Of a stretch of 64,000 nt of DNA, positions 1 to 64,000 are shown piece by piece. The number at the start of each line of letters is the position of its first letter. Within the stretch, counting starts at the first letter, position 1. The DNA is taken from assembly GCA_004431415.1 (NCBI GenBank), contig QPMI01000395.1:62001-126000 (forward strand), written 5' to 3'. The notes under the pieces were generated by a model. It did no database searches. It was not told where the DNA came from and saw only the letters and a list, made by a program, of their open reading frames with translations. The position numbers and the translations under genes are program-made. Source of the stretch: Cyanophora paradoxa CCMP329 (Eukaryota > Plantae > Glaucophyta).

Positions 1-5
1 TATAG

Positions 6-2031
6 CTAAGAGGAGGGGTACTCCTCCACGATGCGGGCCGAGGGGAGGGTGCGGGCCACCAGCAGGCTCGTGTTCTTGTTCATCGCGGCCCTGAACTGGG
101 CGTCCCACAGGGGCGCCCTGATATGGACCTGCGGCGAGTCTAATCAGACTAGTTCGGATGGCTGAGCTTAGATTATTAAGCTTTTCATTAGCCGGGCGGA
201 CCTCGAGCTGGCCGGCGGGGCAGCCGGCGAAGGCGGCGAGCCCCTCCAGCAGCCCGCCTCCGGTGATGGCCTCTTGGCCGGCGAAGACCCGGAGGGCGAG
301 GCGGCGGGGCGGGGCGGCCGCCAGCGCCGCCGCGGCCGCCGCGGCCCAGGCCTTATCCGGGTACACCTCCATGGTGAGGTGGAGCCGCCCTTGGGCGAAG
401 CGCGCCAGCCGCCTCAGCCCCTCGAGCGCCGCCGGCGTCATCTTCGAGTCTGCCGTGCGGGTCAGAGGAGCAAGCAGGCAAGCGGGAGGGGGCGCGGCGC
501 GGCGAGCCGGGCCAAGCCAAGCCAAGCCGAGCCGAGCCTAGGCGAGGCGAGGCGAGGCGAGGCCATCGACTAGAAGTTCGGGATCGACGAAAAGTTCGGG
601 ATCGAAGAAAGATATCGGGGAGGGGCGGGGCGGGGCGGGGCGCACCCAGCGCGAGCTCGACGTTCCTTAGGGACATCGAGAGCCCGACGGGGTCCGCGAG
701 GTTCGGGATCGACCAAAAGTTCGGGATCGAAGAAAGGCGCACCGGAGGGACATCGAGAGCCCGACGGGGCCCGCGAGGCCCCGCAGGAAGACGGCGAGCG
801 CGTCGCCCTCGTGGCAGGCGCGCAGCTCCCCGAGGGTCCGGAGGGCGCGGCAGGCCGCCAGCGCGGCCAGGTCGGTAGGCTCCACCTCGGGGTACACCTG
901 CAGGGGGGGAGGAGGCCGGGGTAAGAGGTTCCTTCGGGCCGAGTGCGGGGACGGGGGGGCGGGCTCACGCCGAGGGGGCCGCGGAGGGTCTCGAGGGCGG
1001 CGAGGCGAGGGAGGGCCTGAAAAGCCTCGGGAGAGAGCTCGAACTCGCCCCTCGGCGCCCCGCCCTCCGCGAAGCCCAGCACGACCCTGCGCCCCCTGCG
1101 CTCGGCCGGGCGGGCGGGCGGGCGGGCGGAGGGGTACGCGCACTCTTTGACGGAGCGGGCGGCGGGGCCGGAGGCGAGGCCCTCGAGGAGGGGCCCGGCG
1201 TCGCCCCCGTCCTCGACGACCTTCGCCGTGAGGTGCTCGAGGGCTGGGAAAGCCCCGGCCCCGGAGGCCACCTCGTAGAGGTCCTCGCAGCAGACCTCCA
1301 GCTGCGCCCCGGCCCGCTGAGCCGAAGCCTGCAGCGGCAGCGAAGGGCGGGGGGGCGGACCCGCTTGAGGCGCGGGAGGCACAGGGCGAGCGCGTCGGCG
1401 GCGGGCCGGTCTGCGGGGCGGCAGAGGACGTCCAGGGAGAGGCTCTCGAGGTTCGGGAAGAGCACGGGGCGCGGGAGCTGCCCGATCCCGAGGGCGACCT
1501 CGTGGTCCTCGTAGTCCCCGCCGCCGCGCCGGAGCGCGAGGCTGCGGAGCGCGGGGCGGGCGGCGGCGCCCGGCGGCGCGAGGGCGCAGAGCAGGTCGCC
1601 GAGGTTGGCGCCCGCGCCCGCGCCCGCGGCCGATGAGCTGGGGCATGCGACGTCCGCCTCGCCCAGGCCGCCGCCGCCGCCGCCGCCGCTCGCCGCCGCG
1701 ACCGCCGAGACGAGCGAGAGCGTAGCCCGCCAGTCCCCGCCGCCACCACGCGCAGCGACGCGCCGGGGGCGACGCGGATCCACCGCCGGCCGCGGCCCGC
1801 GCCCGCGCCCGCTGCCGGATCGTCCACGGGCTCCTGGCCTCCGGCGCCAACCAGCTGGCCCGCGAACACGGCCGCGCTCGCTCGCTCGTCTGCGACGACG
1901 TCCAGCCGGCGCCAGAGCACCGCCCCCGCGGCGGCGCGCCAGCGGCGGGAGACCGCGCGGGCGATGGCGGCGCCCCGCAAGCCCAGGCGCTCGAGGATGT
2001 CCGCGATGACATCGACCGCAAGTCCGTCCAC
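6..2031 (-). CDS. F-box domain protein with LRR-like C-terminal region, multi-exon
   Basis: N-terminus MDGLAVDVIADILERLGLRGAAIARAVSRRWRAAAGAVLWRRL fits the F-box pattern. Later exons contain LRR-like segments (LFPNLESLSLD, AFPALEHLT, LPRLAALETL) separated by GT-AG introns. Last exon ends IVEEYPSS*, stop at 6-8. One frameshift lies in a G-run near 1735. Confidence 0.75.
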
Positions 2032-3048
2032 ATCGAACGGCGCCGGCGCTTCGGCTGTGCCTGGCTCGCCCGCGCGGCCGGTCAGAATGCCGCGCGCTCA
2101 CTGGTCCTTTGGGCTCGCGGCGAAGTTCGCGCACCTGAGGTCTCCATTTAGCGCTGTGCGTCCCGCCGGCTATGCAGCGAGCGCGGCGCCCTCGAAGTGG
2201 TGAGCTTGCTGCGAACGAAGTCCGCTTTGGCACCCCCTCCCCCCGGAGTTGGGCGCCTGCAGCTGGCGCCGCCCCTTTTAGGCGCCTGCAGCTGGCTCAC
2301 CTTCCCGCCAGGCCGGATAGCTATAGGGGCGCTGCGACGGCCCTGGTCCGACGGTACCCAGATATCGATATCATGCCGGCGCGCCGCGGCTTCAACCTTC
2401 CTCCGGATATCGATCCAGATCCAGGCGTACGCGTGGGATCCTCGAAGGGCGTAAAGGCGGCGAGCCTACGTCTCCGGCTCCTCGCCCGCCTTCGATCCGG
2501 GTTCAACTTGGCAACAAGCTCAAGCCTTCATTATTACTAATTATATAAGTCAATATTCGCCCCCGGGCCCGGCCCCCGCCGCTGGGCCTAGGCCTGCAGC
2601 TGGCCGCCCGGCGGCCGCGGCGCAGCTTCCGTAGTTCACCCCCCTCTAGATCTCTCGGAACAGCTTCTCCGAGGCTCGTATGAGGCATGAGCTCGAGGCA
2701 TGAGCCCAAATGCAAAGGCTGCGATATCGATAGCAAGCCCCTTCATGATCATGCCGCCTGCGAAATTAAATCTGAAAAATTATTAGCGAAGACACTTGTT
2801 CGCGAAAATCAGTGAGAAGATCGAAGATCGAGATGTAGACTCGCTGCGTTATATTTATAGCCGCTAATATATAAGCCGCGCGCCCCTCGGCACTTGCAAT
2901 TGCGAATCCATATCCGCCGCCCGCCGCCCCATCACGAGCTTGAGAGGAGCATTGTCAGCTCTCTGTATTGCGGTCGTATGTACAGATTAAGAAAGGCAAT
3001 CGATCGCTAACCTCGAATTTAGATCTTGAGCACTGAAATTCAAAGCAC

Positions 3049-3648
3049 CTACTTTCCTGCACTCTGATCGCTGCAGCTGGCCTTGCTAGCGCTGTTCTTC
3101 CTGCGCTTGGTCGGTTTCTCTTGCTGCCCTTGCCGCTCCATCATCTCGTCCCACCGCCCGCTGTCTCTGAACTCCCGCCGCAGCTCGCAGGGCAGGCTGT
3201 GGTACAAATCCTCCTCCTCCGCATCCGATGGCATGTCGTCCAGCTCGCCGCTAGAGGCGAGCTCGAATCGCGACTTGGCGTCCAGGGAATAGAAGAAGTC
3301 CCATTTGCTGATCTTGCGTGACGTCTTCGTTGTGGACTTGGGCGGCGGCGCTCCAGCTGCGACAGCGGCCGCAGAATCTGCAGCTGGGTTGAGAGGGCGC
3401 CGCGCGCGCTGATAATGACGTCGACTTGATTTCGCGCGGCGACCGCGGCACCGATTAGCGCAAGCGCTTTTATTAGCGCACCGGCGCCGCTTTCGCTGTC
3501 GCGAGTGGATGCCGTGCGCGTGGTCTTGATCGCGCCCGCCCCCGGCGCTGCGCGGCACGTAAATGCGAGCATTTGATATTAATGCAGATGCGCGCCGCGC
3601 CGACTCGCCTGACTCGCGATTGCCTACTTCCGCGCCACGCTTGTCCAT
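3049..3648 (-). CDS. Small hypothetical protein, probably 3 exons
   Basis: Protein-like acidic last exon (KWDFFYSLDAKSRFELASSGELDDMPSDAEEEDLYHSLPCELRREF) ending in a basic KPTKRRK patch; plausible splice sites. No recognised family. Confidence 0.4.
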   Translation of the reverse strand: MDKRGAEVGNRESGESARRASALISNARIYVPRSAGGGRDQDHAHGIHSRQRKRRRCANKSACANRCRGRRAKSSRRHYQRARRPLNPAADSAAAVAAGAPPPKSTTKTSRKISKWDFFYSLDAKSRFELASSGELDDMPSDAEEEDLYHSLPCELRREFRDSGRWDEMMERQGQQEKPTKRRKNSASKASCSDQSAGK

Positions 3649-4724
3649 TGCTTCCAGTGCTAGCTATAGCCTACAGCTCGAGCTCGCAAGGTTTTATTGC
3701 AGGGCTGATCGAAACTGGGACGATCGATATCGAGCTCCACAGCTCGCGAAAAAAAGTCGGTCCCCGCAATTCGACTTGGCTGGGACTCGACTTGGGACTC
3801 GAATAATTCTGGCCTACAAAAGTTAAAACACCCGGGGTAGACGTACGCGACTCGGCGAAGCGCGCGACCAGCACGCACCGCAGCTTCCGCACGCAGCAGA
3901 GAGCGCCGCAGCTAGCCTCCAGGTTGCATATGGAGCAGGAACGGACGCCTTCGGGCGCCGCCGCGACGAAAACTAGCCCTGCGATCGCCTTCAAGGAAAG
4001 CGTGCGCGAAAACCAGCCCTACGATTCTCAAAGTGCTCCCTATAAAGTTTAGATAGCCAAGCGCTCTAGCTCTGTGCTTGATGGCAGCCTTCGCTCCGTC
4101 AGCTGCGCGAAATGGCCGTCGCGTTTGTGCAGGGCCCCCCATCTGAGAAGGTTCCGGGCTCGAACGCGGGCGACCTCCAGTAGCTCCAGTTCGTCTCAGA
4201 GGAAGCTTACAGTGCGCCAGGTGTGATCTTTCTTGCATCTGGGCTCGCCCCGACCCGCGCGCGCTGACTACAGCCGCAGCCCGCGGCCCGACGAGAGCCG
4301 GTTCGCCAAGATGGCGCAGGATCGCTCATAGCTAAGCTATACATCACGAATAGGTGCGTGGCGAAGCGCCGCGCTGCCGCGCCCGCGAGCTCCGCGTTCG
4401 CACACTCCGCGCCGGCGCCCTAGGCCTGATCGGATCCGCCGGCGCCTGTCGCAGGCACCGAGCGCCGTGGAGGCATGCTTCTTTCGCTCAGACCCGCTTC
4501 GTGTCCCACCGCGCCCAGGCAGACGCGCGCTCGTGTGCAATCAAGCTTAAGCATATCATGCGGCCGCGGTTCCAGATGGCATGGCTGCAACGGCGGGGCG
4601 ATGCGGGTTGAGACGTCTAGGGCCATGAGGCACATCTAGAGCACGCGCAGAGCGCGCGTACGGGCGGCGGCACGCACCCCCGCCGCCAGCGGCACCTGCT
4701 CCAGTGGGTGGGTGGCACCTGGGA

Positions 4725-5205
4725 GATTTGATTTCGCTGCTTACTTCGAGGGCCGCCGGGCCGCCGCTAACGCAGATCGATGCACACCTCAAAAGAGCAT
4801 GCCAGTGTGCAGTTGAAGCGCGGCCCCCGGGGGTGCATCCACAGCGAAGATCGCCTGCTCCTTCAGAAGGCTTGGGGTGGGGGCACCTGCAGCTGCGCGA
4901 TCTAATTTCGCTCTAGACCGCGAGGGTTCGCTGGACCACCGCTAACGCAGATCGATGCACATCTTGAAAGAGCATGTGCGGTTGAAGCGCGGCTCCGGCG
5001 CGTGCATCTGCAGCGGGAATCGCCTGCTCCTCCAGAAGGCGTGATCATGATCATGAGGGGGGGGGCCTTTGCGATCTAATTTCGCTCCCGGCCGCGGGGG
5101 TTCGCTTGGCCACCGCTAACGCAGATCGATGCGAGCCTTGATAGAGCGTGTGCTGATGCATCGCGGCCCCCGGCGGTGCATCCTCAGCGGAGATCGCCTG
5201 CTCAC
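4725..5205. repeat. Three diverged ~173-bp direct repeats inside the transposon (also ~8610-9090)
   Basis: Core CCGCTAACGCAGATCGATGC...ATCGCCTGCTC recurs at ~4765, ~4939 and ~5113. Confidence 0.85.
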
Positions 5206-5830
5206 AGTCAGTGAGCTAGTGAGTTCCTGGGCGACTGGCTGGCCTCAGCTGGCCGCTCTTCAAGCCAGAATCATTATCACATGTATTTATGTCACTACAC
5301 CAAGATCCAGGGTGATCCGAAGTGTTTTTGGGCCGGACCGATGTTTTGAACTTTACTCGTAGGACCCTCTCTGGAACTTTTCAGTTTTCAAGTTTCAAGA
5401 TGCCTCCCCGACCTGCTCATGATGCCTTATTGAAGCATCGACTCACTCAGTAGCGGCGATTTCACGCCCCGGGGTTTTCGAGGGTGCTGAAGACGGTGGT
5501 GGTGGTACCGAAGGCCGCCGATTAAAGCCTGGACCGGCATTCAAGATCCGCTGCAATCTGCGGCCCCACCTGGCCCCAGGACGATTCTCGCCCGCCCGGT
5601 CGCATCTAGCGCCTGGGACGCGAGATATACATCATTTAGATGCATTAACAGCTTCATACATGCTTAACAAAGCGCTCGCCGGCCCAGACGGCGCAGGCGG
5701 GGCGCCGGCGGGTTTCTCGAGAATTACGAACTCACTATCAAGATCTCAGAACGCTGGCGAGCTACTGGCGCTCTACCGTCGGAGCGTTGAACAGAGAGAG
5801 CAGGCGGGACGGAGAGGCCCTGAGAAGAAG

Positions 5831-6940
5831 GCGCCCCGGCGCCGCCCGCGGCCCTGCTCGCGCCCCGAGACCCGCCGCCGCGCGTCGGCCTGGTCTCCGC
5901 CGCCCGCCGGGCCCGCCCCGCCGCCCCGAAGCCGCAGGCCTGCGCCCCGTCGTCCGCAGCGCCCCGGCGTCGCCCGCGGCCCCTGCTCGCGCACCGAGAC
6001 CCGCCGCCGCGCGTCGGCCTGGCCTCCGCCGCCCGCCGTGGCCCGCCCGCCGCTCCCGAAGCCGCAGGCCTGTGCCCCGGCGTCAGCTGCGCCCCGGCGT
6101 CGCCCGCGGCCCCTGCTCGCGCACCGAGACCCGCCGCCGCGCGTCGGCCTGGCCTCCGCCGCCCGCCGTGGCCCGCCCCGCCGCCCCCGAAGCCGCAGGC
6201 CTGCGCCCCGTCGTCCGCAGCGCCCCGGCGTCGCCCGCGGCCCTGCTCGCGCACCGAGACCCGCCGCCGCGCGTCGGCCTGGCCTCCGCCGCCCGCCAGG
6301 GTCCGCCCCGCCGCCCCGAAGCCGCAGGCCTGCGCCCCGTCGTCCGCAGCGCCCCGGCGTCGCCCGCGGCCCCTGCTCGCGCACCGAGACCCGCCGCCGC
6401 GCGTCGGCCTGGCCTCCGCCGCCCGCCAGGGCCCGCCCGCCGCCCCGAAGCCGCAGGCCTGCGCCCCGTCGTCAGCTGCGCCCGGCGCCGCCCGCGGCCC
6501 TGCTCGCGCACCGAGACCCGCTGCCGCGCGTCGGCCTGGCCTCCGCCGCCCGCCAGGGCCCGCCCCGCCGCCCCGAAGCCGCAGGCCTGCGCCCCGTCGT
6601 CCGCAGCGCCCCGGCGTCGCCCGCGGCCCCTGCTCGCGCACCGAGACCCGCCGCCGCGCGTCGGCCTGGCCTCCGCCGCCCGCCGTGGCCCGCCCGCCGC
6701 TCCCGAAGCCGCAGGCCTGTGCCCCGGCGTCAGCTGCGCCCCGGCGTCGCCCGCGGCCCCTGCTCGCGCACCGAGACCCGCCGCCGCGCGTCGGCCTGGC
6801 CTCCGCCGCCCGCCAGGGCTCGTCCCGTCGCGCCCGAAGCCGCAGGCCTGCGCACAGTCGTCCGCAGCGCCCCGGCGTTGCCCGCGTCCGTCGCGCCCTG
6901 CTCGAGCACCGAGACACGCCGCCACGCGTCGGCCCGGCTC
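5831..6940. repeat. GC-rich ~130-bp minisatellite, about 8.5 units
   Basis: CTGCTCGCGCACCGAGACCCGCCGCC... recurs at ~5854, 5983, 6114, 6243, 6373, 6500, 6630, 6760 and 6898. Confidence 0.95.
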
Positions 6941-7622
6941 GGACGCGCGGACCGCAGATCTAGAGCCGCATGGTGGCTACTACAGGTGCAGTAGCTACTA
7001 CAGGTGCATGCAGTGGCTACTACGGGAGTGTCAGCCTGCGTGTTTGTCAGCGACAGGGGCGCAACGGGCCCGGGCGCAGGGCGTTATCCGGGACCGCACC
7101 ACGCACTTCGCACCAAGAGCGCACCACGAGCCGTAGCTGATCATGAGTGCGTCGTGCTCGCTGCAGCTGCGGGCGTCGTGCGTCGGCCGCTCTGCGGCAG
7201 AACGAAGGCTAGGCCACAGTACGCCCGGACGCATCCAAACTATACTGCCTGGCTGTCTTCGATCCTCGGGCCTACGCAATGCTGATGTGGGCGCTGGTGT
7301 CAAGAGGCGTGCTGTGTGTTGAACTTCTCCTCTGTGCCAGCGACCGGCATTTCTCCTCGATCTCGTTAAAACTACTGATAGAAAGAAATAAGCTCTATAA
7401 GAATGCATATATATGCCATATATATGAAAAGGTTTAATTGACTGGCGTAGGGATTTTCCAAGTCGACTTGCCCCCCCCCCCTGTCATACAAACCGAGTTG
7501 TGGGGACCGACTTTTTTTCGCGAGCTGTGCTCTTCCCTCCCAGTCTCTAATTATAATTTATAACGTCCTGGCTTCTCTCCCCCCGTTTCCCTCCGGATCA
7601 CTCGGACCGAGGCTCGAGTCTC

Positions 7623-10600
7623 CACAGCTCGCGAAAAAAAGTCGGTCCCCGCAATTCGACTTGGCTGGGACTCGACTTGGGACTCGAATAATTCTGGCCT
7701 ACAAAAGTTAAAACACCCGGGGTAGACGTACGCGACTCGGCGAAGCGCGCGACCAGCACGCACCGCAGCTTCCGCACGCAGCAGAGAGCGCCGCAGCTAG
7801 CCTCCAGGTTGCATATGGAGCAGGAACGGACGCCTTCGGGCGCCGCCGCGACGAAAACTAGCCCTGCGATCGCCTTCAAGGAAAGCGTGCGCGAAAACCA
7901 GCCCTACGATTCTCAAAGTGCTCCCTATAAAGTTTAGATAGCCAAGCGCTCTAGCTCTGTGCTTGATGGCAGCCTTCGCTCCGTCAGCTGCGCGAAATGG
8001 CCGTCGCGTTTGTGCAGGGCCCCCCATCTGAGAAGGTTCCGGGCTCGAACGCGGGCGACCTCCAGTAGCTCCAGTTCGTCTCAGAGGAAGCTTACAGTGC
8101 GCCAGGTGTGATCTTTCTTGCATCTGGGCTCGCCCCCGACCCGCGCGCGCTGACTACAGCCGCAGCCCGCGGCCCGACGAGAGCCGGTTCGCCAAGATGG
8201 CGCAGGATCGCTCATAGCTAAGCTATACATCACGAATAGGTGCGTGGCGAAGCGCCGCGCTGCCGCGCCCGCGAGCTCCGCGTTCGCACACTCCGCGCCG
8301 GCGCCCTAGGCCTGATCGGATCCGCCGGCGCCTGTCGCAGGCACCGAGCGCCGTGGAGGCATGCTTCTTTCGCTCAGACCCGCTTCGTGTCCCACCGCGC
8401 CCAGGCAGACGCGCGCTCGTGTGCAATCAAGCTTAAGCATATCATGCGGCCGCGGTTCCAGATGGCATGGCTGCAACGGCGGGGCGATGCGGGTTGAGAC
8501 GTCTAGGGCCATGAGGCACATCTAGAGCACGCGCAGAGCGCGCGTACGGGCGGCGGCACGCACCCCCGCCGCCAGCGGCACCTGCTCCTGGGTGGGTGGC
8601 ACCTGGGAGATTTGATTTCGCTGCTTACTTCGAGGGCCGCCGGGCCGCCGCTAACGCAGATCGATGCACACCTCAAAAGAGCATGCCAGTGTGCAGTTGA
8701 AGCGCGGCCCCCGGGGGTGCATCCACAGCGAAGATCGCCTGCTCCTTCAGAAGGCTTGGGGTGGGGGCACCTGCAGCTGCGCGATCTAATTTCGCTCTAG
8801 ACCGCGAGGGTTCGCTGGACCACCGCTAACGCAGATCGATGCACATCTTGAAAGAGCATGTGCGGTTGAAGCGCGGCTCCGGCGCGTGCATCTGCAGCGG
8901 GAATCGCCTGCTCCTCCAGAAGGCGTGATCATGATCATGAGGGGGGGGGCCTTTGCGATCTAATTTCGCTCCCGGCCGCGGGGGTTCGCTTGGCCACCGC
9001 TAACGCAGATCGATGCGAGCCTTGATAGAGCGTGTGCTGATGCATCGCGGCCCCCGGCGGTGCATCCTCAGCGGAGATCGCCTGCTCACAGTCAGTGAGC
9101 TAGTGAGTTCCTGGGCGACTGGCTGGCCTCAGCTGGCCGCTCTTCAAGCCAGAATCATTATCACATGTATTTATGTCACTACACCAAGATCCAGGGTGAT
9201 CCGAAGTGTTTTTGGGCCGGACCGATGTTTTGAACTTTACTCGTAGGACCCTCTCTGGAACTTTTCAGTTTTCAAGTTTCAAGATGCCTCCCCGACCTGC
9301 TCATGATGCCTTATTGAAGCATCGACTCACTCAGTAGCGGCGATTTCACGCCCCCGGGGGTTTTCGAGGGTGCTGAAGACGGTGGTGGTGGTACCGAAGG
9401 CCGCCGATTAAAGCCTGGACCGGCATTCAAGATCCGCTGCAATCTGCGGCCCCACCTGGCCCCAGGACGATTCTCGCCCGCCCGGTCGCATCTAGCGCCT
9501 GGGACGCGAGATATACATCATTTAGATGCATTAACAGCTTCAAACATGCTTAACAAAGCGCTCGCCGGCCCAGACGGCGCAGGCGGGGCGCCGGCGGGTT
9601 TCTCGAGAATTACGAACTCACTATCAAGATCTCAGAACGCTGGCGAGCTACTGGCGCTCTACCGTCGGAGCGTTGAACAGAGAGAGCAGGCGGGACGGAG
9701 AGGCCCTGAGAAGAAGGCGCCCGGCGCCGCCCGCGGCCCTGCTCGCGCCCCGAGACCCGCCGCCGCGCGTCGGCCTGGTCTCCGCCGCCCGCCGGGGCCC
9801 GCCCCGCCGCCCCGAAGCCGCAGGCCTGCGCCCCGTCGTCCGCAGCGCCCCGGCGTCGCCCGCGGCCCTGCTCGCGCACCGAGACCCGCCGCCGCGCGTC
9901 GGCCTGGCCTCCGCCGCCCGCCGTGGCCCGCCCCGCCGCTCCCGAAGCCGCAGGCCTGTGCCCCGGCGTCAGCTGCGCCCCGGCGTCGCCCGCGGCCCCT
10001 GCTCGCGCACCGAGACCCGCCGCCGCGCGTCGGCCTGGCCTCCGCCGCCCGCCAGGGCCCGCCCCGCCGCCCCGAAGCCGCAGGCCTGCGCCCCGTCGTC
10101 AGCTGCGCCCCGGCGCCGCCCGCGGCCCTGCTCGCGCACCGAGACCCGCTGCCGCGCGTCGGCCTGGCCTCCGCCGCCCGCCAGGGCCCGCCCCGCCGCC
10201 CCGAAGCCGCAGGCCTGCGCCCCGTCGTCCGCAGCGCCCCGGCGTCGCCCGCGGCCCCTGCTCGCGCACCGAGACCCGCCGCCGCGCGTCGGCCTGGCCT
10301 CCGCCGCCCGCCGTGGCCCGCCCCGCCGCTCCCGAAGCCGCAGGCCTGTGCCCCGGCGTCAGCTGCGCCCCGGCGTCGCCCGCGGCCCTGCTCGCGCACC
10401 GAGACCCGCCGCCGCGCGTCGGCCTGGCCTCCGCCGCCCGCCAGGGCTCGTCCCGTCGCGCCCGAAGCCGCAGGCCTGCGCACAGTCGTCCGCAGCGCCC
10501 CGGCGTTGCCCGCGTCCGTCGCGCCCTGCTCGAGCACCGAGACACGCCGCCACGCGTCGGCCCCGGCTCGGACGCGCGGACCGCAGATCTAGAGCCGCAT

Positions 10601-11158
10601 GGTGGCTACTACAGGTGCAGTAGCTACTACAGGTGCATGCAGTGGCTACTACGGGAGTGTCAGCCTGCGTGTTTGTCAGCGACAGGGGCGCAACGGGCCC
10701 GGGCGCAGGGCGTTATCCGGGACCGCACCACGCACTTCGCACCAAGAGCGCACCACGAGCCGTAGCTGATCATGAGTGCGTCGTGCTCGCTGCAGCTGCG
10801 GGCGTCGTGCGTCGGCCGCTCTGCGGCAGAACGAAGGCTAGGCCACAGTACGCCCGGACGCATCCAAACTATACTGCCTGGCTGTCTTCGATCCTCGGGC
10901 CTACGCAATGCTGATGTGGGCGCTGGTGTCAAGAGGCGTGCTGTGTGTTGAACTTCTCCTCTGTGCCAGCGACCGGCATTTCTCCTCGATCTCGTTAAAA
11001 CTACTGATAGAAAGAAATAAGCTCTATAAGAATGCATATATATGCCATATATATGAAAAGGTTTAATTGACTGGCGTAGGGATTTTCCAAGTCGACTTGC
11101 CCCCCCCCCCTGTCATACAAACCGAGTTGTGGGGACCGACTTTTTTTCGCGAGCTGTG
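7623..11158. mobile_element. Non-autonomous CACTA/EnSpm-like transposon, copy 2 (3536 bp)
   Basis: Same TIRs and near-identical interior as copy 1; TC on both flanks (7621-7622, 11159-11160); two fewer minisatellite units. Confidence 0.85.
9717..10570. repeat. GC-rich ~130-bp minisatellite, about 6.5 units
   Basis: Same unit as 5831-6940, recurring at ~9739, 9868, 9998, 10128, 10258, 10388 and 10526. Confidence 0.95.
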
Positions 11159-11363
11159 TCTAGGTATACGTATGCGTAGATCGCACGGATCTATAGCTAG
11201 ATCTCTCCTCGATCGATATCGCACATCCTTTTCCTCTCTTTCATTTCCCCTCTCTCTGGATCTCTCAATTATCCGGTCAGGATTATCCGCGAGTTTCCTC
11301 CCTTCCCGAGTCCTCAAGCTTAGGCTCTCCGCGAATTCGAAACGTCGAAATCCGCTCGCAGCG

Positions 11364-14300
11364 ATGGCGGCCTTTCTCCCGGCGCCGCTCCCTCCCGCGC
11401 GCGCCTCAGCACCGACCGCGCCCCTCGTCGTCTTTGCGCCGCTCGCGATCGGCCGCCCCGCCGGCGCTGATCGCGCCGGCTCTCGTTCCGCTTGCAATTG
11501 GTCCGGCAGCACACTCGGTGCCGGGCGGAGGCGACCGGCCGCAGCGGGGGCGATCGGCCGGAGCTTTTTCGCGGGCGTGGGATCCCCCGCGCGCCTCCTG
11601 AGCCGCGGCCGGCCAGCAGCGGCAGGACAAGGTGCGCTCGGAGAGTGCGCGAAAACGTGCCGGTTCAGCTTAAATAAGCATACTTACATGCGGAATCGCT
11701 TTTATTTGGGTTGCTCACGCGCGCGCAGGAGCCCGCTTTGAGTTCGCGGTCCGGGCGGAGCTCGGCGGCCCGGACGTCGACAGCCCCCTCCCGCCGGCAC
11801 CCACCGGCTCCGACGCGCCCGTCAGCGGCGGCAGCAACGGCGCGGGCGCGGCATCGCCGGCCCGCAAGCCAGACGCGCCGGGCGGCCAAGCTGCTGGCCT
11901 CGCGTGCCCGCTCCCTTCGCCGTCGGCCGAGGCCGGCGCGGCAAAGCAGACGGAGCCGACGGCCGATCGCGAGCAGCAGCCCTTCGAGTGGCGCAAAAAC
12001 TGGTGCCGCAAATTCGAAGCCGAAGCTCCGGCGCGCGGGCCATCGGACCGGCTGCGGGGCTCACGCGCGCCCGGGCGGCGGGGGGCGCGCGCAGGTACCC
12101 GGTGGCCTTCGTGGAGGACTTCCCGCGGGGCCGCCCGTACCCCTTCTCCCTCTTCGACGAGCCCCTCGTCCTCTGGGCCGTGCGCCCCGCCCGCCCCGCG
12201 CCCCGCGCCGCGCCTCGCGTCCCGAGCTCTCGAGCTGCCGGCCGGCGCGCGCGGGGGGGCGCAGGGGAGGGCGGGGCGGTGCGCTGCGTGCTGGACCGGT
12301 GCCCGCACCGCGCGGTGCCGCTCTCGGACGGGCGCCTCGAGGGGCCCCTGCTCGAGTGCGGCTACCACGGGTGGCAGTTCGACGGATCCGGCCGCTGCGC
12401 GCGCATCCCGCAGCTCGAGGCCGGCGCCGCCATCAACCAGCGCCGCGCCTGCGTCGCCGCCTACCCCGTCGCCCTCGCCCAGGGCATCATCTTCGTGCCC
12501 GCCCCGCCCCGCCTCCCGAGCCCCGAGTCCCTTTAATTTCTCCCGAAAACGCCTCTCCAACCGTCTTGCACTGAGCGCGGGGCCGGCCGCGGGGGCAGGT
12601 GTGGGCGGACCCGAAGTCGCCCCCCGACGAGTCCCTCATCCCCCGCATCGGTCCGCCCCGAGCTCTAACTCTGCTATTAATATCCCTTACTGCCTCACTA
12701 TCCACTCATCGGAGAACGTAGCACGTTTAATTTTAAATTTAATTTTCGCATGCGCGTCTTTTGGATACGCGTCCTTTCTTAGTTTTCGCGCGGCCCGCGA
12801 AATCGGGCTTGCGTTCAATCATAAATTTCGCAGGACTAAAGTTCGCGTTTAATTTCGCAGGGCTGCTGGAGCACCCGGGCCTCTCGCCGGCCGTCTTCGA
12901 CATGTCCCGCGACGTCCCCGTCGACCACACGATCACCCTCGAGAACCTCATGGGCGCGCCTCCTTTCTATGCACATATGCTAAGATTTTTAGAGTTGCAA
13001 ATGTTTTTGGTTTCATCAGTTCTTTTGCATGCGCAGATCCCTCCCACGTACCCTTCGCGCACCATGTCCGCCTACATTTCGCGCCCTAGCCCACAAAGCC
13101 GACCTCGAATTGACTAGATTTCGGTGGTTTCGCAGGGGCGCAGGGGACGCGGGAGTTCGCGGGCCCCATCGAGACGCGCGTCGCCGGCCGCTCGCCCGAC
13201 GGCTTCCGAGGGACCTTCCGCATCTTAAGGCGGGCATTAAAATTATTGGCGTTGAGAAATTAAAGATAGAGCGCGTCGCCTTGCTAATTCTCCACTTTTC
13301 TCTTATCGTTTTGTCGCCGAAGCCCGGGGACACCCGCCGCACTCGGCCACCGCACAATTGAGTTTCGGGTGCGGATGCGCCTCCAGGATGCGCTGCAGAT
13401 ATATATGCCGATATCTTTGCCTCCGGATAAATTGCTTCGCGATCGTGCGCGCAGGCGCCGTGCATGGTCGACATCACGATCGAGCAGGACAACGGGAGCG
13501 TCTCCAAACAGGCGAGTCGACGTCTTCTCATTCATCGACCGATCGAAGAGTCTCTTCAGCTATTATCGTTTTCTCTCGGCTTCGAACTCAAAAACCTTAG
13601 ACACAAGAAATATGAATCTGAAGCTTTCTCAGATTTTCTGCGGACCCAAAGGGCCCTGATGCATCTCTTCGCAGGTCTTTTACGTGGTGCCGCTGGGCCC
13701 CGGGCGCGCCCGCGTCCACACCCGCTTCGTCAACATCGTCCCGAAGCCCGTCCTCGTGCGCTGCCGCCATCCCCGCCCTACAGGCGCGTCTCAGGCGCAT
13801 CTCGCTCCCTGACTCAGCGGCACGCGCTCTCCGCCGCGCAGGCGGTGGCGCCGCGCTGGGCCCTCCACGCCTTCGCGAACCTGCCCCTCGACCAGGACAT
13901 GATATTCCAGTGCGACCATCGGATTAAATTTTAAATGTGCTACGTTGTTATAAAGAGGACCAGGATTAAAATGCGCTGCGTTGTTACAAAAAGTTTTCGT
14001 TTTTGCTGTATAGGACATGATCTTCCAGTGCGCTCGATTCTCAGCGTTGTTCTGAAGAGCTTGAATTGCTTTAATTTCTCTGCGGCTTGAGCTTAAGCTT
14101 TAATTTACACTTTGCTTTGCTGCAGGTGCTACCAGCAGCGGCACCTGCGGGCGGCGGGCGGGGACTGGGCCGCCGCCTACTCCATTCTCGCCCCTGCGAC
14201 CGGTGCACCCCTCTAGATTTAAAGCAGCAGCTTTTCTTCTTCTTGTTTTCGCGCGCCTGGTATGGATGGCTTAAGCTTTAGGCAGGTTCGTGGTGGAGTT

Positions 14301-14680
14301 CCGGCGCTGGCTGGACGGGGCGCAGGCGAGCCTCCCCGTCCGATACACCGACGCCGCGCTCCCCGACGCCCCGCTGTGCGCTGCTCGGCGTTCGCGTTCA
14401 AATTAAATTGGATTACTGATTCTAAATTCGAACTAAATGGAGCTCCAGCGAACTAAATTCGATGCATATCTATGATTGGAGCGCACGTGATTTGCAACTG
14501 ATTTAAGCGACGCGTAGAAAGAAGCTTCGATCTGAATATTTAATTCTAAATCAAAGAAGCTGCCCCGTCAACTTACTCTTGACGCTTTTCGCGCATGCGC
14601 AGGCCGCCGCCTTCGGTGCTGCTGGACCGCTACGAGCAGCACACGCGGCGCTGCCCCGCGTGCTCCTCCGCCCTCCGCCG

Positions 14681-14712
<32 letters not shown>

Positions 14713-14881
14713 CCGCCGTCGCCGGCGCGCTCCTCGGCGCCGCGGCGCTGCCCGCGGGGCGTGGGCGCTGGCGGGCGCGGGCCTCGGAGTCGCGGCGGCG
14801 GGGGCCGTCGCGGGGGCTGCCCTGCGGCAGGTGGAGCGGCAACTCACGTACTTCCCCAACGATCTCAATAAGCGGCCGTGA
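11364..14881 (+). CDS. Plastid-targeted Rieske [2Fe-2S] non-heme iron oxygenase, PaO/Tic55/PTC52 family (gene A, copy 1), ~14 exons
   Basis: MAAFL transit peptide ending near RFEFAVRAE; FEWRKNWYPVAFVEDF; Rieske motif CPHR...CGYHGWQFDGSGRC; mononuclear Fe motif ENLMDPSHVPFAHH; LDQD; C-terminal HTRRCPAC followed by a hydrophobic Ala/Gly-rich segment; ends YFPNDLNKRP*. Confidence 0.92.
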
Positions 14882-15970
14882 TCAAATGTATGCATGACCG
14901 CCTCGAATTTGAACTGAGTCGTTGCATCATGGCATGTGTATACTATATATGATCATGAGCATCATGAGCGGGAGCTTGTACAACAATGTGGAGATCTACG
15001 TACTTAGACGAAGGGTATGCCGGCGGGCTCCAGGCCTTTCTATTCTCACGTGGCAAGCTTCAAACTGCGACGCATGTATATGGGGCACTAGAGGCCGCAG
15101 GTCGCGCGTCGAATCGATCGCATCGTCTACGTGCATATGTAATTGTCAGATTGCGGGTGGGTTCCAAGCTAGCGCTTGTATTCGTCCAAACATATATTTA
15201 CCAGTCTTCAATGGCAAGCATCGGTGGATATAATCGGAGGCACGATCGCCTCGTCGGAAGGGGATCCCGGAAATGAAATGTATACGTAGTCATCGAGTTT
15301 CCTGACCAAATGTGTTAATGGTTGTGGTGCGGTGAAGGCAGCGTCACGGCGTGATTAGAACAGGCTTAAGCAAAGTTCCGCACTATAATTCATGCCAGAG
15401 CTGCTGAGCGGATGCACATGCCGACGTCGACGCGGAGCAATCGTGCGAAGGGTCTTTAATTAATTTTAATTTGGAGCCGTCGAGGGCTCATGATCAACGA
15501 CGGCTGATCATGAGTCCTGGACCGACGTAGCTGTCACAGCCTGGCAGCTTAATGTGTGACACTGATTGCCCGTATCCGGGTCTCGTGGTCACACAGGACG
15601 TTCTTTCACCGGATTGAATCCTTGTACCAATCGAGGATATCTTCGGAACGCGGGTCGATTACAAGACGTGAACTTGTGAATTGTCTGCAAGCCTGCCGTG
15701 CAATTAATGCAAGGGACATCACAAGACGTGCTATCAGCGTGCGCGCGTGAACAATAACATTCGAAAGTGTGTATCTCGCGATCGCGCTTCCATGCCAGTG
15801 AACGCACTTAGATCTTCGATGAAGTCCGACGGTCCTGGAAGCCGCGAAGAGCTCGAATCCGGATTCGGAGCGCCGACTCGGCGATCGCACTGCGGCATGA
15901 ACCAGCTGCAGTGTAATGTCGAGCTCGAGCACGATCGCGAGCTGCCCCGGCGAGGCTAAGGCCTTCGAAT

Positions 15971-16546
15971 TCAGTGTAAGCTGCTTCTCGCAGGCGCGTT
16001 TCCGCGGTTCGTCGGAAAGTCAGGGTCTAGATCTAGATCTCCGGATCCTTCGTCGTCCGATTCCCGATCGGGACTCGCAAATCCGCATGCGCAAGCCGAG
16101 AGGCAGCTGCAGACTGGGAGGTGAGGGGCTGCAGCTCGTTCCCGATCCGGATCCGTCGGAGGCAAGACGGCAGTCGAGGCCGAGGAATTGGAGACACGGT
16201 CTGAAAGGGCAGCCATGAGCCCGTACCGTAAGCCCGTGCCGAAGGGGACCCAGCTAGCGCCGCGTAGGCTGGCGCCGGTGCTGAAATCGAGGCGCGTACC
16301 GGCAGCGCCGCTGTGAGGCTCGCGACCGGTGTCAGTGGCCTGCAGCTGGGGCGGCGCGAGAGCGGCTGAGGACGCGACGGCTTCCTGCAGCTGCTGCTGA
16401 AGGAATGCGGCAGTTCCGCGGTCCTGTGCCGACGTTGTCATCGAGACCAGAGTCGTGGTCGCGATCGGCGTCGGAGCTGTAACGAGCTCAAGGGGGCCGG
16501 CCTCGCCGTCGCCGTCGCGGCACAGTTTTGACGATTTCAGATACAT
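15971..16546 (-). CDS. Hypothetical gene Y, first exon or ORF (copies at 26806-27372, truncated, and ~38651-39225)
   Basis: 191-aa ORF with protein-like composition, lying just downstream of a leader shared with gene X. Downstream exons not resolved. Confidence 0.3.
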   Translation of the reverse strand: MYLKSSKLCRDGDGEAGPLELVTAPTPIATTTLVSMTTSAQDRGTAAFLQQQLQEAVASSAALAPPQLQATDTGREPHSGAAGTRLDFSTGASLRGASWVPFGTGLRYGLMAALSDRVSNSSASTAVLPPTDPDRERAAAPHLPVCSCLSACACGFASPDRESDDEGSGDLDLDPDFPTNRGNAPARSSLH

Positions 16547-16673
16547 TCAGGAATCGAAGCCGCTGCATGCGCAGCGGACTTCAGCTGCTAGTAGCCTGCT
16601 ACTGCAGCAGCACCCATGGCCCAGGGGCTCCCAGAGTCTCAAAGAGTCTTAAGCTTCATGCTAACGTTGATTA

Positions 16674-16931
16674 CTGTAGGATTGCTTATTTAGCCGTGGT
16701 TTTAAATAGCCGTAAATCGCCGAGAGGCCGAATTCGGCAATTTAGACACACGGCAATTGTAAGGGGGTAGGGCTAAACGGCCGCTTTGTATGGCACAATT
16801 GCAATAGAAGAAATCCAGCGTTTCGGCAATTTATCGTCACCGCAATTCCGATTTTGGGCGAATTCGGCAATTAAACAAAGCGGCAATTTAAGCAATCGCG
16901 ATCGATGACACTGTGACAAGCCCTATCGTAG
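16674..16931. mobile_element. Degenerate Tc1/mariner-type MITE (copies 27500-27757, 39351-39607)
   Basis: TA on both sides; left end CTGTAGGATTGCTTA, interrupted right end TAAGCAATC...CCTATCGTAG; repeated CGGCAATT motif. The inverted homolog near 19155-19175 shows an empty TA site. Confidence 0.5.
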
Positions 16932-17961
16932 TATATAATCGTACTAGTAGTACATGTTACTACATGACAAGTACATGACACTAGTCACACTACATGTACA
17001 CCGACTCACTACTGAGTCAACGTCCGACGGTCGCCGGCGGCCGGACTCCGAGTCCGAGCTGAGAGCCTGAGGCTCGCCCCGAGCCGGCGCCGGGCGCCCG
17101 CCGCGCCGGCGGCCGACCACCGGCGATCGCGAATCATCGATTCGCGATCGCGACCATCTATGGTCCCATTGGTCCGGCATCCGTCAAATCGGCGGCGACC
17201 GCGGCAGATGTCGAATCATTGTCGAGTCGTCCACCCATGGCAGGCTTATGCACGTGCACGTGCACTTTTCGAATTCAATTGAAAAAACAAGTTTCCGACT
17301 CTTTTTGTTGAACTTCCGAGCTACTTAGTGCTACTACTTTTGTTGAACTTCCGAGCTACAGTCAGAGTTACTCTGTGACGATTCGAGTCTCAGAGTCTCT
17401 GAGACTCTGAGTCTCTGACTGGGTTAACCCCAACAGGGCCCTACCGGTTCTTAACCGTTGCCAAAGTTGAACTGACCGTCGGACGATTCGCAATCGATCG
17501 CGAGTGCGATTCGGTCCCGACTCCTGACCGCGGTATGCGCATATGCACATACCAGGGTATGCATGCCGCAGAGTCGGCGCAGACCGTCGGACTGGCCCGG
17601 CGCCAGGCCTAGGCCCGCAGACTAGGGCCGCAGGCCCGCAGTACGGTCGTAACGGTACATGACATGTACACTGTACAGTTCACTGAGTCAGGCTCGTTCA
17701 AGTTTCAAAATTTCAAACTTGACAAGTTCAACGGTTTACAACTTGCCATGGCCAGGCCGTGGTCCATATGCAATGTTATGCATGGCCGGCGTTGGCCGCA
17801 GGCGACGGCGCCGACGGGGCCCTTAGACGGTTAGTTAGACCCCATTAATATTCAGGCCAGATTCGAAAGCTCCGAAGTATCTTAGAAGCCTGCAGGCTGC
17901 AGACTGCACTGCCGCTGCAGGCTGCAGCCCCCGGGCCCCTGCCAGCCCGGGCCCCGGCCCG

Positions 17962-18453
17962 TAGTGCTGCCAGTGGGTTCAGTCAGGGTCCCCCCCTGAC
18001 CCAGTCGCTCAGCCCCCCTGACTGTGACTGAATCAGTCAACCCGAGGTTCAGTCAGGCTACCGTGCAAAAACTAAGGAAAATGACCCAGAAATGACCCAG
18101 ATGCGATCCATCTAAGTTGCCAAGCACAGTGAGCGGGCAGTAGAGGGTAATTATGCAAACAAAGAACAATGGAGAAAGAAATTCAGCCCCCGCCAGGTGT
18201 CAGAGGCCGTTAGCCTCGCTAGCGCGGGCGGTTTCGTTCAGATTTCGTTGTTTTTCTGGAGGTAAGACGGCAGAAGATCCTTTTTAGGTCGACCCACGTC
18301 AAGCTTTAGATGGGAAAAGCCCACAGGGGGCACGCTCCCAGCAGGGTTTTCTATGGGACTGAGAGAACCTCATGATCAGTCGGCCAATTTGGTGACTCAG
18401 TCGGGTCAGTCAGACCCTCTGACTTTGACTGACAGTGACTGAACCCAGCCCTA
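17962..18453. mobile_element. Putative MITE with hAT-like TAG(G/T)GCTG ends (also in units 2 and 3)
   Basis: Inverted TGGGTTCAGTCA (17974) and TGACTGAACCCA (18436-18447), with dense subterminal TGAC/GTCA motifs. No exact TSD found. Confidence 0.4.
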
Positions 18454-19228
18454 GGCCCCGGCCCCGGGCCCGGGCCCCGGGCCGCGGCGCGCCGCGCCGG
18501 GCGGCCTCCTGCCACTGCCTGCAGCTGCCACTGCCTGCCAGCTGCAGGACTTCCGAAGTTCGGAGCCTCGGAGCTACCAGGTAGAGGACTCCGGGAGCCT
18601 CGGACTCCCGGGAGTCAGGGTTCGTACCGGTATCATAGTATGGATGGCCACTGGGGCTAGTATAGTGGGCCGTTACCCGGCCGTACTACTAGTACTACGT
18701 AATACGTATACGGTAGTAGTGACCGCTGGGGGCCTGGGGCCAGTGGCCGGGCGCCACCGTACCAGAGTCCGGCGACTCGGCGGCGCCGGCGAGTCGTTAG
18801 TGACTCGTTAGTAGAGTCGTTACCAGACTCTCAGTAATATAACCTTACTAGGCTTAGTTACCCCGGGAACTTACCCGACTAGGGCTGTCGTCAGTCAGCC
18901 CCCCGGCTGGACCCCCGCGCGCGGCGCTAGCTATTTAGCACATCGCACTGCAGCTGCACCCTGCAGCCAACTGTAAACATAGTCTTGCATGCGCAGCTAC
19001 GAATCGATCTTCTTTAGCGCAACCGTTGAACAACAAGTTTCGAGGCGACCTCGACGTCGGCAGGCTAGCGCTCGAGTCACCGTCGCACTGCGAAAGCATA
19101 CGTATACGGCGACCGTTCGCGTATACACGTACGCGTACGTATACGCACATTTATAGCACGTTGTATAATCAACGTTGGCCTGCAGCTTAAGACTCTGGGC
19201 GGCCCTGCACCTGGGTGCTCTAGATTTG

Positions 19229-20989
19229 ATGAAAGTCAACACATGTACAGGCGCACGCAACATGCATACGTTTCCAGCCAGCACATGTACAGCGCCGGTC
19301 GACAGCACCATAGCGCCGAAAGTCGGCCGCAGCATTTCAAGGCAGAATTCCCGCCCCCGGATCATCTCTGCAAATCCATCGGAGTCATCCCGTACGCATG
19401 CCAGAGCGTGCGGGGCCGCGTCGGCGCAAAAGTCGTCCAAGGATAGCGTTTCACAGCCTGCGTCAGCGAAGGGAAATGCGCTGGCGCTGCAGCCGCCTCG
19501 GTGTGCCTGTCCAGCCACGTACAATGAGGAGAGGAATAACGACCGGCTGGATAATATTAATCTGCTTATGCGCGTTTCGCAGTCTGGCATAATCGACCAG
19601 GTTCGGGCATCTTTCCCTTTCGAATTCGCGCCTCTCAATAAAATCCGGTGTCGAATTCAATGACGTTGACGCCGCCGAAATTGACCATCGACGTCAGTTG
19701 TGGGAGCCGTGGTCGCCGTGGACGCAGTGGTTGGAGTGGAAGCTGTACACGCCATCGATATCTCTAGATCTGCCCCGCGATCTCTGTCGCAGCCGTCCCG
19801 GCCCGCCGTGGAAATACCTGCTGCCGAAGGCGCCTCGCGATCGAGCTCGAGCCCATCGATATCGCGATCCTCCGTCTCGTTCCCGGCGTACGAGGCCTTC
19901 CACTTGGTTCGCGCTCTCGCTTTTAGCATAAGATTGCATGCGCGCGAGTTCTTCATGATCAATGACCCGAAACTTCACCAGGCCCTGCACCGCGCGATTT
20001 CGTCGCCAAAAGTGCCATGGGACCTCGCCGACGGCAAGCAACTCGCACAGGTGCGAGTTTCTGAGCCCGTTCCTCTGAGCGATAAAAGTCTCGATCTCGA
20101 TTAGTACCAAATGAGATGCGAAGCTGACTTGCACACGTGCGCGCGCGCAGGCAAACTGGGCCGTCGACACAGACGCGTGTGGGGGCACGCAAATGTCGCG
20201 GGAAGTTTTCGACAGGGCGGTGATCAGCGTGTCTAAGTTCTGGGCCGCGAAGCTCGAGAGCAGCGGATTCTTTACCGGCATACGCCTCCTGGCGCTGGAC
20301 GCCGGCCTGGAAGGCGATGTCGACCTAGATCACCTCTTCCTCGCTTGCTTTCTCGTGGTGCGAAATCATCGCCTCTTGCTCCTGCGCATGCGCATGCATC
20401 CTGAATATCGCATGTTCCGGAGCCGTTAAAAAAACGTTAACCCTGAATACGCAGGCTGTGACGAAGCCTGTTTCTCCGATTGCGATATCGATGGCGCGAC
20501 GGCAAGCTTAAGTTCGAGGAACCGCTGCAACTCCGTCATTCGGTCTTGGATGGGTGCGCGACGCGTACGGCCGCTACTTGTTCGCCGAGTTGAATTCACA
20601 GTTTCCTAATACACGCGTGCGCTGATCGTGACTCACTCACGTCATGTCAGAGGTGGAGCTTGGCGTTTGCCATCCGAAAGGAGTCATGTCCGCGCTCCAG
20701 AAGCTGGTCGAGGCGTCGACCCGCCGCGCCCGCTGCTACAGCTCCGCGGCCGTGGACGGCGACGCCGTTGTCGATTTCTCTAGATCTGCTCTTCCGCCTC
20801 CCGTTGCGGCTGTCGAGACGCGCCCGGCGACGCCGGAACCGTGCCTGGAACGCGACCGGCCTGCGTCCGCCCCGGGGCCACGTCGGCCGGCTCCCGTTTG
20901 CCCCCGAGGGGCTCCTTCGCTTTGCGCTGCACAACCGCATGGAGAAGCTACTCGCACAGCGCTGTAGAGCTCGACTTCGATCTTCGTAG
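19229..20989 (+). CDS. Hypothetical multi-exon gene X, copy 1
   Basis: GT-AG splicing joins frames: ...YEAFHL/FFMINDPKLHQALHRAISSPKVPWDLADGKQLAQ/ANWAVDTDACGGTQMSREVFDRAVISVSKFWAAK...FLV/AVTKPVSPDC.../EVELGVCHPKG...RLRSS*. Exons are conserved in the diverged paralog at 46946-48877. Start codon uncertain. Confidence 0.6.
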
Positions 20990-21296
20990 CTGCGGCTGCA
21001 GTGCAAACGTTTCCAGTACAGCTACAGATCTCGAGCTTGAGGTAGCTATATAGGCGCGGCCCCAGTCTGTAGCTGCCAAACCATTTTCATATTACCGCGG
21101 CCGAGGTTTACGTAACAAATACTGATATACTTAGTGGCAATACCTTCGCATGCAGAGAATTCGAAGCTTTATGTATATTTTACCCTTCGGAGAGACAAGA
21201 CCCAATTGCAAATGCACATAGGTATACTATAGCTAGTACTGTACCTGTAGCAACTGCAGTACACAAGATGGGAATTTCATGGTGTAGTATTAAATA

Positions 21297-22263
21297 CTAG
21301 GGCCCGGCCGCGTTTGGCGCGCCGGGGTGCAAGGGGGGAATCGGGATCTAATGAAAGAGTAGTAGTGGCACGAACATGCACGGGGCAGATGTAGATCGAC
21401 CCCGGCCCAGCGCGCGCGGCAGGTTGAATTAGTAAATTAAAGATAGACACAGAGCGGCATCTGGCCCGGCAAGGCTCGGAGCGACGATAGCTACCAGAAG
21501 CTGGATCCGTAACGACCGGAAAGCGGCGTGCAGCGGCGCGTCCGGAGGCAGTGCCCAGGCCGGGTAGCAGGCGGCGGGGGCGCACGCACGTGCACGCGGC
21601 CCGGCGGCGCAACACAGGGCTGCACGCGGCGTGCACGCAGGACACGAACTATAGCTAGTCTGCTGTCCGGGTGCCGATCGCAACAAGAGCGCCGAGCGCC
21701 CGGCCCGGCCGGCGTGCTCGGCCGGCACACGCGGTTCTGCAATATAAGCTCGATATAAGCTCGATATAAGCGCAGCAAGAGAGTACGGTCTAGATCTGGC
21801 CGGCCGGGCGTGCTCGGCTGCGATCAGCTGCAGCGGCGCAGGCAGCAACGCAAGCAGTTTCTAGGCGGAAATCTAGAGGAGACGTTGACAGGTAGAGAGA
21901 AGTGGTTCCATGCAGAATTGCGCAACGAAGAGCAAGGCGTACGCGACGCACTGCGAGGAAGCCGAAATCTAGAGGAGACAGCTAGGGAGAACTGGTTCCA
22001 TGCAGAACCGCGCAAGGAATTCGAAGACCGGAGTTAGAGAGAAGTTAGTTTTCCCCTCGAAAACCACTTTTCCCCTCTAATTCGACGCTCGAAAGTCGAG
22101 AGCTGACCGGTCCACCGAGCCAATCCGAACGCGAATAACCCGTCATTTTTTTCCGGTGTTGCAAACTGGACCTCGAAAACGGCCTCATAGAAAAGTTTTG
22201 GCTGAAGCGAGGGAACGGGAAGCAAGGGGGGGAAGACCTTCGGTCTTCTTTTCCCCCCTTGCA
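21297..22263 (-). mobile_element. Non-autonomous Helitron2/Helentron-like element (967 bp), copy 1
   Basis: 13-bp asymmetric TIR TGCAAGGGGGGAA (21328-21340 and 22251-22263); 5' hairpin 22222-22262; 3' GC hairpin ~21303-21326 followed by CTAG; T|T junction without TSD; absent from the paralogous site near 46600. Confidence 0.75.
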
Positions 22264-22284
22264 ATAAATGCAATGTTTCGCAGA

Positions 22285-23019
22285 CTGGCCTCCGCCGCCC
22301 GCCAGGGCTCGTCCCGTCGCGCCCGAAGCCGCAGGCCTGCGCACAGTCGTCCGCAGCGCCCCGGCGTTGCCCGCGTCCGTCGCGCCCTGCTCGAGCACCG
22401 AGACACGCCGCCACGCGTCGGCCCCGGCTCGGACGCGCGGACCGCAGATCTAGAGCCGCATGGTGGCTACTACAGGTGCAGTAGCTACTACAGGTGCATG
22501 CAGTGGCTACTACGGGAGTGTCAGCCTGCGTGTTTGTCAGCGACAGGGGCGCAACGGGCCCGGGCGCAGGGCGTTATCCGGGACCGCACCACGCACTTCG
22601 CACCAAGAGCGCACCACGAGCCGTAGCTGATCATGAGTGCGTCGTGCTCGCTGCAGCTGCGGGCGTCGTGCGTCGGCCGCTCTGCGGCAGAACGAAGGCT
22701 AGGCCACAGTACGCCCGGACGCATCCAAACTATACTGCCTGGCTGTCTTCGATCCTCGGGCCTACGCAATGCTGATGTGGGCGCTGGTGTCAAGAGGCGT
22801 GCTGTGTGTTGAACTTCTCCTCTGTGCCAGCGACCGGCATTTCTCCTCGATCTCGTTAAAACTACTGATAGAAAGAAATAAGCTCTATAAGAATGCATAT
22901 ATATGCCATATATATGAAAAGGTTTAATTGACTGGCGTAGGGATTTTCCAAGTCGACTTGCCCCCCCCCCCTGTCATACAAACCGAGTTGTGGGGACCGA
23001 CTTTTTTTCGCGAGCTGTG
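22285..23019. mobile_element. Right-end fragment of the CACTA-like element
   Basis: Matches 10424-11158 including the right TIR and its downstream flank. Confidence 0.85.
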
Positions 23020-23224
23020 TCTAGGTATACGTATGCGTAGATCGCACGGATCTATAGCTAGATCTCTCCTCGATCGATATCGCACATCCTTTTCCTCTCT
23101 TTCATTTCCCCTCTCTCTGGATCTCTCAATTATCCGGTCAGGATTATCCGCGAGTTTCCTCCCTTCCCGAGTCCTCAAGCTTAGGCTCTCCGCGAATTCG
23201 AAACGTCGAAATCCGCTCGCAGCG

Positions 23225-26200
23225 ATGGCGGCCTTTCTCCCGGCGCCGCTCCCTCCCGCGCGCGCCTCAGCACCGACCGCGCCCCTCGTCGTCTTTGCGC
23301 CGCTCGCGATCGGCCGCCCCGCCGGCGCTGATCGCGCCGGCTCTCGTTCCGCTTGCAATTGGTCCGGCAGCACACTCGGTGCCGGGCGGAGGCGACCGGC
23401 CGCAGCGGGGGCGATCGGCCGGAGCTTTTTCGCGGGCGTGGGATCCCCCGCGCGCCTCCTGAGCCGCGGCCGGCCAGCAGCGGCAGGACAAGGTGCGCTC
23501 GGGAGAGTGCGCGAAAACGTGCCGGTTCAGCTTAAATAAGCATACTTACATGCGGAATCGCTTTTATTTGGGTTGCTCACGCGCGCGCAGGAGCCCGCTT
23601 TGAGTTCGCGGTCCGGGCGGAGCTCGGCGGCCCGGACGTCGACAGCCCCCTCCCGCCGGCACCCACCGGCTCCGACGCGCCCGTCAGCGGCGGCAGCAAC
23701 GGCGCGGGCGCGGCATCGCCGGCCCGCAAGCCAGACGCGCCGGGCGGCCAAGCTGCTGGCCTCGCGTGCCCGCTCCCTTCGCCGTCGGCCGAGGCCGGCG
23801 CGGCAAAGCAGACGGAGCCGACGGCCGATCGCGAGCAGCAGCCCTTCGAGTGGCGCAAAAACTGGTGCCGCAAATTCGAAGCCGAAGCTCCGGCGCGCGG
23901 GCCATCGGACCGGCTGCGGGGCTCACGCGCGCCCGGGCGGCGGGGGCGCGCGCAGGTACCCGGTGGCCTTCGTGGAGGACTTCCCGCGGGCCGCCCGTAC
24001 CCCTTCTCCCTCTTCGACGAGCCCCTCGTCCTCTGGGCCGTGCGCCCCGCCCGCCCCGCGCCCGCGCCGCGCCTCGCGTCCCGAGCTCTCGAGCTGCCGG
24101 CCGGCGCGCGCGGGGGGGGCGCAGGGGGAGGGCGGGGCGGTGCGCTGCGTGCTGGACCGGTGCCCGCACCGCGCGGTGCCGCTCTCGGACGGGCGCCTCG
24201 AGGGGCCCCTGCTCGAGTGCGGCTACCACGGGTGGCAGTTCGACGGATCCGGCCGCTGCGCGCGCATCCCGCAGCTCGAGGCCGGCGCCGCCATCAACCA
24301 GCGCCGCGCCTGCGTCGCCGCCTACCCCGTCGCCCTCGCCCAGGGCATCATCTTCGTGCCCGCCCCGCCCCGCCTCCCGAGCCCCGAGTCCCTTTAATTT
24401 CTCCCGAAAACGCCTCTCCAACCGTCTTGCACTGAGCGCGGGGCCGGCCGCGGGGGCAGGTGTGGGCGGACCCGAAGTCGCCCCCGACGAGTCCCTCATC
24501 CCCCGCATCGGTCCGCCCGAGCTCTAACTCTGCTATTAATATCCCTTACTGCCTCACTATCCACTCATCGGAGAACGTAGCACGTTTAATTTTAAATTTA
24601 ATTTTCGCATGCGCGTCTTTTGGATACGCGTCCTTTCTTAGTTTTCGCGCGGCCCGCGAAATCGGGCTTGCGTTCAATCATAAATTTCGCAGGACTAAAG
24701 TTCGCGTTTAATTTCGCAGGGCTGCTGGAGCACCCGGGCCTCTCGCCGGCCGTCTTCGACATGTCCCGCGACGTCCCCGTCGACCACACGATCACCCTCG
24801 AGAACCTCATGGGCGCGCCTCCTTTCTATGCACATATGCTAAGATTTTTAGAGTTGCAAATGTTTTTGGTTTCATCAGTTCTTTTGCATGCGCAGATCCC
24901 TCCCACGTACCCTTCGCGCACCATGTCCGCCTACATTTCGCGCCCTAGCCCACAAAGCCGACCTCGAATTGACTAGATTTCGGTGGTTTCGCAGGGGGCG
25001 CAGGGGACGCGGGAGTTCGCGGGCCCCATCGAGACGCGCGTCGCCGGCCGCTCGCCCGACGGCTTCCGAGGGACCTTCCGCATCTTAAGGCGGGCATTAA
25101 AATTATTGGCGTTGAGAAATTAAAGATAGAGCGCGTCGCCTTGCTAATTCTCCACTTTTCTCTTATCGTTTTGTCGCCGAAGCCCGGGGACACCCGCCGC
25201 ACTCGGCCACCGCACAATTGAGTTTCGGGTGCGGATGCGCCTCCAGGATGCGCTGCAGATATATATGCCGATATCTTTGCCTCCGGATAAATTGCTTCGC
25301 GATCGTGCGCGCAGGCGCCGTGCATGGTCGACATCACGATCGAGCAGGACAACGGGAGCGTCTCCAAACAGGCGAGTCGACGTCTTCTCATTCATCGACC
25401 GATCGAAGAGTCTCTTCAGCTATTATCGTTTTCTCTCGGCTTCGAACTCAAAAACCTTAGACACAAGAAATATGAATCTGAAGCTTTCTCAGATTTTCTG
25501 CGGACCCAAAGGGCCCTGATGCATCTCTTCGCAGGTCTTTTACGTGGTGCCGCTGGGCCCCGGGCGCGCCCGCGTCCACACCCGCTTCGTCAACATCGTC
25601 CCGAAGCCCGTCCTCGTGCGCTGCCGCCATCCCCGCCCTACAGGCGCGTCTCAGGCGCATCTCGCTCCCTGACTCAGCGGCACGCGCTCTCCGCCGCGCA
25701 GGCGGTGGCGCCGCGCTGGGCCCTCCACGCCTTCGCGAACCTGCCCCTCGACCAGGACATGATATTCCAGTGCGACCATCGGATTAAATTTTAAATGTGC
25801 TACGTTGTTATAAAGAGGACCAGGATTAAAATGCGCTGCGTTGTTACAAAAAGTTTTCGTTTTTGCTGTATAGGACATGATCTTCCAGTGCGCTCGATTC
25901 TCAGCGTTGTTCTGAAGAGCTTGAATTGCTTTAATTTCTCTGCGGCTTGAGCTTAAGCTTTAATTTACACTTTGCTTTGCTGCAGGTGCTACCAGCAGCG
26001 GCACCTGCGGGCGGCGGGCGGGGACTGGGCCGCCGCCTACTCCATTCTCGCCCCCTGCGACCGGTGCACCCCTCTAGATTTAAAGCAGCAGCTTTTCTTC
26101 TTCTTGTTTTCGCGCGCCTGGTATGGATGGCTTAAGCTTTAGGCAGGTTCGTGGTGGAGTTCCGGCGCTGGCTGGACGGGGCGCAGGCGAGCCTCCCCGT

Positions 26201-26542
26201 CCGATACACCGACGCCGCGCTCCCCGACGCCCCGCTGTGCGCTGCTCGGCGTTCGCGTTCAAATTAAATTGGATTACTGATTCTAAATTCGAACTAAATG
26301 GAGCTCCAGCGAACTAAATTCGATGCATATCTATGATTGGAGCGCACGTGATTTGCAACTGATTTAAGCGACGCGTAGAAAGAAGCTTCGATCTGAATAT
26401 TTAATTCTAAATCAAAGAAGCTGCCCCCGTCAACTTACTCTTGACGCTTTTCGCGCATGCGCAGGCCGCCGCCTTCGGTGCTGCTGGACCGCTACGAGCA
26501 GCACACGCGGCGCTGCCCCGCGTGCTCCTCCGCCCTCCGCCG

Positions 26543-26574
<32 letters not shown>

Positions 26575-26744
26575 CCGCCGTCGCCGGCGCGCTCCTCGGC
26601 GCCGCGGCGCTGCCCGCGGGGGCGTGGGCGCTGGCGGGCGCGGGCCTCGGAGTCGCGGCGGCGGGGGCCGTCGCGGGGGCTGCCCTGCGGCAGGTGGAGC
26701 GGCAACTCACGTACTTCCCCAACGATCTCAATAAGCGGCCGTGA
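23225..26744 (+). CDS. Rieske oxygenase gene A, copy 2
   Basis: Near-identical to 11364-14881, with all motifs present. Confidence 0.9.
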
Positions 26745-29700
26745 TCAAATGTATGCATGACCGCCTCGAATTTGAACTGAGTCGTTGCATCATGGCATGT
26801 GTATACTATATATCCGCGGGCGCGTTTCCGCGGTTCGTCGGAAAGTCAGGGTCTAGATCTAGATCTCCGGATCCTTCGTCGTCCGATTCCCGATCGGGAC
26901 TCGCAAATCCGCATGCGCAAGCCGAGAGGCAGCTGCAGACTGGGAGGTGAGGGGCTGCAGCTCGTTCCCGATCCGGATCCGTCGGAGGCAAGACGGCAGT
27001 CGAGGCCGAGGAATTGGAGACACGGTCTGAAAGGGCAGCCATGAGCCCGTACCGTAAGCCCGTGCCGAAGGGGACCCAGCTAGCGCCGCGTAGGCTGGCG
27101 CCGGTGCTGAAATCGAGGCGCGTACCGGCAGCGCCGCTGTGAGGCTCGCGACCGGTGTCAGTGGCCTGCAGCTGGGGCGGCGCGAGAGCGGCTGAGGACG
27201 CGACGGCTTCCTGCAGCTGCTGCTGAAGGAATGCGGCAGTTCCGCGGTCCTGTGCCGACGTTGTCATCGAGACCAGAGTCGTGGTCGCGATCGGCGTCGG
27301 AGCTGTAACGAGCTCAAGGGGGCCGGCCTCGCCGTCGCCGTCGCGGCACAGTTTTGACGATTTCAGATACATTCAGGAATCGAAGCCGCTGCATGCGCAG
27401 CGGACTTCAGCTGCTAGTAGCCTGCTACTGCAGCAGCACCCATGGCCCAGGGGCTCCCAGAGTCTCAAAGAGTCTTAAGCTTCATGCTAACGTTGATTAC
27501 TGTAGGATTGCTTATTTAGCCGTGGTTTTAAATAGCCGTAAATCGCCGAGAGGCCGAATTCGGCAATTTAGACACACGGCAATTGTAAGGGGGTAGGGCT
27601 AAACGGCCGCTTTGTATGGCACAATTGCAATAGAAGAAATCCAGCGTTTCGGCAATTTATCGTCACCGCAATTCCGATTTTGGGCGAATTCGGCAATTAA
27701 ACAAAGCGGCAATTTAAGCAATCGCGATCGATGACACTGTGACAAGCCCTATCGTAGTATATAATCGTACTAGTAGTACATGTTACTACATGACAAGTAC
27801 ATGACACTAGTCACACTACATGTACACCGACTCACTACTGAGTCAACGTCCGACGGTCGCCGGCGGCCGGACTCCCGAGTCCGAGCTGAGAGCCTGAGGC
27901 TCGCCCCCGAGCCGGCGCCGGGCGCCCGCCGCGCCGGCGGCCGACCACCGGCGATCGCGAATCATCGATTCGCGATCGCGACCATCTATGGTCCCATTGG
28001 TCCGGCATCCGTCAAATCGGCGGCGACCGCGGCAGATGTCGAATCATTGTCGAGTCGTCCACCCCATGGCAGGCTTATGCACGTGCACGTGCACTTTTCG
28101 AATTCAATTGAAAAAACAAGTTTCCGACTCTTTTTGTTGAACTTCCGAGCTACTTAGTGCTACTACTTTTGTTGAACTTCCGAGCTACAGTCAGAGTTAC
28201 TCTGTGACGATTCGAGTCTCAGAGTCTCTGAGACTCTGAGTCTCTGACTGGGTTAACCCCAACAGGGCCCTACCGGTTCTTAACCGTTGCCAAAGTTGAA
28301 CTGACCGTCGGACGATTCGCAATCGATCGCGAGTGCGATTCGGTCCCGACTCCTGACCGCGGTATGCGCATATGCACATACCAGGGTATGCATGCCGCAG
28401 AGTCGGCGCAGACCGTCGGACTGGCCCGGCGCCAGGCCTAGGCCCGCAGACTAGGGCCGCAGGCCCGCAGTACGGTCGTAACGGTACATGACATGTACAC
28501 TGTACAGTTCACTGAGTCAGGCTCGTTCAAGTTTCAAAATTTCAAACTTGACAAGTTCAACGGTTTACAACTTGCCATGGCCAGGCCGTGGTCCATATGC
28601 AATGTTATGCATGGCCGGCGTTGGCCGCAGGCGACGGCGCCGACGGGGCCCTTAGACGGTTAGTTAGACCCCATTAATATTCAGGCCAGATTCGAAAGCT
28701 CCGAAGTATCTTAGAAGCCTGCAGGCTGCAGACTGCACTGCCGCTGCAGGCTGCAGCCCCCGGGCCCCTGCCAGCCCGGGCCCCGGCCCGTAGTGCTGCC
28801 AGTGGGTTCAGTCAGGGTCCCCCCCTGACCCAGTCGCTCAGCCCCCCTGACTGTGACTGAATCAGTCAACCCGAGGTTCAGTCAGGCTACCGTGCAAAAA
28901 CTAAGGAAAATGACCCAGAAATGACCCAGATGCGATCCATCTAAGTTGCCAAGCACAGTGAGCGGGCAGTAGAGGGTAATTATGCAAACAAAGAACAATG
29001 GAGAAAGAAATTCAGCCCCCGCCAGGTGTCAGAGGCCGTTAGCCTCGCTAGCGCGGGCGGTTTCGTTCAGATTTCGTTGTTTTTCTGGAGGTAAGACGGC
29101 AGAAGATCCTTTTTAGGTCGACCCACGTCAAGCTTTAGATGGGAAAAGCCCACAGGGGGGCACGCTCCCAGCAGGGTTTTCTATGGGACTGAGAGAACCT
29201 CATGATCAGTCGGCCAATTTGGTGACTCAGTCGGGTCAGTCAGACCCTCTGACTTTGACTGACAGTGACTGAACCCAGCCCTAGGCCCCCGGCCCCCGGG
29301 CCCCGGGCCCCGGGCCGCGGCGCGCCGCGCCGGGCGGCCTCCTGCCACTGCCTGCAGCTGCCACTGCCTGCCAGCTGCAGGACTTCCGAAGTTCGGAGCC
29401 TCGGAGCTACCAGGTAGAGGACTCCGGGAGCCTCGGACTCCCGGGAGTCAGGGTTCGTACCGGTATCATAGTATGGATGGCCACTGGGGCTAGTATAGTG
29501 GGCCGTTACCCGGCCGTACTACTAGTACTACGTAATACGTATACGGTAGTAGTGACCGCTGGGGGCCTGGGGCCAGTGGCCGGGCGCCACCGTACCAGAG
29601 TCCGGCGACTCGGCGGCGCCGGCGAGTCGTTAGTGACTCGTTAGTAGAGTCGTTACCAGACTCTCAGTAATATAACCTTACTAGGCTTAGTTACCCCGGG

Positions 29701-30061
29701 AACTTACCCGACTAGGGCTGTCGTCAGTCAGCCCCCCGGCTGGACCCCCGCGCGCGGCGCTAGCTATTTAGCACATCGCACTGCAGCTGCACCCTGCAGC
29801 CAACTGTAAACATAGTCTTGCATGCGCAGCTACGAATCGATCTTCTTTAGCGCAACCGTTGAACAACAAGTTTCGAGGCGACCTCGACGTCGGCAGGCTA
29901 GCGCTCGAGTCACCGTCGCACTGCGAAAGCATACGTATACGGCGACCGTTCGCGTATACACGTACGCGTACGTATACGCACATTTATAGCACGTTGTATA
30001 ATCAACGTTGGCCTGCAGCTTAAGACTCTGGGCGGCCCTGCACCTGGGTGCTCTAGATTTG

Positions 30062-31828
30062 ATGAAAGTCAACACATGTACAGGCGCACGCAACATGCAT
30101 ACGTTTCCAGCCAGCACATGTACAGCGCCGGTCGACAGCACCATAGCGCCGAAAGTCGGCCGCAGCATTTCAAGGCAGAATTCCCGCCCCCGGATCATCT
30201 CTGCAAATCCATCGGAGTCATCCCGTACGCATGCCAGAGCGTGCGGGGCCGCGTCGGCGCAAAAGTCGTCCAAGGATAGCGTTTCACAGCCTGCGTCAGC
30301 GAAGGGAAATGCGCTGGCGCTGCAGCCGCCTCGGTGTGCCTGTCCAGCCACGTACAATGAGGAGAGGAATAACGACCGGCTGGATAATATTAATCTGCTT
30401 ATGCGCGTTTCGCAGTCTGGCATAATCGACCAGGTTCGGGCATCTTTCCCTTTCGAATTCGCGCCTCTCAATAAAATCCGGTGTCGAATTCAATGACGTT
30501 GACGCCGCCGAAATTGACCATCGGACGTCAGTTGTGGGGAGCCGTGGTCGCCGTGGACGCAGTGGTTGGAGTGGAAGCTGTACACGCCATCGATATCTCT
30601 AGATCTGCCCCGCGATCTCTGTCGCAGCCGTCCCGGCCCGCCGTGGAAATACCTGCTGCCGAAGGCGCCTCGCGATCGAGCTCGAGCCCATCGATATCGC
30701 GATCCTCCGTCTCGTTCCCGGCGTACGAGGCCTTCCACTTGGTTCGCGCTCTCGCTTTTAGCATAAGATTGCATGCGCGCGAGTTCTTCATGATCAATGA
30801 CCCGAAACTTCACCAGGCCCTGCACCGCGCGATTTCGTCGCCAAAAGTGCCATGGGACCTCGCCGACGGCAAGCAACTCGCACAGGTGCGAGTTTCTGAG
30901 CCCGTTCCTCTGAGCGATAAAAGTCTCGATCTCGATTAGTACCAAATGAGATGCGAAGCTGACTTGCACACGTGCGCGCGCGCAGGCAAACTGGGCCGTC
31001 GACACAGACGCGTGTGGGGGCACGCAAATGTCGCGGGAAGTTTTCGACAGGGCGGTGATCAGCGTGTCTAAGTTCTGGGCCGCGAAGCTCGAGAGCAGCG
31101 GATTCTTTACCGGCATACGCCTCCTGGCGCTGGACGCCGGCCTGGAAGGCGATGTCGACCTAGATCACCTCTTCCTCGCTTGCTTTCTCGTGGTGCGAAA
31201 TCATCGCCTCTTGCTCCTGCGCATGCGCATGCATCCTGAATATCGCATGTTCCGGAGCCGTTAAAAAAAACGTTAACCCTGAATACGCAGGCTGTGACGA
31301 AGCCTGTTTCTCCCGATTGCGATATCGATGGCGCGACGGCAAGCTTAAGTTCGAGGAACCGCTGCAACTCCGTCATTCGGTCTTGGATGGGTGCGCGACG
31401 CGTACGGCCGCTACTTGTTCGCCGAGTTGAATTCACAGTTTCCTAATACACGCGTGCGCTGATCGTGACTCACTCACGTCATGTCAGAGGTGGAGCTTGG
31501 CGTTTGCCATCCGAAAGGAGTCATGTCCGCGCTCCAGAAGCTGGTCGAGGCGTCGACCCGCCGCGCCCGCTGCTACAGCTCCGCGGCCGTGGACGGCGAC
31601 GCCGTTGTCGATTTCTCTAGATCTGCTCTTCCGCCTCCCGTTGCGGCTGTCGAGACGCGCCCGGCGACGCCGGAACCGTGCCTGGAACGCGACCGGCCTG
31701 CGTCCGCCCCGGGGGCCACGTCGGCCGGCTCCCGTTTGCCCCCCGAGGGGCTCCTTCGCTTTGCGCTGCACAACCGCATGGAGAAGCTACTCGCACAGCG
31801 CTGTAGAGCTCGACTTCGATCTTCGTAG
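30062..31828 (+). CDS. Hypothetical gene X, copy 2
   Basis: Near-identical to 19229-20989. Confidence 0.6.
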
Positions 31829-32135
31829 CTGCGGCTGCAGTGCAAACGTTTCCAGTACAGCTACAGATCTCGAGCTTGAGGTAGCTATATAGGCGCGGCC
31901 CCAGTCTGTAGCTGCCAAACCATTTTCATATTACCGCGGCCGAGGTTTACGTAACAAATACTGATATACTTAGTGGCAATACCTTCGCATGCAGAGAATT
32001 CGAAGCTTTATGTATATTTTACCCTTCGGAGAGACAAGACCCAATTGCAAATGCACATAGGTATACTATAGCTAGTACTGTACCTGTAGCAACTGCAGTA
32101 CACAAGATGGGAATTTCATGGTGTAGTATTAAATA

Positions 32136-33105
32136 CTAGGGGCCCGGCCGCGTTTGGCGCGCCGGGGGTGCAAGGGGGGAATCGGGATCTAATGAAAGAG
32201 TAGTAGTGGCACGAACATGCACGGGGCAGATGTAGATCGACCCCGGCCCAGCGCGCGCGGCAGGTTGAATTAGTAAATTAAAGATAGACACAGAGCGGCA
32301 TCTGGCCCGGCAAGGCTCGGAGCGACGATAGCTACCAGAAGCTGGATCCGTAACGACCGGAAAGCGGCGTGCAGCGGCGCGTCCGGAGGCAGTGCCCAGG
32401 CCGGGTAGCAGGCGGCGGGGGCGCACGCACGTGCACGCGGCCCGGCGGCGCAACACAGGGCTGCACGCGGCGTGCACGCAGGACACGAACTATAGCTAGT
32501 CTGCTGTCCGGGTGCCGATCGCAACAAGAGCGCCGAGCGCCCGGCCCGGCCGGCGTGCTCGGCCGGCACACGCGGTTCTGCAATATAAGCTCGATATAAG
32601 CTCGATATAAGCGCAGCAAGAGAGTACGGTCTAGATCTGGCCGGCCGGGCGTGCTCGGCTGCGATCAGCTGCAGCGGCGCAGGCAGCAACGCAAGCAGTT
32701 TCTAGGCGGAAATCTAGAGGAGACGTTGACAGGTAGAGAGAAGTGGTTCCATGCAGAATTGCGCAACGAAGAGCAAGGCGTACGCGACGCACTGCGAGGA
32801 AGCCGAAATCTAGAGGAGACAGCTAGGGAGAACTGGTTCCATGCAGAACCGCGCAAGGAATTCGAAGACCGGAGTTAGAGAGAAGTTAGTTTTCCCCTCG
32901 AAAACCACTTTTCCCCCTCTAATTCGACGCTCGAAAGTCGAGAGCTGACCGGTCCACCGAGCCAATCCGAACGCGAATAACCCGTCATTTTTTTCCGGTG
33001 TTGCAAACTGGACCTCGAAAACGGCCTCATAGAAAAGTTTTGGCTGAAGCGAGGGAACGGGAAGCAAGGGGGGGAAGACCTTCGGTCTTCTTTTCCCCCC
33101 TTGCA
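32136..33105 (-). mobile_element. Helitron2-like element, copy 2 (duplicated with the block)
   Basis: Same sequence and flanks as 21297-22263. Confidence 0.75.
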
Positions 33106-33126
33106 ATAAATGCAATGTTTCGCAGA

Positions 33127-33855
33127 CTGGCCTCCGCCGCCCGCCAGGGCTCGTCCCGTCGCGCCCGAAGCCGCAGGCCTGCGCACAGTCGTCCGCAGCG
33201 CCCCGGCGTTGCCCGCGTCCGTCGCGCCCTGCTCGAGCACCGAGACACGCCGCCACGCGTCGGCCCCGGCTCGGACGCGCGGACCGCAGATCTAGAGCCG
33301 CATGGTGGCTACTACAGGTGCAGTAGCTACTACAGGTGCATGCAGTGGCTACTACGGGAGTGTCAGCCTGCGTGTTTGTCAGCGACAGGGGCGCAACGGG
33401 CCCGGGCGCAGGCGTTATCCGGGACCGCACCACGCACTTCGCACCAAGAGCGCACCACGAGCCGTAGCTGATCATGAGTGCGTCGTGCTCGCTGCAGCTG
33501 CGGGCGTCGTGCGTCGGCCGCTCTGCGGCAGAACGAAGGCTAGGCCACAGTACGCCCGGACGCATCCAAACTATACTGCCTGGCTGTCTTCGATCCTCGG
33601 GCCTACGCAATGCTGATGTGGGCGCTGGTGTCAAGAGGCGTGCTGTGTGTTGAACTTCTCCTCTGTGCCAGCGACCGGCATTTCTCCTCGATCTCGTTAA
33701 AACTACTGATAGAAAGAAATAAGCTCTATAAGAATGCATATATATGCCATATATATGAAAAGGTTTAATTGACTGGCGTAGGGATTTCCAAGTCGACTTG
33801 CCCCCCCCCTGTCATACAAACCGAGTTGTGGGACCGACTTTTTTCGCGAGCTGTG
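33127..33855. mobile_element. Right-end fragment of the CACTA-like element
   Basis: Matches 10424-11158. Confidence 0.85.
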
Positions 33856-34060
33856 TCTAGGTATACGTATGCGTAGATCGCACGGATCTATAGCTAGATC
33901 TCTCCTCGATCGATATCGCACATCCTTTTCCTCTCTTTCATTTCCCCTCTCTCTGGATCTCTCAATTATCCGGTCAGGATTATCCGCGAGTTTCCTCCCT
34001 TCCCGAGTCCTCAAGCTTAGGCTCTCCGCGAATTCGAAACGTCGAAATCCGCTCGCAGCG

Positions 34061-37000
34061 ATGGCGGCCTTTCTCCCGGCGCCGCTCCCTCCCGCGCGCG
34101 CCTCAGCACCGACCGCGCCCTCGTCGTCTTTGCGCCGCTCGCGATCGGCCGCCCCGCCGGCGCTGATCGCGCCGGCTCTCGTTCCGCTTGCAATTGGTCC
34201 GGCAGCACACTCGGTGCCGGGCGGAGGCGACCGGCCGCAGCGGGGCGATCGGCCGGAGCTTTTTCGCGGGCGTGGGATCCCCGCGCGCCTCCTGAGCCGC
34301 GGCCGGCCAGCAGCGGCAGGACAAGGTGCGCTCGGGAGAGTGCGCGAAAACGTGCCGGTTCAGCTTAAATAAGCATACTTACATGCGGAATCGCTTTTAT
34401 TTGGGTTGCTCACGCGCGCGCAGGAGCCCGCTTTGAGTTCGCGGTCCGGGCGGAGCTCGGCGGCCCGGACGTCGACAGCCCCCTCCCGCCGGCACCCACC
34501 GGCTCCGACGCGCCCGTCAGCGGCGGCAGCAACGGCGCGGGCGCGGCATCGCCGGCCCGCAAGCCAGACGCGCCGGGCGGCCAAGCTGCTGGCCTCGCGT
34601 GCCCGCTCCCTTCGCCGTCGGCCGAGGCCGGCGCGGCAAAGCAGACGGAGCCGACGGCCGATCGCGAGCAGCAGCCCTTCGAGTGGCGCAAAAACTGGTG
34701 CCGCAAATTCGAAGCCGAAGCTCCGGCGCGCGGGCCATCGGACCGGCTGCGGGCTCACGCGCGCCCGGCGGCGGGGGCGCGCGCAGGTACCCGGTGGCCT
34801 TCGTGGAGGACTTCCCGCGGGGCCGCCCGTACCCTTCTCCCTCTTCGACGAGCCCCTCGTCCTCTGGGCCGTGCGCCCCGCCCGCCCCGCGCCCCGCGCC
34901 GCGCCTCGCGTCCCGAGCTCTCGAGCTGCCGGCCGGCGCGCGCGGGGGGCGCAGGGGAGGGCGGGGCGGTGCGCTGCGTGCTGGACCGGTGCCCGCACCG
35001 CGCGGTGCCGCTCTCGGACGGGCGCCTCGAGGGGCCCTGCTCGAGTGCGGCTACCACGGGTGGCAGTTCGACGGATCCGGCCGCTGCGCGCGCATCCCGC
35101 AGCTCGAGGCCGGCGCCGCCATCAACCAGCGCCGCGCCTGCGTCGCCGCCTACCCCGTCGCCCTCGCCCAGGGCATCATCTTCGTGCCCGCCCCGCCCCG
35201 CTCCCGAGCCCCGAGTCCCTTAATTTCTCCCGAAAACGCCTCTCCAACCGTCTTGCACTGAGCGCGGGGCCGGCCGCGGGGCAGGTGTGGGCGGACCCGA
35301 AGTCGCCCCCGACGAGTCCCTCATCCCCCGCATCGGTCCGCCCCGAGCTCTAACTCTGCTATTAATATCCCTTACTGCCTCACTATCCACTCATCGGAGA
35401 ACGTAGCACGTTTAATTTTAAATTTAATTTTCGCATGCGCGTCTTTTGGATACGCGTCCTTTCTTAGTTTTCGCGCGGCCCGCGAAATCGGGCTTGCGTT
35501 CAATCATAAATTTCGCAGGACTAAAGTTCGCGTTTAATTTCGCAGGGCTGCTGGAGCACCCGGGCCTCTCGCCGGCCGTCTTCGACATGTCCCGCGACGT
35601 CCCCGTCGACCACACGATCACCCTCGAGAACCTCATGGGCGCGCCTCCTTTCTATGCACATATGCTAAGATTTTTAGAGTTGCAAATGTTTTTGGTTTCA
35701 TCAGTTCTTTTGCATGCGCAGATCCCTCCCACGTACCCTTCGCGCACCATGTCCGCCTACATTTCGCGCCCTAGCCCACAAAGCCGACCTCGAATTGACT
35801 AGATTTCGGTGGTTTCGCAGGGGCGCAGGGACGCGGGAGTTCGCGGGCCCCATCGAGACGCGCGTCGCCGGCCGCTCGCCCGACGGCTTCCGAGGGACCT
35901 TCCGCATCTTAAGGCGGGCATTAAAATTATTGGCGTTGAGAAATTAAAGATAGAGCGCGTCGCCTTGCTAATTCTCCACTTTTCTCTTATCGTTTTGTCG
36001 CCGAAGCCCGGGGACACCCGCCGCACTCGGCCACCGCACAATTGAGTTTCGGGTGCGGATGCGCCTCCAGGATGCGCTGCAGATATATATGCCGATATCT
36101 TTGCCTCCGGATAAATTGCTTCGCGATCGTGCGCGCAGGCGCCGTGCATGGTCGACATCACGATCGAGCAGGACAACGGAGCGTCTCCAAACAGGCGAGT
36201 CGACGTCTTCTCATTCATCGACCGATCGAAGAGTCTCTTCAGCTATTATCGTTTTCTCTCGGCTTCGAACTCAAAAACCTTAGACACAAGAAATATGAAT
36301 CTGAAGCTTTCTCAGATTTTCTGCGGACCCAAAGGGCCCTGATGCATCTCTTCGCAGGTCTTTTACGTGGTGCCGCTGGGCCCGGGCGCGCCCGCGTCCA
36401 CACCCGCTTCGTCAACATCGTCCCGAAGCCCGTCCTCGTGCGCTGCCGCCATCCCCGCCCTACAGGCGCGTCTCAGGCGCATCTCGCTCCCTGACTCAGC
36501 GGCACGCGCTCTCCGCCGCGCAGGCGGTGGCGCCGCGCTGGGCCCTCCACGCCTTCGCGAACCTGCCCCTCGACCAGGACATGATATTCCAGTGCGACCA
36601 TCGGATTAAATTTTAAATGTGCTACGTTGTTATAAAGAGGACCAGGATTAAAATGCGCTGCGTTGTTACAAAAAGTTTTCGTTTTTGCTGTATAGGACAT
36701 GATCTTCCAGTGCGCTCGATTCTCAGCGTTGTTCTGAAGAGCTTGAATTGCTTTAATTTCTCTGCGGCTTGAGCTTAAGCTTTAATTTACACTTTGCTTT
36801 GCTGCAGGTGCTACCAGCAGCGGCACCTGCGGCGGCGGGCGGGGACTGGGCCGCCGCCTACTCCATTCTCGCCCCCTGCGACCGGTGCACCCCTCTAGAT
36901 TTAAAGCAGCAGCTTTTCTTCTTCTTGTTTTCGCGCGCCTGGTATGGATGGCTTAAGCTTTAGGCAGGTTCGTGGTGGAGTTCCGGCGCTGGCTGGACGG

Positions 37001-37363
37001 GGCGCAGGCGAGCCTCCCCGTCCGATACACCGACGCCGCGCTCCCCGACGCCCCGCTGTGCGCTGCTCGGCGTTCGCGTTCAAATTAAATTGGATTACTG
37101 ATTCTAAATTCGAACTAAATGGAGCTCCAGCGAACTAAATTCGATGCATATCTATGATTGGAGCGCACGTGATTTGCAACTGATTTAAGCGACGCGTAGA
37201 AAGAAGCTTCGATCTGAATATTTAATTCTAAATCAAAGAAGCTGCCCCCGTCAACTTACTCTTGACGCTTTTCGCGCATGCGCAGGCCGCCGCCTTCGGT
37301 GCTGCTGGACCGCTACGAGCAGCACACGCGGCGCTGCCCCGCGTGCTCCTCCGCCCTCCGCCG

Positions 37364-37395
<32 letters not shown>

Positions 37396-37563
37396 CCGCC
37401 GTCGCCGGCGCGCTCCTCGCGCCGCGGCGCTGCCCGCGGGGGCGTGGGCGCTGGCGGGCGCGGGCCTCGGAGTCGCGGCGGCGGGGGCCGTCGCGGGGCT
37501 GCCCTGCGGCAGGTGGAGCGGCAACTCACGTACTTCCCCAACGATCTCAATAAGCGGCCGTGA
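34061..37563 (+). CDS. Rieske oxygenase gene A, copy 3
   Basis: Near-identical to copy 1; more single-base losses in G/C runs, probably sequencing error. Confidence 0.85.
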
Positions 37564-40500
37564 TCAAATGTATGCATGACCGCCTCGAATTTGAACTGAG
37601 TCGTTGCATCATGGCATGTGTATACTATATATGATCATGAGCATCATGAGCGGAGCTTGTACAACAATGTGGAGATCTACGTACTTAGACGAAGGGTATG
37701 CCGGCGGCTCCAGGCCTTTCTATTCTCACGTGGCAAGCTTCAAACTGCGACGCATGTATATGGGGCACTAGAGGCCGCAGGTCGCGCGTCGAATCGATCG
37801 CATCGTCTACGTGCATATGTAATTGTCAGATTGCGGTGGGTTCCAAGCTAGCGCTTGTATTCGTCCAAACATATATTTACCAGTCTTCAATGGCAAGCAT
37901 CGGTGGATATAATCGGAGGCACGATCGCCTCGTCGGAAGGGGATCCCGGAAATGAAATGTATACGTAGTCATCGAGTTTCCTGACCAAATGTGTTAATGG
38001 TTGTGGTGCGGTGAAGGCAGCGTCACGGCGTGATTAGAACAGGCTTAAGCAAAGTTCCGCACTATAATTCATGCCAGAGCTGCTGAGCGGATGCACATGC
38101 CGACGTCGACGCGGAGCAATCGTGCGAAGGGTCTTTAATTAATTTTAATTTGGAGCCGTCGAGGGCTCATGATCAACGACGGCTGATCATGAGTCCTGGA
38201 CCGACGTAGCTGTCACAGCCTGGCAGCTTAATGTGTGACACTGATTGCCCCGTATCCGGGTCTCGTGGTCACACAGGACGTTCTTTCACCGGATTGAATC
38301 CTTGTACCAATCGAGGATATCTTCGGAACGCGGGTCGATTACAAGACGTGAACTTGTGAATTGTCTGCAAGCCTGCCGTGCAATTAATGCAAGGGACATC
38401 ACAAGACGTGCTATCAGCGTGCGCGCGTGAACAATAACATTCGAAAGTGTGTATCTCGCGATCGCGCTTCCATGCCAGTGAACGCACTTAGATCTTCGAT
38501 GAAGTCCGACGGTCCTGGAAGCCGCGAAGAGCTCGAATCCGGATTCGGAGCGCCGACTCGGCGATCGCACTGCGGCATGAACCAGCTGCAGTGTAATGTC
38601 GAGCTCGAGCACGATCGCGAGCTGCCCCGGCGAGGCTAAGGCCTTCGAATTCAGTGTAAGCTGCTTCTCGCAGGCGCGTTTCCGCGGTTCGTCGGAAAGT
38701 CAGGGTCTAGATCTAGATCTCCGGATCCTTCGTCGTCCGATTCCCGATCGGGACTCGCAAATCCGCATGCGCAAGCCGAGAGGCAGCTGCAGACTGGGAG
38801 GTGAGGGGCTGCAGCTCGTTCCCGATCCGGATCCGTCGGAGGCAAGACGGCAGTCGAGGCCGAGGAATTGGAGACACGGTCTGAAAGGGCAGCCATGAGC
38901 CCGTACCGTAAGCCCGTGCCGAAGGGGACCCAGCTAGCGCCGCGTAGGCTGGCGCCGGTGCTGAAATCGAGGCGCGTACCGGCAGCGCCGCTGTGAGGCT
39001 CGCGACCGGTGTCAGTGGCCTGCAGCTGGGGCGGCGCGAGAGCGGCTGAGGACGCGACGGCTTCCTGCAGCTGCTGCTGAAGGAATGCGGCAGTTCCGCG
39101 GTCCTGTGCCGACGTTGTCATCGAGACCAGAGTCGTGGTCGCGATCGGCGTCGGAGCTGTAACGAGCTCAAGGGGCCGGCCTCGCCGTCGCCGTCGCGGC
39201 ACAGTTTTGACGATTTCAGATACATTCAGGAATCGAAGCCGCTGCATGCGCAGCGGACTTCAGCTGCTAGTAGCCTGCTACTGCAGCAGCACCCATGGCC
39301 CAGGGCTCCAGAGTCTCAAAGAGTCTTAAGCTTCATGCTAACGTTGATTACTGTAGGATTGCTTATTTAGCCGTGGTTTTAAATAGCCGTAAATCGCCGA
39401 GAGGCCGAATTCGGCAATTTAGACACACGGCAATTGTAAGGGGTAGGGCTAAACGGCCGCTTTGTATGGCACAATTGCAATAGAAGAAATCCAGCGTTTC
39501 GGCAATTTATCGTCACCGCAATTCCGATTTTGGGCGAATTCGGCAATTAAACAAAGCGGCAATTTAAGCAATCGCGATCGATGACACTGTGACAAGCCCT
39601 ATCGTAGTATATAATCGTACTAGTAGTACATGTTACTACATGACAAGTACATGACACTAGTCACACTACATGTACACCGACTCACTACTGAGTCAACGTC
39701 CGACGGTCGCCGGCGGCCGGACTCCCGAGTCCGAGCTGAGAGCCTGAGGCTCGCCCCCGAGCCGGCGCCGGGCGCCCGCCGCGCCGGCGGCCGACCACCG
39801 GCGATCGCGAATCATCGATTCGCGATCGCGACCATCTATGGTCCCATTGGTCCGGCATCCGTCAAATCGGCGGCGACCGCGGCAGATGTCGAATCATTGT
39901 CGAGTCGTCCACCCATGGCAGGCTTATGCACGTGCACGTGCACTTTTCGAATTCAATTGAAAAAACAAGTTTCCGACTCTTTTTGTTGAACTTCCGAGCT
40001 ACTTAGTGCTACTACTTTTGTTGAACTTCCGAGCTACAGTCAGAGTTACTCTGTGACGATTCGAGTCTCAGAGTCTCTGAGACTCTGAGTCTCTGACTGG
40101 GTTAACCCCAACAGGGCCCTACCGGTTCTTAACCGTTGCCAAAGTTGAACTGACCGTCGGACGATTCGCAATCGATCGCGAGTGCGATTCGGTCCCGACT
40201 CCTGACCGCGGTATGCGCATATGCACATACCAGGGTATGCATGCCGCAGAGTCGGCGCAGACCGTCGGACTGGCCCGGCGCCAGGCCTAGGCCCGCAGAC
40301 TAGGGCCGCAGGCCCGCAGTACGGTAGTAACGGTACATGACATGTACACTGTACAGTTCACTGAGTCAGGCTCGTTCAAGTTTCAAAATTTCAAACTTGA
40401 CAAGTTCAACGGTTTACAACTTGCCATGGCCAGGCCGTGGTCCATATGCAATGTTATGCATGGCCGGCGTTGGCCGCAGGCGACGGCGCCGACGGGGCCC

Positions 40501-42056
40501 GGGCCGCCCGGCCCGCCGCGGCGCGGCGGGGACCCATGGCCAGTAACTTTTTTACTAGATAGTAATACTAGTATTATACTACCGGCCTAGTACCGGGTAG
40601 CAGAAGGCTGATAGAAGGCTATTATATAATAAAGTTAGACGGTTGACTTAGACGGTTAGTTAGACCCCATTAATATTCAGGCCAGATTCGAAAGCTCCGA
40701 AGTATCTTAGAAGCCTGCAGGCTGCAGACTGCACTGCCGCTGCAGGCTGCAGCCCCCGGGCCCCTGCCAGCCCGGGCCCCGGCCCGTAGTGCTGCCAGTG
40801 GGTTCAGTCAGGGTCCCCCCCTGACCCAGTCGCTCAGCCCCCCTGACTGTGACTGAATCAGTCAACCCGAGGTTCAGTCAGGCTACCGTGCAAAAACTAA
40901 GGAAAATGACCCAGAAATGACCCAGATGCGATCCATCTAAGTTGCCAAGCACAGTGAGCGGGCAGTAGAGGGTAATTATGCAAACAAAGAACAATGGAGA
41001 AAGAAATTCAGCCCCCGCCAGGTGTCAGAGGCCGTTAGCCTCGCTAGCGCGGGCGGTTTCGTTCAGATTTCGTTGTTTTTCTGGAGGTAAGACGGCAGAA
41101 GATCCTTTTTAGGTCGACCCACGTCAAGCTTTAGATGGGAAAAGCCCACAGGGGGGCACGCTCCCAGCAGGGTTTTCTATGGGACTGAGAGAACCTCATG
41201 ATCAGTCGGCCAATTTGGTGACTCAGTCGGGTCAGTCAGACCCTCTGACTTTGACTGACAGTGACTGAACCCAGCCCTAGGCCCCCGGCCCCCGGGCCCC
41301 GGGCCCCGGGCCGCGGCGCGCCGCGCCGGGCGGCCTCCTGCCACTGCCTGCAGCTGCCACTGCCTGCCAGCTGCAGGACTTCCGAAGTTCGGAGCCTCGG
41401 AGCTACCAGGTAGAGGACTCCGGGAGCCTCGGACTCCCGGGAGTCAGGGTTCGTACCGGTATCATAGTATGGATGGCCACTGGGGCTAGTATAGTGGGCC
41501 GTTACCCGGCCGTACTACTAGTACTACGTAATACGTATACGGTAGTAGTGACCGCTGGGGGCCTGGGGCCAGTGGCCGGGCGCCACCGTACCAGAGTCCG
41601 GCGACTCGGCGGCGCCGGCGAGTCGTTAGTGACTCGTTAGTAGAGTCGTTACCAGACTCTCAGTAATATAACCTTACTAGGCTTAGTTACCCGGGAACTT
41701 ACCCGACTAGGGCTGTCGTCAGTCAGCCCCCCGGCTGGACCCCCGCGCGCGGCGCTAGCTATTTAGCACATCGCACTGCAGCTGCACCCTGCAGCCAACT
41801 GTAAACATAGTCTTGCATGCGCAGCTACGAATCGATCTTCTTTAGCGCAACCGTTGAACAACAAGTTTCGAGGCGACCTCGACGTCGGCAGGCTAGCGCT
41901 CGAGTCACCGTCGCACTGCGAAAGCATACGTATACGGCGACCGTTCGCGTATACACGTACGCGTACGTATACGCACATTTATAGCACGTTGTATAATCAA
42001 CGTTGGCCTGCAGCTTAAGACTCTGGGCGGCCCTGCACCTGGGTGCTCTAGATTTG

Positions 42057-43820
42057 ATGAAAGTCAACACATGTACAGGCGCACGCAACATGCATACGTT
42101 TCCAGCCAGCACATGTACAGCGCCGGTCGACAGCACCATAGCGCCGAAAGTCGGCCGCAGCATTTCAAGGCAGAATTCCCGCCCCCGGATCATCTCTGCA
42201 AATCCATCGGAGTCATCCCGTACGCATGCCAGAGCGTGCGGGGCCGCGTCGGCGCAAAAGTCGTCCAAGGATAGCGTTTCACAGCCTGCGTCAGCGAAGG
42301 GAAATGCGCTGGCGCTGCAGCCGCCTCGGTGTGCCTGTCCAGCCACGTACAATGAGGAGAGGAATAACGACCGGCTGGATAATATTAATCTGCTTATGCG
42401 CGTTTCGCAGTCTGGCATAATCGACCAGGTTCGGGCATCTTTCCCTTTCGAATTCGCGCCTCTCAATAAAATCCGGTGTCGAATTCAATGACGTTGACGC
42501 CGCCGAAATTGACCATCGGACGTCAGTTGTGGGAGCCGTGGTCGCCGTGGACGCAGTGGTTGGAGTGGAAGCTGTACACGCCATCGATATCTCTAGATCT
42601 GCCCCGCGATCTCTGTCGCAGCCGTCCCGGCCCGCCGTGGAAATACCTGCTGCCGAAGGCGCCTCGCGATCGAGCTCGAGCCCATCGATATCGCGATCCT
42701 CCGTCTCGTTCCCGGCGTACGAGGCCTTCCACTTGGTTCGCGCTCTCGCTTTTAGCATAAGATTGCATGCGCGCGAGTTCTTCATGATCAATGACCCGAA
42801 ACTTCACCAGGCCCTGCACCGCGCGATTTCGTCGCCAAAAGTGCCATGGGACCTCGCCGACGGCAAGCAACTCGCACAGGTGCGAGTTTCTGAGCCCGTT
42901 CCTCTGAGCGATAAAAGTCTCGATCTCGATTAGTACCAAATGAGATGCGAAGCTGACTTGCACACGTGCGCGCGCGCAGGCAAACTGGGCCGTCGACACA
43001 GACGCGTGTGGGGGCACGCAAATGTCGCGGGAAGTTTTCGACAGGCGGTGATCAGCGTGTCTAAGTTCTGGGCCGCGAAGCTCGAGAGCAGCGGATTCTT
43101 TACCGGCATACGCCTCCTGGCGCTGGACGCCGGCCTGGAAGGCGATGTCGACCTAGATCACCTCTTCCTCGCTTGCTTTCTCGTGGTGCGAAATCATCGC
43201 CTCTTGCTCCTGCGCATGCGCATGCATCCTGAATATCGCATGTTCCGGAGCCGTTAAAAAAAACGTTAACCCTGAATACGCAGGCTGTGACGAAGCCTGT
43301 TTCTCCGATTGCGATATCGATGGCGCGACGGCAAGCTTAAGTTCGAGGAACCGCTGCAACTCCGTCATTCGGTCTTGGATGGGTGCGCGACGCGTACGGC
43401 CGCTACTTGTTCGCCGAGTTGAATTCACAGTTTCCTAATACACGCGTGCGCTGATCGTGACTCACTCACGTCATGTCAGAGGTGGAGCTTGGCGTTTGCC
43501 ATCCGAAAGGAGTCATGTCCGCGCTCCAGAAGCTGGTCGAGGCGTCGACCCGCCGCGCCCGCTGCTACAGCTCCGCGGCCGTGGACGGCGACGCCGTTGT
43601 CGATTTCTCTAGATCTGCTCTTCCGCCTCCCGTTGCGGCTGTCGAGACGCGCCCGGCGACGCCGGAACCGTGCCTGGAACGCGACCGGCCTGCGTCCGCC
43701 CCGGGGGCCACGTCGGCCGGCTCCCGTTTGCCCCCCGAGGGGCTCCTTCGCTTTGCGCTGCACAACCGCATGGAGAAGCTACTCGCACAGCGCTGTAGAG
43801 CTCGACTTCGATCTTCGTAG
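42057..43820 (+). CDS. Hypothetical gene X, copy 3
   Basis: Near-identical to 19229-20989. Confidence 0.6.
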
Positions 43821-44127
43821 CTGCGGCTGCAGTGCAAACGTTTCCAGTACAGCTACAGATCTCGAGCTTGAGGTAGCTATATAGGCGCGGCCCCAGTCTG
43901 TAGCTGCCAAACCATTTTCATATTACCGCGGCCGAGGTTTACGTAACAAATACTGATATACTTAGTGGCAATACCTTCGCATGCAGAGAATTCGAAGCTT
44001 TATGTATATTTTACCCTTCGGAGAGACAAGACCCAATTGCAAATGCACATAGGTATACTATAGCTAGTACTGTACCTGTAGCAACTGCAGTACACAAGAT
44101 GGGAATTTCATGGTGTAGTATTAAATA

Positions 44128-45093
44128 CTAGGGCCCGGCCGCGTTTGGCGCGCCGGGGTGCAAGGGGGAATCGGGATCTAATGAAAGAGTAGTAGTGGCA
44201 CGAACATGCACGGGGCAGATGTAGATCGACCCCGGCCCAGCGCGCGCGGCAGGTTGAATTAGTAAATTAAAGATAGACACAGAGCGGCATCTGGCCCGGC
44301 AAGGCTCGGAGCGACGATAGCTACCAGAAGCTGGATCCGTAACGACCGGAAAGCGGCGTGCAGCGGCGCGTCCGGAGGCAGTGCCCAGGCCGGGTAGCAG
44401 GCGGCGGGGCGCACGCACGTGCACGCGGCCCGGCGGCGCAACACAGGGCTGCACGCGGCGTGCACGCAGGACACGAACTATAGCTAGTCTGCTGTCCGGG
44501 TGCCGATCGCAACAAGAGCGCCGAGCGCCCGGCCCGGCCGGCGTGCTCGGCCGGCACACGCGGTTCTGCAATATAAGCTCGATATAAGCTCGATATAAGC
44601 GCAGCAAGAGAGTACGGTCTAGATCTGGCCGGCCGGGCGTGCTCGGCTGCGATCAGCTGCAGCGGCGCAGGCAGCAACGCAAGCAGTTTCTAGGCGGAAA
44701 TCTAGAGGAGACGTTGACAGGTAGAGAGAAGTGGTTCCATGCAGAATTGCGCAACGAAGAGCAAGGCGTACGCGACGCACTGCGAGGAAGCCGAAATCTA
44801 GAGGAGACAGCTAGGGAGAACTGGTTCCATGCAGAACCGCGCAAGGAATTCGAAGACCGGAGTTAGAGAGAAGTTAGTTTTCCCCTCGAAAACCACTTTT
44901 CCCCCTCTAATTCGACGCTCGAAAGTCGAGAGCTGACCGGTCCACCGAGCCAATCCGAACGCGAATAACCCGTCATTTTTTTCCGGTGTTGCAAACTGGA
45001 CCTCGAAAACGGCCTCATAGAAAAGTTTTGGCTGAAGCGAGGGAACGGGAAGCAAGGGGGGGAAGACCTTCGGTCTTCTTTTCCCCCCTTGCA
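44128..45093 (-). mobile_element. Helitron2-like element, copy 3
   Basis: Same sequence and flanks as 21297-22263. Confidence 0.75.
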
Positions 45094-45315
45094 ATAAATG
45101 CAATGTTTCGCAGACTGTAATATGCAATAGCAAGTTGATGAAAATTCGTGTAATTAGAGGTAGCTATATATATATATTGCGTTCAGGACGCACGAAGTTG
45201 GCATGGGCTTTGGGACGATATCGATATTGACGAAGCGGGCGTGGAGACGGGTGCGCACGGGGCCCAAAGGCATGCGCATCACTAGAAGATTTGGTGACCT
45301 GCGAGAGCGGAGTAC

Positions 45316-46486
45316 CTCCCTCCCGCGCGCGCCTCATCACCGATCGCGACAGCGTCCTTTGCGCCGGCTCTCGTTCCGTTGAGTCCAGCTTCGCATGCGG
45401 CACCGAGCGGAGCCGTCCGGCTGCAGCGGAAGCGATCGGCGGGAGCTTTTTCGCGGGCTCGAGAGCCCCCGCACGCCTCCTGAGCCGCGGCCGGCCGGCA
45501 GCGGCAGGGCAAGGTGCGCTGGGGAGACTGCGCGAAAACACGCCGGTTCGAAATTCAGCTCAAATAAGCATATATACTTGCATGCGAAATCACTGTTACT
45601 TGGGTTGCTTACGCCGTACGCGCACGCATGCGCATGCGCGGGAGCCCGCTTTGAATTTGCGGTCCGGGCGGAGCTCGGCGGCCCCGACGTCGGCAGCCCC
45701 CTCCCGCCGGCGGCCGCCGGCTCCGACGCGCCCGTCAGCAGCGGCAGCAACGGCGCGCGCGGGCGCGGATTCGCCGGCTCGCAAGCCAGACGCGCCGGGC
45801 GGCCAAGCTGCTGGCCTCGCGTGCCCGCTCCCTTCGAATTCGCCGTCGGCCAAGGCCGGCGCGGCAAATCAGGCGGAGCCGGCGGCCGATCGCGAACAGC
45901 AGCCCTTCGAGTGGCGCAAGAACTGGTGCCGCGAAGTCGAAGTCGAAGCCCCGGCCGTTCGCACAATTGCAATTGAGTTTCGGGTGCGCATACTTAGACG
46001 CCTCTACGATTCGCCTTGGTCTTGAATTTGTCGCTGCAGCTATGCCAATCTCGAGCTCTTCAATTTGACCCCCGATTAATTGTTTCGCGATCTTTCGCTG
46101 CGGCGGTGCCCGGAGCCGCGCCTTAGCAGCCGCGGTGGCTGCGGTTCTTTTGATGAAGTCCGCCTCCGCCTTAGGGCACATGCAATTCTACTCGTTCGCC
46201 CAGGGGTGCCTGTACGGATCGTCCATGATGCAGCACGCCTGCCGAGCTTGCAGTGAGTGCGCGCTTGGTGGGGTGAGCGCGGCGCCGGCGCCGCGGCGCA
46301 CGCACCGCGAAAGAGACATTGCCGAGCGGTTTGCCGGCTGGCGCCGGGATGAGGCAGGAGCGCAGGTAGTCCGCTCTCGCAAATTCGCTCCGGTCCGCGT
46401 TGCTTTTTGGGCCCCGCGGCCGCGCGCGCGCGCGCCCGCCTGCACGCCCGCTTCGTCAACATCGATATCGTCCCAAAGCCCATGCC
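45316..46486 (+). pseudogene. Internally deleted Rieske oxygenase pseudogene (gene A-like)
   Basis: Homologous to gene A exon 1 (no ATG), intron 1 and exon 2 up to FEWRKNW. It then jumps to sequence like 13350-13450 and 13695-13755. Rieske and Fe-binding exons are absent. Confidence 0.8.
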
Positions 46487-46945
46487 ACCCTCGTCACGGC
46501 GTACGTCCCGAACGCACTAATTCTCATAATTTTATAATCATTACACGAATTTGCATCAATTTGCAATTGCTTTAAACAGTCTGCGAAACATTGTATTTGC
46601 ATTGATCATAATATTCAATACTGTAGCATGAAGTAGCTATCTACTGTACATGTACTGCGGTAGCTACAATATTAATACTTAGCTAGGATTTGCATTTACG
46701 ACTTGCCTCTCCGAAGGGTAAAATATACATAAAGCTTCTTTGCATGCGAACTTAATTTTATATTAAATATATCAGTATTTGCAACGTAAACCTCGGTAAT
46801 ATGAAAATGGTTTGGCAGCTACTAGGCTACGCAGTGACAGACTGGGTCACTGGGGCCGCGCCTATATATAGCTACGTATACCTCGAGAACGAGATCTGCA
46901 GTTGTACTGCAGCTGGAAACGTTTGCACTGCATGCGCAGCCGTAG

Positions 46946-48877
46946 CTACGAAGATCGAAGTCGGGCTCTACAGCGCTGCGCGAGCAGCTTCTCCATGCGG
47001 TTGTGCAGCGCAAAGCGAAGGAGCCCCTCGGGGGGCAAACGGGAGCCGGCCGACGTGGCCCCCGGGGCGGACGCAGGCCGGTCGCGTTCCAGGCACGGTT
47101 CCGGCGTCGCCGGGCGCGTCTCGACAGCCGCAACGGGAGGCGGAAGAGCAGATCTAGAGAAATCGACAACGGCGTCGCCGTCCACGGCCGCGGAGCTGTA
47201 GCAGCGGGCGCGGCGGGTCGACGCCTCGACCAGCTTCTGGAGCGCGGACATGACTCCTTTCGGATGGCAAACGCCAAGCTCCACCTCTGACATGACGTGA
47301 GTGAGTCACGATCAGCGCACGCGTGTATTAGGAAACTGTGAATTCAACTCGGCGAACAAGTAGCGGCCGCACGCGTCGCGCACCCATCCAAGACCGAATG
47401 ACGGAGTTGCAGCGGTTCCTCGAACTTGCCGTCGCGCTATCGCGATCGCAATCGGGAGAAACAGGCTTCGTCACAGCCTGCGTATTCAGGGTTGACGTTT
47501 GTTTTTACGGCTCCGGAACATGCGATATTCAGGATGCATGCGCATGCGCAGGAGTAAGAGGCGATGATTTCGCACCACGAGAAAGCAAGCGAGGAAGAGG
47601 TGATCTAGGTCGACATCGCCTTCCAGGCCGGCGTCCAGCGCCAGGAGGCGTATGCCGGTAAAGAACCCGCTGCTCTCGAGCTTCGCGGCCCAGAACTTGG
47701 ACACGCTGATCACCGCCCTGTCGAAGGCTTCCCGCGACATTTGCGTGCCCCCACACGCGTCTGTGTCGACGGCCCAGTTTGCCTGCGCGCGCGCACGTGT
47801 GCAAGTCGGCTTCGCATCTCATTTGGTACTAATCGAGATCGAGACTTTTATCGCTCAAAGGAACATGTACAGGCTCAAAAACTCGCACCTGCGCGAGTTG
47901 CTTGCCGTCGGCGAGGTCCCATGGCACTTTCGGCGACGAAATAGCGCGGTGCAGGGCCTGGTGAAGTTTCGGGTCATTGGTCATGAAGAACTCGCGCGCA
48001 TGCAATCTTATGCTAAAAGCGAGAGCGCGAACCAAGTGGAAGGCCTCGTACGCCGGGAACGAGACGGAGAATCGCGATATCGATGGGCTCGAGCTCGATC
48101 GCGAGGCGCCTTCGGCAGCAGGTATTTCCACGGCGGGCCGGGACGGCTGCGACAGAGATCGCGGGGCAGAGATGGCGTGTACAGCTTCCACTCCAACCAC
48201 TGCGTCCACGGCGACCACGGCTCCCCACAACTGACGTCCGATGGTCAATTTCGGCGGCGTCAACGTCATTGAATTCGACACCGGATTTTATTGAGAGGCG
48301 CGAATTCGAAAGGGAAAGATGCCCGAACCTGATCGATTATGCCAGACTGCGAAACACGCAAAAGCAGATATTCCAGCCGGTCGTTATTCCTCTCCTCATT
48401 GTACGTGGCTGGACAGGCACACGGAGGCGGCTGCTGCGTCAGCGCATTTCCCTTCGCTGACGCAGGCTGCGAAACGCTAGCGCTATCCTTGGACGACTTT
48501 TGCGGCGACGCGGCCCCGCTTGCGCTGGATATCGATCTAGATCTGGGCGACTTCGAGGGATTCGCGGCCGCAGAGGAGATCTGGGGTCGCGAATTCGGCC
48601 CTGAGATGCCGCGGCCTGAAATGTGCATGTCGACGGGCGCTGTATTAGCTGCAAACGTTTGCATGTTCCGCGTGCCTGTGTAGCTATAGATTTGCCTGAG
48701 CGTCCGCTTCTTGTTAACGTCGCTGCCAGCTTCGATGCAAGATTTGCGCGTACGGGGAGAGCTGATGCTATGGCCCGCAGCCGGCATATGCGCATGCACG
48801 GGACCCCCTATCGTCAACGTCCGCGCGAGCTCGCGGGTCGCTTCTCCACGCTGCTGCTGACGCATACGAATGCTCAT
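46946..48877 (-). CDS. Diverged inverted paralog of gene X
   Basis: Same exons with substitutions (MSREAFDRAVISV, FFMTNDPK); identical last-exon peptide; different 5' end. Confidence 0.6.
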
Positions 48878-49099
48878 AAGCCACTCAGTGAATGATCATG
48901 AACGCGTGGTTGCTGTTCCTCATGATCAGCGCTGTATACGTAAATGTTCGAGAGGTGCTGCTTTTAATCACGTTGCGGCGCGGCGGCTCAGCTGCCGCAG
49001 TGCTGCTGCAGCAGGTGCTGCAGCTGAACTTCACGCCGCAGTTCAGTGCGACGGTACCGGTGCTGGGCCACTGCTGTCCGTTCGAGGCGTTGCTGCCGG

Positions 49100-50640
49100 A
49101 GTCTGACACGCTGCTGCCAGTGGTGCTGCTGCTGTAGCAGCTGGTAGCAGCTGATCTAGCGCTGGTGTTGTTGTTGTCGTCGTTTCACGTTGCTGTTGCA
49201 ATTGGCAACCTAGGCCTGCTGCTGTTGCTGCTGCTCAGCGGCTAGCCTAGTAGTAGTAGCGCTGCTGCTGCCTGCCGCAGTGCCGCCGCCGCCGCTAGCG
49301 GGCCCAGTAACGGCTAGCGCTGCTGCTGCTGACACGTACTACGTAACCGCAAGTTGAAGCGCTCGCGTAATGAAAAGTAATACGTACTAGTATACGGTCA
49401 CACCGGGTATAAGCGTCAGCTGCGTAACGCGTACTAGTATAACAGTTTCCAAGTTTGAACGCGCACGTGCACGTGCACGCGGTAGCCTACCGCCGTACTG
49501 TAGACTGTAGTACGCCGGCGCCTCCGATCGGAATCGCGCGCGCCGCGAGTCCCGCGACTCGGCGTCCCGGCGGTCCCGCGCCGCGGGCCGCGCGGGGCCG
49601 CGCGCGGGCGCCGCCGCGCCGGCCGCCGCCGGGCCGCGCCGCGGGCCCGCGGCCGGCCGCCGCGGCCCGGCGGCCGGCGCCTGCAGCCTGCACTGCGGCC
49701 CGGCGGCAGACTGCCGCAGGCGGGTCACGTCACTCAGGGTCACTGGCACAGTGGCACTCACTGCCGACGAGAGTCACCGTGCACGTGCAAAGTCGTGCAT
49801 TACGGACGATTCACGGTGCATGGCCCTTGGGCCGTGGGCCGTGGCCCGTGCCACGGTGGGCGACGGTGCGCCAAGTGATCGGACTGTGATCCGCTGAACC
49901 GCGCACCAACCAGTGCCGTGCCGCGGTGACTGCCAATGGCCTTCCATCGCGGCCCGCGGCCGTCCAGTCCGCTCATCATGGCATGAATCATGATCATGCC
50001 GCAGGCTCCGCATGCGCAGCTGCAGACTCGAGAGTCGAGACTCGAGAGTCGAGACTGCAGTGCATCATGGCAATGATGGCAATGATGGCATGCGCATCAT
50101 GGCAGCGCATGTGGACTCACTTGAGTCATTGTGGACTCAATGTGGAGTGACTGCCGCTGCTGCAGTGCCGCAGTGCCAGTGTGCCACTGACTGCCAGCCA
50201 GTGCCAGGCTGGAGACTGGACTCCACGTCACTGGAGTCATTGTGGAGTCAATTTGGAGTCATTGTGGACTCAATGTGGAGTAATTGACTCATTGCCTGCC
50301 ACTGCCTGGTACTAATTATAAGGCTCGTACGGAACGGTACAAAAAGTGGTACGAAGCGGTCAAAGGTACCACGTACCGGAATATTAATTCGCACTGATTT
50401 CGCAGGAATTCGCAGGAATCGCGGGATTCGCGGGAATCGCGGCATGGCCAATTAATGACCATGGTCCATCACCGTCCATGGCCCATGACCCATGGCCTAC
50501 CGTAGACTCCGTAGTACCGCCGCGGGGCCCGGGCTACCGTAGTACCGGTCGGCGACTCGGCGGCGAGTCGGCGCCGACTCGGCGAGTCGGCGGTACCGTA
50601 TTACCGTAAGTACGTACGTTCACGGCGGTTATATATTCAG
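49100..50640. repeat. Low-complexity, palindrome-rich degenerate repeat region
   Basis: Successive patches dominated by CTG/CAG, GTAC/CTAG, CCGCGG/GGCC, CACGTG, CATG and GAGTC/GACTC motifs. Confidence 0.7.
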
Positions 50641-50803
50641 GCAGGCGGCAACTTCATGTTCAGGTTTTCAACAAATAAAACGGGCACCCTTTCCGAACGG
50701 CCGCGCCGGCGGCAATTTCAGATTTTCAACGAATTATCACCAAGCTGCAAGTTGCACCAACATGTACTATCATCTAGTATCATGTGCTACGGGTCCAGTC
50801 CTA

Positions 50804-51060
50804 CCGTAGACGACTTAAATACCGCGCCACATATTACCGCGTTCTAAAAGTTTTGCGCCGGTAGGCGCTTTAGCGCGGTACCGAATTAGCGCGTTTTCAT
50901 CAAATTGGGGTACGGCCCATACAAAACTGCTAGCAAATCTAAGCAAAAGACTATTACCGCGCTACCAAATTACCGCGTTATAAAACTTTTGAGCGCGGTA
51001 ATATGGTAGCGCGGTAGTTAAGTCAGCGCGGTATAGAAGTCGTCTTAGACTCGTCTACGG
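50804..51060. mobile_element. Tc1/mariner-type MITE (257 bp)
   Basis: TA|CCGTAGACGA ... TCGTCTACGG|TA, with ~55-bp imperfect TIRs and repeated TACCGCG/CGCGGTA motifs. Confidence 0.8.
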
Positions 51061-51963
51061 TAGTACGGGACAGCACCCGGTGTCTGGGCCGGTGACCGTT
51101 TTCTTTCCAAGTCTCATATGCATTGTTGTCTCAACCGGCTATACAGTCGACCCGACGCAGCAGCTCTAAATCTTCAAGATCTTGAGACTCAGTTACTCCG
51201 ATCCGTCATCTGCAAATTGTCTGAAGGCTACTACTAAATTAGTACTAATACTTCATATGATCAGACGCAAGCTGAAACTTCAAAAACAAAGTTACCTCGA
51301 GGGGGGTCCGAGACCGTCCGACGGTCCAATTTCTACTGCATGGCTGTTCGGAGCCTGGTCCCCGATCTTTCAGTGCGCGTATGATACCGCATATGCGAAC
51401 TGAAGCTGTCGGTGCCTGACACTGCCTGTCACGTAGCTTTAGACCGATTCGACGTCGACGTCGACCGCCATGGCCCTCATGGGTACCACGAAAAGACTTT
51501 CGGTGACAGGAAAAAGACCGACTTGCGAACTGGCCGGCATAGGCAGCGTGAATCTGCGATATCATGACAGACAATCCGACGGGTAGCAAGCCAAAGGGGC
51601 CGGGGGGGTAACAGCTGACCCTCCCTTGCAATAAATCACAATTGCAAGAATTGCGATCTATTATGAGAAAGTTTTAACAATTGTGTTAACATCGGCCTCG
51701 GAGTTTTAACATTTTTTTTTTTGAGAGACTACGGTGGGGCGAACCCCCCGTAGGTAGTGATATTAAAGACAACAAAGCAATCACAAATCAAAGATACAGT
51801 AAACTAGCACAAAATATATACAGAATCAAGAGGGATCACGAGAATAACATCAAAGAAGGATTCTTTATAATTAAAAGATCGCGAAGAATTCGAATGCAAG
51901 AAGATTCCACGGCCAGCCTGCTCTCGACTCTGGACTCTGGAGTCTCGAGCTCCGCGCCGCTCC

Positions 51964-54947
51964 TCAGAGCGATCGCGAGCGCCGGAGGAGCACGGAGGCG
52001 TTGCGGAGGGGCGTCGGGCCGCCGGGCTCCAGCGCAGCGAAGTTCGGCAGCGCCTCCCGCGCCCGCCCCTCTGCACGCGCCTGTGTGCCGGCGCCGGCGC
52101 CGGCACCCCCAAGTCAAGACGAGGTTAGTTAGACGTCGACCCGGCCCCAGAGCGCTGAATCGTAGCGGCGGCGCCGGTCGCGGGCAGGCTCAGGGCGAGT
52201 TGTATCAAGAGATCTAGATTTTATATAGTTTACTTTTAATGCTTACGAATGCTAACGACCAGCATCGCTACCGTAGTACTCGGCTAGTGAGCCGTTGAGG
52301 CCTAGTTGTAGCCTTGTTATAGTTGCGGTACCGGTGATTAATTCGCGAATTTCAGCGCCAGGGCGGGAACCCTAGCGCTAGCGCCAGCTGCAGCATGCGC
52401 ACCCGGACGGCTGCGAGGGCGGCCGCCCTGCCCTCGGGCCCCCGCCCCTCGTCCAGCGCCGCCTGCGCTCGCGATCGAAGCGATCGCGACGATCGCGGCG
52501 ATCGCGAATTTCGCGTGCAGATTCGAGGGCGGACCTCGAGGTAGGCTCCGAGGTGCGCGAACTGCATGGCGACGATCCGCGCCGCGGCCGCCGCGAGGTC
52601 GCTCGGGCTCGGGCCGGGGCCGGTCACCCCCAGCAGAGCCTGTGCATGCGGGACCGTTTGCAATCACGATGACGGGATCAGATCTTTCTTCGGATCCAGA
52701 TGCACGTTAGTTTTCAGGGGTACATGTGCACCTGGAAGGAGCCGATGTTGTTCGTCTGCCGGGTCTCGACGCGCTCCAACGCGAGCCCCGCGGGCGCCGT
52801 CCCGTCCTGCTCGTCCGCGCGCGGCACAAATATTAATTACAACTAATAAACTGGAGGAGGCACAAATTACAACTAAATACAACTAAATAAACTGAGTTTC
52901 GCGGAGGAGGCGCAGAGGGAAAAGGGAAAGGCTCACCTCGAAGGGGCCGGTGAAGTCCTCCAGGGTCCGGTAGTGAAAGAGGGGGACGACCCGCGCCGCC
53001 TCCCCCGGCGCCCACTCTGCCGGGTTCGAATTGAATCCGTTCGGGGGAGCTCGAGGTGGGCGCCAACAACGATCGAACAGCAGATCTAAAGAGGGGGTCA
53101 CGCACCCCCCGCGGCGACGGCGTCGCGGATCCCGCGTGCAAGGCAGCCCTGCAAAAGTAGCAAAAGTAGAGGCGCGGGTTCTTCAGAGCCGGCGCCGGCG
53201 CGCTTGAGTCTGCGCAGAGCACCGGATGTATGGAATTGAAGATGCGCCACGCGTCGCGCTGCGCCTCGTCGCTGCGCGCGCGTGCCCCGGCGCCCGTCGC
53301 GAAAAACCAAGCGCGAAAAAACGAAAATGCGCGAAACCGAAAGCGGAGCGCCAAAATGCGCAAATCCGAAATACGCGAAGGGCGCACGCGGGGCGGGGGC
53401 GGACGCCAGCCACGAGAAGGAGGGCGCCGCCCGGGCGCAGCTCCTCGGCCCGGCGGGCAAGGAACGCGCGCCAGTCCTCCGCCGCCTGCGGCAGGGCGTC
53501 CCTCCACGCGTACGGTGATCCGATGCAGAGCTCCAATGTATAAATATAATTGCAATATAATTACGCCTGCGCGCCCTGACTCGACGGGATCGAACCTGAG
53601 CCTCGACGGCTGCCCGCTCGCTAGGGCTCAGCTCTTCAAAAACGAACGAGGAAGCCGACTGGTCCGACGGTCGGGATCGTGAGCATACTCGAATAATGTG
53701 CGGGCCGGGCGTAAACGCACAGAGAGAGGCGCCCGGGAGAGCCAGTGGATGGAGGTCGAGCAGAGGGCGAGGTCGACGGTCCCGGGGGGCGCGCAGGCCC
53801 CGTGAAGGGAGCGGGGTACGACGGCGGCGTGGACGCCGGGCAGCCGCTGGGGGTACGCGCCCGGAGCGCCCAGGCCGGCGAGGAGGGTGCCGAAGTCGTG
53901 TTCGGGGCTGTCCGCGTGCACTGCGGAGCGCGATAATATTTAGTACGCAGGTTTCGCGGCTCTGCGGGACTTTAATTAGTCTGCAATCTCAATTTGCAAC
54001 GCGGACGGCAGAGGATGTTGTTGGAGCAGCGCGAGCGCAGGATCTCGGCGACGGTGCCGATAGCCTCGAGCGAGTTGAGTCCCTGCCGGCCCCGGGGCGC
54101 CGGGCAGCGCAGTCGGCAGCGTTCGAGTATTCAGCGCGCGCCCACGACTATTTCTCCAGCGACGCAACGGACCGTTATCCGGGCGTAGTCCACGACCGTC
54201 AAGAGGGCGCCGGGGTCGGCGGGCAACGCCATCGCCCGCGCCGCCTCCAGCAGCGGCCCCAGGCCCTAATTTTATTTTAAGAGGCCATGAGAGAGAGGCA
54301 GCGCTCGCGTATTATATATATTAAGGAAAAGGAGCGCTGCAGGTACCTGATCCACGAAGGCGCGCTCGAGGGCGCGCTCGCGCTCGCGATCGCCATCGGA
54401 GTCCGCCCGCGGCGCAGCCTGCAGCTCTGTTACGCCTGCAGCGCAGAATTTAAAAAGCAGTTACGATGTCGGATCCGGAGCCGCTGACGGGCGCGCTGGC
54501 GGGGCTGTCGGTCGCGACGTCGGGACCGTCGAGCTCCGCCCGCACCACAAAGCGGGTTCCTGCGCAAGCGCACGTGCGTCAACAAATATTCGCGCGATAG
54601 AATGTTTCGCGCTTGTACTGCGTGTAGTTGTGCGGGAATTTGCGGCCGGGATCACCTTCGCCAGCCACTGCCGGCCGGCCGCGGTTTAGAAGGCGCGCGG
54701 GCGCTTCCGAGCCCGCGAAAAAGCTCCGGCCGATCGCCCCCGATTCAGCCAGAAGCTTAATGCTCCGCCCGGCGCCGCGCGCGCCGCCGGAACGACCGGA
54801 TCCGGATCCAGAACGAGAGCCAGCGCGGTCGCGATGGGCGCCGGCGCCGGCGGGGCGGCCGAGCGGCCCGATCGCGAGAACGTGAACAGGGAGGGCTGCG
54901 CATGCAACGCGCGCGGGAGGGAGCGCAGCCGCAACGAAGGCCGACAT
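51964..54947 (-). CDS. SABATH-family (Methyltransf_7) SAM-dependent methyltransferase-like protein with plastid transit peptide, ~12 exons
   Basis: MSAFV transit peptide ending TRFVVRAE, then family motifs in order: VVDYARIT/GLNSL, HADSPEHDFGTLL, VPRSLHG...CSTSIHWLS, QAAEDWRAFLARRAEELRPGG, PLFHYRTLEDF. Probable end NASVLLRRSRSL*; 3' exons less certain. Confidence 0.85.
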
Positions 54948-55500
54948 CGCGATCGGATCACCCGGAACAGAACTCTTCAAAGTTTGCGGGCGCGAGGGGA
55001 AACAGAACAAGGATCGGAGCAAGCTTAAGGGGGAACAGAACAGGGGGACAGAACAGGGAGCAAGGGGGAAGGGGGGAACTTTGCGAGTGACTCTAAGCCT
55101 AGGAGTGTCGCCGTCTTGCCCGCTTCTCCCTAGCTTCCGAAGTTCCAACCGGCGGCACCGCTCTTGCGCCTTAAGCTTGCGCTCCGCATGCGCATGCGCA
55201 GTCCTCCCGTCGACCCCTTCGTCTTTTGGCCCTTGGCAAGTTGCGCCTCCAGCCCTAGCCCCCTCGACCCTCTCACCCCCCGGGCCCAGCCACGGAGATA
55301 TCGATAGCATTTCCGAAAAGACTCTGACATACGACACGAGAATGAACTTTATCCAGCGATTGCAAGTTCTCGTGATCATGATCAATGTTTATCTAGATCT
55401 AATCCTTCTTAGCAGCAGCCATGGAGGCGAAGCGGGCGCGGATCATATTGAGCTCCTTGCGCGTGGCCGGCGCGCTGCGGGCGGGCATTAATGTTAGCAC

Positions 55501-58500
55501 TCATCGCCTCTCTGGATTAAATTGTGTTATTATATAATTATAAATTCGAAGAGAGCGCGTGGACCGGTTCTTGTCGAGCCCCTCGGGGAAGTAGAAGAAG
55601 CGCTTCTCGAGGGCGCGGAGGGGCGGCAGCGCCGCGGCGCACGCGAGCGCGAGGAGGACCGCGCCCGCGGCGAAGGCCGGGGCGGCGGCGGCGGCGGCGG
55701 CGGCCTCGGGGACGGGCCCGACGCGGCCGTAGAGGGCGGGGGAGGCGAGGAGGGCGGGCGAGCAGCTGCTGCAGAGCCGCACGTGCTGCTCGTACCGGTC
55801 CAGCAACTCCCGCCTGGGCCCCGGGGCCGCGGGGCCCCGGGCCCCGCCTCGGCGCCCGCGCCGCCGGCCGGCCCGCGCCGCTGGTTCGGCATTGTCGCCC
55901 ACGCCTGCCCACCGCGTCAGCCGCGGCTCGCTGAGGCGGAGCCCGCGGCGCGGCGCATGCGCGTGCCGACTCCATCCAGAGGCGGAAGGCGGCGACGAAG
56001 GCGTCGCAGCCGGCCGGCACGTACCACTCGCGGCGCCAGTCGTACCCCCCGGGGCGTAGCCGCGCCTCCTGCTCCATCAGGAGCACGAGGTCCTGATCCA
56101 GCACCAGGTTCCTACCCGCCGCTATTATAATTAACGCCACAGCTTCCAATGAATTTATAAGGCGCAGGCGCGCGGAGGGGCAGAGTCGCTATAGACGCGC
56201 CAGCGCCTTGCGCGCTTCAAGCAAATTAACGCCGCGGGGTCCTGGTCCTGGTCCAGAACCAGGTTCCTATCCGCCGCTATTAATTATAACGCCGCAGCTT
56301 CGAATTCGAATAAATTTCTTTTTATAAGGCGCAGGAGCGCGGAGGGGCAGAGTATTTATAAGCTCGCAGTTACTGTCGATGTTAGGCGCCCGTCATGAAC
56401 ATGAAAGCTTAAAACAACGTGAAGATAAATTCTGGAGGCGGGTAGGCGCGCCTCTCCATGTGGTCGATGAAGCGGGGCGCCCGCAGCAGCTCCTTTGCGC
56501 TGCGCGTGAAGCTGCCCGCGGCGCAGAAGTCGCTCATGATCAGGGGTAGCCCGTCAAGTCATAAAATTCGCTCGGGGGGAAAGGGGGGGGGGGAGGCGGG
56601 GAAGGGGGGACCGGAGGGGTCCTGGCGTACCGGGCAAAGATGCGGGAGCGCCCGTGGCCGAGGGGTACAGTGTAGAACACCACACCGCTCTCTCCGATCG
56701 CGAAGGGGAGCCTGCCGATGGGTCTGTATAAATGGAGGGGCCGCTCTTGGCGGGCCGGGGCGGGGCGGGGCGGGGCGGGGCGGAGACGGGTCGGGGTACC
56801 TGAAGATGTAGCCACTCGTCACGGGAGGCCGGAAGAACAGGAAGGTTCCCGCGTCGGTCCTGGGGCGGGACGCTGATTAATTAAAGGTTGACGTCAAGCA
56901 CGTGAAAAGAAGGCTTAGATCGGCACCCATCGGGAAGCTGCAGCTGGGGGCCGAGTTCGAAGGCGGCCATGAAGAGGCCCGCGCGGCCGGGCTCTGGGCG
57001 CTCAAGGAAGCGCAGGGGAAGGGGCCCCGAGGCGTAGCGGTTCCCCTGGGCGGGCCGTGGTGCGCGAAGGGGACGTGCGTCGGGTCCAGGAAATTCTCCA
57101 CCAGCACGTTGTAGTCGTACGGCCTGAGATCGCGATCATTAGCTCCGAATTCCAGGATCTCTAAGAAATGATATTTTAAAAAGCTCCAGGAAGCTTCGAG
57201 AGGGTACGGAGCCTGAAGCAATCGTGAGGATCGGGCTTACAATTAGCTTCGCATTCAAGAAAGCCCTAGGAGATATAAGAAAGCCCTAGGTTATCAAAGA
57301 AATCTTTGGGATGTATAAGAAAGCTCTAGGATATGTAAGAATTCGAAAGCTCTCGGATATTTAAGAAAGCTCTGGGATACAAAAGAAAGCCCTAGGATAT
57401 ATATGCAAGAGACGGACAGGTCGCGGACGAAGTCAACGCTGGTGACGCCGGGCCGCTCGAGCAGCTCCGACGTCGGGATCGAAGACTCGTCCCCCGCCGC
57501 GCCCGCCTCGCCCCACACGAAGACGACCCCCTGCCGCACCACCACCGCGTGCGCCGCCGCGCACGTTCGCTGCCCGTTCACGGCCACGCCGGCCGGCAGC
57601 TGCGGGACCCGCGTGCACTCGCCGGCGCCTGCGCCCCGGCCCCGCCGCCCCATCAGCGCTCAAGAAAGGGCCTGGACTGGACCGATGAGCCTTGATAAAC
57701 ATACATACCATTGAACTGCCAGCCCTGCGCAGCAAGGCGGCCCGAGGGTGAGGGCGGGGACGGGAAAGCTCCAGGGGGGTTCACGTGGCGAGGGGCGGGG
57801 CCGCACGTGGTAGCCGCACTCGAGGGCGCCGGCGCCGGGCTCGTCCTCGGGGACGACGCGGCCCTCGGAGAGGGGCACGGCGCGGTGCGGGCAGCGGTCC
57901 GCCACGCAGCGGACCGCCCCGTCCGCCGCCGACCAGAGGACGAGGGGCTCGTCGAAGAGCGAGAAGCGCACGGGCACGCCCGCCGGAAAGTCCTCCACGA
58001 AGGCCACCGGGTACCTGCGAGCTCGCAATCGATATCGACTCGAGATCTAGATCTAGAGTCGAGGCGCGGCTCGCAAGCAATCGACGGGCGGAGCCTATAT
58101 TCAATTTGGCATAAGTACGCAAACTTATTTAGATGTAATTAATTAGTTGAGTTGATTGGCGAGTTGATTGGTCCTGATCAGTGGGGCTTTAAGGTTTGCA
58201 ACTGCGGCACCAGTTCTTGTGCCAGTCGTAGGACGGGGTCGGCGCCGTGGCGGCATCATCTTGCAGATGAACGTCGCTCTTGGGGGACTCGGCCGCGGCT
58301 GGCGCCGGAGGCGCTTCTCCGCCGGACTCCGCCCGCAAGACTACCGCTCCCGGAGCTGCCGCTCCGCGCGCACAGCGCAGTTTTATTCAGTGTTATCTCA
58401 TATGTTCTGCAGGTTGTACTGCAACTGCGCGCATGGGTGCGCACCGGATTCCGCGAAGCTGCGGCCGGTCGATCGCGACCGGATTGCGACCCCCGCGAAA

Positions 58501-58686
58501 AACGCGCGGCTCGCACGGCTCGCAGGCGATGTTGACGCCGGCCGGAGAGGCGGCCGAGCGGCGACGCCAACGGCCGTGGCATGGCAGAGAGCACCGGCGC
58601 CGGCGCTGAATGCCGACCGCGAGCCGGATCCGGAGAGCGGCGCGTGCACGGGGGTGCAGAACAGGGTCAGCTGCGAATTCGAACAT
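55501..58686 (-). CDS. Plastid-targeted PaO/Tic55-family Rieske oxygenase (gene B)
   Basis: YDWHKNWYPVAFVEDF; CPHR...CGYH/GWQFNG; ENFLDPTHVPFAHH; NLVLDQD; HVRLCSSC; hydrophobic tail. Start codon uncertain (~58650-58840). Confidence 0.9.
57259..57400. repeat. Intronic ~20-bp degenerate minisatellite in gene B
   Basis: About 7 copies of GAAAGCYCTAGGATATNTAA. Confidence 0.75.
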
Positions 58687-59170
58687 TAAATGCTGCGGTT
58701 AGCCGCTGCGGTTCGGGCCCGCTCGAGCTCTCGCGATCGAACGTTAGCATACACAGCGCGAAATTATATATTATGGATGGTCGCCGCGCGCCGCGCGCGC
58801 GCGGCTCAGCGGCTCGAATTTGTTAAAGGCTTGCGCATTCTCCGCGCACCGCGCTCGGCCGGATCCGGGGGCGAGCAGCTGTTCCGAAGTTCTCCTGCGA
58901 AGAGTGCGAGCTTCAGCTCCCCTATATCTCCCTCTCTCGCTCTCCCCCGCCCCCTCCCCTGGGGACCCCTTGTTCGAGCTCGCCCACTCCCCCCCTCCCT
59001 GCCCCTTCCCCTCTCCCCCAGCTCCATCCTCCCCCTTATCTCCCCTGCCCAGTAGCAGGGGGATCCAGCCCCGGCGATCCGAGCTTCGGCGGTCCCAAAC
59101 CCCCGGCCCGCGCCCCCTTCGCGCATGCGCAGATTAGCCACTGCGCCAGGGTGACCCTTACCTTATAAAT

Positions 59171-59258
59171 TCCCTCCCTCCCTCCCTCCCCCTCCCTCCC
59201 TCCCCTCCCCCCCCCGCCCTCCCCGCCCCCCCCCCCCCCCCCCCCCAACTCCCCCCAC
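59171..59258. repeat. C-rich polypyrimidine tract (G-rich on minus strand) upstream of gene B
   Basis: Long C runs next to a TATA-like ATTTATAAGG on the minus strand at 59161-59170; second tract at 58920-59050. Confidence 0.7.
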
Positions 59259-59463
59259 GACCCTCGACCCCGGCCCGCGCCCCCAGCCCCAGCTCATTTA
59301 TACCAGCCAGGGCGACCTCACCTTGCAAGCCATGGCCATATCATTCAAGTTTTGAGTAAACGTCAACAGGCGATCGCGAGCAGGCCTAGACTCGTGCGCT
59401 CGCTCATGATCATGATCAGGCGAGAGCGTTCAATTATGCGCTCGCTCATGATCATGATCATGA

Positions 59464-62400
59464 TCAGGGCATCTTGTTGAGGCGGGCCGCGAAGGGGAAG
59501 TACCCGAACCACGACTCGGCGGCGCGCGCCGCCGCCGCGCCGCCGGCCGCGGCGGCCGCCCCCGCGGCGAGGCCGGCCGCCGCCGGCTGGGCCGCCGCAA
59601 GGGAGCCGGCGGCGAGGGCGGCGAGGACGAGGGCGGCGGCGGCGAGGGCGCGGCCGGCGGCGCGGGTGCGGCGGAGGGCGGCGGAGCAGCTCGGGCAGCC
59701 GCGCACGTGCTGCTCGAAGTGGTCCGACAGCGCCGCCTCCGCCGGGGCCGGCGCCCTGCGGAGTCGAGAGGAGGTCGGCTGATTAGAAAGCGCAAGGATC
59801 GCGTTCGGCGGGGCCTTAGCTTAGCTCAGCTCAGAGCAGCGCGGGGGCTGGTCGTCGGCGATAAGGAACGCACTCAGCGGCGGCGTCGGCGGCGCCGGCG
59901 GCGGCGTTGGGAAGGGAGTCCGCGACGGAGTCGTACCAGCGGCGGAACTCCGCCACGAACCTGCGCGAAAACGCGTCGCGCTCAAATTTCGCAGATTTTC
60001 GCGGAAATGCCGGGCGGAGAGAGAGAGCGTGCGCGTGTACAAGCCTGGCAGGGCCGCACCGGTCGCTGCTGGTGGCGAGGTTGTACGAGCGGCGCCAGTC
60101 GCCGCCCTCGGCCCGCAGCCGCCTCTCCTGGGACGCCCTGCAGTTGCAAGGTCGAAATATTGATTTAAACCGATCGCAATTAATGAGTTGCGCGCGCGCA
60201 GATCCAGATCTATGTGATTAATATTATAGTTAGCTGAGCATGAACCTTTTATAGATCTCTTCAAGGCTTAATAAAACAAGAGATCCAGAGGGCGATTTCA
60301 CAAGATATCAAAGAATCGATATCGTTGCGCAATAATATAATATCTTATCAATGAAATATAAGATCTAGAGCTAGAGCGCGATTTTGCACAAAGGAGCGGA
60401 CAGGGTGCCTGTGTCCTGGTCGAGGATGACGTTAAGGAGGAAGTGGAGGAGCGGGGCAGGCAGCGCCCGCTCCGGCAGCGCCCTCGCCTCGTCCGCCACG
60501 AACCTGCGCGCGCTCTCAGCTTCGCTCTCGTCTGATTAGCTTCGCTTAATTGTTTTAGACCAACCGTACAGATCTAGACAAGCTCTTCTAGAAAATCTCT
60601 GGACGGCGCCGGCGGTGCGTCGATTTTATCATCGTAGGGCGTCGCGATATCGATCGGTTGATGGGCGCTTTACCGGGTGATGAGGCGGGAGCGGGAGGCG
60701 CCGAGGGGAACGACGTAGAACACCTCCGCGCAGCGCGCCCCCGCCTTCGGCCGCACCGCCTCCACCTGTCCCCCGGGGGCCGGGGTGAGAGAGGAATTGG
60801 TTGACGAGGGCGCTCGAAATGTAGGGAGAAGTGAAGGCTTTGGGCGGGGCCTCGCCTTGCAGGGCGCCTGCGTGCGAGAAACCAACGTCAGCGTTCGGAG
60901 AGAAATGGTTCAGTGCGGAGTCCATTTCAGATAGAAATATATACATATAATATAATAATAAGTCATTGCAGGGGCCGGGGACGCTCGCGATCGAATTGAA
61001 GTCGGAGGGCTCTAGCTCTACTAGGCTATAGCTAGCCCTCTAGATCTGGCCTCGAGAACCTTGAGAAGCCCTAGTAGGCGCGCGCCTCCAGGTTTATAAT
61101 TATAGTTATAAGTTTCGGAAGTCCGCGGTACAGCTCAGGCTTGAGCTCGCACCTGGAAGGTCACGAGCCGCCTCTCATGCGGGGGCTTGCCCGGCCTGCC
61201 ATCGCAAATTAAACTTGAAATCCGAAACTCAAACCGATTAATATTTAACATCGACATCGGCCGCGCGCGGGTCGGTAGACGCGGGCCCCGCCTGCGCCTG
61301 CGCCTGCGGCTATCGTTTCGGAGACAGGCGACGAGGCGAGGCTCACTTGAGGACGTTGAGGCGGTGGGTGCCTGTGAAGCCGCGCGGCCCCGAGCGCTCG
61401 ACGACCGTCTCGAAGGGCGCACCGTCCCCGCGCCGCCCGAACGTCCCTGCGCGTGTGCCCAGATCAATTTGTTCTTCTAGATCTGTGCATGCGCATGTCC
61501 GTGCATCGGAAGGTAGAAACGTATTGCGGCGCGACTTTTTCTTCTAAACACTCCAACCGACAATAATAACAGCCCTTCATAACAATTTTTGCAGCTTCGA
61601 GCTTCGAGGTGACAAGCTCGAATTCTTAAACTTAGGCGCGAAGAAAATTCGCGGCCAAAGTGGAAGACGACGCTACGAACCCGAGTGAGCGAAGGCGGCG
61701 TGGGCGGGATCTGATCACGAGGAGCAGCGCTCAATGCAAAGAAGCTGAGCCCGAGGGCTACTTATCTAGATATGGGGACAGACACCGCACCGAGGAGGTT
61801 CTCGAGGATGAAGGCGTGACTCACGGGGAGGTCCCGGACCATCCCGAAGGACTGCCCCGAATTAAACCCGATCATCGGCCGCGGGCGGGCCGCGGGCGGG
61901 CGCATGCGCGGCGCCAGAGCGCGCTTAGCTTAGGAAGCACGAGGTCGACTGTGCGTTCAAGAGCAAGCTCAAGCTTATAATTAAGCGGCTCAGGAGGGAG
62001 CTCGAGATTGCAATTAATATTCGGACGCAGAAATGAATATGGACGCAATTGAAGAATAATTTCTGCGAAGCGCGAGCGCGAGCGCAAGGGCGCGCGCACC
62101 ACCGCCCCGGGAGAGTCCAGCAGTTCTGCTCGAGGGCGCTGAGCGGTGAGCGAATGCACATCAAAGGCAGATCAAAGGAAGTCGAAATAAATCAAAGGCG
62201 ACTTCGAAATTAATCAATAAAAGTAGATTTGATCATGCGCGCTGAGCGAGGGGTTCTATTCTGGATACCCAAGGGATTGATATCGTGAGAGAAATCGTGC
62301 CCGGCGGCCAATTGCAGGGGCCAATTGCAAGCTGAAGGCGAAACTTGAAAGTGATTTTGTGCTTTGAAACTTAATCGTGACAAGCTAGCCTGTAGGTAGT

Positions 62401-63751
62401 GGCCAGAAAAGTAATTACGGAACTCGACTCAGAGCTCGGGGCGGACCGATGCGGGGAATGAGGGACTCGTCGGGGGGCGACTTCTGGTCCGCCCACACCT
62501 GCCCCCGGGCCCGGCCCCGCGCTCAGGGCAAGACGGTTGGAGAGGCGTTATCGGGAGAAATTAAAGGGACTCGGGGCTCGGGGGGCGGGGCGGGCACGAA
62601 GATGACGCCCTGGGCGAGGGCGATGGGGTAGGCGGCCACGCAGGCGCGGCGCTGGTTGATGGCGGCGCCGGCCTCGAGCTGCGGGATGCGCGCGCAGCGG
62701 CCGGATCCGTCGAACTGCCACCCGTGGTAGCCGCACTCGAGCAGGGGCCCCTCGAGGCGCCCGTCGGAGAGCGGCACCGCGCGGTGCGGGCACCGGTCCA
62801 GCACGCAGTGCACCGCCCCGCCCTCCCCCTGCGCCCCGGCCATGCCACCCGCGCGCGCCGGCGCCGGCGGCTCGGGACGAGAGGCGCGGCGCGGGGCGCG
62901 GGGCCGGGCGGGCGGGGCGCACGGCCCAGAGGACGAGGGGCTCGTCGAAGAGGGAGAAGGCGTACGGGCGGCCCCGCGGGAAGTCCTCCACGAAGGCCAC
63001 CGGGTACCTGCGCGCGCCCCCCGCCGCCCGGGCGCGCGTGAGCCCCGCAGCCGGTCCAATGGCCCGCGCGCCGGAGCTTCGACTTCGAATTCGCGGCACC
63101 AGTTCTTGCGCCACTCGAAGGGCTGCTGCTCGCGATCGGCCGCCGGCTCCGTCTGCTTTGCCGAGCCGGCCTCGGCCGACGACGACGGGAGCGGGCACGC
63201 GAGGCCAGCAGCTTGGCCGCCCCGCGCCTCGGGCTTGCGAGCCGGCGATGCCGCGCCCGCGCCGTTGCTGCCGCCGCTGACGGGCGCGTCGGAGCCGGTG
63301 GGTGCCGGCGGGAGGGGGCTGTCGACGTCTGGGCCGCCAAGCTCCGCCCGGACCGCGAATTCGAAGCGGGCTCCTGCGCGCGCGTAAGCAACCCAAATAA
63401 AAGCGATTCCGCATGTAAGTATGCTTTTTTAAGCTGAACCGGCACGTTTTCGCGCACTCTCCCGAGCGCACCTTGGCCTGCCGCGGCCGGCCAGCCGCCG
63501 CTCATGATCAGGAGGCGCGCGGGGGATCCCACGCCCGTGAAAAAGCTCCGGCTGCAGCTGATCGCCCCCGCTGCGGCCGGACGCCTCCGCCCGGCACCGC
63601 GTGAGCCGCCGGACCAAGCGGAACGAGAGCCGGCGCGATCAGCGCCGGCGGGGCGGCCGATCGCGAGCGGCGCAATTGCAAAGACGACGAGGGGCGCGGT
63701 CGGTGCTGAGGCGCGCGGGGGAGGGATCGGCGCCGCGAGAAAGGCCGCCAT
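59464..63751 (-). CDS. Plastid-targeted PaO/Tic55-family Rieske oxygenase (gene C)
   Basis: MAAFL transit peptide; CPHR...CGYHGWQF; ENLL/DPAHAAFAHS; VFYVVPLG; NVILDQD; FVAEFRRW; HVRGCPSC; ends YFPFAARLNKMP*. Confidence 0.9.
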
Positions 63752-64000
63752 CGCTGCGAGCGGAGAGCCTAAGCTTGAGGACTCGAGCTCGGGATCCGGA
63801 AGGGAGGAAACTCGCGGATAATCCTGGCCTCGACCTCGAGCTCGCCGCGGCGCCTCGAGCTCGATCGCGAGCTTCAGCTCGGGTGCACGAGATCTAGATG
63901 CACTAGATATCGATATCGCTGCGAGCGGATTTCAACGGTTAGAATTCGATCGCGGTGAGCCTTGGGGAAGAGGAAACTCGAGGCCAGGATATCATGAGCA

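Follow-up and report, generated by a model that had tools for sequence, protein, structure and literature searches.

The window, meaning the whole 64,000-nucleotide stretch analysed here (positions 62,001 to 126,000 of contig QPMI01000395.1 of Cyanophora paradoxa CCMP329), belongs to the contig named tig00020510 in EukProt naming. Three intron-rich genes, oxygenase genes C and B and a Methyltransf_7 gene, share one orientation on the minus strand at positions 51964-63751, and a third oxygenase gene, A, is repeated in tandem on the plus strand. The principal features of the window are as follows:

10424..45117, no strand assigned: tandem array, three complete units plus a partial one by self-blastn
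11364..14881, plus strand: oxygenase gene A, copy 1
~23225..26744, plus strand: oxygenase gene A, copy 2
~34061..37563, plus strand: oxygenase gene A, copy 3
45361..45955, plus strand: gene A 5' fragment, confined to part of exons 1-2, 83% identity (blastn)
51964..54947, minus strand: Methyltransf_7 gene (SABATH-superfamily, FAMT-like), ATG at 54947, stop at 51966-51964
55399..58686, minus strand: oxygenase gene B, ATG at 58686, stop at 55401-55399, with HMM-anchored exons and tblastn with P0006 and P0193
59464..63751, minus strand: oxygenase gene C, ATG at 63751, stop at 59466-59464

The limits drawn by the first-pass annotation coincide exactly with the methyltransferase stop codon (51964) and the start of gene C (63751). 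Its description of C, B and a SABATH gene as co-oriented and close also holds, but the gaps that it put at 0.55 to 0.8 kb measure 777 bp from C to B and 451 bp from B to the methyltransferase. The three copies of gene A and the remnant that it placed nearby were found by blastn, the remnant being the 5' fragment. That PaO-family oxygenase genes and a Methyltransf_7 gene form a compact physical cluster in one orientation is supported.

The array repeats with periods of ~11.86 and ~10.83 kb, each unit consisting of gene A and a spacer of ~7 kb without a recognisable domain; the long open reading frames of the spacer gave no match in Pfam. Unit 1 contains about 1 kb extra at 14951-15988, and the partial fourth unit has further insertions. 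The 5' fragment occupies the place of the gene in the would-be fourth unit, and no family-HMM matches were found downstream of it. Copies 1 to 3 of gene A differ at 28 positions, all of them single-base indels in G/C runs, with zero substitutions over 3.7 kb.

The Rieske domain (PF00355) was recognised at 53 to 67 bits on single exons of the oxygenase genes. The PaO domain (PF08417) is split over exons, and single exons reach 15.1 and 23.6 bits in A, 17.1 and 15.2 bits in B, and 15.5 bits in C, against a cut-off of 27. This cut-off is passed by the close paralogues P0193 (80% identical to B; 53.1 bits) and P0006 (77.7 bits). All family and fold database searches were made exon by exon or with public-model proteins, and the joined spliced models were compared with fetched proteins only. 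The exons that carry the diagnostic motifs of B and C are located as follows:

58014-57807, minus strand: gene B, Rieske exon
57123-57057, minus strand: gene B, iron-site exon
56110, minus strand: gene B, start of the LDQD exon
55821-55594, minus strand: gene B, CxxC exon
63007-62923 and 62828-62598, minus strand: gene C, Rieske exons
61710-61681, minus strand: gene C, iron-site micro-exon
~60472-60404, minus strand: gene C, LDQD exon
59760-59506, minus strand: gene C, CxxC exon

The motifs of the family have been described as a Rieske CxH-x16-17-CxxH, an iron site E/D-N-x2-D-x2-H-x4-H and a C-terminal CxxC (PMC6530659). A, B and C all keep the Rieske CxH...CxxH ligands, LDQD and the CxxC, the last of these in the last large exon ahead of a hydrophobic tail, and the iron site ENx2Dx2Hx4H is complete in all three once consensus splice junctions are applied. 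Every motif attributed at first pass to the three oxygenase types (Rieske ligands, D-x2-H-x4-H, LDQD and CxxC) was therefore located. The strong divergence of the catalytic domain that had been read from the sequence is also borne out, as identity between types is 42 to 50% over the catalytic and C-terminal part versus 57 to 87% over the Rieske half. With the Rieske center, the ENx2Dx2Hx4H site, PaO-domain matches on single exons, the CxxC, the hydrophobic tail and predicted plastid targeting, A, B and C resemble the plant and cyanobacterial PAO/TIC55/PTC52 (LLS1-like) proteins. The Rieske half-motifs stand 16 residues apart in A and C, whereas B and its paralogues carry a length variant of 22 residues, in contrast to the 16 to 17 of PAO/TIC55/PTC52. 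The sole NCBIfam match of the oxygenases lies far below the cut-off, and Atlas look-ups returned names at family level only. A tetrapyrrole as substrate is a family-level guess.

In a tree limited to Cyanophora, cyanobacterial and unnamed proteins, the oxygenases form two starred clades, (A,C) and (g3064,(g5288,B)), both outside the cyanobacterial clade. This topology identifies A and C as sister genes and B as a member of a second Cyanophora clade. The nearest relative of B, 80% identical over 342 positions and apparently intact, sits on tig00000889, and B was not derived by duplication of its neighbors A or C. At least five distinct PAO-family types occur in Cyanophora, namely A, B and C at this locus and g3064/g3067 and g5288 elsewhere. 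The beginning of gene C is a special case:

62431..63826, minus strand: gene C 5' module, 91% DNA identity to the 5' end of gene A, including introns and ~100 bp upstream (blastn)

Because the first 1.4 kb of A and C are 91% identical in DNA, these two genes are not independent. Substitutions per site within the module amount to 3 to 5% in exons and 1.6 to 3% in introns; it was recently homogenised by conversion. The claim of three distinct oxygenases stands for the catalytic parts, which differ, but not for A and C as a whole, which are sisters with a recently converted 5' module.

The methyltransferase gene is split into 15 exons by 14 GT-AG introns and specifies a protein of 505 amino acids; the model built from coordinates is free of internal stops and frameshifts and can be aligned with bacterial homologues over its full length. 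Missing from the public model g9806 (P0121), which threads exactly onto 11 exons, are the initial three and a half exons and the genuine last one. Two parts of the gene bear on its origin:

53721..53920, minus strand: core exon with Asp-x-Pro-x2-Asp-Phe, Arg-Ser and His-Trp-Leu-Ser, Pfam 28.8 bits, PDB exon matches
54465..54947, minus strand: exons 1-2 (54947-54656 and 54559-54465), homologous to exons 1-2 of A/C, with the same intron position

The Methyltransf_7 domain (PF03492, cut-off 29.8) reaches 28.8 bits on one exon, 58.8 on P0121 and 52.6 on a paralogue, which is located on another contig, tig00000654. In comparison with nine homologues and the structure 5f2k, the residues that bind SAM and the carboxyl group are kept (the first-loop Asp, the HxDxP Asp, the RS Ser and the WLS Trp). 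At the first Gly position of the SAM loop, both Cyanophora paralogues have Ala. In the lid region, where the MAFFT alignment is uncertain, the bacterial Tyr...Ser..Gln corresponds to Arg...Arg..Glu in both Cyanophora proteins, with a Gln six residues on. The best solved relative is the fatty acid O-methyltransferase of Mycobacterium marinum (PDB 5f2k; 72.8 bits, E value of 2.4e-19, over P0121 residues 4-292). It shares the DY-x4-G-x-NS, HxDxPxxDF and WLS motifs with the Cyanophora protein, which differs from it in having a transit peptide, 14 introns, the Ala in the SAM loop and an apparently nonconserved N-terminal lid. Plant SABATH enzymes (SAMT, JMT and caffeine synthases) belong to the same Pfam family, but their matches are weaker (≤38.9 bits). 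In a tree of the library matches, the methyltransferase forms a long branch in an open comb and groups with no eukaryote clade. SABATH proper has been treated as a streptophyte family (bioRxiv 10.64898/2025.12.11.693594). The SABATH label given at first pass is right at the level of Pfam but not beyond, the protein being nearer to the bacterial fatty acid enzyme than to those of plants, and bacterial-type Methyltransf_7 is the better name for the gene.

All four N termini (A, B, C and the methyltransferase) have a Phe among their initial four residues, in agreement with the Phe-type transit peptides that had been assigned to every member, a type described in PMC4510345. As Cyanophora-type transit peptides occur on all members, plastid co-localisation of the oxygenases and the methyltransferase is a reasonable inference. 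Residues 1-127 of the methyltransferase match the N terminus of gene A at 74 of 117 positions (63%; z of 27), whereas its N terminus shows no such relation to that of its own paralogue (z of 0.2). Together with the shared intron position, this indicates that the transit-peptide exons 1-2 of the methyltransferase were copied from the A/C genes. No alignable promoter was found between the upstream regions of the methyltransferase and those of A/C.

The reading that we prefer, with a probability of about 60%, is that the locus is a family array produced by local duplication and gene conversion, into which one neighboring methyltransferase was drawn, and that the linkage does not reflect selection for a pathway. 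The linkage would then not stem from a shared pathway because the upstream regions are unaligned, the bacterial homologues have no Rieske neighbors and the paralogues lie on other contigs. Synteny, which the first-pass annotation had named as a check on its cluster, went against it: no Rieske gene was found beside three bacterial methyltransferase homologues and no methyltransferase gene beside two cyanobacterial PaO-type genes, so that adjacency is not conserved in these contexts, and the Cyanophora paralogues are on other contigs. Under the preferred reading, nuclear genes for Rieske non-heme-iron oxygenases of the plastid (cyanelle) would have multiplied locally and been homogenised by conversion. 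Each oxygenase would enter the plastid by way of the Phe-type transit peptide and be anchored to one of its membranes through the hydrophobic C terminus; electrons supplied by ferredoxin would reach the His-His-carboxylate iron via the Rieske cluster, and the enzyme would insert oxygen into a hydrophobic molecule, possibly a tetrapyrrole. A thioredoxin switch is the likely role of the CxxC pair, an idea put forward for the family in PMC6530659. The methyltransferase, likewise in the plastid, may use SAM to methylate a lipophilic acid at its carboxyl group.

Three observations speak against duplication and capture. The co-orientation of C, B and the methyltransferase at distances of 451 to 777 bp could mean co-regulation, the methyltransferase has kept or gained the targeting module of the oxygenases, and the locus unites two oxygenase clades with a second enzyme class. 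The same features (adjacency in one orientation with short gaps, a common transit-peptide module and two oxygenase clades brought to one place) favor a true co-functional plastid cluster, where one or more oxygenases would oxidise a tetrapyrrole or other lipophilic substrate, the methyltransferase would then methylate the carboxyl group of the product, and the shared transit peptide would co-localise the enzymes. A plant precedent adds to this, since a passage of PMC9306834 cites Berim et al. 2014 for a PTC52-type Rieske enzyme, the flavone 8-hydroxylase of basil, as a PAO-family hydroxylase in specialised metabolism. Furthermore, one Nostoc PaO-type gene adjoins GUN4, which encodes a porphyrin-binding protein. 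In basil, a methylation step is said to follow the 8-hydroxylase; the methyltransferase there is of an unrelated O-methyltransferase class, unlike the Cyanophora Methyltransf_7, and we know of no clustering of the two basil genes.

A plant metabolic gene cluster is usually defined as neighboring genes of at least three enzyme classes. The locus contains only two and thus lies below that number, and the long open reading frames of the window showed no recognisable domain that would add further pathway genes. Known algal clusters include dab for domoic acid in diatoms and kab for kainic acid in red algae; like the Cyanophora locus, they are neighboring nuclear genes of different enzyme classes in an alga, but their pathway, product and co-expression are demonstrated, whereas the Cyanophora locus is known from its genes, of two enzyme classes, alone. 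With unaligned promoters, adjacency that is conserved neither in the three bacterial contexts nor for the Cyanophora paralogues, a nearest solved methyltransferase relative that uses fatty acids rather than tetrapyrroles, and an N-terminal lid motif that does not appear to be conserved, a co-functional cluster is unlikely.

A further reading holds that the locus is partly decaying, with B, copies 2 and 3 of A and perhaps C being duplication-derived pseudogenes and no working cluster being present. Among the public gene models, g9807 (gene B) is mis-spliced, g9809 (gene C) spans the 5' part only, g9801 (copy 1 of A) stops short after the Rieske exon, and g9805 (copy 3) is distorted by homopolymer indels. 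Gene B shows apparent one-base frameshifts at ~58650 and ~57050, both in C runs. A tandem duplicate of the start of its LDQD exon lies at 56271-56245. The frame breaks in B and in copies 2 and 3 of A, the 5' fragment of gene A and this duplicated exon start are all compatible with decay. However, the exclusive occurrence of one-base indels in G/C runs among the A copies is typical of errors in long-read assemblies, and because the copies differ in no other way, the frame breaks look like homopolymer errors of the assembly. The conserved exons contain no in-frame stops, and the paralogue with which B shares 80% identity is apparently intact. What had looked like a break in C proved to be an intron bounded by consensus splice sites (GTGCGC...GCGCAG), as did a 29-residue Rieske "insertion" in the public model of gene A. 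Pseudogene status of B, C and copy 3 of A was rejected on the homopolymer-only differences, the C-run breaks and this intron, and partial decay of the locus as a whole is very unlikely. The lack of substitutions between the three copies of gene A might suggest that the assembly has multiplied a locus with one or two copies, but such an artefact is highly improbable, because units of differing structure and a terminal fragment diverged to 83% fit a real, young array.

The PAO/TIC55/PTC52 family has a central part in the chlorophyll turnover of green plants, and we know of no role for it outside the green lineage; A, B, C and their relatives are concrete candidates for asking whether glaucophytes open the chlorophyll ring. 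The locus is also a clean example of a gene gaining the transit-peptide exons of its neighbor. Methyltransf_7 is usually described as plant specific, and the picture of the family is broadened by a glaucophyte member that is of bacterial type, rich in introns and equipped with a plastid transit peptide. Truncation or mis-splicing affects the public models of all these genes, and pseudogenes are mimicked by homopolymer errors of the assembly, which matters for counts of plastid proteins in this genome. On a bolder and quite unlikely view, the cluster would encode a glaucophyte plastid pathway in the nucleus, where diverged PaO-type oxygenases act on an acid derived from chlorophyll or lipid that is then esterified by a bacterial-type carboxyl methyltransferase recruited to the locus through the transit-peptide exons of its neighbors. 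If true, it would be without precedent both as a metabolic gene cluster in glaucophytes and as a functional connection of PAO-family with Methyltransf_7 enzymes.

The DNA of the window is GC rich (57 to 75%), intron bearing, and nuclear. Protein searches matched five EukProt models to it at 97 to 100%: tig00020510_g9801 and g9805, for copies 1 and 3 of the PaO-type Rieske oxygenase gene A; g9807 and g9809, for the related genes B and C; and g9806, for the Methyltransf_7 gene, here called MT. All of these models (11364-37563; 51964-63751) are truncated or mis-spliced. Those of the oxygenases go no further than the Rieske exon or omit the iron-site exon, and that of MT lacks both the transit peptide and the true last exon. 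The genes as reconstructed here are as follows.

Genes and gene fragment of the locus (positions in the window)
11364-14881, gene A, copy in a full array unit
~23225-26744, gene A, copy in a full array unit
~34061-37563, gene A, copy in a full array unit
45361-45955, gene A fragment in the fourth unit, parts of exons 1-2 only, 83% identical
63751 (ATG) to 59466-59464 (stop), minus strand, gene C
58686 (ATG) to 55401-55399 (stop), minus strand, gene B
54947 (ATG) to 51966-51964 (stop), minus strand, MT

The limits of the cluster in the first-pass annotation, 51964 and 63751, are exactly the stop of MT and the start of gene C. Genes C, B, and MT are co-oriented and closely spaced, as described there, with intergenic gaps of 777 bp (C-B) and 451 bp (B-MT) rather than roughly 0.55 to 0.8 kb. 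The three gene A copies are also present, together with the gene A fragment at 45361-45955.

Exon-by-exon Pfam scans detected all three expected domain families, namely, Methyltransf_7 in MT, Rieske (PF00355) in A, B, and C (67.3, 53.4, and 57.3 bits, respectively), and PaO (PF08417) in the same three genes, with matches split over exons. Against a family HMM of 454 positions from 31 full-length homologues, the exon matches of A, B, and C run in order from positions 11-33 through 447-448. All the oxygenase motifs previously listed were found in each gene: the Rieske ligands, ENx2Dx2Hx4H (complete once consensus splice junctions are applied), LDQD, and the C-terminal CxxC, which are the defining features of this oxygenase family (PMC6530659). 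The spacer between the Rieske half-motifs is 22 residues in B and its paralogues P0193 (tig00000889_g5288) and P0006 (tig00000681_g3064), versus 16 to 17 otherwise; the B-type clade carries a six-residue insertion in the loop joining the two halves (gene B, 57807-57893).

The three copies of gene A (11200-37640) show 28 differences over 3.7 kb, all of them one-base indels in G/C runs, with no substitutions. This pattern is that of uncorrected long-read errors. In GC-rich sequence, the assembly has a homopolymer error every few hundred bases or so, and such errors mimic frameshifts. Both apparent frameshifts of gene B, at ~57050 after the iron-site exon and at ~58650 in exon 1, lie in such runs, and the frame that follows the ~58650 shift resembles the transit peptide of the gene B paralogue (z 3.9), whereas the frame of the public model does not. 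A candidate break in gene C was rejected, as it is an intron, and the same stretch is what the public gene A model carries as a 29-residue "insertion" in its Rieske domain. This Pro/Arg/Ala-rich segment (12180-12266; 62829-62922) has consensus GTGCGC...GCGCAG ends, and the public gene C model splices it out, so the annotation of gene A probably retains an intron here. With the indels and frameshifts confined to homopolymer runs and the gene C break being an intron, genes A, B, and C are taken to be probably intact. In gene B, the start and acceptor region of the LDQD exon is duplicated in tandem ~150 bp upstream (56245-56271 versus 56087-56113).

Self-comparison revealed a tandem array of three full units and one partial unit at 10424-45117, with periods of ~11.86 and ~10.83 kb and 99.5% identity. 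Since kilobase insertions distinguish the units from one another, the array looks real rather than mis-assembled. Each unit contains one copy of a 1.6-kb element (19410-21026, 30243-31865, and 42238-43857), and an inverted, 95% identical copy lies just beyond the array (46903-48519). This element may be mobile; no Pfam domain was found on its long open reading frames (ORFs). Upstream of the array, a tandem repeat of ~130-bp units that are 88 to 95% identical (5831-6938 and 9717-10562) sits within a 2.9-kb segment duplicated at 98.5% (3730-6666 versus 7614-10562).

Over HMM-aligned positions, A and C are 66% identical (87% in the Rieske half and 50% in the rest), A and B 51% (62% and 44%), and B and C 47% (57% and 42%). 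The closest relative of B, at 80% identity, is tig00000889_g5288, which belongs to a different contig. In a maximum-likelihood tree, the Cyanophora oxygenases fall into two clades with support, (A,C) and (g3064,(g5288,B)), and neither is nested in the clade formed by the cyanobacterial and other bacterial sequences. The description of three distinct oxygenases thus applies to the catalytic parts (42 to 50% identity outside the Rieske half) and not to their independence, as A and C are sisters. At the DNA level, the first 1.4 kb of A and C are 91% identical, including both introns and ~100 bp upstream, and the exons in this stretch are at least as diverged as the introns, which indicates, from sequence, recent gene conversion or partial duplication. 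Further PaO-type genes occur on tig00000681 (g3064 and g3067) and tig00000889 (g5288); g3064 and g3067 overlap at 94% identity and may be another small array, or one gene that the annotation has divided between two models.

The public MT model, P0121, can be placed exactly on 11 exons. Extended by coordinates upstream to the ATG at 54947 and downstream to the last exon (52080-51964), which matches the C terminus of the paralogue tig00000654_g2805, it comprises 15 exons encoding 505 residues, with 14 GT-AG introns and an unbroken frame. P0121 scores 58.8 bits against Methyltransf_7 (cut-off, 29.8), with 28.8 bits on one exon alone. MT aligns with bacterial homologues from the core through the C terminus, and its best solved relative is the fatty acid O-methyltransferase of Mycobacterium marinum (E 2.4e-19), whereas plant SABATH enzymes score far lower (E 5e-9 or worse). 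The SAM-loop Asp, the Asp of HxDxP, an Arg-Ser pair, and the Trp of WLS are conserved; Ala replaces the first Gly of the SAM loop, and the N-terminal lid motif appears not to be conserved, although the alignment with homologues is uncertain in this region. In a tree of library matches, the two Cyanophora MT paralogues stand alone on a long branch. By these comparisons, MT is a predicted SABATH-superfamily enzyme of bacterial type, outside the SABATH clade, which in the literature is streptophyte. The earlier SABATH label is therefore retained for the superfamily, given the Pfam score, and dropped for the streptophyte clade, given the mycobacterial nearest solved relative.

Residues 1 to 127 of MT are 63% identical to the N terminus of gene A (z 27) and unrelated to that of its own paralogue (z 0.2). 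The DNA of the two genes can be aligned across exon 1 and the shared intron position into the beginning of exon 2; the regions upstream of MT and of A and C do not align. In all four N termini (A, B, C, and MT), Phe occupies one of positions 2 to 4, a hallmark of cyanelle transit peptides (PMC4510345), in agreement with the Phe-type peptides first proposed, and from this we soundly infer a shared plastid localization. The exon sharing between MT and genes A and C is a consequence of proximity.

The cluster interpretation stands in part, as to a physical cluster, with plastid targeting predicted for its products; independent support for a single pathway was sought and not found. The most likely reading, with a probability of roughly 0.6, is that local duplication and conversion produced an oxygenase array and that its neighbor, a bacterial-type carboxyl methyltransferase gene, captured the transit-peptide exons of the oxygenases. 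A true oxygenate-then-methylate gene cluster is unlikely: the adjacency of two enzyme genes, spotted after the fact, is weak evidence for a pathway, and it did not recur in relatives, with no Rieske neighbor at any of three bacterial MT homologues and no methyltransferase neighbor at either of two cyanobacterial PaO-type genes. The locus holds two enzyme classes only, the Cyanophora paralogues of the oxygenases and of MT lie on other contigs, and no domain could be recognized on the long ORFs in the remainder of the window. The full proposal, an oxygenate-then-methylate plastid pathway encoded as a glaucophyte nuclear gene cluster, appears more doubtful still. One of the two cyanobacterial PaO-type genes, that of Nostoc sp. 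GCA_036919795.1 (L006:4973-7359), is paired head to head with the gene for the porphyrin-binding protein GUN4; this one instance is a hint that the family's bacterial branch may be connected with tetrapyrroles.

Follow-up and report, generated by a model that had tools for sequence, protein, structure and literature searches.

A probable Rieske-derived transit-peptide leader on a SABATH-like methyltransferase gene of Cyanophora paradoxa

We examined a window of 64,000 nucleotides from the glaucophyte Cyanophora paradoxa CCMP329 (contig QPMI01000395.1, positions 62,001 to 126,000 of the forward strand; coordinates below are those of the window). Within it, the segment 54947-54465 on the minus strand probably forms the functional 5' end of the coding sequence of tig00020510_g9806, a SABATH-like methyltransferase gene, and is derived from the presequence of a Rieske oxygenase gene, and the annotated start of the gene would lie too far downstream. 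How nuclear genes gain leaders for organelle import is a central question of plastid evolution. To our knowledge, few presequence gains with an identifiable donor and recipient are well documented, mostly in land plants, and glaucophytes are the least studied of the primary-plastid lineages. Here, the putative donor and recipient lie less than 10 kb apart in a glaucophyte, the donor intron is preserved, a decayed copy in the same cluster (psi45) serves as a built-in control, and a paralog of the methyltransferase, P0003, points to the replacement of one leader by another at a fixed intron.

The SABATH-like gene would have 15 exons, arranged as follows:

54947-54656, minus strand: exon 1, 292 nt, phase 1 at its 3' end; ATG at 54947 plus 97 codons of Rieske-type presequence (MSAFVAAALPP...GAIGRSFFAG...RGRPAVAGEG), ending in ...GAIGRSFFAGSEAPARLLNRGRPAVAGEG
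54655-54560, minus strand: intron 1, 96 nt, phase 1, GTGATC...GCGCAG (GT..AG)
54559-54465, minus strand: exon 2, opening at 54559 with TRFVVRAELDGPDVATDSPASAPVSGSGSDI; it completes the presequence and contains the putative cleavage site FVVRA/ELDGPDV
54464-54419, minus strand: putative intron 2, 46 nt, GTAACT...CTGCAG, AT-rich, with stops in all three frames
54418-54347, minus strand: exon 3 (AAPRADSDGDRERERALERAFVDQ), the first methyltransferase-specific exon, in which homology to the paralog P0003 begins
54265-54173, minus strand: exon 4 (GLGPLLEAARAMALPADPGALLTVVDYARIT), with an internal Met at 54232 that is the start of the annotated model P0002
54082-51964, minus strand: exons 5-15 (PF03492), the remainder of the gene

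The 3' end of exon 2 varies with the splice donor (GTAACT at 54464, or alternatives at 54518 and 54526). The annotated model lacks the last exon, at ~52110-51967, which was placed by comparison with the C-terminus of P0003. Since P0002 also omits exons 1-3, the public model of g9806 is, judging from the sequence, mis-annotated, lacking three 5' exons and one 3' exon.

Homology to Rieske presequence exons

The SABATH-like block at 54947-54480 on the minus strand shares homology with exons 1 and 2 of Rieske oxygenase genes within the window. These genes, together with one fragment, are:

11364-11835, plus strand: Rieske gene A copy 1; presequence exon 1 at 11364-11631, 97-nt phase-1 intron, start of exon 2
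23225-23696, plus strand: gene A copy 2, a tandem segmental duplicate with the presequence as in copy 1
34061-34530, plus strand: gene A copy 3, its presequence like that of copy 1 apart from three deletions of one base each
45285-45960, plus strand: psi45, a decayed remnant of the 5' part of an A-type Rieske gene, used as an internal control for a dead copy
58200-58685, minus strand: presequence of Rieske gene B, diverged (RAFFAGV.../AVVLRAE, the slash marking the intron site), with an 89-nt phase-1 intron at 58444-58356
63267-63751, minus strand: presequence exons of Rieske gene C; identity to gene A 95%; phase-1 intron of 98 nt

The annotated protein of gene A, P0001 (tig00020510_g9801.t1), reads ...GAIGRSFFAGVGSPARLLSRGRPAAAGQG before the intron site and ARFEFAVRAELGGPDV...APVSGG after it. 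PaO-type Rieske oxygenases combine a Rieske 2Fe-2S domain with a PaO domain at the C-terminus. The Rieske profile PF00355 clearly matched, scoring 71 bits in P0001 and 53 bits in a gene B exon, and gene B also gave weak co-linear exon matches to the PaO profile PF08417 (15-17 bits, cutoff 27). Gene B spans 58685 to ~55540 on the same strand as the SABATH-like gene and lies directly upstream of it. With tblastx, the GC-richness of the DNA made a comparison of genes A and C over their 3' halves unusably noisy.

BLASTN matched the SABATH-like block to 11361-11779, 23222-23641, 34058-34474, 45384-45692 and 63323-63754, with a best E value of 9e-36. In separate MAFFT alignments of the block with gene A copy 1, DNA identity was 74.3% for exon 1, 80% for exon 2 and 52.8% for intron 1. 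The exon 1 alignment scored 27-32 standard deviations above shuffled sequences (z = 27-32). At the protein level, 72 of 121 aligned leader residues were identical between the SABATH-like and Rieske sequences, with a local score of 282 compared with 54 +/- 9 in shuffles. Intron 1 is in phase 1 at the same site throughout and measures 96 nt in the SABATH-like gene, 97 nt in gene A, 98 nt in gene C and 89 nt in gene B. The homology ends after GCGCCCGTCAGCGGC (APVSG) at ~54480, about 15 nt short of the putative exon 2 splice donor, and the 200 nt preceding the SABATH-like ATG showed none. It is confined to the leader; the mature parts are unrelated (PF03492 versus PF00355).

A first-pass annotation of this DNA had described a DNA-level alignment between the first exons of the SABATH-like gene and gene A, a phase-1 intron at the same position, and second exons that start alike and continue to APVSG before homology stops near 54480; it had also asked for an alignment of the presequences. 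That alignment, reported above, bears out each of these points, and the sequence details quoted there are all present in the DNA. Because the site, the phase and the length of the intron are all kept, the leader block appears to have been copied at the DNA level. Taken together, the comparison supports derivation of the two-exon 5' block from the Rieske presequence by DNA-level duplication.

The methyltransferase, its paralogs and its leader

PF03492 comprises SAM-dependent carboxyl methyltransferases. Against a cutoff of 29.8 bits, P0002 scored 58.8 bits and P0003 52.6 bits, and the exon-by-exon matches were co-linear with the profile. Database searches were run with the exons one by one, the joined sequence being used for alignment and dN/dS only. 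The SABATH-like protein is a very distant member of the family, with at most 48% identity over its best exon outside Cyanophora. The nearest relatives beyond this genus, found with a single 66-residue exon as query, were from Streptomyces, an oomycete, a brachiopod and environmental proteins (33-48% identity). The first-pass annotation had raised a possible horizontal acquisition of the enzyme; on this point, the single-exon search gave a taxonomically mixed set of relatives. The HWLS motif with its conserved Trp is present (SIHWLS) and the domain order is as in the relatives, whereas the N-terminal M.G.G.Y..(N/H)S..Q motif of the family is not recognisable. In plant SAMT, the substrate-carboxyl-binding Gln lies in the N-terminal S..Q and the Trp in HWLS. 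The column of this Gln in the relatives aligns with Glu in both the SABATH-like protein and P0003, in a part where the alignment is uncertain.

A search of protein collections with P0002 returned only P0002 itself and P0003 (tig00000654_g2805), the closest paralog, which is ~80% identical in the mature part. P0003, whose N-terminus is that of a predicted gene model, begins with an unrelated extension of 96-107 residues of the transit-peptide type (MAFV, prolines at 14-17 and a V-F-A motif). The homology that P0003 shares with the SABATH-like protein sets in precisely where exon 3 begins, in its first codons and just before APRA. The P0003 leader found only P0003 in the protein collections, and thus no second donor was identified. 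P0022, a distant Cyanophora paralog, starts in its current model with the N-terminus that is canonical for the family and shows no leader of the Phe type. A P0022 peptide is listed among the proteins found in purified cyanelles, and the family may therefore already have been plastid-located.

Transit peptides of Cyanophora open with a hydrophobic stretch that has a Phe within the first 10 residues, and prolines come next, at positions 10-20; V, R and A are enriched at -3 to -1 of the cleavage region, where a Val at -3 goes together with an Ala at -1, and their median length is 63 residues, with lengths accepted up to 110 (PMC4510345). With Phe-type cyanelle transit peptides (Kohler et al. 2015, PMC4510345; Wunder et al. 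2007, PMC2222254) the SABATH-like leader shares the early Phe, a Val/Ala-rich hydrophobic N-terminus with prolines at 10-20, an Ala-rich composition with few acidic residues, and V-x-A before the cleavage site. Its N-terminus, MSAFVAAALPPARV, has Phe at position 4 (MSAFV) and Pro at 10-11. The putative cleavage site with V-R-A reads FVVRA/ELDG in the SABATH-like protein and FAVRA/ELGG in gene A, and the mature protein would likely begin after V-R-A with ELDGPDVATDSPASAPVSG... At ~105 residues, the leader falls at the long end of the published range. Unlike the Phe-type description, it also contains the internal motifs GRSFFAG and PARLL.RGRPA, which are common to the Rieske leaders. It thus carries the hallmarks of a putative Cyanophora muroplast (cyanelle) transit peptide.

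Pfam gave no match for the leader or for plus-strand ORFs across the block, and Rfam gave none in 51500-56000. No peptide of P0003, the Rieske genes or the SABATH-like gene appeared in the N-terminome and proteome supplements of PMC4510345. When the leader was used in a word search, the query (stop-free frame 55388-54582, region 148-246) returned only the gene A model P0001; a precursor of ~500 aa would have escaped it, because the candidates spanned 148-470 aa.

The overall reading of the first-pass annotation was that a methyltransferase had been re-routed to the plastid by capturing the presequence of a neighbour. The Rieske-derived leader, the Rieske donor and the intact block stand as parts of this reading. 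A first re-routing is not supported in that form, as P0003 already has a different extension of the transit-peptide type at the same junction. Replacement of one leader by another at the shared junction is the more parsimonious interpretation, and a swap is the likelier event because the unrelated leader of P0003 joins at exactly the same point. That a cytosolic methyltransferase was first sent to the plastid on capturing its neighbour's leader is possible, though we find it doubtful. It would fit the canonical N-terminus of P0022, and the leaders of P0003 and the SABATH-like protein, being unrelated, could be independent gains. However, two such gains would be needed at one exact junction where a swap needs one event, the P0003 extension also has the MAFV, prolines and V-F-A described above, and the P0022 peptide was reported from purified cyanelles.

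Coding status and direction of transfer

The block is intact, with its ATG, the N-terminal Phe (Phe4), GT..AG splice sites and an open frame. All five exon indels relative to gene A are multiples of three (12, 6, 6, 6 and 15 nt, of which 12, 6 and 6 fall in exon 1), and the indels in intron 1 are of 7, 3 and 5 nt. This contrast between exon and intron and the in-frame indels could partly be caused by constraint on the Rieske side alone. In a simulation of substitutions, with indels left uncounted, a neutral copy kept the ATG, both splice sites, the frame and the Phe in 3-20% of runs. The control, psi45, is 87% identical to gene A and has changed ATG to TTG and the acceptor CAG to CGG, with exon indels of +1, -40 and +4 nt. 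It is younger than the SABATH-like block yet already disabled, and the block carries no such lesions. Against gene A, the block gave a dN/dS of 0.74, a weak level of constraint of the kind that leaders usually show.

The beginning of the methyltransferase-specific part bears on the same point. Exon 3 has no in-frame ATG; upstream, its reading frame runs into a TAA at 54463-54461 without any ATG on the way. It is nevertheless conserved with P0003 from the second codon (APRA...ALER.FVDQ) and matches the point at which the conserved N-terminus of the domain starts in the relatives. The annotated start Met at 54232 is Leu in P0003, and a start there removes ~35 conserved residues. Exons 2 and 3 can be joined in frame, with several in-frame donor and acceptor options, and we infer that they are spliced together. 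The putative intron 2, at 46 nt, is shorter than all 12 annotated local introns (62-130 nt), and its donor GTAACT deviates from the local GT[G/C]CG[C/T] pattern.

A rival reading is that the block is a dead remnant of the 5' part of a Rieske gene, left behind when segments of the cluster were duplicated, with the methyltransferase starting downstream of 54465 without this leader. The annotated start of P0002, the existence of one such fragment in the window, the short intron 2 with its atypical donor, and the dN/dS value all agree with that possibility, as does the search of protein collections, which returned only the genome's own gene models and no transcript-derived protein for the SABATH-like gene. 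We nonetheless judge it improbable: the block is older than psi45 and carries no disabling change, its exon indels are all in frame, exon 3 is conserved with the paralog yet lacks a start codon, and the annotated Met is not conserved and cuts the domain short. The leader block looks like live coding sequence, not debris.

As to direction, the SABATH-like block, at ~68% identity, is closer to genes A and C and psi45 than gene B is, whose leader is only ~50% DNA-identical to the other leaders. The leader is present in every Rieske copy, the deeply diverged gene B included, and in each it runs on into the copy's own mature domain; it is absent from the SABATH paralogs P0003 and P0022. The two-exon layout of gene B (RAFFAG, VVLRAE), which had been taken to suggest a Rieske donor, was confirmed. 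The Rieske family is the likelier donor of the leader, because all Rieske copies carry it, P0003 lacks it and gene B is more diverged. Although direction cannot be read from pairwise similarity alone, it is highly improbable that the methyltransferase gene was where the leader arose and that the Rieske genes received it later, given five Rieske copies with the leader (that of gene B far more diverged than the SABATH-like block), a Rieske exon 2 that continues straight into the Rieske domain, SABATH-like homology that stops ~15 nt before a separate splice donor, and SABATH paralogs without the leader.

Proposed event and known precedents

In the Rieske-donor reading, the source segment would have been exon 1, the phase-1 intron and the first ~80 nt of exon 2 of a neighbouring, putatively PaO-type Rieske gene. 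This segment would have been duplicated within the tandem, recombination-prone cluster and fused in frame to the first exon specific to the methyltransferase, with a short intron newly formed between them, most likely as an exchange of leader cassettes at a pre-existing intron. The resulting precursor would have ~500 residues, ~105 of them in a leader rich in Ala, Arg, Gly and Ser, with Phe4, Pro 10-11 and V-R-A at the likely processing site. After import, the methyltransferase would share an organelle with the adjacent Rieske oxygenases, and the common leader, if this is true, would support the view that these enzymes work together in the muroplast. A broader idea, which we offer as unlikely speculation, is that leader cassettes are regularly exchanged at the conserved intron: one presequence would have spread locally to three Rieske oxygenases and a methyltransferase, and linkage would then have helped to place the enzymes of one plastid pathway in one compartment, possibly in the same sub-compartment via GRSFFAG and PARLL.RGRPA.

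The gain of the SABATH-like leader is a further example of a known mechanism, clean but unsurprising. A literature search returned no paper uniting Cyanophora, transit peptides and exon shuffling. Precedents cited in PMC7456531 are the presequence of plant cytochrome c1, which came from GAPDH (Long et al. 1996, PMC38815), and cases in which another locus supplied the transit peptide (Vibranovski et al. 2006). The present case shares with the cytochrome c1 type a leader on its own exon or exons, copied from an unrelated gene, the order leader, intron and mature protein (the intron here being the putative intron 2), and homology restricted to the leader. Unlike in those precedents, the donor and recipient adjoin in one tandem cluster, the donor intron was carried along, the unrelated leader of P0003 at the same junction suggests replacement, and the host is a glaucophyte.

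Locus layout and local duplications

The window belongs to contig tig00020510 of the nuclear genome of Cyanophora paradoxa, a glaucophyte alga; it is GC-rich, and its proteins are entered in EukProt as EP00741_Cyanophora_paradoxa tig00020510_g9801 and g9806. It contains three to four near-identical tandem segmental duplicates at a spacing of ~10.8-11.9 kb, each carrying one copy of the Rieske oxygenase gene A (A1, A2, A3). On the minus strand, two further Rieske oxygenase genes, C and B, and a SABATH-like methyltransferase gene are arranged head to tail (three genes).

Genes and fragments of the locus
11364, 23225 and 34061, plus: ATGs of the gene A copies, one per tandem duplicate
45285-45960, plus: psi45, a truncated A-like fragment
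62431-63826: inverted region, part of gene C; shares 92% identity with the 5' part of gene A
63751 to ~59470, minus: gene C
58685 to ~55540, minus: gene B
54947 to 51964, minus: SABATH-like gene

Within 10424-45117 the tandem segmental duplicates are 99.5-99.8% identical. An inverted 1.6-kb copy (19410-21026 versus 48519-46903) shows 95% identity, and ~129-nt tandem repeat arrays lie at 5831-6938 and 9717-10562. The leader exon of A3 (34061-34330, plus) differs from those of A1 and A2 solely by three 1-base deletions, all of them within runs of C or G, which could be long-read assembly errors or true frameshifts in one tandem copy. The ATG of gene B at 58685 (MFEFAAD...; region 58685-58445, minus) is out of frame with the conserved RAFFAGV leader, and in the leader's own frame no ATG follows the upstream TAA; possible reasons are an indel introduced by assembly, a further exon upstream that has gone unseen, and a damaged start.

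Leader exons common to the SABATH-like and Rieske genes

The first-pass annotation had proposed that the SABATH-like gene captured the transit-peptide exons of the Rieske genes. All the sequence details it reported for this 5' block (54947-54465, minus) held when ATG, exons, intron and phase were rechecked.

Elements of the SABATH block
54947, minus: start codon ATG
54947-54656, minus: exon 1, 292 nt, phase 1
between exons 1 and 2, minus: intron 1, 96 nt, GT..AG
from 54559, minus: exon 2

Intron 1 corresponds to the 97-nt phase-1 intron of gene A, across which the annotated protein P0001 is spliced as ...AAGQG/ARFEFAVRAEL, and to leader introns of 98 nt in gene C and 89 nt in gene B (phase 1, between RAFFAGV... 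and AVVLRAE). In BLASTN searches, the block was matched at every Rieske copy (best E 9e-36). Each exon and the intron were aligned separately with A1.

DNA identity and internal indels, SABATH block versus A1
Exon 1: 74.3%; indels of 12, 6 and 6 nt
Exon 2: 80%; indels of 6 and 15 nt
Intron 1: 52.8%; indels of 7, 3 and 5 nt

Rieske similarity was absent from the 200 nt preceding the SABATH ATG and from the sequence past ~54480. At the protein level, 72/121 aligned leader residues were identical, and the local score was 282 compared with 54 ± 9 in shuffled sequence. The similarity of the SABATH and Rieske leaders far exceeds chance or shared composition.

The short leader motifs GRSFFAG/RAFFAG and VRAE are kept in every copy, even in gene B with its diverged leader (11364-11835, 54480-54947, 58200-58685). 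A similar SSFLGGK is found in the unrelated leader of P0003, a close paralog of the SABATH-like protein, and this recurrence may reflect a functional import motif instead of common descent.

The confinement of homology to the leader and the phase-1 intron at the same site lend good support to the proposed origin by exon shuffling. In the Rieske copies, exon 2 continues into the Rieske domain (...EQQPFEWRKNW/YPVAF). Leader DNA identity is ~68% between the SABATH block and A, C and psi45 and ~50% between gene B and the others, and the block therefore branches within Rieske leader diversity. Neither P0003 nor the distant paralog P0022 carries a Rieske-type leader. Since the leader is present in all Rieske copies, the SABATH block is nested among them and the SABATH paralogs lack it, the Rieske family was very probably the donor, as originally suggested. 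The copy was made at the DNA level, because the intron travelled along. As this intron is now unalignable, co-copied flanking non-coding DNA would be unrecognisable too, and thus the present upstream boundary does not give the original extent of the duplication.

Gene structure and the 5' end of the SABATH-like gene

The annotated model of the SABATH-like gene, P0002 (tig00020510_g9806.t1, 319 aa), matched PF03492 (Methyltransf_7, SABATH family) with 58.8 bits (cutoff 29.8), and Pfam hits of single exons place the gene in this family as well; the exons of the corrected gene were searched one at a time, and its joined (spliced) model was used solely in local scripts. P0002 mapped exactly to the DNA with ten introns of 62-130 nt, whose donors were mostly GT[G/C]CG[C/T] and acceptors mostly GCAG, and its annotated start is a Met at 54232, inside exon 4. 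The paralog P0003 (tig00000654_g2805.t1, 421 aa), ~80% identical, was found when a single catalytic exon was searched against the whole library. It aligns from 54415 (APRA...ALER.FVDQ/GLGPLLEAARA), and thereby covers both exon 3 (54418-54347), absent from the annotation, and the beginning of exon 4; its C-terminus matches 52110-51976, past the annotated stop. By this comparison P0002 looks wrong, apparently being too short at both ends. Its 3' end reads on into an intron, and the omitted last exon at ~52110-51967 matches the P0003 C-terminus.

In the family alignment, exon 3 corresponds to the N-terminal beginning of the domain, which is conserved. The ATG-free frame of exon 3 extends upstream only as far as the TAA at 54463-54461, and the position of the annotated start Met is Leu in P0003; thus, an upstream exon with a start codon is needed.

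Judged by indirect but consistent sequence evidence, the SABATH block probably acts as the true 5' end of the methyltransferase gene. The block is intact, with ATG, Phe4, both intron 1 splice sites, a 129-codon open frame and in-frame indels only. Unlike the flanking exons, intron 1 has diverged nearly to randomness and has out-of-frame indels. As a control for a decayed leader copy inside the window, we used psi45, which is 13% diverged from gene A and shows ATG changed to TTG, acceptor CAG to CGG, and frameshifting indels in its exons (+1, -40 and +4 nt). The SABATH block is ~2-fold as diverged as psi45 without any lesion of this type. In a substitution-only simulation, a neutral copy had a 3-20% chance of retaining ATG and Phe as well as splice sites and an open frame; the estimate is rough, as it depends on how the divergence is shared out between the two lineages, and the in-frame indels would lower it further. 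Leader dN/dS relative to gene A was 0.74, a weak constraint that is expected of a leader and is not decisive. The similarity of psi45 to gene A stops at ~45955, right after ...EWRKNW.

Three donor/acceptor options would splice exon 2 onto exon 3 with the frame preserved, and all of them retain the leader and the VRA motif.

Options for intron 2 (minus strand)
Donor GTAACT 54464, acceptor 54419: 46 nt, AT-rich, stops in all frames; first-pass option
Donor GTCGCG 54518, acceptor 54419: 100 nt, more typical
Donor GTCCCG 54526, acceptor 54436: 91 nt, more typical

The 46-nt intron is shorter than every one of the 12 annotated introns measured in the window. Its donor GTAACT (54464) and the intron 3 donor GTACCT (54346, minus) both differ from the GT[G/C]CG[C/T] donors of the 12 remaining introns that were measured. 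Intron 3 also has the acceptor TTAG versus the usual GCAG, and the paralog supports both of its sides; hence the SABATH gene does use such atypical donors.

Probable leader replacement, predicted targeting and precedents

It had further been suggested that the captured presequence re-routed the enzyme to the plastid. The capture is well supported, but a first re-routing is somewhat less likely than leader replacement, as P0003 already has an N-terminal extension. This extension comprises 96-107 residues (MAFVGGMV..., prolines at 14-17, V-F-A before GIDQ). Its similarity to the SABATH leader is not significant (z = 0.5), and that to the gene A leader is borderline and probably compositional (z = 2.9). 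Homology between P0003 and the SABATH gene begins precisely where exon 3 starts. On the basis of the predicted P0003 N-terminus, we lean towards replacement, in which one leader cassette would have been exchanged at a pre-existing intron in an already plastid-targeted protein. Initial re-routing of the SABATH enzyme by leader capture, a plausible if less probable course, would need two independent leader gains at the same codon, and replacement is preferred because it takes fewer events. A third paralog of the SABATH family, P0022 (tig00000796_g4233.t1, on another contig), is a distant one; its N-terminus is canonical for the family and lacks a leader of the Phe type. Nevertheless, Table 1 of PMC4510345 gives the P0022 peptide AGEEASMAHYAAPAVGALR (old truncated model 12656_cds:4591, position 64) in its list of proteins detected in purified cyanelles.

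Up to VRA, the SABATH leader has 105 residues (22% Ala, 17% Gly, 13% Arg; 4 acidic, 15 basic), with Phe4 and prolines at 10-11. According to Kohler et al. 2015 (PMC4510345), Cyanophora cyanelle transit peptides have a median of 63 residues, with up to 110 accepted, and are Ala-rich, mostly with Phe in the first 10 residues, prolines at 10-20 and a cleavage region in which Val at -3 goes with Ala at -1. SABATH FVVRA/ELDG and gene A FAVRA/ELGG conform to this published description; import and cleavage of the SABATH leader remain predictions.

The closest relatives outside Cyanophora were Streptomyces, oomycete, brachiopod and environmental sequences (33-48% identity over one exon). The SABATH gene may, as suggested, have been acquired horizontally; any transfer would be old, given its ~14 spliceosomal introns and the existence of at least three paralogs.

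In the literature searched, we found no paper combining Cyanophora, transit peptide and exon shuffling, and none treating a Cyanophora SABATH gene. Organelle leader gain via exon shuffling is already established, as cited in PMC7456531, which refers to the plant cytochrome c1 presequence derived from GAPDH (Long et al. 1996) and to transit peptides borrowed from other loci (Vibranovski et al. 2006). For this reason, the SABATH/Rieske leader is a new and unusually legible instance of a known mechanism, not a new type of system.
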